In this document: positions 1-64,000 of the stretch, one piece after another | How positions within the stretch are numbered: the first letter of the stretch is position 1 | Layout: the number at the start of each line of letters is the position of its first letter | The notes under the pieces: generated by a model | The model's database searches: none | What the model saw: only the letters and a program-made list of their open reading frames with translations | What the model was told of the DNA's origin: nothing | Source: Candidatus Eiseniibacteriota bacterium | GTDB taxonomy: Bacteria > Eisenbacteria > RBG-16-71-46 > CAVPCR01 | DNA: 64,000 nt | Assembly (NCBI GenBank): GCA_963823555.1 | Contig: CAWGMA010000001.1 | Span: forward strand, 2,080,001-2,144,000 | Reading direction: 5' to 3' | Made by a program: the position numbers and the translations under genes

Positions 1-306
1 GAACACCGCATCATGCTGGGCGCGGGCGTAGTTCGTGCCATCACCAGGTCCGCGACCGGCGACGAAGAAGAGCCCGCCGGTCGGGTTGTCCACGATCCCG
101 TACGGGTTGCCCGTCAAGTAGGTGAACACCTGGAAGTCCACCCCGGACGGGAGGTACCAGCCCTGCTGCCCGGTGAGCGGGAAACCTTCCGGCGCTCCGG
201 CGTAGTTCTCGAAATCAGTGCAGAACTCGGCGCTTGCGTTCACCGCGAGCAAGCTCGACGCGATTGCGATCGCAATCCAGAACATTCCCCGTTGCAATGA
301 GGTCAT
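1..306 (-). CDS. Secreted hypothetical protein, N-terminal part (runs off window start)
   Basis: Read by hand, not in ORF track: ATG at 306 after AAGGAGG SD (314-320); MTSLQRGMFWIAIAIASSLLAVNASA-EFCTDFENY... has a Sec signal peptide; frame is open to position 1. Confidence 0.75.
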   Translation of the reverse strand, partial: MTSLQRGMFWIAIAIASSLLAVNASAEFCTDFENYAGAPEGFPLTGQQGWYLPSGVDFQVFTYLTGNPYGIVDNPTGGLFFVAGRGPGDGTNYARAQHDAVF

Positions 307-471
307 GCTGCTGCCTCCTTCTGGCGCGTGTATAGGGTCGGCCGAGCGCGGAAGCTCGGAGATTCGGAACCTCCCGGCCCATGAGGTCAAGGCCGGACAC
401 GCGGTTTCCTCCCCTGCCCATCCGTGGCTACGAACAGCGGGGGACCCACGAGCCCAACCTCTCCCCCTTTC

Positions 472-501
472 GTAATTGCCTACTGTAACATATGGTTACA
501 G
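472..501. promoter_or_regulatory. AT-rich element GTAA-N20-TTAC with an overlapping inverted repeat CTGTAAC-N5-GTTACAG (possible operator or IHF-like site)
   Basis: Perfect 7-bp arms at 483-489 and 495-501; intergenic, upstream of the 1-306 gene. Confidence 0.4.
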
Positions 502-529
502 ATTTGTCACGCCCTATCTCGATCCTCCC

Positions 530-2842
530 CTATCTCACCAGGACCATGCGCCGCGCCTCTCGCCGTCCGCCCTGATCCATCTCGTAGACATAGACTCCGC
601 TGGCGACCTGGCGGCCCCCTTCGTCCTGCCCGTCCCAAACCACCTCGTGGTCCCCAGATACCAGCTGATCGTCGATGAGACGGCGGATGCGCCGGCCATG
701 GAGATCCACGATGGTGAGCGTGACCGGGACCGGTGCGCTGCCGGCCACGGTGAAGCGAATGGTGGTCCGGGGATTGAAGGGGTTGGGCCGGTTCTGATCG
801 AGCAAGGCGAGCGGAGGTGCCGGTCGAGGGCTGGTCTGGGCCACGGCGATCGGCCCCGCATCCGGGGCGTTCACCACCGCGGCGAAGGTCTGCGGCCCCG
901 AGGGCACGAGGTGGCCCTCGACCTCGAGCCGCCAGCGACCGGGCAGGGGGTCCGTAACCTCCACCATCTCGCTCGGGTCGCGGCGGTTGATGCCGCGCTC
1001 GGCCGGAGCCGCTGGAAAGAGCCGATCCAGCACGAAGGGCCGGTGCACCTGCCCGTCCGGGTCGACCAGGCGAAGATCGAGATCGTTGACCAGGGCCGAG
1101 AGGGCGAGGGGTTCTCCCGGCGGATCGTCCCAGGCCAGGACGGCGCGGAGCGGCGCCTGCCCGGGAGGAACGTCGAAGCTACGGACCGCGAGCCCGCCAT
1201 GATCGATCGCGTCCTCGAGGATCAGACCGCCATCGACGAGGGCCACCGCGGCGCTCGCATCGACGAGCCCGTACCCGTAGGTATAGTCGGGGCCAGGATT
1301 CCCGAGATCCTCGGCCGAACAGGCGAGCAGCGCCTTCATCGCGGCCGGGAGCGTGATCACCCCGCGCTCGGATGAACGCATGCGCTCGAGGACGAGGGCC
1401 GCCACTCCGGCTGCCGCCGGTGTGGCCATCGATGTTCCGCAGTAGACCGTGTATCCGCTGCACGAACGCGTCGACGTGATGCCGCGGTCCCCGCCCCGCT
1501 GGCAGCCCGGAGCGACGAGGTCCGGCCGCATCCGACCGTCGTCCACGGGGCCCAGGCTCGAGAAGCTGGACACTTCCCCGGTGTCCGAGTCGATCGCGCC
1601 GACGACGATCGCGTTCTTGGCGGCGGCCGGAACACCGATCGTGTAGAAGTCCGCACCGCACAGCGCCTCTCCCGAACGTTCGTTGCCAGCCGCCCAGAAG
1701 GAGAGGAACGGGCGGCCCAGAGCCCCGGCGGCGATGGCATCGATGAGCCGTGCGGTGTTCTCGTAGTCTCCGAGATAGTCGCAGTCATAGCCGTTCGCAG
1801 CGACGTTGGCGCCGATCGAGTTGGAAGCCAGATCGGCGCCGTGCAGGAGAATCGCCTCGCCATAGTTGTCGGCGAGATCCTGTGGATTGTTGTAGAGGCA
1901 GATCGGGGAGCAGGATTCGTACGCGTAGGAGATGATGCCGGCACCCGGAGCGACCCCGCGGTAGAGCCCACTCGACGCTGCACCACGACCGGCCAGGGTC
2001 CCCGCAACATGGGTGGCGTGAGTGGCCTGCAACCCATCCTCGCCCACGGTCACGCGAGGAGAGAGGTCGGGTTGCGTGGGACAGACCATGCCACCGTCGT
2101 AGACGAGGACCTCGACCCCGCTGCCATCGAGGCCGAACGGCGGAGCCTGGACGGAATCGGCGTGGAGCACGCGTCGGACCTCGTCGTTGAGATCCCGGAA
2201 CCCGGGGGATACAGGTTCGATCCACTTGACGGCTGCGAGCGCGGCGAGACGGGCGACGTCTTGGGGCGAGACGGCAACGATGAGCGCGTTGAGATGTCGG
2301 ATCTCCCCGCGTACCTCGGCGCCTGCAGCCGCGACCTGGACCGCTCCATCGGCGAGCGTGATATCACCATGGAACTCGACGACGACGGCCGCCTGTCCCC
2401 CACCGAGACGCGCGGGAACCGGCGGCAAACGACCGGGCGCCAGGGCGCCGGCCACCTTGTCATCCGCCGACAGCACGCCGAGCCAGGTCACGCCGAGCGC
2501 GCTGAGCGTGCTCACATCAGCACCAGGACGCAGCTGCGCCACGAAGGCATTCTCCGGCACGTAACCGGCGAGCACGAGGCCATGCCGAGCGAGCTCGTTG
2601 CGCCGAGTTCGGTCAGGCACCGCATCGAGCTGCACCAGGACGCGCAGGCCACCGGGGCCGTGCCTTCCGGCTTCTTCCACGGCCCGGACCATGAGCGCGC
2701 GATCGCTCGCCGCATCGGACCCGGGCTGGATGGTACGCGCACGGAGGTGGATGGCCGGCGCGGCCGATCCGGACACCCGAAAGCCGAACAGGCCGACGGC
2801 AGCGGCAACGAACGTGACCACGACGCTCTGGTTCCTTCTCAC
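530..2842 (-). CDS. Secreted S8 (subtilisin-family) serine peptidase with C-terminal FlgD Ig-like domain
   Basis: VLVYDGG (Asp), HATHVAG (His), AAGN, GTSMATP (Ser); signal peptide; tail LDQNRPNPFNPRTTIRF...WDGQDEGGRQVASGVY; GAGGAG SD. Confidence 0.92.
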   Translation of the reverse strand: MRRNQSVVVTFVAAAVGLFGFRVSGSAAPAIHLRARTIQPGSDAASDRALMVRAVEEAGRHGPGGLRVLVQLDAVPDRTRRNELARHGLVLAGYVPENAFVAQLRPGADVSTLSALGVTWLGVLSADDKVAGALAPGRLPPVPARLGGGQAAVVVEFHGDITLADGAVQVAAAGAEVRGEIRHLNALIVAVSPQDVARLAALAAVKWIEPVSPGFRDLNDEVRRVLHADSVQAPPFGLDGSGVEVLVYDGGMVCPTQPDLSPRVTVGEDGLQATHATHVAGTLAGRGAASSGLYRGVAPGAGIISYAYESCSPICLYNNPQDLADNYGEAILLHGADLASNSIGANVAANGYDCDYLGDYENTARLIDAIAAGALGRPFLSFWAAGNERSGEALCGADFYTIGVPAAAKNAIVVGAIDSDTGEVSSFSSLGPVDDGRMRPDLVAPGCQRGGDRGITSTRSCSGYTVYCGTSMATPAAAGVAALVLERMRSSERGVITLPAAMKALLACSAEDLGNPGPDYTYGYGLVDASAAVALVDGGLILEDAIDHGGLAVRSFDVPPGQAPLRAVLAWDDPPGEPLALSALVNDLDLRLVDPDGQVHRPFVLDRLFPAAPAERGINRRDPSEMVEVTDPLPGRWRLEVEGHLVPSGPQTFAAVVNAPDAGPIAVAQTSPRPAPPLALLDQNRPNPFNPRTTIRFTVAGSAPVPVTLTIVDLHGRRIRRLIDDQLVSGDHEVVWDGQDEGGRQVASGVYVYEMDQGGRREARRMVLVR

Positions 2843-3084
2843 CAGCGCTCCTCATCTCTGGGGTGAATGCCCCGGCCCGGGCGCGAGCGGGCCCAGATCC
2901 GTCCGCCGGCGTGGAGGCCGAAAGCCCGGCTGAACCCGAAGCCTCTCAAGCACCTATGGCTGGAGGAACCGGCCTCGGGCGACCCGTGCCGGCATCACGA
3001 ACGACGGGGCGAGAAGGATGAGGAGCAACTCCGCGGCCAGGGGAAGAGAGCCCCGCCGGCGGGCGGAAACCCGGCTATCAAGGC

Positions 3085-3112
3085 AAAAGGGGCTTCCCGG
3101 AGGAAGCCCCTT
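3085..3112 (-). terminator. Intrinsic terminator
   Basis: Stem AGGGGCTTCC / GGAAGCCCCT with 4-nt loop and a T tract on the minus strand, just after the 3140 stop. Confidence 0.7.
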
Positions 3113-3139
3113 GCATCGGTCAGATGGACCTGGCGGCCG

Positions 3140-3832
3140 TCACTCGCTGCGGAAGACAGCCTTCAAGCTGCCCCAGGTCGTCGGCTCGACGGCGGTCGCG
3201 CCCTCGAGCGTGAACTGGGTGACGTAACCGTCATCGCCGTTCGAGGAGCCGGAGGTGGCGTTGGGATTGCCGAGCGCCCACAGCCGGTCGGTGTAGGGCG
3301 TCCCGCCCTGGCCGAGGCCGGTGCCGGCCGAATCGAACTGGGTGGTCGAAGCCGGGCCGAAGACCTTGATCTCGATCAGCAGGTTCTGCGCGCCGTTGTA
3401 CACGAACGCATCCTGGATATCGAGCACGATGTCGAACCCGGAGCCCGAGCTCGAGAGGTTGAGGAATCCATCGAACACGAGCGTCACGTCGGAACCGAGG
3501 TTGTCGGCGAAGTTGAGGCTCATGTTGTTCGGACCCGCTGTCGTGTGGCAGAGGCGGATCTCGGTGTCGATGGCATTCGAGACGAACGGACCCCCGGCGC
3601 TCTCGTCGACACGGTACGCGACCTGGGTCACGACGCCCGTCAGTCCCTGGAACTGGTCCGCGGCGTACACCTGCTGGTAACGCATCGTCCCCTCGTTGAA
3701 GGGGAAAGCCTGGTTGGATGGACCCGGCTGATTCTCGTTGATGTTGGGAATCACGACGGTAGAGGCGATCGCGGGCAAGGACAGGAACATGGCCGCGATG
3801 ACGAGGACGGTGATGCGCGCACTATTGGACAT
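3140..3832 (-). CDS. Secreted hypothetical protein with C-terminal AVEPTTWGSLKA motif
   Basis: Start moved to ATG 3832 (GGGAGG SD; signal peptide MSNSARITVLVIAAMFLSLPAIA); beta-rich mature region. Confidence 0.85.
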   Translation of the reverse strand: MSNSARITVLVIAAMFLSLPAIASTVVIPNINENQPGPSNQAFPFNEGTMRYQQVYAADQFQGLTGVVTQVAYRVDESAGGPFVSNAIDTEIRLCHTTAGPNNMSLNFADNLGSDVTLVFDGFLNLSSSGSGFDIVLDIQDAFVYNGAQNLLIEIKVFGPASTTQFDSAGTGLGQGGTPYTDRLWALGNPNATSGSSNGDDGYVTQFTLEGATAVEPTTWGSLKAVFRSE

Positions 3833-4016
3833 GGGGGCCTCCCTGGCTATCGATGCGACCCCGCTGCGATGGAGCGAAGCCGCTGGTGGATTCCTTCCTC
3901 GGAGGTGCGGGGGGCGGGCCGGGCCCGTCAACGGGCGTGGGCCCGCGATCCGCAGATCAGACTAACAGCGGTTTATACCACATCTTACGGTGCTTCTCAA
4001 GCCGTTTCCCACCCCG

Positions 4017-5543
4017 TCAGGCGAGCGACTCCAGGTATCGCGAGAGGATCCGCACGCCGAACCCGGCGGCTCCTGTCTTCAGGTAGTCGCGATCCTTCTC
4101 CACCCACGCGGTGCCGGCGATATCGAGATGCGCCCAGGACCGATCGCCGGCGAAGGGCTTGAGGAAGGCCGCCGCGGTGAGCGCTCCGGCTCCCGCTCGC
4201 CCGCCCGTGTTCTTGAGATCAGCCACCTCGCTCTGGATATCGTCGGTGTACTCGTCGAATAGCGGAAGCGGCCAGGCGCGCTCGCCGCTCATGTCTCCCG
4301 CCGCGCGCAGCGCATCGATGAGCGTAGGATCGTTTCCGGTAAGACCGCAAGCCACCGTTCCGAGCGCGATGCGACAGGCGCCGGTCAGAGTGGCGATATC
4401 GACGATGGCATCGGGTTCGAGTCCGGCGGCGAAGGCGATGCCGTCGGCCAGAATCAACCGGCCTTCGGCGTCGGTGTTCACCACTTCCACCGACTTGCCG
4501 GCGAAGGTGAGGAGAATATCGCCGGGCTTGATGGCCGTCCCGCTCGGCATGTTCTCGACGGTGGGGATGACCCCCGTGACCTGGAATGGAAGGTCGAGGA
4601 TCGATGCGGCCCGGAGCGTACCGAGTACGGCCGCTGCCCCCGACATGTCGTACTTCATCCGTTCCATGTCCTCGCGTGGCTTGAGACTGATGCCGCCCGT
4701 GTCGAAGGTCACACCCTTGCCGACGAGGGCCACGTGCCGGCGGCGCCCGCCGGAGGCGCGCCGCTCACCGCGGGGACGATGCTGCAGCACGATGAAACGT
4801 GGCGGCTCCGTCGAGCCTTGCGCCACACCGAGGACCCCACCCATCCTGCGCTCGCGGATCCACTTCTCATCGAAGACGGAGACCTTGAGTCGCGTGTCGC
4901 TGCCGACACGGACGGCCTCGTCGGCGAGCTTCCGCGGGGGAAGCTGGTTGCCCGGGAGTTCCGCCAGACGGCGCGCCAGATTGGTGCTCTCGGCCACGGT
5001 CGCGGCTCGAGCCACCGCCGCGCTCAGCTCGGGCGGCACGGCCCGCGCCCCGGGGTGGAGGAGCCGCACGTCGGCGAGCCTCCCCTTGCCGTTCGCCGCC
5101 ATGGCCTTCTCGCCGAAGGCGGGCGTGCGGTAGACGGCAAGGACCGCAGCTTCCGCCACGGCCCGCGCCTGATCGGGATCGCTGCGCCGGGAAGCGCCGA
5201 GATGAAGGAGGAAGGTCGCCTCGCGGGCCCGGCCCTCGTCGAGCCAGCGCACGACGCGTCCAGTGGCGCGGCGAAGCCTCTCCAGATCGAGGCCCTCCGG
5301 CTTGCCGAGACCAACCAGCACGACGCGCTCGGCGCGGATCCGCCCTCGGCCATCGATCACGGTGACCTCACCGAGCTTGCCACGGACATCTCCGGCCTTG
5401 AGCCGCGCGGCGATGGCACCATCGAGAAGCCCATTCACCGCCACCGTCCAGGGCGGCTGACCTTCGCTCTGTTCGAGAACACCGAGCACCAAGGCCTCGG
5501 TATCGACATGCCCGGGCTCCCCACTCCTGATCTCGATATTCAT
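4017..5543 (-). CDS. pepA: Leucyl aminopeptidase (M17)
   Basis: VGKGVTFDTGG, MKYDMSG, NTDAEGRL, HLDIAG; start set at MNIEIRSG. Confidence 0.95.
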   Translation of the reverse strand: MNIEIRSGEPGHVDTEALVLGVLEQSEGQPPWTVAVNGLLDGAIAARLKAGDVRGKLGEVTVIDGRGRIRAERVVLVGLGKPEGLDLERLRRATGRVVRWLDEGRAREATFLLHLGASRRSDPDQARAVAEAAVLAVYRTPAFGEKAMAANGKGRLADVRLLHPGARAVPPELSAAVARAATVAESTNLARRLAELPGNQLPPRKLADEAVRVGSDTRLKVSVFDEKWIRERRMGGVLGVAQGSTEPPRFIVLQHRPRGERRASGGRRRHVALVGKGVTFDTGGISLKPREDMERMKYDMSGAAAVLGTLRAASILDLPFQVTGVIPTVENMPSGTAIKPGDILLTFAGKSVEVVNTDAEGRLILADGIAFAAGLEPDAIVDIATLTGACRIALGTVACGLTGNDPTLIDALRAAGDMSGERAWPLPLFDEYTDDIQSEVADLKNTGGRAGAGALTAAAFLKPFAGDRSWAHLDIAGTAWVEKDRDYLKTGAAGFGVRILSRYLESLA

Positions 5544-5610
5544 GATTCCCCCTTGCTCACCGCCGGCCGGACTATCTCTTGGAGACCTGTGGCAACGCTC
5601 GTGACAGCGA

Positions 5611-5952
5611 TCATTCGGGCTCATGCTCGTCGGTGAACAGACGGCCGAAGATCGTGCTGACATCGGCATCCGTACCGAGCGACTCGAGGTGCGTGGACAA
5701 GCGTCGGCGAATCTCGCCCGTGCGCTCGAGAACTTCTCGCTCCTCGAGCACGCCGCGTTCACAGAGGATTCCGATCATCGCCAGGTTGAAAGCCATACAG
5801 CTCGCCATCCATCGCATGAACGAACGCTGGTCATCGGCCTGGCGGGTCATGATCGAGTCGAATTCGGACCCCATCACCTCGCTGACGACGCGCCCGAGCT
5901 TGTCGACCTCCTCGCGGAGCTTCTGTACTTCGGATTGAGGCTCTTGTGCCAT
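5611..5952 (-). CDS. Small helical hypothetical protein upstream of pepA
   Basis: Protein-like composition (EVQKLREEVDKLGRVVSEV...); same strand as pepA; start 5952 or 5964. Confidence 0.65.
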   Translation of the reverse strand: MAQEPQSEVQKLREEVDKLGRVVSEVMGSEFDSIMTRQADDQRSFMRWMASCMAFNLAMIGILCERGVLEEREVLERTGEIRRRLSTHLESLGTDADVSTIFGRLFTDEHEPE

Positions 5953-6218
5953 GCTCTGCCTCATCGCAAGAGCCTGCCGGCTCCCGCATCATGCGTGACC
6001 CACCACAACGGCATCGCCTGCGTCGCGCAAGGAAATGACCCTTGGCGACATTCTGGCCGCCATGGAGAATCAAGTCAAGCGACGCGCCGGGCCCGGTCTG
6101 CAGCCCTGACCGGCACCCTCGAGCATACCGGCGCTCCGATCATTTGCCTGGCCGAACGGCGGGCGCCACCGCTAACATGATGACTCAGCGCAGCGGAGCG
6201 CGGCGGAAGGAGTTCCAA

Positions 6219-7838
6219 GTGACGGCAACCGGTCTCTCCAATCTGGAATCACTCGACGGCAACAAGTGCGTGCTCCTGTCAGCCCCGCGCGTGCTTGCCG
6301 AGAGTGGAACGACAGACGCCGTGCTCCTGGCCGGCGAACGGATCCAGGCGATCGGCCACGAGGCACGGCAGGCCGCTGCCGATGCCCCGCGGCACACATG
6401 TCGCGAGATCTCGCTCCCGGGTCTCGTCGTCGCTCCGGGGTTCATCGATGCTCACACTCATCTCGTGCATCAGGGTTTTGGTCTGGCCCGCCCCGAGCTC
6501 GGTGACCTCAGCTCTTCGGCCGACGTCCTCGCCCGGGTGGCCGCCGCGCTGGAACGACATGATCCGGATCGCGCCCTGATCGGCGAGCACTGGGATGACG
6601 GCGCGTGGATGCCTGGGGATCGCCTCACTCGAGAGGCCCTCGACCGTCTGGCACCGCGCACTCCCGTGATCCTGCGTCGTGTGTGCGGTCACAAGGCCAT
6701 CGCCAACAGCGTTGCCCTCGACCGTCTGGCAGCGGATCCCAGGGGCGCCCGGTACGCCACGCAGGGGTTCGTCGAGGCGACGACCGGCGAGATTCTCGAA
6801 GATGCCGCCATGCGTCTCGCCGAGCTGTTCCCGCCAGGTGCGGATGAAGTGGCGCAAGCCCTGGAGCTCGCCCTGGCGCATGCCGCCCGCCTGGGCGTGA
6901 CTTCAGCCCACGATATCGTCAACCGGCACGCCCTGCGCGCGCAGATGGCCGCTCGCGCCCGGGGAGCGCTCACCCTCCGCATCACAGCCTATGTCCCCCT
7001 GGACCATCTCCCCGCCCTCGAGATGCTCGGGATCATGAGCGGGCTCGGTGATCAGTTCTTCCGCCTCGGCGGCGTCAAGCTCTTTCTGGACGGCTCGATG
7101 GGCGCGCGCACGGCTGCGCTCCGGAATCACTATGCCGACCGCCCCGATACGTGCGGCACCCTCCTCATCGACGAGGAAACCCTCACCCCGCTCCTCCGTC
7201 GCCTGGACGCTCTGGGCATGACGGCCGCAATGCACGCCATCGGAGACCGCGCCATCGCCGCCGCGCTGGCCGCGCTCGAAGACCTGGGCTCCGAGCAGGT
7301 ACGTGCGCGCGGCCATCGGCTCGAACATCTCGAACTCCTTCCCGACGACCTTCTCGCGCGCATGGCGCGCTCGGGTGCGATCGCGTCGATGCAGCCCAAC
7401 TTCGTCGCCCGCTGGGCGGGGTCGGGCGGCATGTACGAGCGCGCGGTGGGCCCCGCGCGCCTGGCCGCCATGAATCGGTTCCGGAGCCTCCTCCAGCGCG
7501 GGGTGCCCCTCGCCTTCGGCTCGGACTCGATGCCGATGGGGCCCTTCCTCGGCCTCGCCGGCGCGGTGAACCATCCGATCGCAGCCGAGCGACTTTCCCC
7601 CGTGGACGCCCTTCTCGCCTACACGCGTGGCGGAACGTGTGCGGCGAGGCAAGATCAAGTAACCGGCGTTATCGCCGCCGGTCGGCTCGCTGATCTCGTT
7701 GTCATTCAGGGTGACCCATTGGATGGCGGCCGCCTCGAGAATTGCCGCGTCGCGGCCACGATCGTTGGCGGACGCACCGTCTTCGCCGACCACGCGCTCC
7801 TGGCCACAACCCAGGCCGGCGCCGCGATCGCCCCATGA
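6219..7838 (+). CDS. Metal-dependent amidohydrolase (Amidohydro_3 / YtcJ-like)
   Basis: PGFIDAHTH, KLFLDGS, HAIGD, RLEHLE, SMQPNF, FGSD, GRLADLVV; GTG 6219 follows AAGGAG (ATG 6177 also possible). Confidence 0.9.
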   Translation: MTATGLSNLESLDGNKCVLLSAPRVLAESGTTDAVLLAGERIQAIGHEARQAAADAPRHTCREISLPGLVVAPGFIDAHTHLVHQGFGLARPELGDLSSSADVLARVAAALERHDPDRALIGEHWDDGAWMPGDRLTREALDRLAPRTPVILRRVCGHKAIANSVALDRLAADPRGARYATQGFVEATTGEILEDAAMRLAELFPPGADEVAQALELALAHAARLGVTSAHDIVNRHALRAQMAARARGALTLRITAYVPLDHLPALEMLGIMSGLGDQFFRLGGVKLFLDGSMGARTAALRNHYADRPDTCGTLLIDEETLTPLLRRLDALGMTAAMHAIGDRAIAAALAALEDLGSEQVRARGHRLEHLELLPDDLLARMARSGAIASMQPNFVARWAGSGGMYERAVGPARLAAMNRFRSLLQRGVPLAFGSDSMPMGPFLGLAGAVNHPIAAERLSPVDALLAYTRGGTCAARQDQVTGVIAAGRLADLVVIQGDPLDGGRLENCRVAATIVGGRTVFADHALLATTQAGAAIAP

Positions 7839-8080
7839 ATCCGGCCGCAGAGGAACGTGCGGCCGTCGAGCTTCGCCTGGCAGCCGAGCGCATCTGCACC
7901 CTCATCCTGACCGCCGACTATCCCGAGATCGACATCGAGATCGAGAAGGCGAATCTCAAACGGCGCGTGCGGGCGCTCTTCCCCGACAAGGTCGGGCTCT
8001 ACGAGATGATCTACGAAAGCCGGTTTCGCCGACTGTGGGAGCAGTGGCGGGAGCCGCGGCGAGCCCCTGAGCGCGACTAG
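7835..8080 (+). CDS. Small hypothetical protein (81 aa)
   Basis: ATGA overlap with the amidohydrolase stop; globular-looking sequence (ERICTLIL...DYPEIDIEIE...LYEMIYESRFRRLWEQWR). Confidence 0.75.
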   Translation: MNPAAEERAAVELRLAAERICTLILTADYPEIDIEIEKANLKRRVRALFPDKVGLYEMIYESRFRRLWEQWREPRRAPERD

Positions 8081-9627
8081 GCTGCCGGACGCAATGGACC
8101 GCCCGGGGGCTTCTGCTCGAGATCCTTGGCGCCTGCTCGCTTCACACCGCCACCCATCTTGCCGGCTTCCTTCTCGCTGTACACAGGCAGGCGGATGAAC
8201 ATCTCGGCGCCTCCCGCGGCGTTGCCGGTCGCCACGATCGTGCCACCATGGTTGTGGACGATCCGGTAACAGACCGCGAGGCCGAACCCGTGACCGTTCG
8301 GCTTGGTGGTGAACCACGGTTCGAAGATGCGGTCGCGGATCGCGGGCGGGACACCAGGGCCGCCGTCGCGAACGCGAATCTCGATCCAGCCGCTGCGCGT
8401 CCGGGTCTCGACGCCGATCCAGCGCCCTGGAACCTCGGCCTCCGCCATCGCCTCGGCGGCGTTCTGGAACAGGTTGACGAGGACCTGATTGAACTGTGCG
8501 GCGTCGACATTCGCCTCGGGCTCGCCCGGGTCGAGATCGATGAGCCACTCGACGCCGTCGAAGCGGTTCTGCGGGCTCACGAATTCGACCATACGGCGCA
8601 CCAGCTCGTTCACCTGTTCCCGGCGGCGCTGGGCATCGCGATGCGAGAAGTCCATGAGCCCCTTGGTCAGGCGCGTCATGTCGGCTGCGCGCTCGAAGAT
8701 GATACGCGCGGCGCGCTTGGCGCGCTCGCCGTGCACCCCCTCCTGGTCCGTGAGGAGCATCTGGGCCCGGGCATTGATCACCTGCAGCACATTCGACAGC
8801 TCGTGCCCGATCTCGGCAGCCATCTCCCCCATGGCAGCCATGCGCTCGTTCCAGACCAGATGATCCTGCGCTGCCTTGAGCTCGATGTACCGCGCCGCCG
8901 CGTTGCGCACGAGGAGCATGGGTACGAAGAGAAGGAGCAGGCCAAGCGGTCCAACCGCCAGGTAGGAGAGCACCATGAGCGGCGACAGCAGGAAGAGAGC
9001 AAGGCTCGTCAGGAGATCATCGAAGTATCCGTAGTTCTGACGCCAGACGCGGAGCACGGGCTGGCCGTCCCAGAGCGCGACCACCGCCGCCACCAGGCCG
9101 GTATTGACCGCGAAGTAGACCGCTCCCGCGCTCACGAAGGGCACGAGCGAAGCCGGGCTGCGAAAGTCGATGAGGTGCGCCGGTCCCCCTCCCGCCAGGA
9201 CCTCGACCCAGCCCGCCGCGGCGATGGTGATCATCATCTGGGCCAGATTGAACAGACCGCGGAGGGGAGGGCGCCGCTGGATGGCGATCGTGGCGATGGC
9301 GGCAGCGACCGCCACCACCCATACCGCCTGATCCGGTCCGAGGATGAACAACGCCGCGTAGTTCATGGTCGAGGCCATGCTCGAAGTGGCTCGACCCGTC
9401 ACGGTCGGCAACCACAGCATCTCGGCGAGCACTGTGGCCACGAGCCAGATGAGAAGGGTCTCGACCCCCACCGGGGCCAGGACGACCGCACGGTGGCCCA
9501 AGGCGATCAAGGCCGCGACGAGAAAGACAGCGGCAATGAAGCCCTTCGCCACGCGCCGGGAGGGGGGGGGCGGTTCGGAGGGCGGCCAGGCCTGCGGGGC
9601 GCCCTGCGCCGTCCGCTCGTCGGTCAT
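8077..9627 (-). CDS. Membrane sensor histidine kinase
   Basis: Several N-terminal TM helices; H box EIGHELSN, N box NLFQNAAEA, G1 DGGPG, F box IFEPWFTTK, G2 GHGFGL. Confidence 0.92.
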   Translation of the reverse strand: MTDERTAQGAPQAWPPSEPPPPSRRVAKGFIAAVFLVAALIALGHRAVVLAPVGVETLLIWLVATVLAEMLWLPTVTGRATSSMASTMNYAALFILGPDQAVWVVAVAAAIATIAIQRRPPLRGLFNLAQMMITIAAAGWVEVLAGGGPAHLIDFRSPASLVPFVSAGAVYFAVNTGLVAAVVALWDGQPVLRVWRQNYGYFDDLLTSLALFLLSPLMVLSYLAVGPLGLLLLFVPMLLVRNAAARYIELKAAQDHLVWNERMAAMGEMAAEIGHELSNVLQVINARAQMLLTDQEGVHGERAKRAARIIFERAADMTRLTKGLMDFSHRDAQRRREQVNELVRRMVEFVSPQNRFDGVEWLIDLDPGEPEANVDAAQFNQVLVNLFQNAAEAMAEAEVPGRWIGVETRTRSGWIEIRVRDGGPGVPPAIRDRIFEPWFTTKPNGHGFGLAVCYRIVHNHGGTIVATGNAAGGAEMFIRLPVYSEKEAGKMGGGVKRAGAKDLEQKPPGGPLRPAA

Positions 9628-10361
9628 CGCCGGCGACCCCTCCCATCCTGCTTCCGGCCCCGCCCCTGGACCGGCTTGGACCGGCGAGCCCCACGCGTGG
9701 GCGCGGAGACCGCGGGACGACTGCCGGTGAGGAAATCGACAATGGCCGGGATGTCATCCATGACGCGGAACAGCGCGAGGTCCGACTGGCTGATCATGCC
9801 GCGCCGGGCCACTTCTTCATGCAGCCAGTCGACGAGTCCGCCCCAGTACCGGCTGTCATAGAGCACGATCGGCATGGGCTTGATGCGCTGGGTCTGCACC
9901 AGGGTGATCGACTCGAAGAACTCATCGAGCGTGCCGAACCCGCCGGGCAGGATGACGAAGGCCTCTGCATACTTGACGAACATCACCTTGCGCACGAAGA
10001 AGTAGCGGAAATCGATCGGCAGGGTGGCGTACGGATTCGGCTCCTGCTCGAGCGGCAGTTCGATGTTGAGCCCCACCGAGACGCCGCCGGCCTCGGCGGC
10101 TCCGCGGTTCGCCGCCTCCATGACGCCGGGGCCACCGCCGGTGATGACTGCGAACCCGCGCTCCGCCAGCCCCCGAGCCAGCTCGCGGGCCGCCCGGTAG
10201 TGAGGATGTCGCGCCGCGGTTCGGGCCGATCCAAAGATGGAGACGGCCCGCCCGACGCGCGCCATCTCCTCGAATCCCTCGGTGAACTCGGCGAGGATGC
10301 GGAAGAGCCGCCAGGTGTCTTCATGGGTGAAGTCGTCGATAAGGTACTGCCGCTCGATCAT
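9624..10361 (-). CDS. LOG family (TIGR00730) nucleotide nucleosidase / Rossmann-fold protein
   Basis: VSIFGSAR, TGGGPGVMEAAN, YFFVRK, PGGFGTLDE; overlaps the kinase start. Confidence 0.92.
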   Translation of the reverse strand: MIERQYLIDDFTHEDTWRLFRILAEFTEGFEEMARVGRAVSIFGSARTAARHPHYRAARELARGLAERGFAVITGGGPGVMEAANRGAAEAGGVSVGLNIELPLEQEPNPYATLPIDFRYFFVRKVMFVKYAEAFVILPGGFGTLDEFFESITLVQTQRIKPMPIVLYDSRYWGGLVDWLHEEVARRGMISQSDLALFRVMDDIPAIVDFLTGSRPAVSAPTRGARRSKPVQGRGRKQDGRGRRR

Positions 10362-10565
10362 CCCTCTCTCCTCATGGTCGCGGGGCGGTTTGCTCCCCGG
10401 GACCTGTGTCTCCGGCGAGAACACGGAGATCGGAGTCCCTCTGCATCAAGTTGAGACAAGGGCGACGGCGGCCGCCTCGGATGCTCTCCCGATCTCGTTT
10501 TCGGCCATTGGCCCCAGGACCCTTAAGCCTGGCGCGCCGTGGGGACGCCCGCGGCGTGCCAGAGC

Positions 10566-13701
<3,136 letters not shown>

Positions 13702-13709
13702 CCCCCGGC

Positions 13710-15152
13710 CTAGCTTTCGCGCCGGATGGGAGGCCCGATCTCGCAGCAGCCGGCCCCGATCTCCGCCTTCAAGATCTCGGTCTTCAGGAGGAAGCTACCC
13801 ACCGTGACCACTTCCTCCGCGGGGTGCACGCCGACGACGGCGATCCAGGAGGGATCGCTTCCTGATCGTCCCGCCCGGACGTGGCGCACCTCGTATTCAT
13901 CGGCGGCGTGGCGGACGAATACGAGATGGGCCCCCTTCACTTCCTGCAGAGCGTCGCGCGGCACCAGCACCGATTCGGCGTCCGATTCAATGAATATTCG
14001 CGCTCGCACGTAACTATTCGCCCGGAGCTGGCCGTTCGGGTTGGCGATGCGGGCGCGCGCGCGCGCGGTCCGGGTCGCCGGGTCGATGACAGGCGCGACA
14101 TAGCTCAGCACCGTCTCGAATCCGGCTCCGGCTTCCGGCCGTCCTGCTCCCGGCGCCTCGATCATCACGCGCTGGCCGGGAACGACATGGGCGGCATCGG
14201 ATTCCGGGACGTCGATCTCGAGCCACAGGACGGAGGTATCGATGATCTCGAAGAGCGTCTCCTCGGGGTCGACGAGCTTGCCGAGAACAGCGTCCCGGCG
14301 TGTCACGACACCGGAGATGGGAGCGAGGAGGGAATGTTGACCCTGGATGCCCGTCCCGGCATCGGCCAGCGCGAGCGCCGCCGTCAGGGCCTCGACCTCG
14401 GCCCGCGCCGCGGCCGACTCCTCCTCGGCCAGCTCGACGGCGCGGCGCGAGCTCACTCCCTTCTCGTGCATTGCGGTCTCGCGCCGGTAGGCGGCCTCGG
14501 CCACCGCGGCCCGGGAGCGCGCGGCGGCGAGACGCGAGACGTCGGCCGCGACTTCCGCGCTCTCGATCACGGCCAGGGCGGCGCCGCGCTTGACCCGGGT
14601 GCCGACGTCGGCCTTGATCTCGCGTACCACGCCGGCGGCGCGCACGTTGATGATGGCGGTGCGAGCCGGATCCGCCACCAGCACCGCGGTCGCCAGGATC
14701 GACTCGGGTCCGGCGGCGGGTGCGGCCCGCGCCGTTTCGAATCCCGCGGCCTCGGCTGCTCCCGGCACCTGCATGTGGACCCGCGATCCGTCCTCGGGTG
14801 GGCCTCCGCCCGGGGAGGATGCCGGCGCCGCCATCCCGGGCGGGGGCTGGATCCGGCCGGGGTGGCAGATCGGGCACACGGATTCGGGCAACCGATGCTC
14901 GGCGCACCAGTCGCCAGCATCCTTGAAGCCGGCGATCAGTTCCGGATTGCATAAAGTGCAGCTCGATTCGGGAACACCGTGTCCGGCACACCAATCGGCG
15001 GCGTCGCCGGCCATCGGCACAGGCTCCGCGGCATGCGCCGCGTGATCGTGTCCGGTCTCGCCGGCATCGCCGGCCGCGCCGCCTCGTTGCGACGATCGCT
15101 CGCAGGCGGCCAGGGCGACCACGAGAAAGAGCAGGAATACGCGTGTTCTCAT
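13710..15152 (-). CDS. RND periplasmic adaptor (CzcB/CusB family) lipoprotein with Cys/His-rich N-terminal repeats
   Basis: Lipobox LAAC; lipoyl/hairpin segments (GVVREIKADVG, LAPISGVV, IDPATRT); directly upstream of czcA. Confidence 0.9.
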   Translation of the reverse strand: MRTRVFLLFLVVALAACERSSQRGGAAGDAGETGHDHAAHAAEPVPMAGDAADWCAGHGVPESSCTLCNPELIAGFKDAGDWCAEHRLPESVCPICHPGRIQPPPGMAAPASSPGGGPPEDGSRVHMQVPGAAEAAGFETARAAPAAGPESILATAVLVADPARTAIINVRAAGVVREIKADVGTRVKRGAALAVIESAEVAADVSRLAAARSRAAVAEAAYRRETAMHEKGVSSRRAVELAEEESAAARAEVEALTAALALADAGTGIQGQHSLLAPISGVVTRRDAVLGKLVDPEETLFEIIDTSVLWLEIDVPESDAAHVVPGQRVMIEAPGAGRPEAGAGFETVLSYVAPVIDPATRTARARARIANPNGQLRANSYVRARIFIESDAESVLVPRDALQEVKGAHLVFVRHAADEYEVRHVRAGRSGSDPSWIAVVGVHPAEEVVTVGSFLLKTEILKAEIGAGCCEIGPPIRRES

Positions 15153-15249
15153 CCCAACGTCTCCTGTTTGGGGCTTTTTTGTGCTCGGTCATCGGACGCA
15201 GGTCGCAACCGATGACCATCGGCTCGATGTGGGGAGGAGCAGGAGAACG

Positions 15250-15600
15250 CTAAGAGCGGGGCGGACGGTCGGGCAGGACGGCGGGAGCCTCAGGGAAGGA
15301 GGCGCGGGTGGCCGGATGGGCCGTCGTGATCTGGGGCGCAAAGGCGTCGGGCAGACTGGGGAGCGCACCGCTCTGCAGCTGGGGCTGGCAACACGGGCGG
15401 GGGCAAGCGGTGCAGTCCTCTTCCGGGCAGCAGTCTCGATCCGATCCACGGTCCTCGCCGGTGGATAGCTGCACGCCGTGGTTCGCACCTGCCGGCCCGG
15501 GCGTGGAAGCGGGCTCGGCACCACTCACCGTCGCCGCCAGGACGATGACCGGAATCACCGCCAGGAGGGCCATCCGGACGAGCGGATCGGCACCGGGCAT
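15250..15600 (-). CDS. Small Cys-rich exported protein upstream of the efflux genes (CzcI/DUF2946-like)
   Basis: Hydrophobic N-terminus, CCPEEDCTACPRPCC and C-terminal DRPPRS; typical position; start uncertain (15573-15633). Confidence 0.55.
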   Translation of the reverse strand: MPGADPLVRMALLAVIPVIVLAATVSGAEPASTPGPAGANHGVQLSTGEDRGSDRDCCPEEDCTACPRPCCQPQLQSGALPSLPDAFAPQITTAHPATRASFPEAPAVLPDRPPRS

Positions 15601-15730
15601 CCAGGAGGAGCATGTGGGCTTGCGGCGAGGCATGGGGAGATACTACCAGGGCATCCGTGGCTATCCAACCCCCTCGCCCCTACCCTCTCGGCCGCCCGCC
15701 CGGCGACATGGATGGCGCTGGCGGGTCTCC

Positions 15731-15746
15731 TGGCACCGGTCATGCA
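15731..15746 (+). promoter_or_regulatory. Sigma54-type -24/-12 promoter
   Basis: TGGCACCGGTCATGCA (GG-N10-GC), 65 nt upstream of the 15811 start. Confidence 0.6.
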
Positions 15747-15810
15747 CGGGACAAGGGACTTTTGCGGGTCTACTGCCGCAGCCGCTCCCTATCCCTGGAG
15801 GAACCGCGTC

Positions 15811-16356
15811 ATGCCGAATACTCAGAACCCGCGGCGCCGCCGCCGCTTGCTGCTCATGGCCGCGGTCACGGTGGCCGTGATCGTGCTTGCCCTCACCACT
15901 CGCAAATCGCACGCCGACACTGCATCCGGCAGCGGCTATCAGGGGTGGGGGCCGGTCATCGGGGTCGGGGTGGATCCCGATCAGGTCCACTTCGGCCTCC
16001 GCTTCGACGCCGGCGAGATCTCCAACCGCCTCAATCTCCGTCCCGGAGTCGAGGCTGGCGTGGGCGACAGCCGCTTTCGCGGTTCGTTCTCGATCGACGC
16101 CCTCTACCATTTCCGCGATCAATGGGATGTCTGGCAGCCCTATGCCGGTGGCGGACTGAGCCTCGGTATCATCGACCGCAACCAATCCGATTCCCCACTT
16201 GGGGACAGCGGTGATGCCGAGGTCGAGCCTGGGCTCAACCTGATCGGCGGCGTTTCGAGGGAGTTGAAGAGCGGCAACCGCTTCCTGACCGAACTTCGCT
16301 TCGGCATCGGCGAGGCGCCGGATCTGGGCCTGGCCGTGGGCTGGATGTTCCGCTAG
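15811..16356 (+). CDS. Outer-membrane beta-barrel protein (small, 8-strand type)
   Basis: GGAGGA SD; signal peptide; alternating beta strands, PYAGGGL motif, C-terminal VGWMFR. Confidence 0.8.
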   Translation: MPNTQNPRRRRRLLLMAAVTVAVIVLALTTRKSHADTASGSGYQGWGPVIGVGVDPDQVHFGLRFDAGEISNRLNLRPGVEAGVGDSRFRGSFSIDALYHFRDQWDVWQPYAGGGLSLGIIDRNQSDSPLGDSGDAEVEPGLNLIGGVSRELKSGNRFLTELRFGIGEAPDLGLAVGWMFR

Positions 16357-16373
16357 GCGAGACTTCGAAGAGG

Positions 16374-16574
16374 CTACAGGCGGTAGACGTCCCCGGCACG
16401 CGTATGCTCGACGATCGGCCGGCGGGTGCTGGATTCGGGGGCGGAGCTCACAGGCCTGGGCATCGGTCCGGCCACGCCAGGCGCTACCGGGGCGTGGCGG
16501 CGAGCAGGCATGATCCAGCCGAGGCAACGCTCCAGAAGGCTATGGGGCATCTCGGGCGAGCGATCGTCGACCAT
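16374..16574 (-). CDS. Small hypothetical protein (66 aa)
   Basis: GAGGAG SD before ATG 16574; sigma54-like element upstream. Confidence 0.5.
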   Translation of the reverse strand: MVDDRSPEMPHSLLERCLGWIMPARRHAPVAPGVAGPMPRPVSSAPESSTRRPIVEHTRAGDVYRL

Positions 16575-16620
16575 CGTCTTCTCCTCATGATGACGGGTGT
16601 GGATTCGATCGCGCTGACTA

Positions 16621-16636
16621 TGCAAGTTTGATTCCG
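16621..16636 (-). promoter_or_regulatory. Sigma54-type -24/-12 promoter candidate
   Basis: Minus strand CGGAATCAAACTTGCA (GG-N10-GC with TTGCA). Confidence 0.45.
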
Positions 16637-16655
16637 CAGAGGTTCATCTCCGCGG

Positions 16656-16700
16656 AACAAAGAAGATCGGGCCTCCGCCGCAAGGTGGAGGCCCGATCTT
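16656..16700 (-). terminator. Intrinsic terminator of korAB
   Basis: 14-bp perfect stem AAGATCGGGCCTCC / GGAGGCCCGATCTT followed by CTTTGTT on the minus strand. Confidence 0.8.
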
Positions 16701-16734
16701 GCTTCACTCTGGGTCGTTACGGCCGACGCCAGGA

Positions 16735-17757
16735 CTACTCGACGGTCCAGGTCTCCGGCCCGCGAATCAGTTTCTCGAGATCGCCGGCACTCCGCGCCGA
16801 GACCTCATCGATCTGCTTGTGAATCGCTCGCCCGAGCGTGGGCAATTCCACCCGCCGGAAGACTCCGATCGGGAACGGAAACTCCGGCGGCACCATCCGG
16901 CTCAGGATGTACGCCACGGTCGCGTCCGGGTCATCCTCGTCATGCACCAGGAGATCGTCGGGCGGACTCCCCGGCGCGAACTCGACCACCTCGAGCCGCG
17001 TCCCCTTGAGCCGGATGCCCTTGTTCATCTCCTTGCCGAAGATGAGCGGCTTCCCGTGCTCGAGGGCGATCGTGCGGTCGTCGCGCACCGCCTTCTCGGT
17101 CATATCGAGGAAGGCGCCGTCGTTGAACACGTTGCAATTCTGCAAGATCTCGACGAAGGCCGAGCCCTCGTGACGAGCCACGTGAGTCAGCGTCTCCTTG
17201 AGATGCCCCGGGAACACATCGACCGTGCGCGCCACCATGGTGGCCTCGCAACCGAGCGCGAGCGAGATCGGGTTGAACGGCCGATCGAGCGAGCCGAAGG
17301 GGGTGGACTTGGTTCTCTGGCCCAACACCGAGGTCGGGGAATACTGCCCCTTGGTCAGCCCGTAGATGCGGTTGTTGAACATCAAGATCTTGAGATCGAT
17401 GTTCCGCCGCAGGGCGTGGATCAGGTGGTTGCCGCCGATCGAGAGCGCGTCTCCGTCACCCGTGGCAACCCAGACCTGGAGGTCGGGATTGGCGATCTTG
17501 ATACCGCTCGCGATGGCCGGCGCCCGCCCGTGGATGGTGTGGAAACCGTAGGTGTTCATGTAGTAGGGGAAGCGGCTCGAGCAGCCGATGCCCGAGATGA
17601 ACACGAACTTCTCGCGCGGAATCCCGAGTTCCGGGAGAACGGTCTGCACCGCCTTGAGAATCGAATAGTCCCCGCACCCGGGGCACCATCGCACCTCCTG
17701 GTCGGAGACAAAGTCCTTGCGGTTCAGTGGCTGGCTCGTCGCCGTCATCGTGCTCAT
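16735..17757 (-). CDS. korB: 2-oxoacid:ferredoxin oxidoreductase beta subunit
   Basis: WCPGCGD, SGIGCSS, HTIHGR, GDGD...NN TPP-binding motif; ATGA overlap with the alpha subunit. Confidence 0.95.
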   Translation of the reverse strand: MSTMTATSQPLNRKDFVSDQEVRWCPGCGDYSILKAVQTVLPELGIPREKFVFISGIGCSSRFPYYMNTYGFHTIHGRAPAIASGIKIANPDLQVWVATGDGDALSIGGNHLIHALRRNIDLKILMFNNRIYGLTKGQYSPTSVLGQRTKSTPFGSLDRPFNPISLALGCEATMVARTVDVFPGHLKETLTHVARHEGSAFVEILQNCNVFNDGAFLDMTEKAVRDDRTIALEHGKPLIFGKEMNKGIRLKGTRLEVVEFAPGSPPDDLLVHDEDDPDATVAYILSRMVPPEFPFPIGVFRRVELPTLGRAIHKQIDEVSARSAGDLEKLIRGPETWTVE

Positions 17758-19637
17758 GACCCCTTGCTCCCCACGGCGAGCACCTCGTCCGCTCGCTGCT
17801 TGATTTCCTTCACCTTGAACGGTCGGCCCTGGACCTTCGCGTAGCTCGCGATGTCGATGAGATAGCGAGCGCGGAGCAGGAAGGCCAGCTGACCCATGTT
17901 CATCTCCGGAACCAGGATCCGGTGATAACGCTTGAGCACCTCGAGCGTGTTGCGGGGCATCGGGTTCAGATAGTGGAAGTGAGCCCGCGCCACCTTCTTG
18001 CCCTCGCGCTGCAACTGCTCGAAAGCACCGACGATGGCGCCCTCGGTCGAGCCCCAGCCCAGAAGGAGCAGGTCTCCCTCGGCCGCTCCCTCCACTTCGA
18101 GGAGCGGGATGTCGTTGGCGATGCCGGCGACCTTGTCGGCCCTGAGATGCGTCATCTCCTCGTGATTGAGCGGATCGTAGCTCACGTTGCCGCTGCCGCT
18201 GTGGTGCTCGAGGCCACCGATGCGATGCTCGAGTCCGGGGGTGCCCGGCCGCACCCAAGGGCGCGCCAGGGTCTGCGGATCACGCTGGAACGGCAGGAAG
18301 CCCTCTCGATCCTCGCGGAACTGGACCTTGTACTCAGGGATGTCAGCCAGGTTGGGCACCTTCCACGGTTCGGCGCCATTGGCCAGGTAGCCGTCGGTGA
18401 GAAGAATGACCGGCGTCATGTACTTGGTGGCGAGGCGTCCGGCCTCGACCGCCATGTGGAAGCAATCGCCTGGCGTCGAGGCGGCCAGGACCGGCATCGG
18501 GGCCTCGCCGTGGCGACCGAACAGCGCCATCAGAAGATCGGATTGCTCGGTCTTGGTCGGCAACCCGGTCGACGGGCCGCCGCGCTGGACATTGACGATG
18601 ACGAGCGGCAACTCCGTGGTCACCGCGAGCCCCATGGTCTCCGCCTTGAGCGCCATTCCCGGTCCGGAGGTCGCCGTCGTGCCCAGGCAACCGGCAAACG
18701 AGGCGCCCAGCGCCGCGCCGATGGCCGCGATCTCGTCTTCGGCCTGATACGTGATGACACCCAGGTTCTTGAGGCGCGAGAGCTCGTGGAGCACGTCGGA
18801 GGCCGGCGTGATGGGGTAGCTGCCATAGAATATCTGCAGCCCGGCCTTGCGCGCCGCGGTGACGAGACCGAGCGCCAGCGCGTTGTTGCCGGAGATGTTG
18901 CGATAGGTGCCCGGCTCGAACCGCGCCGGGCGCACCTCGTAGGTGGTCTGGAAGAGCTCGGTCGAATGCGCGAAGTTGTAGCCCCCGTTCAAGGCCAGCT
19001 GATTGGCCTCGATGAGCTCCGGACGGCCGGCGAACTTGCGCTCGATCCAGCGCATGGTGGGATCGAGCGATCGATTGTAGAGCCAGTACATGATACCCAG
19101 AGCGTACAAGTTCTTGCAGCGATCGACCGCCTTCTGGCCCTCGGTCTGACGCAGCGTCGAGTTCTCGAGTGCGGTGCGTGTGAGCTTGGTCAACTCGACC
19201 TTGATCACGCGAAAGGCGTCGAGCGACTGATCCTCGAGCGGATTGGAGGTGTAGTGAGCGAGCTTGAGATCTTGATCGCGAAACGAATCGGTGTTGATGA
19301 CCAGGATGCCGTTCGGCTTGAGCTCTGGCAGGTTCACCTTCAATGCAGCGGGGTTCATGGCCACGAGCACATCCGCCTGATCACCAGGGGTGTGGATGTC
19401 GTGGTTGGAGAACCGGACCTGGAATCCGGACACACCCGGTAGCGAACCCGCCGGGGCGCGGATCTCGGCGGGAAAATCGGGGAACGTGGCGACATCGTTG
19501 CCGGCGATGACCGATGTCGCCGTGAACTGATCGCCGGTGAGCTGCATCCCATCGCCGGAATCGCCGGCGAAACGCACGGTGACGGTTTCGACTTCCTCGA
19601 CCCTGCGACCGGGGCGGGAAGTTAGCTCGATGCTCAT
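17754..19637 (-). CDS. korA: 2-oxoacid:acceptor oxidoreductase alpha subunit (gamma-alpha fusion)
   Basis: AGDSGDGMQ, YPITPAS, QAEDEIAA, QRGGPSTGLPTK, PEMNMGQ. Confidence 0.95.
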   Translation of the reverse strand: MSIELTSRPGRRVEEVETVTVRFAGDSGDGMQLTGDQFTATSVIAGNDVATFPDFPAEIRAPAGSLPGVSGFQVRFSNHDIHTPGDQADVLVAMNPAALKVNLPELKPNGILVINTDSFRDQDLKLAHYTSNPLEDQSLDAFRVIKVELTKLTRTALENSTLRQTEGQKAVDRCKNLYALGIMYWLYNRSLDPTMRWIERKFAGRPELIEANQLALNGGYNFAHSTELFQTTYEVRPARFEPGTYRNISGNNALALGLVTAARKAGLQIFYGSYPITPASDVLHELSRLKNLGVITYQAEDEIAAIGAALGASFAGCLGTTATSGPGMALKAETMGLAVTTELPLVIVNVQRGGPSTGLPTKTEQSDLLMALFGRHGEAPMPVLAASTPGDCFHMAVEAGRLATKYMTPVILLTDGYLANGAEPWKVPNLADIPEYKVQFREDREGFLPFQRDPQTLARPWVRPGTPGLEHRIGGLEHHSGSGNVSYDPLNHEEMTHLRADKVAGIANDIPLLEVEGAAEGDLLLLGWGSTEGAIVGAFEQLQREGKKVARAHFHYLNPMPRNTLEVLKRYHRILVPEMNMGQLAFLLRARYLIDIASYAKVQGRPFKVKEIKQRADEVLAVGSKGS

Positions 19638-19939
19638 GATCTCCTGATCCTCAAGCGTTGGGGAAACGCCTGCTCATCCCGACCGCTTCAGCGGGACCGG
19701 GCCGGGAACGGGGCAGGCATGGCCGCGACATCCGGGGCTCTCCCGAGGACTCGACCGCAAGCCACTCCTTCACGTTCTGATTGCGCCGGCACCCCAGGAG
19801 GTTCCCGGCGGGAGCCGGGTGAGACCGGCGGCGGCGCGGGGCAGGCGCCGTCCTCTCGGCAACAGAAGAAGGCGCCCGAGTTTATCACCCGGGCGCCGCT
19901 AAGTTCAACGTGCCGGCCGGGCGAGGCCCGACCTGGGTA

Positions 19940-22003
19940 TCAGGGCAACAAGATGACCTTGCGGCTGGCATGGAACGCTCCAGCCTGGGCACTCACCAAG
20001 TAGATCCCCGGGGCCACACGCTGGCCGCGGTCGTCCCGTCCATCCCAAGCCATCTCGGCAGCCCGGACGTCGCCCGGGAGCCCGGTAGCCAGGTGACGCA
20101 CCACACGCCCGTCCACGCTCACCACCATCAGGTCGGCAGCGATCCCCGCCGGGACCTCGACGGTGAACCGGACATCGGCCTGGGCCGGCTGCGGATGCGG
20201 AAGCGAGAGCCGAAGCCCCGGAGCGGCTGCAGCGCCGGAGCGCGTCGCCGCGACCGGCACGAGGAACCGCTCGACCGGAGCACCGGGGGCCGTCCAGCCC
20301 ACCCGGTACTCGTAACGCACTCCGCTGATTGCCGTTACGTCGACAAACCGAGCCCAGCTTCCGTCCGCCCGGATCGGGTCGGCGTTGACCTTGATGAAGG
20401 GATCGTCGCTCGAGAGCTCGACGGCCATTCGCTTGACCTCGGCTGCCCGGAGGTTGGCCTGAGCGAGGCTGGCCTTGAGCGCCAAGATCTCGGCTTCCCG
20501 TCCCGGACCGTCGGCGAGGGCCGGCTCGAGCTCGCGGCGATAGAGGTTGAAGAGGGTGCCGGGCACGAAGTGGTCCGCCTCCCAGGCGACCTCGATGCCC
20601 TCGGCGCGGGGAGCGGCGATTGGCTCGGGCATCGCCACGGCGGCCGCATCGTTGCCCTCGAGGCAGAAGAGCCGGCCGCCGACGCCGTTCAGCATCTGCG
20701 TCCCGACCAGCACGTCGGGGATGCCGTTCCCCGAGAGATCTCCTACCCCGCGAACGGAAAACACTCGCGCCCCGACATCCACCGACCAGATCTCGGCTCC
20801 CGTCACGCCATCGTAGAGGTAGGCCTTGCGATCGAACGATCCGGCGATGACGTCCGAGATGCCGTCGCCGGTCACGTCGTCGACCCGGTCGACGGCCCAC
20901 ACGTCGCCTCCGTTCAGGGTCCCCGCTTCCATCACCCAGATCTGGCTCCCGTCAGCCCCCGAGATGACGTGGGTCGCGTTGTCCCAGGAGGCGACGACAA
21001 CATCGGGCATCTGATCTCCGTTCACGTCGTCAAGGGGTACGATCCGCATTCCGTACTCGCTGGCCCCGACCGTGTACTGCCAGATGGGCGCTCCGTTGAC
21101 CCCCGACAGGCAGCGCGCCTGCTGGGCGCTGCCCCAGGCGGCGAACAAGACATCGTTCTGCTCGTCACCGTTGACATCGACGAATCCATGGGTGTGCCAG
21201 GCCGTGGCTCCGAGGTTGGCGATCCACAGCGTGCTCGCGGTTCCCACGCTGGCCCCGCTCACGCAATAGGCGCGGGTATCCCCGTCTCCACCACCGAAGA
21301 CCGCGTCCCACTTCCCGTCCGAGTTGACGTCCCCGAGCGCCGTCGAGGAGTAGATGACATCGAGCGCATAAAGACGGTAGATGACGCTCCCGGTCCGGCC
21401 GTTGACGCAATACGCGCCGTCATTGAAACTGCCGCAACCGAAGATGACGTCGGCCACGAGATCATTGTCGAGATCGGGAATGGGATGAATCGTGTAGACC
21501 CAGCCCGATGTCGCGGGCACGGGTGGCGTCTGGACGTAGGTGTCGAAGGTCCAGAGCGCATCCCCGGTACGGGCGTCGACACCATAGGCGCTGCGTCCGC
21601 CCCAGGCCGTGCCCAGGACGAGATCCGGGAATCCGTCGTTGTTCAAGTCCGGCGCGGCGTTCAGGCAATCATCGCCGTCGCCGCCCGAGTTGGAAGGCCC
21701 TCCGGGAGGGCGCGCTGACCAGATGACCGCCGGCGTCCCGGTCGAGCCACCGCTCAGGAGGTAGAGATGATCCGCAGTTCCGGCACCCGAATCGTAGGTC
21801 TCGGTAGCGATGTCGGGAACCCCGTCAAGGTCGAGGTCGGGCACCTGAACCGAGGCGTTGATGTCCTCGATGCCCTGGAAGACCCAGATCACATCGCCGG
21901 GAGCGGCCTGAGCGGGCGGGGAGGCCCCTACGACGGCGATCGCGCAGAGGAGGACGAGGGTGGAAGCGATGGCGGCCGGGTCGAGCGTGCGCCAGAGTTG
22001 CAT
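19940..22003 (-). CDS. Secreted FG-GAP/VCBS (PQQ-like) beta-propeller protein with C-terminal FlgD Ig-like domain
   Basis: Repeated D[LV]NxDGxxD motifs with GxxLW blades; signal peptide; WDGRDDRGQRVAPGIY tail; GGAGG SD before ATG 22003. Confidence 0.85.
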   Translation of the reverse strand: MQLWRTLDPAAIASTLVLLCAIAVVGASPPAQAAPGDVIWVFQGIEDINASVQVPDLDLDGVPDIATETYDSGAGTADHLYLLSGGSTGTPAVIWSARPPGGPSNSGGDGDDCLNAAPDLNNDGFPDLVLGTAWGGRSAYGVDARTGDALWTFDTYVQTPPVPATSGWVYTIHPIPDLDNDLVADVIFGCGSFNDGAYCVNGRTGSVIYRLYALDVIYSSTALGDVNSDGKWDAVFGGGDGDTRAYCVSGASVGTASTLWIANLGATAWHTHGFVDVNGDEQNDVLFAAWGSAQQARCLSGVNGAPIWQYTVGASEYGMRIVPLDDVNGDQMPDVVVASWDNATHVISGADGSQIWVMEAGTLNGGDVWAVDRVDDVTGDGISDVIAGSFDRKAYLYDGVTGAEIWSVDVGARVFSVRGVGDLSGNGIPDVLVGTQMLNGVGGRLFCLEGNDAAAVAMPEPIAAPRAEGIEVAWEADHFVPGTLFNLYRRELEPALADGPGREAEILALKASLAQANLRAAEVKRMAVELSSDDPFIKVNADPIRADGSWARFVDVTAISGVRYEYRVGWTAPGAPVERFLVPVAATRSGAAAAPGLRLSLPHPQPAQADVRFTVEVPAGIAADLMVVSVDGRVVRHLATGLPGDVRAAEMAWDGRDDRGQRVAPGIYLVSAQAGAFHASRKVILLP

Positions 22004-22192
22004 GAGACCTCCACGGCTGGGGTGGTGCTTGCCCACGATTCTAGCACTCCTGTGTGGCGGCGACCAAGTCGGATACCAAAGCAATCGGCGAGCGCTGAGC
22101 AGGGTACGCAGCGCTCGCCGATCGACGGGAAAGAGGCCGGCCCTCTCGACACCGTGTGGAGCGAGGGCTCGACCGCTCGGCGAAAAGTCGAC

Positions 22193-22390
22193 CTAGAGGT
22201 CGGCCGGCTTCAGGGTCTTCCGGTTGTTGGCCAGAGCGCGTTCCTCGGCCTCGGCGATGAGCTGACGCACCTTCCGGTCGAGCGCATCGTAGAACTCGCT
22301 CGAGACATTGCACCTCGTCGCCGCCGCCTTGGTGCGGGACTTCGAGATGATGAGCTCGCCCGCTGCGATCTTGTCAGTGATCTCGGTCAT
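22193..22390 (-). CDS. Bacterial histone-fold protein (short alpha3 type; DUF1931/Bd0055-like)
   Basis: AAGGAGG SD; 65 aa; alpha1-L1 (SKSRTKAAATRCNVS), long alpha2 (EFYDALDRKVRQLIAEAEERA), L2-alpha3 RKTLKPADL matching RxTxxxxD. Confidence 0.85.
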   Translation of the reverse strand: MTEITDKIAAGELIISKSRTKAAATRCNVSSEFYDALDRKVRQLIAEAEERALANNRKTLKPADL

Positions 22391-22467
22391 TCCAGCCTCC
22401 TTGGGGAAAGGAACGGAGTTCCTGGGACTTGATGAGGTCGCCCCTTATCCGGCGCGCATTCGCCACC

Positions 22468-23670
22468 TCAAGCGTACTCGGGACTGGCGGCCGGCGGACG
22501 CGAGGCTTCCCTGCGGTAAAGGGCGCACTCCTCGACCAGCGTTCCCGGCCCCTCCAGATAGGACTCGATCTCGGCCGGCCCAGCCGAGAGCGGAAGGCCG
22601 TGGTCCGGGTTCGCCTGGGCGGCTCGCACGCGCTCGATCAACTTGAGGGTGATCGGACCCGGCCGCCCGCCACCCACGGCCTGGCCCGCGATCTTGATGA
22701 TGGGCATCACACCGGCGCCCGTGCCGGTCATGAAGCACTCGCGATCGGGACCGATGACATCGATGGGCAGAATATCGGCCTCCTCATCCACGTGATAGCC
22801 AGCCTCTCGGGCAAAGCCCAGGATCAGAGCCCGCGTCACACCGTTCAAGCAGTAGGCGCGGCGCGGTGTGGCCACCACGACCCGGCCCGGGTCGCTCTCC
22901 CAGCCGGAGCGCCGCTCGATCAGGAAGAAGTTGTCGACGGTCGCCTCGGCCACGAAGCCCTCCTTGGTCAGCATCAGAGCCTCGAGCGTCGTGGAATTGC
23001 GCGTGCCTTCGATCAGGGCCAGCACATTGTTGAGGTAGTTGTTGCTCTTGATGCGGGGATCGAGGACGGTGGCATCCGGGCGGCGTATGGTCCGGGCCAG
23101 ACCGATCTCGATGCCGGTCTCGTACATCTCACGCGGATAGAGCCGGATCGTCGAGGTCAGCGAGAACAGGGTCGGCGCCACGCACTTGCGCGGGTTGATA
23201 CCGAGATCACCCATCCCCCGGCTCAGCACGAGCCGGATGTAACCCGCGCCGCCAACTGCGCTGAGATCCACCTCGCGCGACACGGCGAGGATGAGCGATG
23301 TAAGCTCGATTTGTGTGTAGGGAATCTCGACGCCGATCCGGCGTGCCGAAGCCCAGAAGCGATCGATGTGTTCCTTGAAGAGGAAGATGCGATTCCCGGT
23401 AATGAGGATGCCCTCGAAACAACCGTCGCCATAGAGCACGAGGTGGTCGAAGCACGGCAGCCCGATCTCATCGACGGCGAAATGGCCGTGCCGCCGTTCG
23501 TACGCGGAGCCTGCATGGCGCTCGGATCGCGCTGGATCGAGCAGGACTCGCGGGGTGACTCCCGGCACAACCGGCATGCTGACGAAGATTCGCGCGCGCC
23601 GCGCCGCTTCGGCCAGGGCTTCTGCCCTGCTCGTAACGTCGGCCTGATGGGACGTATCACCGGTACGCAT
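22468..23670 (-). CDS. Class IV (fold type IV) PLP aminotransferase, IlvE-like
   Basis: LYGDGCFEG, EHIDRF, YIRLVLSRG, IKSNNYLNN (PLP Lys), EATVDN, LNGVTR, FMTGTGA; GGAGG SD. Confidence 0.9.
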   Translation of the reverse strand: MRTGDTSHQADVTSRAEALAEAARRARIFVSMPVVPGVTPRVLLDPARSERHAGSAYERRHGHFAVDEIGLPCFDHLVLYGDGCFEGILITGNRIFLFKEHIDRFWASARRIGVEIPYTQIELTSLILAVSREVDLSAVGGAGYIRLVLSRGMGDLGINPRKCVAPTLFSLTSTIRLYPREMYETGIEIGLARTIRRPDATVLDPRIKSNNYLNNVLALIEGTRNSTTLEALMLTKEGFVAEATVDNFFLIERRSGWESDPGRVVVATPRRAYCLNGVTRALILGFAREAGYHVDEEADILPIDVIGPDRECFMTGTGAGVMPIIKIAGQAVGGGRPGPITLKLIERVRAAQANPDHGLPLSAGPAEIESYLEGPGTLVEECALYRREASRPPAASPEYA

Positions 23671-23916
23671 CAGCTTCCTCCATCGACTCCACAACTGAAG
23701 ACCCTGAAGACCTGGGTGCCGGGCATGGGCACCGGGCGCCGACGCGGATGGGGATGGAAAGGACCGACCGGCGCGCGGCCGGGTGGGCGAACTCGTCGCA
23801 CCCGGCGCTGAGCATAGCCGCGGTCAGGCGCCAGCCTCAAGCGAAAAGCCGGCGCCAGGCCTGGGCGGGACCGAAGCACCCACCAGAGAGACGGCGGATC
23901 CGGCAAACTCCGTGGA

Positions 23917-24516
23917 TCACTGTTGATGGGGATTCCCTGCCCCCTCGCCGAACACTTGCGCGGTGAACGCAAAGAGCTTGGCATCCGTGTTTCGCCACGC
24001 ATCCTCGCGCAACCCGGCCTTCAGACAAACCTGACGGAGGAACATGTCGCGGCCCCACTGCTGCTCCGTGGCCACCTGCGGCAACAGGAGCCCGCGCCGT
24101 CCACCACTCTCGATGACCAGGCCGTGCCGTCCGGGCTCGACCTCTTCAGGGGCAACGGGTACCAACAACCCCATGACTGAAACCTCGACGTCAACGGCGG
24201 GCAACTCCTCAGGCTCGATAGGCGGAAAGCGGAAGTCCTTGCAGGCTGCGCTCACCGCGTTTTCCATCACCGCCGCGACCAGCGGACGCATCGGCTCGAT
24301 GAACCCCACGCAACCGCGGAGTGCGGAGCCGCGGTGGAGCGACACGAACGCACCTTGGGGCTGGAGCAGGCGAGGGGAAACAGGCATCCCGTGCGGTGGC
24401 CACGTGACGACCTTGCCTTCGCGGACCACATGTTCGAGCGCCAGCCGGGCGAAGGACAGGATTTCGCGCTGCTCATCAGGAGAGAGCGCGGGTAGCGAAT
24501 GGGGATGGGTTGTCAT
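23917..24516 (-). CDS. AMMECR1-domain protein (AmmeMemoRadiSam protein A)
   Basis: GAFVSL...LRGCVG, DFRF, GRHGL, GLLLPQVA, LKAGL. Confidence 0.92.
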   Translation of the reverse strand: MTTHPHSLPALSPDEQREILSFARLALEHVVREGKVVTWPPHGMPVSPRLLQPQGAFVSLHRGSALRGCVGFIEPMRPLVAAVMENAVSAACKDFRFPPIEPEELPAVDVEVSVMGLLVPVAPEEVEPGRHGLVIESGGRRGLLLPQVATEQQWGRDMFLRQVCLKAGLREDAWRNTDAKLFAFTAQVFGEGAGNPHQQ

Positions 24517-24636
24517 GACCGTACCGCTGAGCCGAAGCCGCGCCAAAGAGAAGATCGCTCAGTGCGCGTTGATCACGCTATCACGCGCAACGAGAACGGT
24601 CAACGGCACCGGCCCGCGTCGGCCCTGGCAGCCGGG

Positions 24637-24768
24637 CTAGCTACCGGATTCGGCTGGCGGCGACTGCCGCGGCTTGCGAGCCGAGCGCTGATTCTTGCGG
24701 CGCACCTTCAGTCGCTTCTGGCGGCGCTGGCGCTGCCGCCTGAGTTCTTTCTTGCGTTCGCTACCCAA
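24637..24768 (-). CDS. 43-aa highly basic protein (DUF6800-like)
   Basis: Below the track cutoff; TGGAGG SD then TTG; MGSERKKELRRQRQRRQKRLKVRRKNQRSARKPRQSPPAESGS. Confidence 0.65.
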   Translation of the reverse strand: MGSERKKELRRQRQRRQKRLKVRRKNQRSARKPRQSPPAESGS

Positions 24769-24921
24769 GGGATTCCTCCACGATTCATAGGGAACATGGC
24801 GAGAACAGCGGCAGGGAGCCTAGCATTCTCCCCTGCCTGCTGTAAAGCAGGCCGAGGAACCGCTCGATCCGATCAGGCTCGTTGGCGGACGAACTCGACC
24901 GCCCTGCAACGTGGTCTCCTG

Positions 24922-26049
24922 CTATCGGCGCACGGCGACAGCGATGGGTCCATCACCGGTCGCGAACGACGCGACCAGCGTATCGGATGCAGCATCGACA
25001 ACGTAGACTCGATCATCGTCGAAATCGCTCACATAGAGCAGACCGGAGATCGGATCGAAGGCCATGGCGGTGAGGAACTCGGCCCCGCGGATGGCGTTGG
25101 CCTCGCCGGCCATCCGGCTGGCGAGATCGTAGATGCGCAGGCCCCCGGTGAATCCCGCGGTAAAGCCTCGGTCCCGAGAAAGGGGGATGGCGGCTACCGG
25201 CGACCCACCGAGCGCAACGGAGTCGACCACGGCCGGGACTTCCGGATCGATGACAAAGAGCTCTCCCTCCACGCCTCCGTTGGGTCCATAGTCACCGGTG
25301 CAGACGACGTGAATCCTGCCGTCTGGGGCCAGCGCCAGGGACTGCGGGTTGATCCCGACAAGAAGCCGCGCCCGCACCGTATCCACCGGCACGCTCATCA
25401 CGACGACCTCACCGGGATCATAGACATACGGCGCCACGTAATTGGTGACCGTCACATAGAGATCACCCGCTGGCGGCACGCCGGCCGGCGCGCCTCGCTC
25501 ACCGCCGGCAGCGACGAAGAGCACCCCCTCGGGACCACGCCCAACCGGAGTGCGATGGACGACCTGGCCCGCCGTCAGATCCACGTGGGACACGTCGTTC
25601 GTCATCCAGTTGGAGACGTAGGCATCGCCTGCCCCGGCGAGTGCCAGCGAGTACGGGCTCGTCCCTGATCCGAGATCGATCACGCTCCGGCCGATGACGC
25701 GATCCAGATCGATGACATCGATCCGATTGCTGCCCGAGCTCACGACATAGCCTGTGGTCCCATCGGGGGCGACAACGAGATCATTGGGAAAGGCGCCCAC
25801 CGCCATGGCGTTGGCAGCGGACTCTCCGGTCGATATGAGATAGCGCGACAGCGTCTCGCCAAGCGAATTGACGGTGAACACAGCGGGCTCGAGTGTCGGT
25901 GGCACGACATCGGTCACGTCGTCACCACAACTCATGCCGAGGAAGACCATCGGCAAGAGCATCACCGTGATCCGCAGCGGCGGCACCTGCCGGTGCGGGG
26001 CGCAAGCAGTCCATGTCCGGAGTGGCGAGCGAACTCTCGACTCTCTCAT
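24922..26049 (-). CDS. YncE/BtuG-like beta-propeller lipoprotein
   Basis: Lipobox LGMSC; YVTN-like blades (VGAFP, YVSN, VGRGP, YVTVTN, VGINP, TGDGP); ATGA overlap with the receptor stop. Confidence 0.8.
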   Translation of the reverse strand: MRESRVRSPLRTWTACAPHRQVPPLRITVMLLPMVFLGMSCGDDVTDVVPPTLEPAVFTVNSLGETLSRYLISTGESAANAMAVGAFPNDLVVAPDGTTGYVVSSGSNRIDVIDLDRVIGRSVIDLGSGTSPYSLALAGAGDAYVSNWMTNDVSHVDLTAGQVVHRTPVGRGPEGVLFVAAGGERGAPAGVPPAGDLYVTVTNYVAPYVYDPGEVVVMSVPVDTVRARLLVGINPQSLALAPDGRIHVVCTGDYGPNGGVEGELFVIDPEVPAVVDSVALGGSPVAAIPLSRDRGFTAGFTGGLRIYDLASRMAGEANAIRGAEFLTAMAFDPISGLLYVSDFDDDRVYVVDAASDTLVASFATGDGPIAVAVRR

Positions 26050-27974
26050 CGTGTCTCCAAGGTGGCCAGACGCAGGGCCAGACGCCACTCGCGTCCGGGA
26101 AGTGGATAGTCGCGCACATCAACAGCGGCAACGCCGCCGACGTTGCGGACGGCTAGAGATGCCTTGAGGCGCGGGCCAAGTTGTTGCTCGGCGCTCAAGT
26201 CGACCAGCCCGTATCCGGGCAGCGATTTCGTGTTGGCCGCGGTGACGTAGCTCTTTCCCACGCCATGCCAGGCGGCGCGCAGATCGAGCCCGCTCGAAAC
26301 CGGCACCGCGATCTCGACGTGACCTTCGACCAGAGCCCGGTACGGGAGACGCCTGCCCCCCACCTGCGCATCGCCGGTGCGATTGCGGGCATCCAGGAAG
26401 GTCACAGCGGCTTCGAGCTCGCCTGGACGCGGCAGGCCGGCGAACGAAACTGCGGTCGAGCCCTCGATCTCCAGCCCCTGGACCACGGCCAGGCCGATGT
26501 TGTGTGGCCGGTAGCGCCCATCCGGTCCCGCGGTCCACTGGATCAGCTGGGCAATCTCACGATGAAACGCGCTCACCGCCAGCCGCGCCCCACCACCGCG
26601 CGGACCGGCGAACCCGCGCTCGAGACCCACCTCGAGCTCGGTCGCGAGCTCTGGATCCAGATCCGGATTGATGAGCGAGGCGCCACGATCAGCGGCAAAG
26701 AGGTCATCGAAGCTCGGTGGACGATAGGCGCGTCCGGCGGCCGCGCGCAGCTCGAGCGCTCGCGGCAAATGCACCGCAACGGCCAGGCGTGGGCTCACCA
26801 CTGCTTCGAGCCCGCTCTCCACGTCGAGCCGCACCGCGGGAGCGACCTCGAACCGGCCCCTCCCCCATCGCCAGCGCACGTACCCGGCGGCGGTCCGGCG
26901 TTCGCGAGCGCCATCCACCGTGGACTCGAGGGTGGCGCGCCGCCATTCCATCCCGGCGGAAAGCAATGAAGCCGCGGCCACTCGATCGAGGCGGAGGTCG
27001 AGACCAAGAGCACGGTTCACGTGGCGATCCGCGATGGCCAGGCCGGGATCGGAATACGACCGGCGTTCCCGATGTCCGTTGACAGCCAGGGTGAACCGCG
27101 AACCGGGCTCGCCGGCGGTCCCACCGAACGCCAGTTCGGTGGCCACTCGCATCCGGCGATCGCCGCGCTGGGCAGCGGGAGTGGGAAACTCGACCGTTCC
27201 TGGCACCCCCTGCTCGCCGCTATCCAGCGCCCCATCGAGCGTGATCCCGAGACCGGAGTCCGAGCGCATCTTGAACCCGAGCGCTGCGCCCAGCGCCTCG
27301 ACCTCGGCATTCTGACGCGAGACCTCCTGGCCGCGCGTTGTGAGGCGGTAGTCCCCGGCGGTCGTCAACCCGGACGCTGAGAGCCAGAACCGGCCGCCTG
27401 GCCCGGCTCTCTGCTCGTGCGCCACCGTGGCGGCGCGGGTCCCGAAGCTTCCGGCCTCGAGACGGAACGTGGTCGCGTTCCGCGCGGCTCCCGTCGGGCG
27501 CGTCACCAGATTGACGACCCCGCCGAGAGCATCCGAACCGTAGAGCGCCGAGGCGCCCCCCCGCACCACTTCGACTCGATCGAGAGCGGCCACGTCGATG
27601 GCACCAAGATCGACGCCGCCGCCCTGAGCCGGGGTCAAGCGCCGGCCGTCCACCAGAACGAGCACCTGCTCGTTCGATACCCCGCGGATCGAGAGCGAGG
27701 CAAAGCTGCCCGGCGCGCCGAAACGAGCCACGCGGAGACCGGGCACCCACGCCAGCGCATCGGCGACGCGCAGGACACCGCAACGATTCAGGTCCGTGCC
27801 GCGGAGGGTGGATGAAGCGACGGGGAGGTCGGCGTTGAGGCTGCGCCAGGCTTCGGCCTCGACCGGGATGGGTTCGAGGACGTAGCGGACGAGAGAATCG
27901 GGAGGGGCTGGCTCCGCCGCTGCATGCGCAGCGAGGAACACGCTCCAGGCGGCAAGCACGAGTCGCGCGAGCAT
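26046..27974 (-). CDS. TonB-dependent receptor, BtuB-like (cobalamin uptake)
   Basis: Plug motifs SIRG, VLVLVDG, RVEVVRGGASALYGSDALGGVVNLVT; barrel motifs NPDLDPE, PLPGR; downstream of a B12 riboswitch. Confidence 0.9.
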   Translation of the reverse strand: MLARLVLAAWSVFLAAHAAAEPAPPDSLVRYVLEPIPVEAEAWRSLNADLPVASSTLRGTDLNRCGVLRVADALAWVPGLRVARFGAPGSFASLSIRGVSNEQVLVLVDGRRLTPAQGGGVDLGAIDVAALDRVEVVRGGASALYGSDALGGVVNLVTRPTGAARNATTFRLEAGSFGTRAATVAHEQRAGPGGRFWLSASGLTTAGDYRLTTRGQEVSRQNAEVEALGAALGFKMRSDSGLGITLDGALDSGEQGVPGTVEFPTPAAQRGDRRMRVATELAFGGTAGEPGSRFTLAVNGHRERRSYSDPGLAIADRHVNRALGLDLRLDRVAAASLLSAGMEWRRATLESTVDGARERRTAAGYVRWRWGRGRFEVAPAVRLDVESGLEAVVSPRLAVAVHLPRALELRAAAGRAYRPPSFDDLFAADRGASLINPDLDPELATELEVGLERGFAGPRGGGARLAVSAFHREIAQLIQWTAGPDGRYRPHNIGLAVVQGLEIEGSTAVSFAGLPRPGELEAAVTFLDARNRTGDAQVGGRRLPYRALVEGHVEIAVPVSSGLDLRAAWHGVGKSYVTAANTKSLPGYGLVDLSAEQQLGPRLKASLAVRNVGGVAAVDVRDYPLPGREWRLALRLATLETR

Positions 27975-28096
27975 CGCACCCTCCGACGAGGCACGAACGT
28001 CGCAGCCGGGGCCCCTTGCCCCGGTGCGGCGGCCGAAGACTCGCGAGAAGGTGCCGGCGGCTGCATCACCGGCTCAAACGATCCACGCACCTCGAC

Positions 28097-28123
28097 AAAA
28101 AACCCCGCCTCGAAGAGGCGGGG
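28097..28123 (-). terminator. Attenuator terminator of the cobalamin riboswitch
   Basis: Minus strand CCCCGCCTC-TTC-GAGGCGGGG-TTTTTT between the aptamer and the receptor gene. Confidence 0.85.
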
Positions 28124-28162
28124 CGCGCCAAGTGCCCTTCCCTCGAAGGCCTCCGACCTAGA

Positions 28163-28320
28163 AGCTTGGGAGCAGGTCTCCTGACTTGCGGGTCGCTCTA
28201 CTTGCTGCCACTTCCCAGGGATCGTTCCCCAGTGTGCTCACGCAGCTTTCGTCGCCGCTCACAGTGGCGGGACCGTGCCGGATTTGCACCGGCTTCCCTA
28301 ACGCATCCCAAGCGGTATTC
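28163..28320 (-). ncRNA. Cobalamin (AdoCbl) riboswitch
   Basis: Minus strand AGGGAAGCCGGTGCAAATCCGGCACGGTCCCGCCACTGT ... CACTGGG...CTGGGAAG ... B12 box AGTCAGGAGACCTGC. Confidence 0.95.
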
Positions 28321-28377
28321 GATTGGTGGCCGGGTCAACCCCGGCTTGAAGCATCATGCGCCGCCCCGTACGGTCCG

Positions 28378-30684
28378 TCAAGCTCCTTTCGGCGGAGCCA
28401 GATGGAGGCGCAACGAGGCAAATGCAGAGAGCGCGCGGCTCGCACGATCGATCTTCCGATACACCGGGATCCCGGCTCGCTGCAGGAGGGTGACCGTGGG
28501 ATCGTAGAGCCGTCCGGAATCCATCGAGACCACGAGCGGCTTGGTGATGTTGCGGCTCAGACGGATGATCTCGGCCGGCAGCGAACCCAGGGCGAAGATG
28601 TTCTCCGTGTGTCCGCCCGAGAGATCGGGCGCGAGCACCTCGAGCATCGGCGCTGCCGGCACGGCGGAGACAATGAGCGCATCGACGTTGGGGTCGCCGG
28701 CCAAGATCTCGACGGCCCGGATGAAACTCGCCGTGTCGGCCATCGGGGTGGCATCGACCGGGTTCCCCGCGTGGGCGATGTCAGGCAGGCAGGCGCGCAG
28801 AGCTTCGCGCGTTGTCGAGGCGAGATCCGCCAGCTCGAGGGAGTAGAGACGATCGCTCACCGCGCCGCACTCGAACCCGGCGTTGGAGATGGCGCCGATC
28901 CGGCGGCCGGTGATGGTCCGCCCGTCGAGCATGGTCAGAATCTTGGTGAAGTCCTCGAACTGGTTCAAGGTCTCGGGAACAATCGCGCCGGCGCGGGTGA
29001 GCAGTGAGCGGGCGACTTCATAGTCTCCTGCCATGGAGGCCGTGTGACTGGCGGCGGCGCGAGCGCCGAAGGCCGTCTTGCCCGCCTTGTAGATGACCAC
29101 CGCCCGCCCGGTTGCGGTCGCCCGTCGCACCAGATGGACGAAGCGTTCCCCCTCTCCCCGCTGGAAGCCCTCTATATAGAAGGCAAACACGTGGGCCGCG
29201 GGCTCGTTCTCCAGGTAGTACTCGAGGAAATCGCCCGCCGTCAGGTCCATCTCGTTGCCGTAGCTGATCGAGCTGCGGGGGAAGATGATGCCATCCAGGT
29301 TCGAAGTGAAGGTGACGAGATAGGCGCCGGACTGGCTGACCGCCACGAGCACATCGCCCGGTGCATCGTGAAACGGCAACTTGTAGGTCGGCAGGAAGAA
29401 GGTGTTGTACTCCCCCTTGCTGACGATCCCAAGGCAGTTGCCCCCAACCATCACCGGACCTGCCTCGTCCCGACGCGGGGCGCTGGCGAGGCATTCCTGG
29501 ATCTCCTGGGCCAGGCTCGCGTCTCCCGTCTCGGCAAACCCTCCCGGGATGAGAATGATCGAGCGCGCCTTTTGTTGACGGACGATGTCGGCGATGGCAT
29601 CTCGAGCCCCGCTGGCTGGGATCGAAATCACGGCCAGGTCCACCGCCTCCGGCAGGCTCGCCGTGTCGGGGTAGCAGGTCACGCCGTCAATGACCTGTTC
29701 CTTGGGATGCACGCCATACAGCTTGCCGTAGGTGATCCCGTTCGCCGTCTTGAGATTGCGCAGAATGATCCGACCCGCATTCATCACCTTGCTGCTGGCA
29801 CCGTAAATGGCAGCACTCTTGGGATGGAGCAGGTGCCTGATGACGCCGACCGGGCGCGGCCTCCGGCGCCCGGGTTCCGGGCCGGCCAGACGAACGAACG
29901 CGTCGAGGGCCACCAGCCGTCCGCCGGCGGCGGCCACCGGATTCAGCTCGATCTCCTCGAACGCCGGGGCTGTGGAATCGAGCGCGAGCGGCGCCTGCGC
30001 GAGCCGGGCGAGACCGGTCAGGATATCGACCAACCCCGCCGCCGGAACCGGTGCCTTGGCATGGACGCGCCCAGCGCGCAATGCCAGTTCGCCGAGGGCG
30101 AGCGCCTCGATCGCCGCCAGGGCTGTGGCTGGATCGAAATCCACGGCGGGCATGACCAGGCGCGTCTGCGCGGCGGAGAGACGTCCGTACCACTCGGCGA
30201 GAAGACCGCCGAGGCCGAAGAAGAGCACGGGGCCGAACGCCGGGTCGCGCCGCGCGCTGAACAGGTACTCGAACCCGGGGACATTGGCCGAGAAGGCGAT
30301 GTGCTCGGCCACCAGAACGCCGCGCCGATCCGTACCCGCCGGTGCGCGCTGCCGCACCTCGTCGAGCATGCGAGCGATCCCGGCGTTCACGGCCTCGAGA
30401 TCGCGCGCGACCACGGCCACACCGCCCATCTCGGTCTTGTGCACGATGTCGGGCGAGACGATCTTGAGCACCACCTGCTTGCTCGGGAGCGCCGAGAGAT
30501 CCGCGGCAGTCACGACCGCACCTGCTGGCACAAAGAGGTGCGCCGGTGTCGGGATACCGACAGCCGCAATCAGCTGGTAGGATTCGTGCTCGAGAAGGGT
30601 CATCCGCTGCTCGCGGCGCGCCGCCGCGAGCAAGGGACTCAGGTCCATCCGGGTCGTTGACCGCGCCATCGGTGTCGTCGTCAT
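28378..30684 (-). CDS. ADP-forming acyl-CoA synthetase (ATP-grasp domain first, then CoA-binding/ligase domains)
   Basis: VLKIVSPDIVHKTEMGGV, DPAFGP, IELNP, GGNCLG, SQSGA, AASHTAS (phospho-His), NPVD. Confidence 0.9.
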   Translation of the reverse strand: MTTTPMARSTTRMDLSPLLAAARREQRMTLLEHESYQLIAAVGIPTPAHLFVPAGAVVTAADLSALPSKQVVLKIVSPDIVHKTEMGGVAVVARDLEAVNAGIARMLDEVRQRAPAGTDRRGVLVAEHIAFSANVPGFEYLFSARRDPAFGPVLFFGLGGLLAEWYGRLSAAQTRLVMPAVDFDPATALAAIEALALGELALRAGRVHAKAPVPAAGLVDILTGLARLAQAPLALDSTAPAFEEIELNPVAAAGGRLVALDAFVRLAGPEPGRRRPRPVGVIRHLLHPKSAAIYGASSKVMNAGRIILRNLKTANGITYGKLYGVHPKEQVIDGVTCYPDTASLPEAVDLAVISIPASGARDAIADIVRQQKARSIILIPGGFAETGDASLAQEIQECLASAPRRDEAGPVMVGGNCLGIVSKGEYNTFFLPTYKLPFHDAPGDVLVAVSQSGAYLVTFTSNLDGIIFPRSSISYGNEMDLTAGDFLEYYLENEPAAHVFAFYIEGFQRGEGERFVHLVRRATATGRAVVIYKAGKTAFGARAAASHTASMAGDYEVARSLLTRAGAIVPETLNQFEDFTKILTMLDGRTITGRRIGAISNAGFECGAVSDRLYSLELADLASTTREALRACLPDIAHAGNPVDATPMADTASFIRAVEILAGDPNVDALIVSAVPAAPMLEVLAPDLSGGHTENIFALGSLPAEIIRLSRNITKPLVVSMDSGRLYDPTVTLLQRAGIPVYRKIDRASRALSAFASLRLHLAPPKGA

Positions 30685-30899
30685 CCTTCGCTCCCCCACC
30701 CGGCCAGGTCTGCCGGAATTCACCACCCCATCCACCCGGGACGGACCCCATTTGGGGCTCGAGCCCGAGCCATCGTAGCCTGACGGGCCCCCACTCTCAA
30801 GCCGGCCGAGTCACGATGCCGAGCGCGAGGTGCTAGATTTCGCGGCGAACCGGCGGGGAACGGCCCGGTCCCGGCAATCAGCAAGTCGAGAGGCAGCGT

Positions 30900-32141
30900 A
30901 TGGGCGAAGATCTTCTGCACCAAAGCGACGGGCTCGAGTGCCCGCACTGCCCCCCATGCCCCGGCTGCCCGCTCCTGGCCGTTGCCTATCGCGACCAGCT
31001 CGAAGAGAAGGCGGCTCTGCTCGGCCGCGCGCTGGCCGGCCTCGTCCCCGAGACGGCGATCCGTTCTCCGGTCGCCTCACCCCACCTCCACGGCTATCGG
31101 AATCAGTCCCGCCTCGTCTTCACTCGCGGCCGGACCGGACGCATCGAGACCGGGCTCTATGCCGCAGGCAGTCATCGCGTCATCCCCATCCCCCGCTGCT
31201 TGATCCAGCCCGAGGGCATGAATGCGATCGCCCGCACGACCGGCCGTGTGGCCCGGGAGCTTCGCCTCCTCGTTTACGATGAGCGCACGGGGCGCGGCCA
31301 TCTGCGCTACCTCGTCCTCCGCGCCGATCACACCCGACGCCACTTCCTGGTTGGACTGGTGGCTGCCGAGAACGCGGCCGATCCTCGACTGCGGGCCCTG
31401 GCCCGCGGCCTCCGCCAACGACATCCGGAAATCGCCGGGGTCTCGCTCCTTGTGAACACGACGCGAGGCAATGTGATCCTGGCCGGGGAAGAGGCCTGGA
31501 CCGAGGGGCAGACCCGCCTTCCCGACCGGATCGGCACCGCCGACCTTCTCGTCTCCATGCGGAGCTTCCTGCAGGCCAATCACGAGATCGCCGGGCTCAT
31601 CTGCGCGCGCATCGTGGATTTCATCGGCGACCACGGCATCGAAGCCGGAAGCACGATCCTCGACTTGTACTCGGGGGTCGGCGCCGTCGCCCTTCACCTG
31701 GCGCAGTCCGGGCGCCGGGTCCTCGGGGTCGAGGCCTCTCCCGGTGCCGTCGCGGACGCCGAGGCGGGACGGACCCGGGCCGGCATCCCTCGGGACCGGC
31801 TCCGCTTCATCGTGGCTCGTGCCGAGCACTTCTTCGACCGCCGTGAGAGATTGGCTCCCGAGCTCGATGCGGAGCCGGTCGGGGTGGCGGTGGTGAATCC
31901 TCCCCGCGCCGGATGTTCGCCCCGGGTCGTGGCCGGGCTCGTGGCGCTCGCACCGCGCCTCCTGGTCTACGCTTCCTGTAACCCCGGTACGCTCGCTCGC
32001 GACCTGGCGCTCCTCCGCCCGCTCTATTTCCCGCTGGAGGCGACCCCGTTCGACATGCTGCCGCTCACACCTCATCTCGAAGCGCTCGTCTTCCTCGAGC
32101 GGCGTCCGACTGTGGCATCCGCATCACACCCGGGTGAATGA
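30900..32141 (+). CDS. rlmD: RNA m5U methyltransferase (RlmD/TrmA family), no TRAM domain
   Basis: CPHCPPCPGC, SFLQAN, LDLYSGVG, VNPPRAG, YASCNPGTLARD, DMLPLTPHLE. Confidence 0.88.
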   Translation: MGEDLLHQSDGLECPHCPPCPGCPLLAVAYRDQLEEKAALLGRALAGLVPETAIRSPVASPHLHGYRNQSRLVFTRGRTGRIETGLYAAGSHRVIPIPRCLIQPEGMNAIARTTGRVARELRLLVYDERTGRGHLRYLVLRADHTRRHFLVGLVAAENAADPRLRALARGLRQRHPEIAGVSLLVNTTRGNVILAGEEAWTEGQTRLPDRIGTADLLVSMRSFLQANHEIAGLICARIVDFIGDHGIEAGSTILDLYSGVGAVALHLAQSGRRVLGVEASPGAVADAEAGRTRAGIPRDRLRFIVARAEHFFDRRERLAPELDAEPVGVAVVNPPRAGCSPRVVAGLVALAPRLLVYASCNPGTLARDLALLRPLYFPLEATPFDMLPLTPHLEALVFLERRPTVASASHPGE

Positions 32142-32219
32142 CGGCGGCGGTCATACCGCCCAGGAGCCAGGCAGACTCCGTAACCCATTGCGGTGCCGCG
32201 TGGTGCCGAGCCCCGCCGC

Positions 32220-32235
32220 TGGCACGCCGGTTGCG
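32220..32235 (+). promoter_or_regulatory. Sigma54 -24/-12 promoter
   Basis: TGGCACGCCGGTTGCG matches TGGCACG-N4-TTGC; IHF-like half site (minus CAATGGGTTA) at 32181-32190. Confidence 0.7.
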
Positions 32236-32302
32236 ATGGTGGCAGGACGGGCGATGGCTCGGGGCCATCGCCGCCGCCCCCGGGCGGCAAGGAGAAAGAC
32301 CC

Positions 32303-32812
32303 ATGCGCATCCATCACCAGCAGACCGCCAGGCGCGCTCTCCGCGCCGCGCTCGCCGTCGTGATCATCCCCACCCTGATGGCCGTCGCCGCGCCCCCCGC
32401 CCAGGCCGACGGGCGACCGGCGCGCTGGAAGAGCCGTGTCGGGCCCACCGAGCATCCGATCCGGCATGAGCGCCACCCGAAGCACCAGCGTCAGGTCCAG
32501 AAGCGCGCCCGCCCCTGCCCCTGCGGCCGCCGCGTTCATGCCGGGCGGCCGACGTGGTGCCCGGGCCCCGAACGCGTCCTCATCTACGAGAGCCATCCCT
32601 TCTACCTTCATGGGGGGTTCGGCGTCTACTTCGGCGGCGGCGCGATCAACGTCGCGATCGGGAGCAGACCACCACGCGGCTACCGCTACATCGACCCCGT
32701 ATGCCATCGCTCCTTTGCAAGCGTGGCTCAATACCGCAACCATCTTCGGGGTCACGACCACCCCGGGTTCCTCGAGGTCGCGCCGATCGACGACCGGATC
32801 GCCTGCCGCTAG
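32303..32812 (+). CDS. Secreted hypothetical protein with a zinc-finger-like C-terminus
   Basis: AAGGAG SD; signal peptide ending AQA; His/Arg-rich. Confidence 0.7.
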   Translation: MRIHHQQTARRALRAALAVVIIPTLMAVAAPPAQADGRPARWKSRVGPTEHPIRHERHPKHQRQVQKRARPCPCGRRVHAGRPTWCPGPERVLIYESHPFYLHGGFGVYFGGGAINVAIGSRPPRGYRYIDPVCHRSFASVAQYRNHLRGHDHPGFLEVAPIDDRIACR

Positions 32813-33039
32813 GGCCTTCTGCCGAGCTCGATCCATCCTGCCGGGCGCGGGATCCCCTCGGCCCGGCAGGTCTTTCTCCGGGCGCGACCAGAGGCTAGAC
32901 TCCTCCCGGAACAGCTCCTGCCCCGGCAAACGTCGCTGCGGCCCTGGACCGTGCAGGGTTCGGTGGGCATTTCCCGCAACGCCCGGCCCTCAGGCGGTGT
33001 CCTACTCCAGGGGATCCAACCATTCAAAGAGGTCGAAGA

Positions 33040-35331
33040 ATGCCTGGCACGAATCGCCGCCGCCTCGCGAGCGCGGCAGTGTTGTTCGCAGCCCTCATCG
33101 CAGGTCCAATGGCCGCCGCCGAGGACCCTCCCGGCTGGCCGCGGGAGATCGACACTCCCGAGGGTCACATCATTCACACCTACCAGCCCCAACCGGAGAC
33201 CTTGAACGGCGACGTGCTCACCGGACGCGCGGCATGTTCGGTGACTGCCAAGGGTTCCAGCGAGCCGGTCTTTGGCGTGATGTGGCTCTCGAGCCGGATC
33301 GAGACCGACCGGGACGAGCGCATCTACCATGTGAAGGATCTCAAGATCACCAAGGTCCGCTTCCCCGAAGCGACTCCGGACCAGGAGAAGGCCTTCATCG
33401 ACATCGTGCAGGAGGAGGTCTCCGCGTGGGATCTCTCCGGATCGCTCGACCAGCTGACGGCCACCCTGGCCGCCACCGAGAGGGAGAGAGAGTCGGCGGC
33501 CGCGCTCAAGGCCGATCCGCCCAAGGCGATCGTCTCCGAGGAGCCGGCGGTCCTCCTGCTCTTCGATGGCGAGCCCAAGTGGAGCCCGATCGAATCATCG
33601 AACCTCGAGCGCGTCATCAATACGCCGTACCTCGTCGTGCGCAGCAAGGGCGCCCGCACGGCCTACCTGAACGGCTCGGGGTACTGGTACTCGGCCTCCG
33701 ACGCCAAGGGGCCGTGGCAGAAGAACGCCTCACCGCCCCAGGAGATCGCGGGGCTCGTCGCACCGGATAGCACGTCGCTGGCGGCCCAGCAGATCCCGCC
33801 GCCCGCGATCGTGGTGTCGACGGAGCCGACCGAACTGATCGCCTTCACCGGCAAACCGAACTACGCGCCGATCACGGGGACCGATCTCCTGTACGCCTCC
33901 AATACCGAGAGCGACATCTTGCGAGATATGAAGACGCAGGATGTCTACTGGCTCGTGTCCGGCCGCTGGTTCAAGAGCAGGAGCCTCGAGGGGCCCTGGT
34001 CCTTCGTCCCGCCGGATGAGATTCCAGCCGATTTCGCCCTGATTCCCTCCGAGGCGCCGGTCGGCGAGGTTCGCGCCAGCATCCCGGGAACCGACGAGGC
34101 CGAGGAGGCCGTGGCCGACGCCCAGATCCCGCAGACGCAGACCATCAAGCGGGACGCCACCATCACCGTGACCTATGACGGCGATCCCAGGTTCGAGAAG
34201 ATCGCCGGCACCGAGATCGAGTCCGCGGTCAATACGAGCTACACCGTGCTCAAGATCAAGGGCGGCTACTACTGCTGCAACGAGGCCGTATGGTACGAAT
34301 CGACGAGCCCCAGGGGACCGTGGAAGGTGGCGACGGAGAAGCCGAAGGAGGTCGACCAGATCCCGCCCAGCGATTCCGCCTACAACACCAAGTTCGTGGA
34401 AGTCTATGATGACTCGAAGCCGGACGTCGTCGTCGTCGGCTACACGCCCGCCTACATGGGCTGGTATCCGTACTACGGGTCGGTGTGGTACGGCACCGGT
34501 TACCGTTATCCGTGCTGGCACGGACCGTACTACTACCCCCGGCCCGTCACCTATGGCTTCCATGCTCACTACAACCCATGGTACGGATGGAGCTTCGGCA
34601 TGAGCTGGAGCATGGGGTTCATGAGCGCGGGCATGAGCTGGGGCGGCCACGGCGGCTACTATCGTCCGCCGCATCACGGCGGCTGGTATGGCCCCGGCGG
34701 CTATCGTCCACCGCCCGTGTTCATCAACACGGGGAGCATCCATATCGGCAACAAGGTCAACATCGGCAATCAGATCGGTTCCGGCAATCGGCCGCGGCCC
34801 ACCCCGTACAACCGTGACCAGAACATCTACAACCGGCCCGAGAATCGGGATCGCAACGTCCCGGCCACGCGGGATCGGCCGGCCGGCAAGCAGCCCAAGA
34901 TGGCCAACGATCGCAAGAACGACGTGATCAGCAGCCGTGAAGGCGATCTCTACCGGCGCAACCCCGACGGGAGCTGGGACAAGCGGCAGCCGACGCGCGA
35001 GTGGAAACCGGATTCGCCGGGTAGCGGGGCCGGCGCGCGGCCCGAGACCCGGCCGGCGCAACCGCAGCAGCCGACGACGCGGCCCGCACAACCAGCGCGG
35101 CCCGAGACCCGGCCCGCGCAACCGCAGCAGCCGACGACCCGGCCCGCACAGCCAACCCGGCCCGAGACCCGGCCTGCACAGCCGCAGCAGCGGGACCGGA
35201 GCCAGATGGAACGCGACTACCGAGCGCGTCAGCGCGGATCGCAGAATGCGCAGCGCGCTCAGCAGGCGCGCCCGCAGCAGCGGCCTTCCCAGCCGGCGCC
35301 GCGGCCTTCGGGTGGGGGGCGGCGCCGCTAG
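33040..35331 (+). CDS. Large secreted hypothetical protein with a Tyr/Gly/Pro-rich segment and a Pro/Gln/Arg repeat tail
   Basis: Signal peptide; globular core with recurring GPW motifs; low-complexity C-terminus. Confidence 0.85.
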   Translation: MPGTNRRRLASAAVLFAALIAGPMAAAEDPPGWPREIDTPEGHIIHTYQPQPETLNGDVLTGRAACSVTAKGSSEPVFGVMWLSSRIETDRDERIYHVKDLKITKVRFPEATPDQEKAFIDIVQEEVSAWDLSGSLDQLTATLAATERERESAAALKADPPKAIVSEEPAVLLLFDGEPKWSPIESSNLERVINTPYLVVRSKGARTAYLNGSGYWYSASDAKGPWQKNASPPQEIAGLVAPDSTSLAAQQIPPPAIVVSTEPTELIAFTGKPNYAPITGTDLLYASNTESDILRDMKTQDVYWLVSGRWFKSRSLEGPWSFVPPDEIPADFALIPSEAPVGEVRASIPGTDEAEEAVADAQIPQTQTIKRDATITVTYDGDPRFEKIAGTEIESAVNTSYTVLKIKGGYYCCNEAVWYESTSPRGPWKVATEKPKEVDQIPPSDSAYNTKFVEVYDDSKPDVVVVGYTPAYMGWYPYYGSVWYGTGYRYPCWHGPYYYPRPVTYGFHAHYNPWYGWSFGMSWSMGFMSAGMSWGGHGGYYRPPHHGGWYGPGGYRPPPVFINTGSIHIGNKVNIGNQIGSGNRPRPTPYNRDQNIYNRPENRDRNVPATRDRPAGKQPKMANDRKNDVISSREGDLYRRNPDGSWDKRQPTREWKPDSPGSGAGARPETRPAQPQQPTTRPAQPARPETRPAQPQQPTTRPAQPTRPETRPAQPQQRDRSQMERDYRARQRGSQNAQRAQQARPQQRPSQPAPRPSGGGRRR
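35038..35190 (+). repeat. 60-bp tandem repeat, about 2.5 copies, encoding RPETRPAQPQQPTTRPAQP[AT]
   Basis: CCCGAGACCCGGCC recurs at 35041, 35101 and 35161. Confidence 0.9.
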
Positions 35332-35373
35332 CGCTGAGCCGGCGGCACGGAGGGAACCGGCCATTGGCAGGTG

Positions 35374-36627
35374 TCAGGCGGAGCGACCGCTCTCGAGCCT
35401 CGTCGCGACCGGACCGCTGATCACGGACACCGAGCGACCCGGGCCCAGCCGGTAGCGGATCCCGCACCAGTCGATCTCCCGCTTTGCGGCGGCGGCCAGG
35501 TGGCAGGCGAGCATGACCCAGGTCATGGCCGGAGCGAGTGCGACATGAGCCCAGCGTCGGCGGTCCCATCCCGGCACGCGGGCGAGCGGACGGGAGGCCA
35601 GGGAGCGGAAGCGAGCATGCGTCCGACCCACGGCCAGCACCGTCGGCAAGGCGAGGATGCCGGCCGCAAGCGCGCGGCCTGGGGTTCCCCCGGGCACGGT
35701 CGCTGGACCCAGCGCCACGGCGATCGCCCCCAGCTGCGTGGCCGCCAGGGCGGCGTGATAGGCCAGGGATGTTCCCCAGAGGATCGCGCTTCCCCACTTG
35801 AGCATCGCCACCTGACGCACGGCGAACTCCGCTCCGGCGCCGAGCGTGATCTCACCGAACGAGGGGATGACGCACTCGGGGACGAAACGGATTCCCCCGC
35901 CGGCGGCACGCACGGCCTGAGTCACCGCCATGTCATCGGAGAGCGCCGTTCTCCAGACCTGGCCGATGGCGAGCCCATCGAGATCCTCGCGGCGGATGGC
36001 GAGCGACCCGCCCCAGGCGAAGGCACGCCGCGGATCGGCCACCATGCCGAGCGCGGCGGCGGAGAAGGCGCTGCGCAAGAGACTGCCCAGCCCTTTCCCG
36101 GGGACATACCAGCGGAACCCGGTGGTCACCCGGGGCTTCCGCACCTCCCCCTCCGGTGCCTCGAGAAGCGGCCCCACGAGATCCCGCAACCAGCTTCGAT
36201 GGGGGCGGGCGTCGGCATCGACGAGGATGATGACCGCGGCATCGCCGATGGCGCCGAGTCCGGCCACCAGGTTGGCCGCCTTCTGGCTCGACCCGTGCGC
36301 GCGCCCCGCTCGCACGACGCGCATCCCATCAAGCAGCTCTTTGCGTTCAAGCGCAGCAATCTGTACAGCGGCCTCGCGCGGGTCGCCGCCCCCTTCACGC
36401 TCCTCCTCGATGACCAGGACGACGTGGTAATCGGGATAGTCCTGTACGCGAAGGGAGTCCAGGAAGGCTGCCAGGGCCGGAACTTCCCCGGCGATCGGGG
36501 CGATCACGGCGGCTCTCGGGAACGTGTCGGTCGCGGTGCGGCGCGCCGGCAGTGGCCAGCTCGGACTCCTCGCCGTGAGCCAGAGCAGAACCACAGCCAG
36601 GCCGATGAGGATGATCATGCCGCCCAC
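35374..36627 (-). CDS. Glycosyltransferase, GT2/GT21 (ceramide glucosyltransferase / HpnI-like)
   Basis: QDYPDY, SQKAANL, LVDAD, TGFRWY, AWGGS, LSDD; C-terminal IDWCGIRY. Confidence 0.85.
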   Translation of the reverse strand: MGGMIILIGLAVVLLWLTARSPSWPLPARRTATDTFPRAAVIAPIAGEVPALAAFLDSLRVQDYPDYHVVLVIEEEREGGGDPREAAVQIAALERKELLDGMRVVRAGRAHGSSQKAANLVAGLGAIGDAAVIILVDADARPHRSWLRDLVGPLLEAPEGEVRKPRVTTGFRWYVPGKGLGSLLRSAFSAAALGMVADPRRAFAWGGSLAIRREDLDGLAIGQVWRTALSDDMAVTQAVRAAGGGIRFVPECVIPSFGEITLGAGAEFAVRQVAMLKWGSAILWGTSLAYHAALAATQLGAIAVALGPATVPGGTPGRALAAGILALPTVLAVGRTHARFRSLASRPLARVPGWDRRRWAHVALAPAMTWVMLACHLAAAAKREIDWCGIRYRLGPGRSVSVISGPVATRLESGRSA

Positions 36628-36635
36628 TCCAACGT

Positions 36636-37976
36636 CTAGCTGACGGCCAGGCCGGGCACCGCTTCGGGCTTGAGAAGATCCTCGAGCGTTACTCCCTGGA
36701 CCGCCTCGGCGGATGCGGTGCGCATCTTCATCAGCACGCCGGAAACCCGCCGATCGGCCTCCGGCACGAGCTCGAGATCCCCTGCGCTCTGGACCAGCGA
36801 CTCCACCGAGATCGTCGCCGGCGGGCGCGCGAGCTGGAACGCCCCTTCGGGATGCGCCACGGCGATGACGAGCCCGGCCACCTCCAGCCGCTCGAGGACC
36901 CCCTCGACCTGCGCGGCATCGATCTCCAGTTCCTCGGCCAGGTCATCGGGTGCGGAGGGCCCGAGACCACGGCGGAAACGATCGGCGATGAGCACGGCGA
37001 GCTTCACGGCGAGATAGGAGCTGCTCAGCCGCTCGCCAAGATGCTTCAGGATCTCCCGGCGCCGGATCTGGTGAAAGTGATGGCCCGCGTAGGCCACCTC
37101 GGCGCCGAGGAGAATGATCACCCAGCTGACGTATAGAAAGAGCAGGAAGATGGGAATGGTTCCCAGGGTGCCGTACGTGTTCTTGTAGGTGACATTCTCG
37201 GCCACGTACCACGCCACCCCGCTCTTGGTCTGCTCCCACAGGGCGCAGGCGACGATGGCCCCGCCCGCAGCCGCGCCGACACGGACCCGCGTGTAAGGCA
37301 GCTTCAGGTAGAGCACGAAGAAGGCGAGCGCCGAGACCACGAACGGAAAGAGAAAGCTCAGACTCCACTGCGTGAGTGACGACTCCCACCCTTGCGTGAA
37401 GAGCAGATCCGCAATGCGGGATCGCATGTACATCGACGCGGCGAGGAGCAGCGGCGAGAGGGTGAGCACGGTCCAGAACACCGTCACCCGACCGACGAAG
37501 GTCCGTCGCCGGCGCACGCCGAAGATGTCGTTGAAGACATTCTCGATCGAAAGCAGCAATGAGATCGAAAAGGCGATGAGAACGAGAACGCTGACAACAC
37601 TGGTCAAGGCATCGGCGGTCTCGATGCGGCGCGTGCTGGCGGCGAATGCCCGGTCGATGAAGGTCTCGATCGCCGCGGCATCCTCGGGCGGCAAGGCGCC
37701 GATGGTGAGATTGACCAGGAAGCGCCGCCCTTCCTGGATCCAGCGTTCGAGCGGGGTCACGGCCTGAGCGATCAGAAGGAACAGAGTCGTCAGCGGCACC
37801 AGGGTGAAGAGGGTGCCGTAGGCCAGGCCGAGCGCCCGCTCGAAGCAGCGCGATCGGCGGAACTCGCTGGCGGTGAAGTAGCCGAGGCGCAGCCCGTTGA
37901 GCACAAAGCGGCTGATGCGACCGGGCGGCTCGGCCTCGAGCAGGAGCCGGCGCATCGAACTCCTGAACAGACTCAT
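36636..37976 (-). CDS. YihY/BrkB family membrane protein with C-terminal winged HTH
   Basis: LAYGTLFTLVP, IENVFNDIF, YGTLGTIPIFLLFLYVSWVIILLGAEV; start moved to MSLFRSS (GAGGAAG SD). Confidence 0.9.
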   Translation of the reverse strand: MSLFRSSMRRLLLEAEPPGRISRFVLNGLRLGYFTASEFRRSRCFERALGLAYGTLFTLVPLTTLFLLIAQAVTPLERWIQEGRRFLVNLTIGALPPEDAAAIETFIDRAFAASTRRIETADALTSVVSVLVLIAFSISLLLSIENVFNDIFGVRRRRTFVGRVTVFWTVLTLSPLLLAASMYMRSRIADLLFTQGWESSLTQWSLSFLFPFVVSALAFFVLYLKLPYTRVRVGAAAGGAIVACALWEQTKSGVAWYVAENVTYKNTYGTLGTIPIFLLFLYVSWVIILLGAEVAYAGHHFHQIRRREILKHLGERLSSSYLAVKLAVLIADRFRRGLGPSAPDDLAEELEIDAAQVEGVLERLEVAGLVIAVAHPEGAFQLARPPATISVESLVQSAGDLELVPEADRRVSGVLMKMRTASAEAVQGVTLEDLLKPEAVPGLAVS

Positions 37977-38243
37977 CGCTGGCTTCCTCGAGGGCCGCCA
38001 CACCCTGGGCGGGGTTCTGTCCGCGTCCCGATCATCGCGGATCATCATAGCGGATGCCGGCCCCATCCGCTGGCGGGGGATCTCCCGCCCGCCTTTCTCA
38101 CATGGCCAGGCGGAGATACGGGCCTCCGTCGGGGTCCGGCGCCCGCCGCCCGCGTCGCGCCCCGCTTGACCGACCTTCCGCTGCGGTGGCAGACTCCGCC
38201 GGATCCATAGATGGGCACTCTGAATCCAGGGAAGGAGTCGATC

Positions 38244-39485
38244 ATGTGTAGAAAGCAGCTTGGGGCGGCCTCGGTCATGCTTGCCCTCGCTGTGACCCTT
38301 ACTGCAGGGCTCGGCGGCTGTGGCAAAGGCAAGGAAGCCCAGCAAGGCGAATCCGCGGCGGGAGGTTCCTCCGCCGATCTCTACGCCCGGGGTGAGGCCG
38401 CCTATCTGGCGAGAAATGACGCCGAGGCCTTTGCGCTCCTGGGCGAGATTCCCGATGGCGCCCCGGAGAAGGCGAAGGCCCACAACCTGCGCGGTCTCAT
38501 CCAGGCGCGGGGTGGCAACATGGCCCTCGCCACCATCGAGTTCAACGAGGCTCTGAAGGCAGATCCCAGCTTCGCCCAGGCGCATAACAACCTCGGCGTC
38601 CTGCATCTGTCCGAGGGTCGCCCCGAAGAAGCCATCCCCGCCTTCCAGGCGGCGATCAAGGCTGACACGTACTACCTGCCACCGCACCAGGGCCTGGCCG
38701 AGGCTTATTACAAGACCGGACGCCTCGATGACGCCAAGGCCGAGCTCCGCGTGGCCGAGGAACTCGCTCGCTCGCAAGCGGCATCGAGCGCGGCCGTTGC
38801 GCAGGACCTGCAGATCGGCCAGCCGCTCGACGTTGCCGAGCTCATCGCGCAAGAGGAAACCGCGGCCGCCAAGCCCAAGCCCAAGCCGGCCGCGCCGGCT
38901 CAGCCGGCAACCAAGCCCGCGCCGCCCAAGCCGACGACCAAGATCGTGACCACGCAGGTCTCGGCACCGGCCGGCACCCAGATCACGATCGCGCTCGACC
39001 AGGCGTTGTCGACCGAAACCAACAAGACCGGAGAGGCGGTGCAGGGACGCGTCGTCGGCACCGTGATGGCCGGCGCGGACACATTGATCCGAGCTGGAGC
39101 CCCGGTGAAGGGGACGATCGCCAATGCGAAGAGCGCCGGCCGCGTCAAGGGACAGTCGGAGCTCGCGATCGCCTTCACCGAGGTGATGACCGTCGCCGGC
39201 TGGCGTGAGATCCAGGCGCACATGGTCGAGGGCACGCTCAAGGGCGGCAGCTCGATCGGCAAGGACGCCGCCAAGGTCGGAATCGGGGCTGCTGCCGGGG
39301 CCGCGATCGGCGGCATCGTGGGTGGCAAGGCGGGGACCGGAGCTGCGATCGGGGGCGCTGCCGGCACGGCGGCGGTCCTCGCCACCAAGGGCAAGGAGAT
39401 CGAGCTCGCTCCCGGCACCAGCATGGGATTCGCCCTCGATCAACCGCTCTCAGTCACGGTCGAGAAGACCGTACCGGCGAACTAG
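38244..39485 (+). CDS. TPR lipoprotein with TrbI/VirB10-like C-terminal domain and glycine zipper
   Basis: AAGGAG SD; lipobox LGGC; TPRs (AHNLRG, AHNNLG); PAGTQITIALDQALST...; GAAAGAAIGG. Confidence 0.8.
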   Translation: MCRKQLGAASVMLALAVTLTAGLGGCGKGKEAQQGESAAGGSSADLYARGEAAYLARNDAEAFALLGEIPDGAPEKAKAHNLRGLIQARGGNMALATIEFNEALKADPSFAQAHNNLGVLHLSEGRPEEAIPAFQAAIKADTYYLPPHQGLAEAYYKTGRLDDAKAELRVAEELARSQAASSAAVAQDLQIGQPLDVAELIAQEETAAAKPKPKPAAPAQPATKPAPPKPTTKIVTTQVSAPAGTQITIALDQALSTETNKTGEAVQGRVVGTVMAGADTLIRAGAPVKGTIANAKSAGRVKGQSELAIAFTEVMTVAGWREIQAHMVEGTLKGGSSIGKDAAKVGIGAAAGAAIGGIVGGKAGTGAAIGGAAGTAAVLATKGKEIELAPGTSMGFALDQPLSVTVEKTVPAN

Positions 39486-39497
39486 GAACCACTCGGG

Positions 39498-40325
39498 ATG
39501 AGCGCCCGGGCGCGGCACAAGGCCGTTCGCCCCACCGCCGCCACGAAGGAGCGCCGCGCTCGTCCGGCCAAGGCAAAGGCCAGGTCCACCCAGGAGCGCG
39601 GCCGCGCGCCCATGCGCGCGGCCGCCGCTCCCCGCCCCAGCAAGACCACCGCGCCGCGCTCCGGCAAGTCCACCCCTCCCCCCCTCGACCTCGCGGCCGA
39701 AAAGCGGCGCGCCCGCACGCTCAACCGGCGCCTGGCCACCGCCCACCCGGATGCTCGCTGCAGTCTCGATCACTCCTCGCCGCTCGAGCTCCTCGTGGCC
39801 ACGATCCTCTCCGCCCAGTGCACCGATGAGCGAGTGAACCTGGTCACTCCGATTCTCTTCCGGCGCTATCCGACCGCCGAAGATCTCGCCAGCGCGAGGC
39901 AGGAGGACATCGAGGAACTCGTACGCTCGACGGGTTTCTTTCGCAACAAGGCCCGGGCCATCAAGGGAGCGGCGACCCTCATCGCCGAGCGCCACGACGG
40001 AACCGTTCCCGATTCGATGGAGGAGCTCCTGACGCTGCCGGGAGTGGCACGCAAGACCGCCAACGTCGTCCTCGGCACCGCCTTCGGGAAGGCCGCCGGA
40101 GTCGTCGTCGACACCCATGTGACGCGCGTCGCGGGGCGCCTCGGCCTGACCAGGGAGCGAGACCCCGAGAAGATCGAGCGCGACCTGATGGCGCTTCTGC
40201 CGCAAGGAGAGTGGGTGGCCTTCAGCCACCGCGTGATCCATCATGGCCGCCGCATCTGCACGGCCCGCAAGCCACGCTGCACCGAATGCCCGCTCGCCGA
40301 TCTGTGCCCGTCCGCAGAGATCTGA
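39498..40325 (+). CDS. nth: Endonuclease III
   Basis: LSAQCTD, HhH motif LPGVARKTANVV, VVDTHV, CTARKPRCTECPLADLC 4Fe-4S motif. Confidence 0.95.
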   Translation: MSARARHKAVRPTAATKERRARPAKAKARSTQERGRAPMRAAAAPRPSKTTAPRSGKSTPPPLDLAAEKRRARTLNRRLATAHPDARCSLDHSSPLELLVATILSAQCTDERVNLVTPILFRRYPTAEDLASARQEDIEELVRSTGFFRNKARAIKGAATLIAERHDGTVPDSMEELLTLPGVARKTANVVLGTAFGKAAGVVVDTHVTRVAGRLGLTRERDPEKIERDLMALLPQGEWVAFSHRVIHHGRRICTARKPRCTECPLADLCPSAEI

Positions 40326-40397
40326 GCAGCGACAGAGTCCCGCGCACTGCTGGACGCGGGGGCGAGGCTCAACGCTGTGGGGATGCAGCTTCCCGAT

Positions 40398-41465
40398 CTA
40401 CATCGACATCACGCCGAGACCGCGCCTGAGCTCGTAACCTGCCGCCGGTCCCTCGATCTTGCGGCCAAGCGCCTGCACGATGATCCCGAGCTCCCACATC
40501 AGCTGATCGAACATATCGGGTGTCAGCGCCTGCTCGCCGTCGGATAGCGCCTCCTCCGGCTTGTGATGCACCTCCACCATGATGCCGTCGGCGCCCACCG
40601 CCACCGCGGCGCGGGCGAGCGGAGTGACCTTCTCCCGCCGGCCGGTGCCGTGACTCGGATCGACGATGACCGGAAGATGAGAAATCCAGCGCACCGTCGG
40701 CACGGCGCTCAGATCGAGCGTATTGCGAGTGTGCTGCGCAAAGGTCCGCACGCCGCGCTCGCACAGCATGACCTGGTGGTTTCCCTCCATCATGATGTAC
40801 TCGGCGGCCAGCAGCCATTCCTCGATCGTCGCCGACATGCCGCGCTTGAGCATCACCGGCTTGCGCGAACGTCCTGCATGCTTCAGGAGAGAGAAGTTCT
40901 GCATGTTGCGGGCACCGATCTGCACGATGTCGCAGTGCTCGACGATCTGGTCGAGGGACTCGTTGTCGACGGCCTCGGAGATGGTCACGAGTCCGGTCTC
41001 GCGCTTGACGGCGGCCAGGATCTCGAGGCCGGGCTTGCCCAGACCCTGGAAGCTGTAAGGCGAAGTACGAGGCTTGAAGGCCCCGCCCCGGTAGATGCGA
41101 GCGCCGGCCTGACGGGCGGCGTGCGCCACTGTCATCGCCTGTTCCAGGCTCTCGATGGCGCACGGACCGGCCATCACCACCACCTCCTCCCCACCGATCT
41201 TGACGTCACCGATCTGGATGACCGTCCGCCCCTGGCGCGTCTCGCGACTCGCCAGCTTGAACGGGCGCGTGATGGGGATGATGGTGGAGACCCCCGGCAG
41301 CGCCTGGAGATGATCGCGCTCGATCCGGCCGTGATGATTGGTGACGCCGATCGCGACCCGGCTGTCGCCGGGAATCGGGTGAGCCTGTGCGCCGTGGCGC
41401 TCGATCTCGGCGATGACATGCTGAATCTGATCTCGAGTCGCGGGGCGACCCATCACCACGAGCAT
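40398..41465 (-). CDS. aroF: DAHP synthase, type I-beta, with N-terminal regulatory domain
   Basis: AGPCAIE, GGAFKPRTSPYSFQG, QIGARNMQN, LKRG, CERG, VDPSH. Confidence 0.95.
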   Translation of the reverse strand: MLVVMGRPATRDQIQHVIAEIERHGAQAHPIPGDSRVAIGVTNHHGRIERDHLQALPGVSTIIPITRPFKLASRETRQGRTVIQIGDVKIGGEEVVVMAGPCAIESLEQAMTVAHAARQAGARIYRGGAFKPRTSPYSFQGLGKPGLEILAAVKRETGLVTISEAVDNESLDQIVEHCDIVQIGARNMQNFSLLKHAGRSRKPVMLKRGMSATIEEWLLAAEYIMMEGNHQVMLCERGVRTFAQHTRNTLDLSAVPTVRWISHLPVIVDPSHGTGRREKVTPLARAAVAVGADGIMVEVHHKPEEALSDGEQALTPDMFDQLMWELGIIVQALGRKIEGPAAGYELRRGLGVMSM

Positions 41466-41481
41466 GGGAATCCTCTGCTTT

Positions 41482-42795
41482 CTAGCTGGCGGCGCGCCGG
41501 TGGCCACGACCGGCGGCGGGGGGAACGGTGCGGATCTCGAACGTGGCCGGTGGGACGGTACGCCTGGCTTCGGGGCGGGGCTCGGCGAGCGCTACCCGCC
41601 TGTCCTCTACGTACTGCGGCTTGCCGGACACCGTCCGCGGGACCTCGACCTCGGGCTGGACCTCGACCTGATCCGGGCTCAGACGGAGGCTTCTTTTCAG
41701 TGCTTCACGCACCGCCGCCGAGATCACGCTCGCCTCGACCGGCGCTCCGGCGACGGTGACTCGCAGACGGTCCACCTCGTTGTCGTCCCGGTGGATCTCG
41801 ATCTTGAACGGGGCACTGCCGGCGATCGAGCGAACGGCATCGATCAGATCGTTCTTCGCACAGAGGACTCCACGGATCTTGGTCAGATCATCGGCGCGCC
41901 GGAGAACGCGAATCCGCCGCCCCCTGCGCCCGCATGGGCAGACACCGTCCTGAACCGTGACGTGGTCCCCGGTGCGGTAGCGAAGGAGAACCATGGCTCG
42001 ATTCTTGAGCCCGGTCACGACGAGCTCGCCTTCGCCCTCGGTAACCGGATGACCTCCATCATCGACGATCTCGTGATGCAGTCCATCCTCGAGCAGATGC
42101 ATGCCATCGTGCGCCGCGCATTCGGCGGCCAGCGGACCGAACTCGGTCATCCCGTACTGGTCGAAGATGCCGGCGCCGGGCACGACCTTCTGGAGCCGGG
42201 CACGCAGCCCGGCCGTCAACACTTCTCCCGCGCACTGGAGGATGCGCACGCGGCCGATCTCCTTCCCGTCCTCGCGGCGGAGGTCGCCGAGAAAGCGCAG
42301 GAGGTAGGAAGGGACGCCGTTCACCACGTCGGGGGCCAGCGCCCGCGCCGCGACGGCGGCGAACGTGGGCGGGGTCATGGCGGCCGAGCCGAAAGGGATG
42401 ACGAGCGTGCCGAGCGACGTAGCTCCCCAGTCGTAGAGATTGCCGGCGATGAACGTGCCGTAGCCGAAGAGATTGAGGACCCGATCGCCCGGCTCGACAC
42501 CGGCGAGTCGCATGGTCTCGACCGCGCGCTCGGTGATCGAGACGATCTCGTGGACCGAGTAGGCGACGATCGCCGGAGTGCCGGTGGATCCCGATGTCGT
42601 ATGGACGCGGATCGCCGGCTCCCCGGTGAGGAAACGCTGGAAGTCAGCCCGGAAGTCGTCCTTGGTAGCGAAGGGCAGGGGCGAGAGATCAGCCGACTCG
42701 GCCACCCGGTCGAGCGTGGCGCCATGGCGCGCGTAGAAGGGCGCGCGCCTGGCGGCGGCCAGGATCGGGGCCAGGGCGGCGGGCATGAGCGGCAC
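41482..42795 (-). CDS. Phenylacetate-CoA ligase (PaaK)-like adenylate-forming enzyme
   Basis: TTSGSTG, YGMTE, RYRTGD, RRADD, SGK. Confidence 0.85.
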   Translation of the reverse strand: MPLMPAALAPILAAARRAPFYARHGATLDRVAESADLSPLPFATKDDFRADFQRFLTGEPAIRVHTTSGSTGTPAIVAYSVHEIVSITERAVETMRLAGVEPGDRVLNLFGYGTFIAGNLYDWGATSLGTLVIPFGSAAMTPPTFAAVAARALAPDVVNGVPSYLLRFLGDLRREDGKEIGRVRILQCAGEVLTAGLRARLQKVVPGAGIFDQYGMTEFGPLAAECAAHDGMHLLEDGLHHEIVDDGGHPVTEGEGELVVTGLKNRAMVLLRYRTGDHVTVQDGVCPCGRRGRRIRVLRRADDLTKIRGVLCAKNDLIDAVRSIAGSAPFKIEIHRDDNEVDRLRVTVAGAPVEASVISAAVREALKRSLRLSPDQVEVQPEVEVPRTVSGKPQYVEDRRVALAEPRPEARRTVPPATFEIRTVPPAAGRGHRRAAS

Positions 42796-42829
42796 GTCCT
42801 CTCTCCTCCTCAACTCGATCCTCGACGTC

Positions 42830-43408
42830 TCAGATCTCACCCGCGTCGCACGCGAGAAAACGCTCCGTGATCTGGATGGCCGGCTGCCCGCCACAGTGAA
42901 TGCGATAGGTGCGGGCGACCAGCCTTTCCTCAGAGTCGATGCCGAGAGCCGCCGCGCGGGACCCCGCCGCTTCGTCCACGGCACCCAGTAGCTCTCGGTA
43001 CGACTCGATCTTGTGCTCCCGGATCAGCTTCCCTATCGGCTTGGCCGTGGCCAGGAGCTCGTGCCGGATATCCGGCGCGAGGCGCTCGAGCACCAGCAGG
43101 GATTCGGCATGGAGGAAGATCCGCCCCGATCCGGCGCCGCGGATGACCACGGTGCGGCGGATGACGGGCGTTCCCGGTGGCAGCTCCGGCCACTCGGGCA
43201 GGGGCGCGATCGCATGCTCCTCGCTCAGCTTCTCCACGGCCACGGGCTCGAGAAAGGACTCGATGAGATTGGTCACCGTGCCATCCGTCGCGAGAACGGC
43301 GCGCCTGAGCGACGGTTCGAGCGGAACCGCTCGTCCGTTGCGTGGCAGCGCGTGCGGGGGGCGTGCATTGTGCACGTCGAAGGAATGCGTTCTGGGATCG
43401 CGTCGCAT
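42830..43408 (-). CDS. Chorismate pyruvate-lyase family protein (UbiC/DUF98-like)
   Basis: LATDGTVT, RRTVVI, HAES, PIGKLI, RTYRI, ITERF; start uncertain. Confidence 0.8.
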   Translation of the reverse strand: MRRDPRTHSFDVHNARPPHALPRNGRAVPLEPSLRRAVLATDGTVTNLIESFLEPVAVEKLSEEHAIAPLPEWPELPPGTPVIRRTVVIRGAGSGRIFLHAESLLVLERLAPDIRHELLATAKPIGKLIREHKIESYRELLGAVDEAAGSRAAALGIDSEERLVARTYRIHCGGQPAIQITERFLACDAGEI

Positions 43409-43508
43409 GTTGCACCCGGGGAAACGGGCAGGCGCGGGCAGCACCGGCCCTCTGCCGACGCGAAAAGCAGGAAGCGTGCCCCGGGAGCGGTGCGGAAGAG
43501 GTCAGGAG

Positions 43509-45977
43509 CTAGTCGCGCTCACCGTGCCCGTCTCCGCCGTCATCGGGCACTTCCTCCCCATACTCGCGCAGCCCCTCGGCCAGTTCGGCCATCCGCTCGT
43601 CGACGAGGAAATGGACCGACCCCGGAGGATAGCGCCCGTCCTCCGGATTGCGTTCCCCGGCGGCGTATCCGGTCAGGATCTCGATTCCCTCGTCGATGGT
43701 CCGCACCGTGTAGATGTGAAATCGACCGGCGGCGACCGCCTCGACGACCTCCTTCGCCAGCATGAGATCGGACTCGTTGAGGGCCGGGATCAACACCCCT
43801 TCATTGCCCTTGAGGCCGCGCGCCTTGCAGGTATGGAAGAACCCCTCGATCTTCTCGTTCACGCCTCCGATCGGCTGGATCTCGCCGAGCTGGTTCACCG
43901 ACCCGGTGACGGCCAGATGCTGGCGAATCGGAATGCCGGACAGGCTGGACAGGAGGGCGTAGATCTCGGTCGAGGAGGCCGAATCGCCGTCCACCTGGCT
44001 GTAGGACTGCTCGAACCCGATCGACGCGCTCATCGACAGCGGCTTGTCCTGAGCGAACCGGCTGCGCAGGTAGCCCTCGATGATGAGCACACCCTTGTTG
44101 TGGGTCTTCCCCGAGAGCTCGGCCTCACGCTCGATGTTGATGATGCCGGCACGCCCCATCCCGGTCTGCGCCGTGATGCGCGAGGCCTGGCCGAATGCGT
44201 GGTCGCCCGCATCGAAGACCGACAGGCCGTTCACCGTGCCCACGCGTTCCCCCTCGGTCTGGAGGAGCACCGTCCCGTCGACGTACATCTCGCGCACCTT
44301 GTCCTCGATCAGATCGACGCGGTGCCGGCGCGCAGCGATGGCGCGATCCACGTGCTCGCCCAGAACCAGAGGCGCCTCCGCGGAGTGCGCCCAGTACGAT
44401 GACTCACGAATCAGATCGGCGACATCGCTGAAGCGGGTCGAGATCTTGTCGCTGCGGCCGGTCATCCGCACCGCTTCCTCGATCACGGTCGCCACGCCGC
44501 TCGCCGCGAACGCCTTGAGCTTTTCCTCGTTGACGATCTTGCAGACAAAACGGGAGTAGATATCGAGGACCTGGTCATCTCGCGGCATCACGGAATCGAA
44601 CTCGGCCTTGACCTTGAAGATCTTCGGGAACTCCTCCTCGTAGGAATAGAGCAGGTGATAGAGCATGTGATCACCGATCACCACCACCTTGAGATCGAGA
44701 TCGATCGGCTCGGGCTTGAGCGAGCTGCCGGAGAAGAGTTGCCAGACATCATAGGACTGGATGACCAGGCTCGAGTTCTTGAGCGTGCGCTTGAGCGTCG
44801 GCCACACCGCCTGATCTTGCAGGGCATCGATCAAGTTGAACACGAGGTACCCGCCGTCGGCAGCGAGGACGGCCCCGCTCTTGATCATGAGGAAGTCCGC
44901 CGGGGTGCCGGAAGTAGGGCCGTCCCCACCCACGCGCTCGATCGAACCGAACAGGTTCTTGAAGGTCGGTGTCGTCTCGATGACGATGGGCGCGCCTCGA
45001 ATCTCCGAGTTGTCGACCAGCACGTTGACCTGATAGACGCGAAACGGATCGGACTCCGGCTCACCCTCCTCGTCCGACTCCTCGAACAGCGAGAGATGAT
45101 CGAGGATGTGCGCTTCCACATCCTCGAGGTAGGAGCCGAGCTTGGGATGGTTCTGGTGGCTCTCGCGGATGTCGTGGATGAGACCGTCGATCACCTGGTG
45201 TGCGAACTCGTGCTGTAGCTTCTCGACCTCCCGCTTGGCCTCGCGGGCGAGATCGCGACTCTTCTTGAGCGCCTCGGCCAGCTTGAGGACGAGACCGTGG
45301 TGTTTCTCCCGGATCCGGGCGAAGTCTTCCTCCTTCAAGTCCGGCACCTTCTCGTCGAGATCCTCGAGGCGCACGGCTTCGCCCTGGTGCAGGTAGGCAA
45401 CCTCCGGCTTGGAGATCGGACCCATCTCGACTCGGACCAGGGTGAAGCTCTCGGCGGCGAGCTCCTTCTCGAGCGCCTTGACCATGGTCTGCTCGCGCTC
45501 GGCGAAACCCTGGAGGATCCGCTGGCGGCGGACCTTGAAGGCCTCGGAATCGAAGAGCTGCGGCAGATCTCGCTTGAGCGACGCGATGAGCTCTTCCATC
45601 TCCCGCCGGAGCACCCGGCCCTGACCGGCGGGCAACGCCAGGTAGAGCGGCCGGTCCGCATCGCGGAAGTTGTTGACATAACACTTGTCGCCGGGAGTCA
45701 CCGTCGACCGATCGATCTCTTCGAGAATCTGCTTGATGGTCGTGGTCTTGCCGGTTCCCGTGAGGCCGGCCACAAAGATGTTGTAGCCTGGGCTCTTGAT
45801 CTCGAGCCCCTGCCGGATGGCGTCGACCGCTCGCGCCTGGCCGATGATCTCCTCGCAGGCGATCAGATCATCGGTGGAGCGGAAGGGCAAGCGGGCGGGC
45901 GGGCAGCGCCAGCGCAGGCGATCCGCTTCGAGCTCGCGATGCTCCGGAGCTGGAATCAGCTGGAAAGTCTCTTCCAT
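43509..45977 (-). CDS. Lon-like ATP-dependent protease (LonC/AAA_32-type, S16 domain)
   Basis: IIGQARA, GLTGTGKTT, VNGLSV, DGDSASS (Ser), IGGVNEKIEG (Lys). Confidence 0.92.
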   Translation of the reverse strand: MEETFQLIPAPEHRELEADRLRWRCPPARLPFRSTDDLIACEEIIGQARAVDAIRQGLEIKSPGYNIFVAGLTGTGKTTTIKQILEEIDRSTVTPGDKCYVNNFRDADRPLYLALPAGQGRVLRREMEELIASLKRDLPQLFDSEAFKVRRQRILQGFAEREQTMVKALEKELAAESFTLVRVEMGPISKPEVAYLHQGEAVRLEDLDEKVPDLKEEDFARIREKHHGLVLKLAEALKKSRDLAREAKREVEKLQHEFAHQVIDGLIHDIRESHQNHPKLGSYLEDVEAHILDHLSLFEESDEEGEPESDPFRVYQVNVLVDNSEIRGAPIVIETTPTFKNLFGSIERVGGDGPTSGTPADFLMIKSGAVLAADGGYLVFNLIDALQDQAVWPTLKRTLKNSSLVIQSYDVWQLFSGSSLKPEPIDLDLKVVVIGDHMLYHLLYSYEEEFPKIFKVKAEFDSVMPRDDQVLDIYSRFVCKIVNEEKLKAFAASGVATVIEEAVRMTGRSDKISTRFSDVADLIRESSYWAHSAEAPLVLGEHVDRAIAARRHRVDLIEDKVREMYVDGTVLLQTEGERVGTVNGLSVFDAGDHAFGQASRITAQTGMGRAGIINIEREAELSGKTHNKGVLIIEGYLRSRFAQDKPLSMSASIGFEQSYSQVDGDSASSTEIYALLSSLSGIPIRQHLAVTGSVNQLGEIQPIGGVNEKIEGFFHTCKARGLKGNEGVLIPALNESDLMLAKEVVEAVAAGRFHIYTVRTIDEGIEILTGYAAGERNPEDGRYPPGSVHFLVDERMAELAEGLREYGEEVPDDGGDGHGERD

Positions 45978-46029
45978 GGATTATTTCTTCAGGGTTGGAG
46001 GATGGGGTGGCAAGCCGGCGAAGGGTAAC

Positions 46030-46641
46030 ATGGCGTCACCAGGCTGTCACCGGCGCCCGATCGCCTTCGATCCGGTCTGCAGCGTGTGCCCGGCGCTGGC
46101 CGCCAATCGACAGCGTGTCGTTCCCGGCTACGGGCCGCGGCCATCCGCGATCGCCTGGCTGGGTGAAGCGCCCGGCCGTCTCGGCGCTGACGTGACCGGC
46201 GTCCCCTTCACCCGCGACCGGAGCGGACGACGGCTGCAGGCGCTCCTCATCCGCCTGGGTCTCTCGACCGAGATCGATCCGGCCGTCGAGAGACCCCGAC
46301 TCGGAACCTTCGTCACCAATCTCGTCCGTTGCAACCCACCTGCCAACCGCGCTCCCACGGCCGAGGAGATGGCGAACTGCGCCTCCAGCCTCCAGAGGGA
46401 GCTCGCCCGCGTGCGGCCGGTCGTGCTCGTCACGCTCGGTCTCCTGGCGACGCGCTTTGCCTTCGCCGCCTTCCTCGACAGAGCGGCGCGGCGCATGACT
46501 CCTCTCCACGCCTGGCCGGTCGTGGTCGAGGACCGGCCCTGGCCGCGATTCATCGTGCCCGCGCGCCACCCGGCGCGCGTCTCCAACGCTGACTGGGCGC
46601 GCCTCGAGCGAACCCTCGCCCGCATCGTCAAACCGGAATGA
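46030..46641 (+). CDS. Uracil-DNA glycosylase, family 4/5 (Fe-S type)
   Basis: CSVC, GEAPG, TNLVRCNPPANR, C-terminal HP motif. Confidence 0.85.
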   Translation: MASPGCHRRPIAFDPVCSVCPALAANRQRVVPGYGPRPSAIAWLGEAPGRLGADVTGVPFTRDRSGRRLQALLIRLGLSTEIDPAVERPRLGTFVTNLVRCNPPANRAPTAEEMANCASSLQRELARVRPVVLVTLGLLATRFAFAAFLDRAARRMTPLHAWPVVVEDRPWPRFIVPARHPARVSNADWARLERTLARIVKPE

Positions 46642-46642
46642 G

Positions 46643-46678
46643 CGAAGCCCCCGAGCGACTCGGCGCTCGGGGGCTTCG
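46643..46678. terminator. Hairpin between convergent genes (possible bidirectional terminator)
   Basis: 15-bp perfect stem CGAAGCCCCCGAGCG / CGCTCGGGGGCTTCG; no clear U tract. Confidence 0.6.
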
Positions 46679-46723
46679 GCTCGGCCAACATGGAGCGCGC
46701 CTGCGGCGCGCCCCCGGGGAATA

Positions 46724-47641
46724 CTAGCGGTAGCTCGCCTTGAGCGAACCCCAGGTCGTGGGCTCGACCGCGGTCGTCTGGCAGGCGATGCCCTCGTGCT
46801 GGGTGATGATGTTGGTCCCGAACCCAGACGTGTAGACCACGCCGTTGTTGTTCGAGGTGATGGCCGTCTGGCTTGCTCCCACGCCCGGGAACGTCGCGAG
46901 CGGCGGGGTGGTCAGGGTCTGGTGGAACTGATGCCGGTTGAGCTGGAAGTTGGTGGCGAAGAACATGTCGAGGCAGCGATCGTAGTCGATCTCGCCCCAC
47001 GAGCCGCCGCCCGGAACCGCCTGCGACGAGATCTGGGTCCACTGGCCGGCCGCACCGAGGGTGATCTTCTTGATGAGACCCTCGTTGTTCGAGACCCAGA
47101 TGCCGCCCGAGCCGTCGACGCAGATGCCGAGGATGGTGTTGATGTTGGCGTTCGGGTTCGGGTTCATCGCGCCGTCGACATTCCAGAACTCGTTCAGAGC
47201 ACCCGAGGCCCGGTTGATCGACATGATGATGTCGTCGTGCAGGTTCAGGTCGCCCTGGAAGTCGGTGACGAGGAGACGGGCGCCATCAACGGAGGCACCG
47301 TCCTGGTTGCCATCGATGGTGAGCCCGTAGCCGAGGATGTTGAATGACCGGATCACCGGGTAAGGATTCACGGTGCTCTGCTCGATGAGACGCCCGCCCG
47401 ACTCGTTGGCGACCCACACGCTGTTGGCGTCGTAGGCGAGCCCGACAACGGACTGAGCGGCAGCAGGCCAGCTCGCCTGCACGGTGCCGAAGGCGACGTC
47501 GGGAGCGCTGCCACCCGGCACCGAGCCGAGCTCGTTTGCTGCCCAGACGGTGAACGATGAGTACTCGGTGGCCGATGCGACACTGGCGGCGAGTGCGAGC
47601 GCCGCAATCGTCACCGCGAACATCCTGACGCAGTTCCGCAT
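46724..47641 (-). CDS. Secreted beta-propeller-like protein with C-terminal AVEPTTWGSLKA motif
   Basis: Signal peptide ending ASA; blades such as GLAYDANSVWV and GICVDGSGGIWV. Confidence 0.85.
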   Translation of the reverse strand: MRNCVRMFAVTIAALALAASVASATEYSSFTVWAANELGSVPGGSAPDVAFGTVQASWPAAAQSVVGLAYDANSVWVANESGGRLIEQSTVNPYPVIRSFNILGYGLTIDGNQDGASVDGARLLVTDFQGDLNLHDDIIMSINRASGALNEFWNVDGAMNPNPNANINTILGICVDGSGGIWVSNNEGLIKKITLGAAGQWTQISSQAVPGGGSWGEIDYDRCLDMFFATNFQLNRHQFHQTLTTPPLATFPGVGASQTAITSNNNGVVYTSGFGTNIITQHEGIACQTTAVEPTTWGSLKASYR

Positions 47642-47741
47642 GATGCCTTCCCTTTCTGTATTGACGGGGCTGGAGTGGGTGATTAGGCGCGGGGAACCGG
47701 GACGGCCCTTGCGCCACCGGCGGTGCCCTCCACCGGTTGTT

Positions 47742-47768
47742 GTATCCTATCATTTATCAACCGGTTAC
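47742..47768. promoter_or_regulatory. IHF consensus site within an AT-rich element
   Basis: TATCAACCGGTTA (47755-47767) matches WATCAANNNNTTR; overlaps the inverted repeat ACCGGTTG...CAACCGGT. Confidence 0.55.
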
Positions 47769-47977
47769 GCAACAACAAATGACTCGTCCGGAGGAGCCGG
47801 AGGCGAGCCGAGGGCGATCTCGCTCTCCTGTCGGGTCGCATGCCCCCCTGAGACCGGGTGTGGGGACATGGCCCCGGCCCTCGAGCCGCCGGAGAACGTC
47901 TCGGGATCATCCGGAACCCTCTGCCCCTCAATCAGTTGAAGACGCGATCCAGCCGACCGTATTGAGCTCGGGCGCAG

Positions 47978-47993
47978 AGGCATGTGCCTTGCT
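47978..47993 (+). promoter_or_regulatory. Sigma54 -24/-12 promoter
   Basis: AGGCATGTGCCTTGCT (GGCAYG-N4-TTGCW); predicted +1 at about 48004; IHF-like TCAATCAGTTG at 47928-47938. Confidence 0.65.
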
Positions 47994-48003
47994 GTACCAG
48001 GCT

Positions 48004-48328
48004 GGCGACGGGAGCCGGGCTACCGCCGGACCCCAACCCGGTGGCAGCCGTTGCGAGAGCGGTCCTCCTCTCTCCTCGGCCGCGCCGCCCTCCAGGCGGC
48101 GCGGTGTACGAACCGCGATCGCAGCGGCAAACCAGGGTCCAAATCTCCAGGACCCGCCTGGCACCCAAAGCCCTCTGGGGTGCCACCCAACCGGCGCCGC
48201 CTGGGCCTCGAGGCGTCGGACGTGCGATGGGGTGGACGGCCCCCATCGCACGAAGAGGTGACCTGTCACCCTGGCAGTCGTGGGCGGCATTCCCCGCCGC
48301 ACGCCGACTGCCACCGGCTCCCGTCTCC
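48004..48328 (+). ncRNA. Candidate novel large multi-hairpin ncRNA
   Basis: 12-bp closing helix 48007-48018 / 48314-48325 enclosing about 9 adjacent hairpins; intergenic; 5' end at the predicted sigma54 +1. Confidence 0.6.
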
Positions 48329-48637
48329 CGCCTTCTTCTGGCGCGCCCCCGAACCACGTCACCGCCGGTCCAAGCGGCTACGGAATTTGCTGTTGCCGTC
48401 GCAATGGCCGGTGCTAGGATGGCGCGCGGCAGCGCCGGGGCACGTTCGCACACCGCTTCGCAGCACAGGGCAAGCAGCTCACCAGAACAACACGAACGGC
48501 TTTCTGACCGCGAACGGCTTCTCGAACCACCTCGGAGCCGCAGTGGGCGCGCGGCCGGCGGATTCTCACCCGTCCATTCCTTCGTAGCGTGACGATCCCC
48601 GTCGGGGCCCAGGACGGACCTCGAGAGGAGAGCCAAG

Positions 48638-50173
48638 GTGCCCAAAGGCTCAGATCCCCACGTGCCGCAGGGAAAGCGGCCTCCGGTTTCCACGTCCCGG
48701 AGATCCTCTTCATCGCATGACGATGAGGCCGATGCGGCAGCGGGGACGCGGCATGAATCCAGCCCCACGCTGACCTGGGCCAAATGGATCGAGTCGCTCG
48801 GCACGCCGTCGGTGTCGGAGGATGCACCCGAGCCTCGCGCCGATCTCGCCGGGCTCGCGGAGCGCCTGCGCGAAGCCACGGAGAGAGCTCGCCAGGTCCG
48901 GAGCGCTCGTGAAGCCTCCATCAGCGGCGCGGTGAGAGAGGTCCCGGCAACGGCCGCCGCTCCCGCGGCTCGCGAGGCAGCCACTAAGCCGAAGCCGCGT
49001 CCACGCACATCCGGCAAGCCTGCGAAGGCAGCTCCCAGGGCGCGGAAGCAAGTGCCCGCGCCGCCGAGGGAGATCGAGCCGAAACCCGCGCCGAGCCCAT
49101 CCCCGGTCCGGTCGCGCCGGAGCGAACGCGCATCCGGATCGGTGCCGCCAGCGGCACCTGCGAAGGAGCTGGTGGCGGCACCCGCTCCCATCGCGCGGGC
49201 ACAGGCGCCGGCTCTGGCTCGCCGCGACCTCGAGACGCAAGCACCCACCGCGCCGCCGGCGCCAGCGAGTCGATCCCATCCGCCGGCGGAGCGCTTGGCG
49301 GTCCATGACGACCCGTTACCCCATGGCTATGGCGACGACCGCATCGTGCTCATGAGCAAGGATCCCTACTGGCTTCACGCCTACTGGGAGCTGACCGGAG
49401 CCAGCCTCAAGCGAGCGTGGGAATTGCTCGGGCACACGACCGCAGCGCTGGCGCTTCGCGTGCACCATTTCGCCGCGGCCCATACCGGCGATGAATCCGG
49501 CTCGTTCGATGTCGAGGTCAGCGAGCAAGCTCGCAACTGGTACATCCACGGTGGCCATCCCGGAGGAGCTTTCGAGGTCGAGGTCGGACTCAAGTCCGCC
49601 GACGGTCGTTTCGTGGGCCTCGCTCGTTCGGCGAGGATCGTGTGTCCCACGGACCGACCTTCCGATCTCCTCGACGAGGAATGGCTATCCCTGGCTGGCG
49701 AATTCGAGGAGATCTACGCGCTCTCCGGCGGTTACCGCACGCTCACGAGCGGCGGATCGCTCGAGCTGCGCGAGCTTCTCGCCCGCCGGATGGAGGAAAT
49801 GATGGGGTCCGGGGCGGTGTCGAGCTTCGGCATCTCGAGCCTCGGCGTGTCGAGCTTTGGCGCACCCGCGATCGGCGCATCCGGTGCCTATCCGGCGGCA
49901 CCCCGCCACCGCAAGTTCTGGTTCGTCCTCGGCACCGAGCTCATCGTCTACGGGGCGACCGAACCCGATGCCAAGGTCACGTGTCAGGGCCGTCCGGTCA
50001 CCCTGCGACCGGACGGGACCTTCACCCTGCGTTTCGCTCTTCCGGATGGAACGCAGACCATCCCGTGCACAGCCACTTCCGCGGATCGAGTCGACACGAT
50101 CACGATCACCCCGCGGGTCGAGAAGAACACCAGCCAGGAAGAACGGCGCCACGATGGTGACAGGCATCCCTAG
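48638..50173 (+). CDS. DUF4912 domain protein
   Basis: LPHGYGDDRIVLMSKDPYWLHAYWEL, ARNWYI, FWFVLGTELIVYGATEPDAKVT, RPDGTF; GAGGAG SD. Confidence 0.88.
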   Translation: MPKGSDPHVPQGKRPPVSTSRRSSSSHDDEADAAAGTRHESSPTLTWAKWIESLGTPSVSEDAPEPRADLAGLAERLREATERARQVRSAREASISGAVREVPATAAAPAAREAATKPKPRPRTSGKPAKAAPRARKQVPAPPREIEPKPAPSPSPVRSRRSERASGSVPPAAPAKELVAAPAPIARAQAPALARRDLETQAPTAPPAPASRSHPPAERLAVHDDPLPHGYGDDRIVLMSKDPYWLHAYWELTGASLKRAWELLGHTTAALALRVHHFAAAHTGDESGSFDVEVSEQARNWYIHGGHPGGAFEVEVGLKSADGRFVGLARSARIVCPTDRPSDLLDEEWLSLAGEFEEIYALSGGYRTLTSGGSLELRELLARRMEEMMGSGAVSSFGISSLGVSSFGAPAIGASGAYPAAPRHRKFWFVLGTELIVYGATEPDAKVTCQGRPVTLRPDGTFTLRFALPDGTQTIPCTATSADRVDTITITPRVEKNTSQEERRHDGDRHP

Positions 50174-50241
50174 CATCGCCTCGGTCGCCGAATTCCCGGC
50201 CCTACCCCTCTATGGCGGCTCGCGCCGCCCCTGGTGACAGC

Positions 50242-51846
50242 ATGGCCCGAGGATACCTCTCGCTCATCCTGCATGCCCACCTGCCGTACGTGCGGCATCC
50301 GGAACACGAGGACTTTCTGGAGGAGCACTGGCTCTTCGAGGCGATCACCGAGACCTACATCCCGCTCATCCAGGTCTTCGAGAAGCTCAACGAGGATGAG
50401 GTGCCGTACCGTGTCGCCATGTCGGTCAGCCCCTCCCTCGTCAACATGCTCGCCGACCCGATGCTCATGCAGCGCTACGAGCGCCGGCTGGAGCAGCTCT
50501 GCGAGCTCGCGGCGCGGGAAGTGGAGCGCACGCGATGGATGCCCGAGTTCCACCGTCTGGCGCTCCATTACCACTGGCTGTTCCACGGGCGCGGCAGACA
50601 TTCGTGGATCGCCATCGCAAGAACCTGCTCGGCGCGCTCAAGGAGCTCGCCGACTCGGGATCGCTCGAGATCATCACCTGCGGCGCCACCCACGGCTATC
50701 TGCCGCTGATGAATCAGAACCGCCAGGCCATGCGCGCGCAGGTCCAGGTCGCGGTCGCCGAGCACGACGGCACTTCGGGCGGCGTCCGCGCGGCATCTGG
50801 CTCCCCGAGTGCGGCTACGAACCCGGGATCGACGAGCTGCTCGCCGAAGCGGGCATCCGCTACTTCATCGTCGACACCCACGGCGTCCTGCACGCGACAC
50901 CGCGACCGAAGTACGGCGTCTTCGCTCCGATCGTCTGCCCGTCGGGAGTGGCGGCCTTCGGCCGCGACATCGAGTCATCGAAACAGGTGTGGAGCGCGCA
51001 GGAGGGGTACCCGGGCGACTACGTCTACCGCGACTTCTACCGCGACGTCGGCTGCGATCTCGACTACGACTACGTCCGGCCCTATCTACCCGGAGACGGC
51101 AACCGCAACATCACCGGGATCAAGTACTACCGGATCACCGGGCAACACGGACACAAGCAGCTCTACGATCCGGACGTCGCCCTGACCGTGCCGCGGAGCA
51201 TGCCGGCAACTTCATGTTCAATCGCGAGAAGCAGGTCGAGCATCTGCATGGGCTGATGGGGCGAGAGCCGATCATCGTCGCGCCTTACGACGCCGAGCTC
51301 TTCGGCCACTGGTGGTACGAGGGGCCTAGCTTCCTCGACTTCCTGCTGCGCAAGATCGCCTTCGACCAGGACACACTGAAGACGACCACTCCGCGCGAGT
51401 ACCTGGACCGGCTGCCGCGCAACCAGCGGGCCACCCCGTCCGCATCGAGCTGGGGCTACAAGGGCTTTCACGAAGTATGGCTCAACGGCACCAACGACTG
51501 GGTCTATCCTCACCTGCACAAGGCGGCGGAGCGGATGATCCAGCTCGCCGAGCGCTTTCATTATCTCGGCGGCCAGCACGGTGTCGGCGTGCCTCCCCTG
51601 CGCGTTCGCGCCCTCAACCAGGCGGCGCGGGAGCTCTTGCTCGCGCAGCACTCCGACTGGGCCTTCATCATGAAGACGGGGACGATGGTGGACTACGCCC
51701 ACCGCCGCACCTGGACCCATCTGAGCCGCTTCAACCGGTTGTTCGACGACCTGGAGAATGATCGCCTCGATCCCTCGTGGCTCGAGGCCGTGGAATGGCG
51801 GGACAACATCTTCCCGCATCTCGATTATCGCGTCTTCTGCCACTAG
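50242..51846 (+). CDS. GH57 1,4-alpha-glucan branching enzyme (DUF1957), three apparent frameshifts
   Basis: HAHLPYVRH, ETYIPL, ATHGYLP, GIWLPEC (nucleophile), PYDAELFGHWWYEG, ARELLLAQHSDW; frame changes near 50590, 50765 and 51185. Confidence 0.9.
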
Positions 51847-51906
51847 GCCGGTGACCGGACCGGGGGCCTGGGCCCAGCCAGGGATCGCGCCCTCCCCAGC
51901 GGAGCA

Positions 51907-53628
51907 TTGAGCCGCCCTTTTCCGTCTGCCATGATGGATGGGACGGGATCGGCGATGGGGCCGGCCCCGGAGCCCCTCCTCACCATGAATCGACTCCTGC
52001 GACTCGTTCCCCTGGGCCGTCATCTAGACCGTCGAGCGCTGCACGTCGGCGTCGAGGTCTTGTTCTGGGCCGCGCTCGCCGCCGCCTACGAGATCCTCGG
52101 TCGCCGTTCCACGAGCGATTGGTTGGACCTGCTCGCGGGCGCCGCGCTCCTTGCCCTGGCCGTCACCACCGCCGGCCCACCGCTCCGCTTCGCGGCGCCG
52201 CGGGTCGCCATCCGTCTGGCGCGGCAGGCAGGGGCGGCGCTCGAGCACCTGTTCGACGCCCACTACGGGGCGGACTTCCATCCCGAGCGTGAACCGCGCC
52301 TTCCCCGTCTCGGACGCTACCGGGCGGTGATCGTGGTGCTCGGAACCATCGATATCGCCCTCGGAGGTGCCCTCCTCACCCTCGGATCGCCGCTCCTGGC
52401 GCTCGAGCAGACCTCCTACCTCGCCTACCTGCTCGCGGCTCTCGTCGTCTGGATCGGAATCACCGTCACCCTCACATCGCTCCTGCTCACCCTGCTGCAG
52501 CAGCTGCGCCTGGCCCCGAGTCGCAGGCACCACCCCCTCGGGCGGCGCCGCGTCCTCCTCGTCCTCGCCAGCCTCGGCGTGGCCATCGCCCTCATGATGC
52601 AACTCGATGCCCTCATCGGGGCCCAGGGCTGGCTGGCGGCGATGGGCTTGAGCTTGATCCTGCTCCTTCCTCCCCGTTTCGGCCCCCGTGTCGAGTTCCA
52701 GCTCAACCTGCGCGCCCCCGACACCCGATCCCCCCAACGCCTGGAAGCGACGACGGTCGAGGAGATGGTGCGCTCGTTTCTCGCGGTGCTGGTCCTCTCA
52801 GCGCTGGCCCTGGCGCTGGCCATCCAGGGCCACCGGTTGCCGTTCGCCATGGCAGCACCGGAGATGGCCACGCGCATGGCGATCACGCACTACGCAGGCC
52901 GCGTCGTGGCCTGGGTGTTCGGATTCGGCGCTCTCGCTGGAGTCGGCCTCTACCTGTTCGAGTTCACCGTGCGCCGCTGGCGCTCCGACCCGGCATTCCC
53001 GGGTTCGGTGGCGACGGATCGGGACCTGGTCATCTCCCTCGTCCAGACCAATCTCGCCCTCGCCCGTGCCGGGCGCCGCGACCGCGGGGAGGGCTTCCTC
53101 TATGCGCCGCACTGGTGGCCATCGGATCGGATGTATCGCGACGCGTGGCATGAAGACGACTTGAGCGAAGGCTCTTCCGGTCCGGACTTCCATCATCACT
53201 ATGGGCAACCCGCCCGCCGGCTGCTGCGGCAGGTCTTGCGCTCGCTCTCGATCGATCTCATCTACATCGAGGATGGAGTCCCGTCCAACCGCATGGGAGA
53301 TGTGATGCGGCTGCTCTTCAGGCACTTCGACGCGACGGCAGGCCGTGCCGCACCGGAGCGCGTGCTCGAGGAACGCCATCTCGCCTCGCCGCCCGGGGTG
53401 CATCTCGCCCTCCAGGAGATCGAGATCGACGCGCCGCAGCGCAAGATCGAGGAGGGATACAAGGAGCCGTCCTACGAGTCCCTGTCGCGGGCTCGACTGT
53501 TGCTCGTGCTTCGCGCCCGCGGTGGCGATGAGCCTGATGAGGATCCCTTCGCCTTCACCCGCGAACCCGGATGGGTCGATCGGTTCCTGTCGCGATTGCC
53601 GGTGGGCCCGGCGGCGAGTTCGGTCTGA
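51907..53628 (+). CDS. Hypothetical polytopic membrane protein with soluble C-terminal domain
   Basis: About 8 hydrophobic segments and coding-like codon use; start uncertain (51907-51985). Confidence 0.75.
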   Translation: MSRPFPSAMMDGTGSAMGPAPEPLLTMNRLLRLVPLGRHLDRRALHVGVEVLFWAALAAAYEILGRRSTSDWLDLLAGAALLALAVTTAGPPLRFAAPRVAIRLARQAGAALEHLFDAHYGADFHPEREPRLPRLGRYRAVIVVLGTIDIALGGALLTLGSPLLALEQTSYLAYLLAALVVWIGITVTLTSLLLTLLQQLRLAPSRRHHPLGRRRVLLVLASLGVAIALMMQLDALIGAQGWLAAMGLSLILLLPPRFGPRVEFQLNLRAPDTRSPQRLEATTVEEMVRSFLAVLVLSALALALAIQGHRLPFAMAAPEMATRMAITHYAGRVVAWVFGFGALAGVGLYLFEFTVRRWRSDPAFPGSVATDRDLVISLVQTNLALARAGRRDRGEGFLYAPHWWPSDRMYRDAWHEDDLSEGSSGPDFHHHYGQPARRLLRQVLRSLSIDLIYIEDGVPSNRMGDVMRLLFRHFDATAGRAAPERVLEERHLASPPGVHLALQEIEIDAPQRKIEEGYKEPSYESLSRARLLLVLRARGGDEPDEDPFAFTREPGWVDRFLSRLPVGPAASSV

Positions 53629-53725
53629 CCACGCCTGACGCCGAGCGCCGAGCGCCGGGAGAATCCGCGGCGAACCGCAAGATTCAAGTGCACGCTTCGA
53701 CCGGAAGCCGGGGCCGGCGCCCCGT

Positions 53726-55606
53726 CTAGAGCACGTCGCCGCGGGCCCCCGCGGCCCCATCCCCGGCGCCCTCAGCCCCTGCGCCGCCCGCACCGCCCGC
53801 GCCGATCGCGAAGCGGAGTCCGTTCAGCGTGGGTGCCGAATCCCCCGCCCGATAGATGCCGCAGGCCACGCCGCCGCCGCCGCCGCCGCCCCCACCACCA
53901 GCGCCCCCACCACCACCTGGGCCGCCGGCTCCGCCGGCCGCGCTCGGCGGCGACCCCGAACCGCCGGATCCACCTCCGCCACCGCTCCCAGCGTTCCCAC
54001 CGATCCCACCCCGCCCCCCATCGCCACCACCAGCCGCCGTGAGGGCGCACGCTTCGACGAGCGGCGAACTATCCACCAGGAGGAGCGCGATCGAGCCTCC
54101 CCCTCCCTGGCCGCCCCTGCCGCCGGCACCGCCGCAACCTCCGGCCCCACCGCCCCCGCCCGCCCCGCCATAGAGCGGGCACCCGCCGGCGATCGCGCCG
54201 CCGCCCCCACCGCCCCCGCCACCGCTCGTCCCGTGAGCCCCGGTTTCGCCGTCGACCCCGGGCTCCCCGCGCCACAGTCCGTCCCCACCGATCACGCCCG
54301 TCGCGCCCCCGCCCGCGCCCCCTGAGCCTCCGGCCCCATCGGCGCCTGGACCACCCGCCAGACCGGGTTGACCGAAATCGCCACCCGCTCCGCCCGACCC
54401 ACCGCCGGGCACAGCCACTCCTGCCTCGCCGGGAAGCGCGCCATACCCTGGCCCACCACCACGGCCGCCGTCCGTGCAGAGACCCTGCCCGCCAAGCCCG
54501 TAGTCCGGCACGGCACAGGCATCACAGGGTGAAACCCCACCCTCGCAACCGGGGAGACCGGCATCGCCCGCCGGACCGGCCGCTCCCACCGCACCGGGCG
54601 CCCCTTCGTCTCCCGCCGCCCCGGCGGCCGCCACGAGGTCGAGATGGCGGAGGTGAAGCGAATCGGCCGCCCGCGCCAGCAAGGCCACGGCGCTCTCGCC
54701 CACCAGGACGGGAGTTTCTGCGGTAAGGCGCAGATTTTCTATCCAGGCCCCGCGATCGATGGACTCAGCGCGCAGGACGACCTGGGTGGCCACCACTTCC
54801 GAGCGCGTGGATGGATCGAGGAGGTCCCGCATCCAGTCGTCGCGATCGTAACCACCATAGAGGCTGACACCGCGCGGCAGGACCAGGGTCTCCGCGTACG
54901 TACCGCGGGCCACGATCACCGCCTCCTTGCCACCGCCGGCGGCGCGCTGGAGGGCCGCCCCGATCGAGCGCAGGGGCTCCTCCTGAGTACCGGGGGCATC
55001 GTCATCGCCATCCGGAGCAACGAAGACGCTCCGCGCCACGTCGCCGTCGAAGCCGTCGCAATTGGAGTCGATGCCGTCGTCATCGGGGCGGTCGAGTGCA
55101 CCGGGGTTGATGTTCGGATTCGCGTCATCGCAGTCGCCGTCATCGGGCGCGTAGCCATCCTGATCGCCGTCGAGGGGGTCGATGCCGGTCGTGAACTCGA
55201 TGCGCGTCGAATCCACCGTGGCGTTTCCTGCCAGATCGCGGATACCGGCTCGGACCACGGCGACATGCATGGCCTCCGCCGTCAGGTGCAAGGCCGGCGT
55301 GAAGACGATGGCGCGGGTCGCGGCGCGGTAGCTCACGGCGCCCGGAACCGCCCCTCTCTCGTCCCGGACCACGAGCGAGGTGGAGTCCACGCTCGCAGGA
55401 TCGAGGTCCTCGTTGAAGACGACGCTCACGTCGGAGCGGGGAATGACCGAGCTGGCCCCGTCCTCCGGGACCGTGGAGACGATGCCGGGAGGGGTCGTGT
55501 CGGGTGCGGTGCCGTCGTCCCCGCAACCTGCGGCGAGGGCGAGCCCGGCGGCAAGCAGCGCCGCCGCGCTGGCTCGACGGGATCGGGGTGGCTGATCGAA
55601 TGCCAT
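53726..55606 (-). CDS. Surface lipoprotein: Ig-like (Big_5) domain, DxDGDG/CDD metal-binding motif, DUF1565-like domain and Gly-rich tail
   Basis: Lipobox LAAGC; VVFNEDLDPASV; DGDQDGY..DCDD..INPGA..DGIDSNCDG; GDDDAPGT..PLRSI; GGAGG repeats. Confidence 0.8.
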   Translation of the reverse strand: MAFDQPPRSRRASAAALLAAGLALAAGCGDDGTAPDTTPPGIVSTVPEDGASSVIPRSDVSVVFNEDLDPASVDSTSLVVRDERGAVPGAVSYRAATRAIVFTPALHLTAEAMHVAVVRAGIRDLAGNATVDSTRIEFTTGIDPLDGDQDGYAPDDGDCDDANPNINPGALDRPDDDGIDSNCDGFDGDVARSVFVAPDGDDDAPGTQEEPLRSIGAALQRAAGGGKEAVIVARGTYAETLVLPRGVSLYGGYDRDDWMRDLLDPSTRSEVVATQVVLRAESIDRGAWIENLRLTAETPVLVGESAVALLARAADSLHLRHLDLVAAAGAAGDEGAPGAVGAAGPAGDAGLPGCEGGVSPCDACAVPDYGLGGQGLCTDGGRGGGPGYGALPGEAGVAVPGGGSGGAGGDFGQPGLAGGPGADGAGGSGGAGGGATGVIGGDGLWRGEPGVDGETGAHGTSGGGGGGGGGAIAGGCPLYGGAGGGGGAGGCGGAGGRGGQGGGGSIALLLVDSSPLVEACALTAAGGGDGGRGGIGGNAGSGGGGGSGGSGSPPSAAGGAGGPGGGGGAGGGGGGGGGGVACGIYRAGDSAPTLNGLRFAIGAGGAGGAGAEGAGDGAAGARGDVL

Positions 55607-55778
55607 GACGTGTCGCGACAACCGGACCTCCAGGATTCTGATGGCGTTCTGGCTCGGCCGCGCCGTTCGGCAACCTCTCCTCACCCGCCAAGCCTCCGGC
55701 ACAACCAGCCCGCGGCTATTCTATACTCGCTTCCCGACTCGCGGCGGCCGGAAGTCCCGGACTCACGAGCGGCGGCTC

Positions 55779-57800
55779 ATGAACCTTTCCTCTCGATCCC
55801 AGCGAACCCCGGTGCGGCCCGAGACGCCTCGCCCTGCGCTCGCCGGCGCCCGAGGATTCCCTCCTGGACTGGGTGCCGTGGCCGCGGTCCCGGTCGCAGC
55901 GGCCCTTCTCATCTACGCGTTGACCCTTTGCCGCACGGTCTACTTCGGAGATTCGGCCGAGCTGGCTGCAGCCGGGACCGTACTCGGCATCGCCCACCCC
56001 CCGGGCTACCCCCTCTATCTGCTCCTGACTCGACTTCTGGCCGTCGCCCTGCCCGGCGAACCGGCGCTCGCGGCGAACGTGCTCTCGGCGCTCGCGGCCG
56101 CCCTTGCCGCCGGGGCCTCGGCCCTCCTCGCCCGCCTGCTCGGGGCGCAACCCCCGGCAGCCATCGCCGCCGGTCTCCTCGTCGCCGGCTCCCGCATCAT
56201 CTGGTCCACGGCCGTGGTGGCCGAGGTCTACACGCTCAACGCCTTCCTGGCCACGAGCCTCCTGGCCGCGCTGGCCACCGACGAGTATCGACCGCGGGGC
56301 GACCTCCGCGCGCTCCTGCTCGCTGTCTATCTCTTCGCTCTGGGCCTTGCGCATCACCTCACGATCGTCCATCTCGCCATGCCCGTGCTGATCTTGCTCG
56401 TCGCGCGGCGCCGCCTGCCGCTCACCGCCATCCCGGCCGCGCTTGGCCTGGGCATCCTCGCGCTCAGCCTCTACATGGTCCTGCTCGTGCGTTCGCGATT
56501 CGACCCCCCGCTCGACTGGGGCAACCCCGAGACCCTGGCGCGACTCATCGACCACGTGAGCGCCCGCCAGTATCAGTTCCTGATGGGCAAGATGCGCGGG
56601 CCGGATGCGCTGGCGCGCCTCGGGGACATCGCCACCCTCCTCCTGCGCGATCTCGGGCTGTGGCTCATGCCCGCCCTCGTGCTCGGCGTGATCGCCCTCG
56701 CCCGCAGGCCGGCCTGGCTCGCGGCCCTCGCCCTCGTCGTGATCACCCTCACGGCTCATGCCCTGGCCTACGGCATTCCCGACTACTGGGGACACCTCGT
56801 ACCGGCCGCCGTCGTGCTTGCGGTCATGACCGCTCTGGGCCTCGATGTCGCGGCGCGCCGCCTGCCACGGGCCGCCCGCTGGCTCGTGCTCGTCGCCGGG
56901 CTCGTGCCACTCCTCCTGCACTTCGGCGCCGCCGATCGGAGCGCGCACCGCTCGGCGCGCGAGTTCGGGGAGAACCTGCTCGCGGCCCTGCCACCGGGCA
57001 GCACGCTCTTTGCCGAGGGCGACAACCAGATGTTCCTCCTCGCCTATCTGACCGCGGCCTGCGGCGAACGGCCGGACATGACGATCATCGACCGCGACAG
57101 CAACTTGCTCGGCGACTTCTATGGGTTTCGTGGCGAATCGGGGCCGCTCCCGGCCGCTCCACCGCAACTTGACAAGCTGGCGACCGAGGTGAGAGAGCTC
57201 ACCGCCTGGTTTGCCGCTGATCCCGGCCGTCCCGTCTATTCTTCGGCGCGCACGAATCTCCCCGCAGCCGGCCCCTTCACCCAGGAAGTGGTCGGGCTCG
57301 TATTCAGGATTCGCCCGGGCCCGGCGTCCACGGATAGCGCCGCCGCCACCGCCGCCCGCGCGGCCGCCGACCGATCCGCCTGGTCTGTGATCCGCACCGA
57401 GGCCATTCGCCGTGATGCGGTGCACGGCGACGCCCTGACCCGGGAGGTCGCAGCCCGTTACTGGGTGCGCCGCGGAGAGGCCGCCTTCGAGCGTGTCGAT
57501 CCGGCGGCGATGGCGGCCGCGTTCGATTCGGCGCTCGCCCTGGCTCCCGACAACGCCGACCTGCACTCCTACCTGGGCGCCTTCTACGGCCAGAACGACC
57601 GTCTCCCCGAGGCCATCCCGCTCCTCCGGCGCGCCGTCCATCTCGACCCGCTCTCGACCCGAGGCTGGACCAACCTGGGCCTGGCCCTCGCCAAGGCCGG
57701 ACGCCGGGAGGAGGCGATCCTGGCCCTCGAGGAGAGTCTTCGCATCCAGCCCGGACAGGATGCGATCACCCATCTCCTGGCCCAGCTCCGCCGGCGCTGA
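55779..57800 (+). CDS. DUF2723 / TMEM260-like GT-C membrane protein with C-terminal TPRs
   Basis: GDSAEL, GIAHPPGYPLY, AEVY, DWGNP, EGDN; TPRs (WTNLG). Confidence 0.88.
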   Translation: MNLSSRSQRTPVRPETPRPALAGARGFPPGLGAVAAVPVAAALLIYALTLCRTVYFGDSAELAAAGTVLGIAHPPGYPLYLLLTRLLAVALPGEPALAANVLSALAAALAAGASALLARLLGAQPPAAIAAGLLVAGSRIIWSTAVVAEVYTLNAFLATSLLAALATDEYRPRGDLRALLLAVYLFALGLAHHLTIVHLAMPVLILLVARRRLPLTAIPAALGLGILALSLYMVLLVRSRFDPPLDWGNPETLARLIDHVSARQYQFLMGKMRGPDALARLGDIATLLLRDLGLWLMPALVLGVIALARRPAWLAALALVVITLTAHALAYGIPDYWGHLVPAAVVLAVMTALGLDVAARRLPRAARWLVLVAGLVPLLLHFGAADRSAHRSAREFGENLLAALPPGSTLFAEGDNQMFLLAYLTAACGERPDMTIIDRDSNLLGDFYGFRGESGPLPAAPPQLDKLATEVRELTAWFAADPGRPVYSSARTNLPAAGPFTQEVVGLVFRIRPGPASTDSAAATAARAAADRSAWSVIRTEAIRRDAVHGDALTREVAARYWVRRGEAAFERVDPAAMAAAFDSALALAPDNADLHSYLGAFYGQNDRLPEAIPLLRRAVHLDPLSTRGWTNLGLALAKAGRREEAILALEESLRIQPGQDAITHLLAQLRRR

Positions 57801-57880
57801 CGGGGCAGGCCGCCGCGGGCATCCGGGGGTGCCGCTCGGGGCCCGATCCGCGATAATGGGACGACTCGCGGAGAGCTCTC

Positions 57881-60679
<2,799 letters not shown>

Positions 60680-60784
60680 CCGGGCTCGACATCGAGCCCC
60701 GGGCCGGATCGTGCCGGCGCCACACGGAGGCTAACGCGGCCGGCTGTGCCCGTCAATTGCGGCTCCCATGCTATCCTCCCGCCC

Positions 60785-61474
60785 ATGACGCGGAGCTTCA
60801 CGGTCCAGGGACAGGCGGGCGAGATCCAGGCCGGCACCATCATCGCGGTCGGGCGCAACTATCGGGAGCATGCGCGGGAGATGGGGGCCTCGGGCGAGGA
60901 ACCGCCCCTTCTCTTCCTCAAACCGGCGAGCGCCCTGGTTGCTGACGGGGGCATCATCCGCCGGCCCGCCTTCTCCATCAGCATGCACCACGAGGTTGAG
61001 ATCGTGGTCGCCATCAGTCGCGGGGGCCGGCACATCCCCGAGCCGGTCGCCCTCGAGCACGTCCTCGGCTATGGCGTCGGTCTCGACATGACGCTGCGCG
61101 ACGTGCAATCGGAGGCCAAGCGACGCGGGCACCCCTGGGCGGTGGCCAAGGGGTTCGATACGTCGGCCCCGCTCTCGGAGATCGTTCCCGCTGCGACCGC
61201 CAGCCCTCCCGATGACCTCGCCCTCGAGCTCAAGGTGAACGGCGAGATCCGCCAGCAAGGCTTCGCGCGCGACATGATCCTCGGGATCCCGGCTCTCATC
61301 GCCTTCGTCTCCGGCATCTTCACCCTCGAGCGCGGAGATCTCATCTTCACGGGGACGCCCGCAGGGGTGGGCGAGGTCTTTCCCGGAGACGTGCTCGAAG
61401 CGAGCTTGATCGGCCACACGCAACTCTGCGTCACCGTGGCCGACGAGAGAGAGGGACCCGCCGGCTCGGCTTGA
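60785..61474 (+). CDS. Fumarylacetoacetate hydrolase family protein
   Basis: VGRNYREH, FLKP, HHEVE, LDMTLRD, AKGFDT, GDLIFTGTPAGVG. Confidence 0.92.
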   Translation: MTRSFTVQGQAGEIQAGTIIAVGRNYREHAREMGASGEEPPLLFLKPASALVADGGIIRRPAFSISMHHEVEIVVAISRGGRHIPEPVALEHVLGYGVGLDMTLRDVQSEAKRRGHPWAVAKGFDTSAPLSEIVPAATASPPDDLALELKVNGEIRQQGFARDMILGIPALIAFVSGIFTLERGDLIFTGTPAGVGEVFPGDVLEASLIGHTQLCVTVADEREGPAGSA

Positions 61475-61584
61475 TCGACTTGCCGCAGGCGCCGTCTGCT
61501 TAGTCCTCGAGTTTTCCTCGGAAATCCTGGAGAGCCCCGACTCTGGGCGCTGCGCCAGCGAGACCGTCCCGCGAGGATCCCGCC

Positions 61585-62739
<1,155 letters not shown>

Positions 62740-62877
62740 TACAATAGTTTACAACATAAACCTAGACTCCTGCATGAAGGGCTTTGCAGGCGTCGCCGAT
62801 TCTTGTAGTGTCCCCGTCGCTACGAGCCGGCCCCGGTGCCCCAGGGCAATCCGCATCCGATGTTCGGAGGAGGAGAC

Positions 62878-63521
62878 ATGCGCTGGACCACCGCCACCGG
62901 GGCCCTGGGAATCATCCTGGCCCTGGCGCTCGTCGGCCTGCCTGCCGCCCGGCGCCTCGGACCGCCCGAGACCGTCGTTCCCGGAAAACCGGTAGCCCCC
63001 TTCTTCCTCCAGGACGCGACCGGTCGTTCCCTCGACCTCTCCGAGCTCGCGCCACAGGGATCGTCCGCCCTGGTCCTCGTCTACTGGTCACCCCGGTGCC
63101 CGATATCGCGGGGCTATGAAGCTCGACTCGGCGACCTGGCCATGGCGACGGCCGAGCGCGGTGTCCGCTGGTATGCCGTGGTGGCGGATGCCGAGGTGCC
63201 CGAGGCGGAACTGAGCGCAACCACCGGGCCGGGGGACTCACGCTCCCGCTGCTCCGCGACCGTCGGGCTACCGCGGCCCGCCGCCTGGGGGTCACCTCCA
63301 CGCCACAGGCGATCGTTATCGATGGCGAAGGCAAACTGGCCTACTCTGGCGCCATCGACTCGAACCTGTTCGGCGACGGGTCGAGCCGCACGCCGTATCT
63401 CGCCGCCGCGGTCGAGGCGGTTCTGGCTGGCAACACACCCGTTCCGGCCCTCACGCGGAGCTTCGGAACCTCGATCGAGAGACCCGGCCCCGGGCTGGCG
63501 CGACTCGGACCCGGCTTGTAG
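62878..63521 (+). CDS. Redoxin/thioredoxin-fold exported protein, one frameshift near 63215
   Basis: GGAGGAG SD; APFFLQD, WSPRCPIS; alternate frame continues LPLLRD..AARRLGVTSTPQAIVID..LAYSGAID..YLAAAVEAVLAG..FGTSI to TAG 63521. Confidence 0.75.
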
Positions 63522-63551
63522 CTCGCCAGCCACACGAGAGGAAAGGACGCC

Positions 63552-64000
63552 ATGACCCCCATCGTTCCGGAGACCATCGAGCACTACCTGAAGAGCCATG
63601 CCCCGCGCCGGGACCGCGTCCTGCTCGAGATGGAGGAACTCGCCGCCCGCGAGCGGGTCCCGATCGTGGGCCCTCTCGTCGGCACCCTGTTTCAGGTGCT
63701 GGGATCGATCCATCGGGCGCGGCGCGTGTTCGAGCTGGGCTCGGCGATCGGTTACTCGACGATCTGGTGGGCACGGGCGGTGGGATCCGCGGGGCGCGTC
63801 TTCTATACCGACGGCGACCCGGAGAAGGCGGCGCGCGCCCAGAAGTACTTCCGGCGGGCCGGGGTCGCCGATCGCATCACGATCCTCGTCGGGGACGCCC
63901 TGACCCACCTCCGGCACACGCCGGGGCAGTTCGACGTCATCTTCAACGATGTCGACAAGTGGGAGTATCCCCGCGTCTGGCGGCAGGCCCTGCCTCGCCT
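63552..64000 (+). CDS. SAM-dependent O-methyltransferase (Methyltransf_3), runs off window end
   Basis: Read by hand: MTPIVPETIEHYL...PIVGP...VFELGSAIGYST...GDAL...FDVIFNDVDKWEY. Confidence 0.9.
   Translation, partial: MTPIVPETIEHYLKSHAPRRDRVLLEMEELAARERVPIVGPLVGTLFQVLGSIHRARRVFELGSAIGYSTIWWARAVGSAGRVFYTDGDPEKAARAQKYFRRAGVADRITILVGDALTHLRHTPGQFDVIFNDVDKWEYPRVWRQALPR

Follow-up and report, generated by a model that had tools for sequence, protein, structure and literature searches.

The stretch of DNA analysed here (64,000 nucleotides, referred to as the window) contains an open reading frame of only 65 amino acids at positions 22193 to 22390, which a preliminary description had assigned to a bacterial histone with a truncated third helix (α3). 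This raises the questions of whether such a short frame is a gene at all, whether its product is a histone and, if so, to which type of prokaryotic histone it belongs. The translation obtained was identical letter for letter to the one given earlier, and the frame was located on the minus strand, a detail absent from that account. The coding sequence (22193-22390, minus strand) comprises 65 codons and a TAG stop codon (22193-22195); it was assigned from the sequence and its translation, from matches to solved histones and from mostly synonymous differences to kin. The AAGGAGG Shine-Dalgarno sequence claimed previously was found on the minus strand (22396-22402), 5 nt upstream of the ATG (22388-22390). 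As no in-frame ATG, GTG or TTG occurs between the two elements, the start is well placed.

Approximately 70 nt past the stop codon, folding by minimum free energy revealed a G+C-rich 16-bp hairpin followed by CUUUGG (22082-22124, minus strand). The 136-nt hairpin region had a minimum free energy of -67.2 kcal/mol (z = -4.04), and none of 200 shuffled sequences was equally stable. This hairpin, which is devoid of a strong U tract, is likely the transcript end of the histone gene; consensus promoter and terminator scans of 21900-22800 gave no match. In the RNA library X19, two contigs spanned 22179-22476 with zero differences, and they were the only X19 contigs on 12001-32000. They give a weak hint at transcription of the histone gene, as DNA may be present in such libraries. 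Exact contigs from two further libraries fell on adjacent genes, one from X18 on that of an FG-GAP protein (21170-21385) and one from X20 on that of an aminotransferase (22767-22977). RNA-library contigs cannot rank genes, and gaps in their coverage prove nothing. Another X18 contig (210 nt, depth 12) agreed with the histone core only over its 31 most conserved nucleotides (window 22321-22360) and then diverged; it probably derives from a different organism of the same sample that also has a histone gene.

A word-indexed protein search yielded 49 candidates, 48 of them at E ≤ 1e-3 with the query included (47 others, best E = 1.8e-25), and the nearest homologs were 71-aa proteins with 80-85% identity. 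A profile of 40 homologs matched 806 clusters of a 50%-identity representative library at E ≤ 1e-3 and 123 at E ≤ 1e-10. In contigs from one genome per species, a relative was encoded in 527 of 570 pattern-matched stretches. Comparison of 54 core codons with those of the closest genome (locus L001) gave 30 identical codons, 19 that differed only synonymously and five that changed the residue; in four other comparisons, 14-19 synonymous versus 12-13 replacement differences were counted. The length of 65 aa in a G+C-rich genome with abundant long spurious open reading frames on both strands, together with zero Pfam and NCBIfam matches at threshold, might point to a chance frame or a mis-called gene. 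In view of the homologs, clusters and loci in other species, the mostly synonymous differences to kin, the strong and correctly spaced Shine-Dalgarno sequence and the matches to solved histones, such an origin is extremely improbable. The many homologs and the predominance of synonymous codon differences indicate that the frame is under purifying selection; the 65-aa open reading frame is a real, conserved gene.

For the alignment, 40 of the 48 matches were used; P0003, P0005, P0006, P0015, P0019 and P0030 were dropped unseen for thinning, and P0013 (over-long N-terminus) and P0048 (deviant C-terminus) were also omitted. Invariant in these 40 sequences were I15, S16, K17, R19, T20, N28, F33, Y34, A36, D38, R42, A48, R51, A52, N55, R57, K58, T59 and D64, and all of them terminated with D-L or D-I. 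P0048, encoded on a 743-nt contig, is one of 48 homologs and has no C-terminal RKT...D motif; it counts against strict invariance and may be an assembly error.

When solved structures were searched with the single sequence, the distinct matches at E ≤ 10 were four chains, every one a prokaryotic histone: 9F2C (E = 1.2e-5), 8CMP (0.037), 8FVX (0.037) and 9QT0 (0.073). With the 40-homolog profile, E-values of 3.3e-9 (9F2C), 7.5e-6 (9QT0), 0.13 (8CMP) and 0.17 (8FVX) were obtained. 9F2C is HTkC, described as an archaeal face-to-face (FtF) histone of Thermococcus kodakarensis (PMC11390915), and 9QT0 is HLp (also solved as 9QT1 and 9QT2), described as a tetrameric FtF histone of the bacterium Leptospira perolatii (Hu et al. 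2025, PMC12701072); 8CMP and 8FVX are HBb (Bd0055), the dimer histone of Bdellovibrio bacteriovorus. With prokaryotic α3 histones as the only top matches in both searches, the assignment to a bacterial histone with a truncated α3 was borne out.

The AlphaFold2 model of the monomer had a pLDDT of 65.4 (below 50 for residues 1-16) and helices at residues 21-26, 31-54 and 62-64 (DSSP). The low confidence is as expected because the chain is half of an intertwined dimer. In a Foldseek search, this model gave zero matches at E ≤ 0.001; chains of HTkC, HBb and HLp occupied ranks 1-9 (probability 1.00, E = 0.014-0.046, TM 0.58-0.71), followed by NF-Y, H2B, H4 and other histone folds. VIA-align scored HTkC with Z = 4.2 (rmsd 3.1 Å, 52 aligned) and HLp and HBb with approximately 4.0 (range of the chains 4.2-3.7), where Z values around 4 are below the level that the tool calls distinctive. 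As the structural scores were weak in absolute terms, the family assignment was based mainly on sequence.

Pfam DUF1931 (PF09123) matched with E = 0.0021 and 18.7 bits, below its cut-off of 21.8 and only at profile positions 19-53 of 138, and CBFD_NFYB_HMF (PF00808) with E = 0.017 and 15.8 bits, below its cut-off of 21.4; the NCBIfam scan of the 65-aa protein gave zero families. Among the 40 homologs, seven matched DUF1931 and two CBFD_NFYB_HMF at E ≤ 0.01. The histone fold proposed earlier was recovered by Foldseek, with α3 histones at all of the first nine ranks, but the two Pfam families named for it stayed below threshold. A pseudodimeric DUF1931 histone was ruled out by the single 65-aa fold and the bit score, and a nucleosomal archaeal histone of the PF00808 type by the bit score and an α3 of three residues versus approximately 10. 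As neither Pfam nor NCBIfam gives this protein a name, histone genes of this kind are easily left annotated as hypothetical.

The α3 histones are defined by an α3 of 3-4 residues and a shortened α2 (Schwab et al. 2024, PMC11390915). The window protein follows the order α1-loop-long α2-loop-α3, with an α2 of 24 residues, an α3 at residues 62-64 and its end at residue 65. The RxTxxxxD motif of α3 histones (RD clamp) was also found, with R57, T59 and D64 invariant in 40 of 40 homologs. A terminal RKTxxxxD motif had been noticed before; it is present as R57-K58-T59 and D64, and codons 57-65 (RKTLKPADL; 22196-22222, minus strand) encode this clamp, the three-residue α3 and a C-terminus one residue past the Asp.

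Two types of α3 histone, Bd0055 and the FtF type, had been named in the preliminary description. According to the text of PMC11390915, bacterial dimer histones are devoid of R48 and N52 of the FtF sequence logo, the residues making the dimer-dimer contact. In HTkC, the R45A variant is reported to elute as a dimer instead of a tetramer, R45 being paired with the carboxylate at the C-terminus of the opposite dimer (bioRxiv 10.64898/2025.12.06.692711). In the window histone, R51 (codon 22238-22240, minus strand) aligned with this tetramer-forming R45 of HTkC and with R49 of HLp, corresponding to R48 of the logo. N55 (codon 22226-22228, minus strand) aligned with N53 of HLp, a dimer-dimer contact residue, and corresponds to N52 of the logo, two residues before the clamp arginine. 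Both residues were invariant in all 40 homologs, and the chain ends, like HTkC, one residue past the clamp Asp with a free C-terminal carboxylate. Since the alignments were ungapped, R51, N55 and R57 are equated with R49, N53 and R55 of HLp. The histone was filed under the FtF class, whose defining feature is the ring tetramer, because of this sequence signature, and by it the protein belongs to an already described family as a further member.

Among the known FtF histones, HTkC is the best sequence match of solved structure (42% identity in the 45 columns aligned by Foldseek). Both proteins share the SxEFYDAL start of α2, the tetramer arginine, the RKT...D clamp and the same C-terminus. The likeness of the S.EFYDAL segment to archaeal FtF histones, pointed out in the preliminary description, was thereby substantiated, as HTkC has VSPEFYDAL at the aligned position. 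Unlike the bacterial window histone, HTkC comes from an archaeon, in which nucleosomal histones occur beside it; it has four extra residues in loop 1 and carries a Glu at the position of the invariant N55. The tetramer and DNA wrapping are experimental in HTkC and predicted for the window histone. HLp is, like the window histone, a bacterial protein with a single histone fold; the profile alignment between them is ungapped across the fold, and the RD clamp R55-D62 of HLp corresponds to R57-D64; the identity is about 30% (Foldseek).

An HBb-like protein that remains a dimer and bends DNA without forming a tetramer would be the alternative. HBb (8CMP, 8FVX) has the same α3-truncated fold and RKT...D motif, its chains were among the top structural matches at the level of HLp, and the single-sequence E-values of the two were close. 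In addition, three of the six dimer-dimer contact residues of HLp differ in the window histone (S52 to A54, T61 to A63 and F63 to L65). The profile, however, matched HTkC and HLp far better than HBb, the Arg and Asn reported absent from bacterial dimer histones are invariant, and the C-terminus ends exactly as required for the R45-carboxylate salt bridge of HTkC. The sequence evidence favours the FtF tetramer type over the dimer type of Bd0055/HBb, which acts by DNA bending as a dimer, and we regard a dimer-only protein as unlikely. Of the two types named at the outset, FtF was retained and the Bd0055 type was not.

For the favoured FtF type, the mode of action may be sketched from the homologs. 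The chains would pair into handshake dimers, two of which would close face to face as a ring via R51, N55, R57 and the C-terminal carboxylate. DNA would be contacted by the N-terminus of α1 (S16, K17 and R19) and by loop bridges formed from N28/V29 with K58/T59. The DNA-contacting residues S14, K15, K17 and T57 of HLp align with S16, K17, R19 and T59, all of which are invariant; the DNA-contacting K21 of HLp aligns with A23. Wrapping of approximately 60 bp of DNA without sequence preference is reported for HLp (PMC12701072) and for HTkC (bioRxiv 10.64898/2025.12.06.692711). Judged by its residues and by analogy to these two proteins, the window histone probably assembles from handshake dimers into a ring homotetramer, which would likewise wrap about 60 bp irrespective of sequence.

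Natural tandem doublets of the window histone family served as a proxy for the dimer. Eighteen such proteins of approximately 113-130 aa were found (including P0085, P0086, P0093, P0094 and P0098), and both halves retain the Arg, the Asn and the R-x-T...D motif. A model of P0093, aligned with the 17 other doublets, reached a pLDDT of 93.8 and a pTM of 0.85. Each half was composed of a strand, α1, a bridge, a 24-residue α2, a second bridge and a three-residue α3, and P0093 is predicted from this model to form a histone pseudodimer within one chain, both of its α3 helices being truncated. The model matched single-chain histone dimers, namely the doublet histone 1F1E of M. kandleri (E = 3.6e-5), H2A-H2B chimeras and 1WWI. 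An hhalign comparison of the window family with the doublet family was ungapped over residues 12-65 (99.3%, E = 3.6e-20), and the mapping derived from the doublets places α1 at about residues 17-23, α2 at 31-54 and α3 at 62-64 of the window histone. Two relatives had other architectures: in P0088 (160 aa), an FtF-like fold with a basic tail is extended at the C-terminus by an acidic stretch of approximately 80 residues, and P0127 (260 aa) comprises a region of approximately 130 N-terminal residues followed by two histone folds.

The window genome (G000; 4.62 Mb, 4 contigs, 92.5% complete) contains a single copy of the histone gene. Four HU/IHF matches (PF00216) above cut-off were identified on its contig C1, at 251572-251838, 417725-418006, 1494897-1495163 and 1707714-1707998; two of them are parts of longer open frames (185 and 288 aa). 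This differs from Leptospira, the source of HLp, which is reported to be without HU and Dps (PMC12701072). With HU/IHF genes in the same genome, the histone would be one of several nucleoid proteins and not necessarily the main protein of the chromatin; its putative role is that of a nucleoid-associated protein alongside HU/IHF.

In a sample of the Eisenbacteria phylum, the histone gene was present in 14 of 151 genomes (G000 included), or in 13 of the 118 of high quality. Its presence tracked family: it occurred in all sampled genomes of families f4 (7/7), f5 (2/2), f14 (2/2), f2 (1/1) and f13 (1/1) and was not found among those of f3 (0/60), f7 (0/32), f15 (0/12) and f11 (0/10). Given the four HU/IHF matches and the presence of the gene in only 14 of 151 sampled genomes, the histone-based chromatin proposed earlier for this lineage is to be regarded as putative. 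Relatives with 62-82% identity carried titles of Eisenbacteria, Krumholzibacteriia, Latescibacterota, Methylomirabilota, Myxococcota, Planctomycetota, Gemmatimonadetes/Gemmatimonadota, Spirochaetales, Fibrobacteraceae and others. The main text and three of the four supplementary files of Schwab et al. 2024 (PMC11390915) contain none of the six phylum names searched for, not even Myxococcota, and the phylum figures are evidently images. Full-text literature on Eisenbacteria, Eiseniibacteriota or Krumholzibacteriota gave no paper mentioning a histone among the matches listed. Judged by the titles of the relatives, the FtF family extends beyond the phyla that its defining papers mention in their main text. 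Recognition of histones in bacteria is recent, and studies exist for few of them; with the window gene, an uncultured Eisenbacteria-like lineage joins the bacteria that have the FtF type. The FtF family including bacterial members was already described in 2024-2025, and the finding in the window leaves the picture of these proteins unchanged.

A quick tree was calculated from 80 rows, the window histone and 79 loci; L030 (278 aa, mis-called start) and L081-L096 were omitted, the latter consisting of HU/IHF loci (L081-L084), the window's own locus (L085) and the phylum sample with several repeats (L086-L096). Of the 76 inner branches, 36 were open, and most forks did not resolve. Lineage labels were nevertheless clustered beyond chance (24 changes versus a mean of 45.2 after shuffling). 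Rows titled Eisenbacteria required five changes, at least two of them forced by starred branches. The window histone and L001 were joined by a long, supported branch (0.73, SH-aLRT 99). L068 joined the window histone via an end branch of 1.18, a placement that was not trusted.

The sole unusual trait of the window histone is its non-basic N-terminal tail. The tail MTEITDKIAAG (codons 1-11; 22358-22390, minus strand) contains one basic and two acidic residues, and the whole protein has a net charge of +2 and a pI of 8.9. Most bacterial FtF histones are described as carrying positively charged tails (Schwab et al. 2024, PMC11390915). In agreement, the tails of the relatives were mostly rich in lysine and arginine, with net charges of +8 to +14 for tailed members; across 91 loci, a set that includes the mis-called L030, the median was +11, and values of +3 or below were found in just four. 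In the nearest kin (P0002, P0004, P0007 and L001), the tails contain 3-4 acidic residues but no basic ones, and the net charges are 0 to +1. A relative of the same order (L007/L096) has a basic tail and a net charge of +12. Low charge is not unique to this group, as tail-less 56-aa relatives from several lineages have net charges of 0 to +5. Because of the acidic or neutral tail and the low net charge compared with that median, the DNA affinity may be lower; speculatively, the short non-basic tail could possibly lower or modulate it relative to lysine-tailed relatives.

Taken further, the protein might have kept the histone fold with DNA binding that is weak, switched off or regulated by the acidic tail, and would then serve as a specialised or conditional factor instead of a general nucleoid packer. 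Such a role would fit the charges of the protein and its closest kin, the long and well-supported branch of their clade and the four HU/IHF genes in the genome. It would also fit a suggestion made for coiled-coil histones, whose acidic tails might cover the face that binds DNA (Schwab et al. 2024, PMC11390915). The invariance of the core residues aligned with the DNA contacts of HLp speaks against it, as do the similarly low charges of the tail-less relatives and a tail length of only 11 residues. Likewise, the aligned part of HTkC is weakly basic by count from the alignment, although HTkC wraps DNA. On balance, we consider loss or attenuation of DNA binding quite unlikely, and a DNA-wrapping FtF histone remains the preferred reading.

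Slightly less doubtful, though still improbable, is the related proposal that the window histone belongs with its closest kin to a distinct FtF subclade of Eisenbacteria made up of attenuated or regulated histones, in which an acidic or neutral tail replaces the lysine-rich, H3-like one. If true, a nearly uncharged histone, the only one of its genome, would operate beside HU/IHF, and its tail would compete with DNA for the binding face or recruit a partner, making it a bacterial counterpart of a histone variant. Such an acidic-tail subclade is the sole lead towards something new, and the window histone, with its non-basic tail, provides a naturally occurring contrast by which the role of the basic tails of bacterial histones could be examined.

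The histone gene is flanked by genes for a class IV aminotransferase, an FG-GAP protein, AMMECR1 and POR; the SMC/MAP neighbourhood known from HLp was not seen around it. Among 91 loci, this set recurred only in L001 and L007/L096. In L001, the closest locus (82% identity, titled Candidatus Eisenbacteria), the aminotransferase and POR were 81% and 82% identical, respectively. The nearest upstream open reading frame, evaluated in 86 loci, varied by lineage: class A PBP (6 loci), amidase (5), Beta_elim_lyase (4), ABC2+Rce1-like (4), Aminotran_4 (3), dCTP deaminase (3), GST (3) and peptidase M20 (2) were found, the remainder being other families occurring singly and many crude frames without a family. 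No neighbour conserved across lineages or hinting at a role in chromatin was detected in the 91 loci, or in the 86 with a nearest upstream frame, and an operon link for the histone gene was rejected because the neighbours differ by lineage.

Downstream of the histone gene, the FG-GAP/beta-propeller repeat protein is encoded at 19940-22084 (minus strand), with its listed TTG start (22084) within the hairpin. Judged by eye, the true start looks to be the ATG at 22003, which has GGAGG in front of it and the signal-peptide-like sequence MQLWRTLDPAAIASTLVLLCAIAVVGASPPAQA behind it. Genes for a 2-oxoacid:ferredoxin oxidoreductase are located at 16735-19637 (minus strand); they comprise a 627-aa frame with POR_N and POR domains and a downstream 507-aa frame that overlaps at its end. 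A 642-aa open reading frame with a signal-peptide-like start lies at 26046-27974 (minus strand), and its product, by eye, presumably resembles an outer-membrane receptor.

Follow-up and report, generated by a model that had tools for sequence, protein, structure and literature searches.

Among the bacterial RNAs described to date, those that most resemble the element reported here are regulators with several anti-Shine-Dalgarno loops. The cuckoo RNAs, NfeR1 and RNAIII share a pattern of variable stems that carry loops of a conserved type (PMC4615179, PMC10746234, PMC2837412, PMC2790875). NfeR1 blocks ribosome-binding sites (PMC4615179, PMC10746234) and, like the Rsa RNAs, is described as acting independently of Hfq (PMC10746234, PMC2790875). 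Other points of comparison are CrcZ of Pseudomonas, a stand-alone RNA of 426 nt with an RpoN-dependent promoter that titrates Hfq by A-rich repeats (PMC4063720), and the large many-helix RNAs ROOL, GOLLD and OLE, reported as of unknown function (PMC12286853).

The window (the whole stretch of 64,000 nt analyzed here) derives from a genome of Candidatus Eisenbacteria. Its order was represented by five genomes (G000 to G004), of which G000 carries the window, G001 belongs to the same genus, and G003 and G004 belong to another family. The original prediction placed a discrete ncRNA of about 325 nt between two divergent genes, and this RNA (hereafter the long RNA) is very probably real and stand-alone: its promoter, start and fold are conserved in four genomes, its helices covary, and contigs from RNA libraries lie inside it (Table 1). 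Like the cuckoo RNAs, alpha-r14 NfeR1 and CcsR of Alphaproteobacteria, it has several variable-stem hairpins with anti-Shine-Dalgarno loops (PMC4615179, PMC10746234), but where the cuckoo RNAs have two to four adjacent hairpins, each with CCUCCUCCC, the long RNA holds eight arms within a closing helix, and it also differs in its degenerate loops, sigma54 promoter and phylum. Several C-rich loops that can reach Shine-Dalgarno sequences are likewise described for the Rsa RNAs and the large, multi-hairpin RNAIII of Staphylococcus aureus (PMC2837412, PMC2790875), from which the long RNA is set apart by the lack of sequence or Rfam similarity, of a conserved peptide and of an intrinsic terminator, and by its sigma54 promoter and invariant terminal helix. 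It is close to CrcZ (PMC4063720) in size, in standing alone and in promoter type, the latter being read here from sequence only, but unlike CrcZ it carries no (ARN)n repeats and comes from genomes in which Hfq went undetected. Compared with ROOL, GOLLD and OLE (PMC12286853), it is smaller, has no Rfam match and shows no conserved long-range loop pairs.

No family was reached in the Rfam search (best 23.7 bits against a gathering threshold of 50), and Rfam 15 gave nothing at E<=1 for the three homologue loci. The earlier view that the element is not RNase P, tmRNA, SRP or 6S holds, as the genome's copies of all four lie elsewhere on contig C1. The long RNA belongs to none of the tested families; its features resemble those of multi-loop anti-Shine-Dalgarno regulators. 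UGGA is a T-box motif, and a T-box-like reading was rejected given the absence of an Rfam T-box match and of a synthetase gene. The literature searched contained no description of the long RNA, which motif-discovery supplements or subscription journals could list, and on regulatory RNAs of Ca. Eisenbacteria it gave nothing beyond one unrelated paper. The long RNA is an uncatalogued large RNA restricted to one order, and conserved, expressed large bacterial RNAs outside Rfam are rare.

Table 1. Features of the long RNA locus, in window positions
Feature	Position	Strand	Evidence or remark
Divergent gene, 305-aa predicted secreted protein	46724..47641	-	no Pfam match
IHF-like core CAAnnnnTTR; 50 nt ahead of the -24 element	47929..47938	+	3/4 homologues
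Sigma54-type -24/-12, GGCAT-N5-TTGC; predicted +1 = G48004	47979..47992	+	4/4 homologues; rpoN in genome
ncRNA, predicted extent	48004..48328, 3' end maybe ~48335	+	fold, covariation, RNA contigs, GC-matched windows
P1, 5' strand	48007..48018	+	core GGGAGCCG (48010-48017) invariant in 4/4 long forms
P2 hairpin, C-rich loop	48023..48044	+	absent from G003
P3 long arm, apical hairpin 48079-48105 with loop CUCCA	48047..48128	+	ensemble
P3 unpaired tract CCUCCUCUCUCCUCG	48064-48078	+	kept only in G001
P4 hairpin, loop AAAUCUCCA	48135..48155	+	alignment, ensemble
P5 hairpin, CCUC in loop	48159..48185	+	both-side changes in 4/9 pairs
P6 hairpin, self-complementary GGGCCU loop in 3/4 homologues	48191..48219	+	loop comparison, ensemble
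P7 hairpin, loop UGGACGGC (48233-48240)	48221..48252	+	loop invariant 4/4; both-side changes in 5/10 pairs
P8 small hairpin	48257..48270	+	absent from G001
P9 interrupted hairpin, loop AUUCCCC	48273..48312	+	ensemble
P1, 3' strand	48314..48325	+	core CGGCUCCC (48315-48322) invariant
Sigma70-like promoter of DUF4912 operon, extended -10 TGCTAGGAT at 48412-48420	48393..48420	+	similar in 5/5
DUF4912 gene, downstream neighbour	48638..50173	+	PF16258, E 2e-26

The fold of the element has a minimum energy of -210.7 kcal/mol (z = -8.51), better than all controls, which comprised 100 dinucleotide shuffles and 1322 segments of 325 nt with matched GC content from its own genome. The minus strand gave z = -5.03. 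In the ensemble, a 12-bp closing helix encloses eight arms, with pair probabilities of 0.87-1.0 for most helices. The closing helix was recovered as predicted, at a pair probability of 0.99 and with its extension to 48004/48328. Ten hairpins had been proposed between its strands, of which eight appear in the ensemble (48023-44, as a core only, 48079-105, 48135-55, 48159-85, 48191-219, 48221-52, 48257-70 and 48273-312). The other two, 48055-74 and 48113-27, do not, and are replaced by one long arm in which 48047-63 pairs with 48112-28 and which bears the 48079-105 hairpin. Mechanical open reading frames of 201, 202 and 144 aa overlap the element; a Pfam scan of those of 201 and 144 aa gave no match, and a hexamer-based gene caller called no gene over it. 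A search for a conserved in-frame small-peptide ORF found start-like columns, but the frames break among the homologues, in keeping with the original view that the region has no credible ORF.

The -24/-12 element upstream, identified against the sigma54 consensus, is where it had been predicted. All four long-form loci keep GGCAY-N5-TTGC with a G at twelve bases downstream of TTGC, so that the proposed start near 48004 is conserved, and in the window, G001 and G004 this G begins the closing helix. Over the 9.2 million strand-bases of the genome, the sigma54 core pattern has 52 occurrences, and among these that of the element has the longest closing helix (12 bp, the next having 9) and the lowest folding energy. 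The IHF-like site anticipated upstream is also present, with the IHF core CAAnnnnTTR; such a core lies 38-50 nt upstream in three of the four homologues and is absent in G001. One-sided changes among the homologues lead mostly to G-U pairs on the + strand, which is therefore favoured. A generic scan found no intrinsic terminator after the 3' end. The sigma54 dependence, the strand and the ends of the RNA are inferred.

Sequence of the element also occurs in RNA libraries, where contigs of two metatranscriptome studies fall inside 48016-48319. The data were four runs in the form of contigs that carry no strand, ends or level, with 32 of 88 pieces listed, and DNA can occur in such libraries. A 303-nt contig starts at 48016 and ends inside the closing helix, its 24 loose letters being read as diverged 48296-48319, and a 292-nt contig covers 48025 to ~48317. 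In the second study, 48060-48263 is covered with 0-2 differences, and one RNA contig matches the G001 type. At least eight substitutions were seen in the element among the 40 rows listed (with 90 more beyond), essentially from one strain: five are unpaired, two fall in stems with the pair kept (G-U to G-C, U-A to U-G), and one falls in a weak 2-bp helix. The bins at 48321-49622 had no cover in four runs that were chosen with this stretch, a hole that proves nothing and was not counted.

Homologues were found in four of the five order genomes, or three of four beyond that of the window (G001, G003 and G004). That of G001 was retrieved by BLAST (69% over 274 nt), and those of G004 and G003 were located by walking upstream of DUF4912, not by the helix motif. 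All three share the layout seen in the window, with z of -8.76, -6.48 and -8.56 for G001, G004 and G003, respectively. Once aligned, the four sequences pair in 91% of cells, and both sides are changed in 16 of the 56 pairs (shuffle mean 7.3, 0/500 as high; slid controls 1-4). The homologues and covariation sought upstream of DUF4912 genes are thus present in three relatives, although this covariation is support rather than proof, since the structure was derived from the same sequences and four kin are few. The features invariant in all four long forms are the helix core GGGAGCCG/CGGCUCCC, with its 8 bp identical in G003 and G004, and the P7 loop UGGACGGC.

A covariance model of the 3' half (R1; the full-length model was too long to calibrate) detected only the four training genomes among 151 genomes of the class (16 candidates scored per genome), with best E values of 0.2 in G002 (85% complete) and 0.25 in 15 upstream regions of other families. 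No BLAST match to the element was found at 79 DUF4912 loci outside Eisenbacteria, and R1 gave none at 35 of them or at 26 Lon-like loci. A loop-plus-helix pattern matched 3 of 206 phylum genomes, with G003 escaping through spacing, and a search of phage records and viral contigs yielded nothing real. A 19-nt 5' motif had 81 matches in metagenomes; promoter and closing strand occurred together in 0 of the 80 listed, and these matches were discarded as chance. Behind the RNA of G004 (L049:2850-2930) are two additional strong hairpins, one of them like the closing helix (E 0.016).

The same helix core occurs in a sigma54-driven rod RNA of ~100 nt in 10 genomes of another order, all of family f9 (loci L295:781-907+, L296, L418, L419, L420 and L422-L426). 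A promoter-plus-GGGAGCCG pattern matched 20 of the 206 genomes of the phylum, against 11 for the reversed control. Among 16 non-training matches, the closing complement followed 56-59 nt on in five, all from f9 and with a T-rich tail wherever the contig continues, and was lacking in 11; as a chance control, such a complement was present in 1 of 80 viral matches. A model built from the five (R2) recovered the RNA in 5/5 further f9 genomes (E 4.5e-9 to 4.9e-17) and in 0/5 genomes of other families (best E 0.17). Four of these R2-found loci have the sigma54 core, and the fifth begins at a contig end. Across the ten short RNAs, 91.5% of cells pair and both sides change in 7 of the 24 pairs (3/500 shuffles as high); the five that were folded gave z of -2.8 to -3.8. 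Rfam found nothing near threshold at seven f9 loci. The short RNAs are located upstream of a PF01676 metalloenzyme gene, and their loops contain CUCC, UCCC or CCCC words in 9 of 10 cases, with a conserved loop core that is not anti-Shine-Dalgarno.

GGGAGC/GCUCCC is invariant in 14/14 RNAs across the two orders, 10 of which came from pattern or model searches biased towards this helix, and the interiors of the two forms show no alignable similarity. By their helix sequence, the f9 RNA is probably a short sibling of the long RNA. As a rough estimate, chance would produce such helix sharing in a few percent of cases, and kinship or a shared binding partner therefore appears likely. Kin or not, the f9 RNA merits its own family entry. 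Like the invariant P7 loop and the anti-Shine-Dalgarno-like loops, it was not part of the original prediction. In a further family (f10), a sigma54-type promoter at L294 (G049:C166, ~330-477, -) is followed by ~125 nt containing a CCCCUCCUCC stretch, a strong GC hairpin and a T tract, possibly a further anti-Shine-Dalgarno small RNA.

For the long RNA, we tentatively favour a role as an Hfq-independent repressor of translation acting through several anti-Shine-Dalgarno (CCUC/CUCC) loops. An enhancer-binding protein would activate the sigma54 promoter, and the stand-alone RNA would be made, its 5' and 3' ends shielded by the closing helix that begins at the predicted start. The eight arms would present C/U-rich loops (CCUC, CUCC, UCCC) matching the Shine-Dalgarno complement. 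Through pairing with these loops, several mRNAs would have their ribosome-binding sites covered and their translation initiation blocked without Hfq, which was not found in 5/5 genomes of the order. Unpaired bases are 41-53% C in the homologues. Unpaired segments with CCUC/CUCC number 5, 6, 4 and 5 in the four homologues, compared with 1.5, 3.2, 1.4 and 1.4 after in-place shuffling of the unpaired letters (p 0.007, 0.053, 0.035, 0.005) and 2.0, 3.5, 1.7 and 1.7 after dinucleotide shuffling and refolding (p 0.04, 0.06, 0.06, 0.01), modest values for a motif picked post hoc in four sequences that are kin. Accessible CCUC/CUCC sites amount to 10/12, 14/22, 4/11 and 5/9 in these homologues, and to 0/6, 1/5 and 0/2 in RNase P, tmRNA and 6S of the same genome. 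These words match the 16S tail, which ends in ACCUCCUUU in this genome; the exact cuckoo motif occurs once, in an internal tract of G001 only.

On the other hand, repression through anti-Shine-Dalgarno loops leaves unexplained what is conserved best, namely the P1 core and the UGGACGGC loop. Pairing of UGGACGGC is poorer to start regions than to coding DNA, and the complement of this loop is absent from 16S, RNase P, 6S and SRP and occurs twice in ITS-23S and once in tmRNA, at chance level. The loops are degenerate, not conserved letter for letter, and short closed loops of a nine-way junction may pair poorly. A preference of three loops for start regions is partly circular, because gene starts were chosen with a Shine-Dalgarno bonus. 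Among 3490 crude gene starts, the one that pairs best with the 48066-48081 tract, in a tie for first place at -28.7 kcal/mol, belongs to a nuoH-like gene (start at G000 C1:224035-224070), a candidate target that may serve as a lead only. The matching purine tract is kept in G001 and absent in G003 and G002 (the G004 locus did not extend to it), so that no target is conserved across the order. The nuoH-like gene (L263:1061-2103, G000:C1:224060 on) lies in two frames, which suggests indel errors in the assembly.

A structured 5' leader of the DUF4912-GH57 operon, raised in the original prediction as the alternative to a discrete RNA, is contradicted by the loci of the relatives and now seems very improbable. 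The RNA does lie upstream of DUF4912 in 3/4 genomes, lacks a detectable intrinsic terminator, and has a short form that is likewise just upstream of a same-strand gene. In G003, however, an opposite-strand rtcB (422 aa), ending ~20 nt behind the RNA, sits between it and DUF4912; the G002 locus is intact yet has neither sigma54 promoter nor RNA, its uracil-DNA glycosylase gene leading straight into the DUF4912 promoter; and an extended -10 precedes DUF4912 in 5/5 order genomes. This last promoter, to which a generic promoter scan gave no score, is separate from the RNA. Constant inverted ends around a variable interior, loci that differ between the two orders and an empty site in G002 would also fit a MITE-like non-autonomous mobile element with the invariant ends as terminal inverted repeats, a reading that is extremely improbable. 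The dispersed copies that would mark a MITE or REP-like element were not seen, the element being single-copy in each genome; the same locus is occupied in two families, the promoter beyond the repeat is kept in 13/13 copies with upstream DNA, and the covariation lies inside the element.

That one helix stays invariant where others covary suggests that its sequence is specifically recognized, and we therefore weighed, as the main rival, a scaffold or sponge in which the terminal helix docks a putative protein and the interior is an exchangeable payload binding a second factor. This is rather unlikely, although the shared core is constant in 14/14 RNAs while neighbouring stems covary, it is identical in G003 and G004, whose loci were located through their neighbouring genes, and decoy RNAs under sigma54 control are known, CrcZ being one (PMC4063720). 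Against it stand the helix-favouring recovery of 10 of the 14 RNAs, the dissimilar interiors of forms that are only probable kin, and the searches for a partner: Hfq was not found, as above, and TROVE (Ro60) was not found in 5/5 order and 5/5 f9 genomes (81-100% complete). The ends of Y RNAs form a helix of conserved sequence, and Y RNAs tether Ro60; the conserved terminal helix and the big pyrimidine-rich loop of the short form recall them, but Ro60/TROVE is undetected in these 10 genomes, an Rfam match is absent, and the helix sequence differs from the Ro site. A broader version, doubtful at present, would be a modular sigma54-transcribed RNA family of the phylum, in which the invariant helix docks an RNA-binding protein and payloads are exchanged, the payload being a single pyrimidine loop (~100 nt) in one order and an eight-arm array (~270-330 nt) in another; if true, the phylum would have a tether system comparable to that of Y RNAs but lacking both Ro60 and Hfq. 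In an order without detectable Hfq, FliW and Ro60, the helix common to both RNAs could serve as bait for an RNA chaperone. With csrA in 5/5 order genomes and FliW in 0/5, an RNA antagonist of CsrA would be expected, and the invariant P7 loop places a GGA in a hairpin loop. A CsrB-like decoy, or CsrA bound at that loop, is nevertheless improbable: accessible GGA on the + strand number 1, 1, 1 and 2 in the homologues, against 22 GGA in CsrB (PMC7652899), an A stands two bases ahead of GGA in only 1/4, hairpins selected for CsrA binding are short, in contrast to the 10-12 bp of the P7 stem, and csrA, present in 179/206 phylum genomes, does not track the RNA. The minus strand is richer in accessible GGA (2-4), but promoter and G-U pairs favour the plus strand. 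Quite improbable, too, is a self-assembling architectural RNA forming multimers via kissing loops in the manner of ROOL and GOLLD. In 3/4 homologues the P6 loop shows self-complementarity of 6-8 nt, and in the fourth of 4 nt, GCGC occurs in the P8 loop of two, and size and radial arms are compatible, but no conserved loop-loop pair or pseudoknot between different arms was found, sequence conservation is low for a tertiary fold, and P2 and P8 are dispensable.

Several observations concern the neighbouring genes. Separation of RNA and DUF4912 by an rtcB gene (PF01139; L050:1014-2282) is confined to G003. The DUF4912 proteins of the order (window, L010, L049, L050 and L233) have in common an N-terminal LxWAKW(I/V)E followed by a long low-complexity linker, while that of G003 (242 aa) seemingly keeps just this motif and the C-terminal part. 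The predicted secreted protein of the divergent gene ends with a TWGSLK-type motif; its gene is absent beside the RNA in G001 and is represented by RNA contigs in all four runs, to ~47728. The GH57/branching-enzyme gene (50212-51846) is broken across several frames, probably by assembly indels, and an RNA contig has an extra base at 50766.
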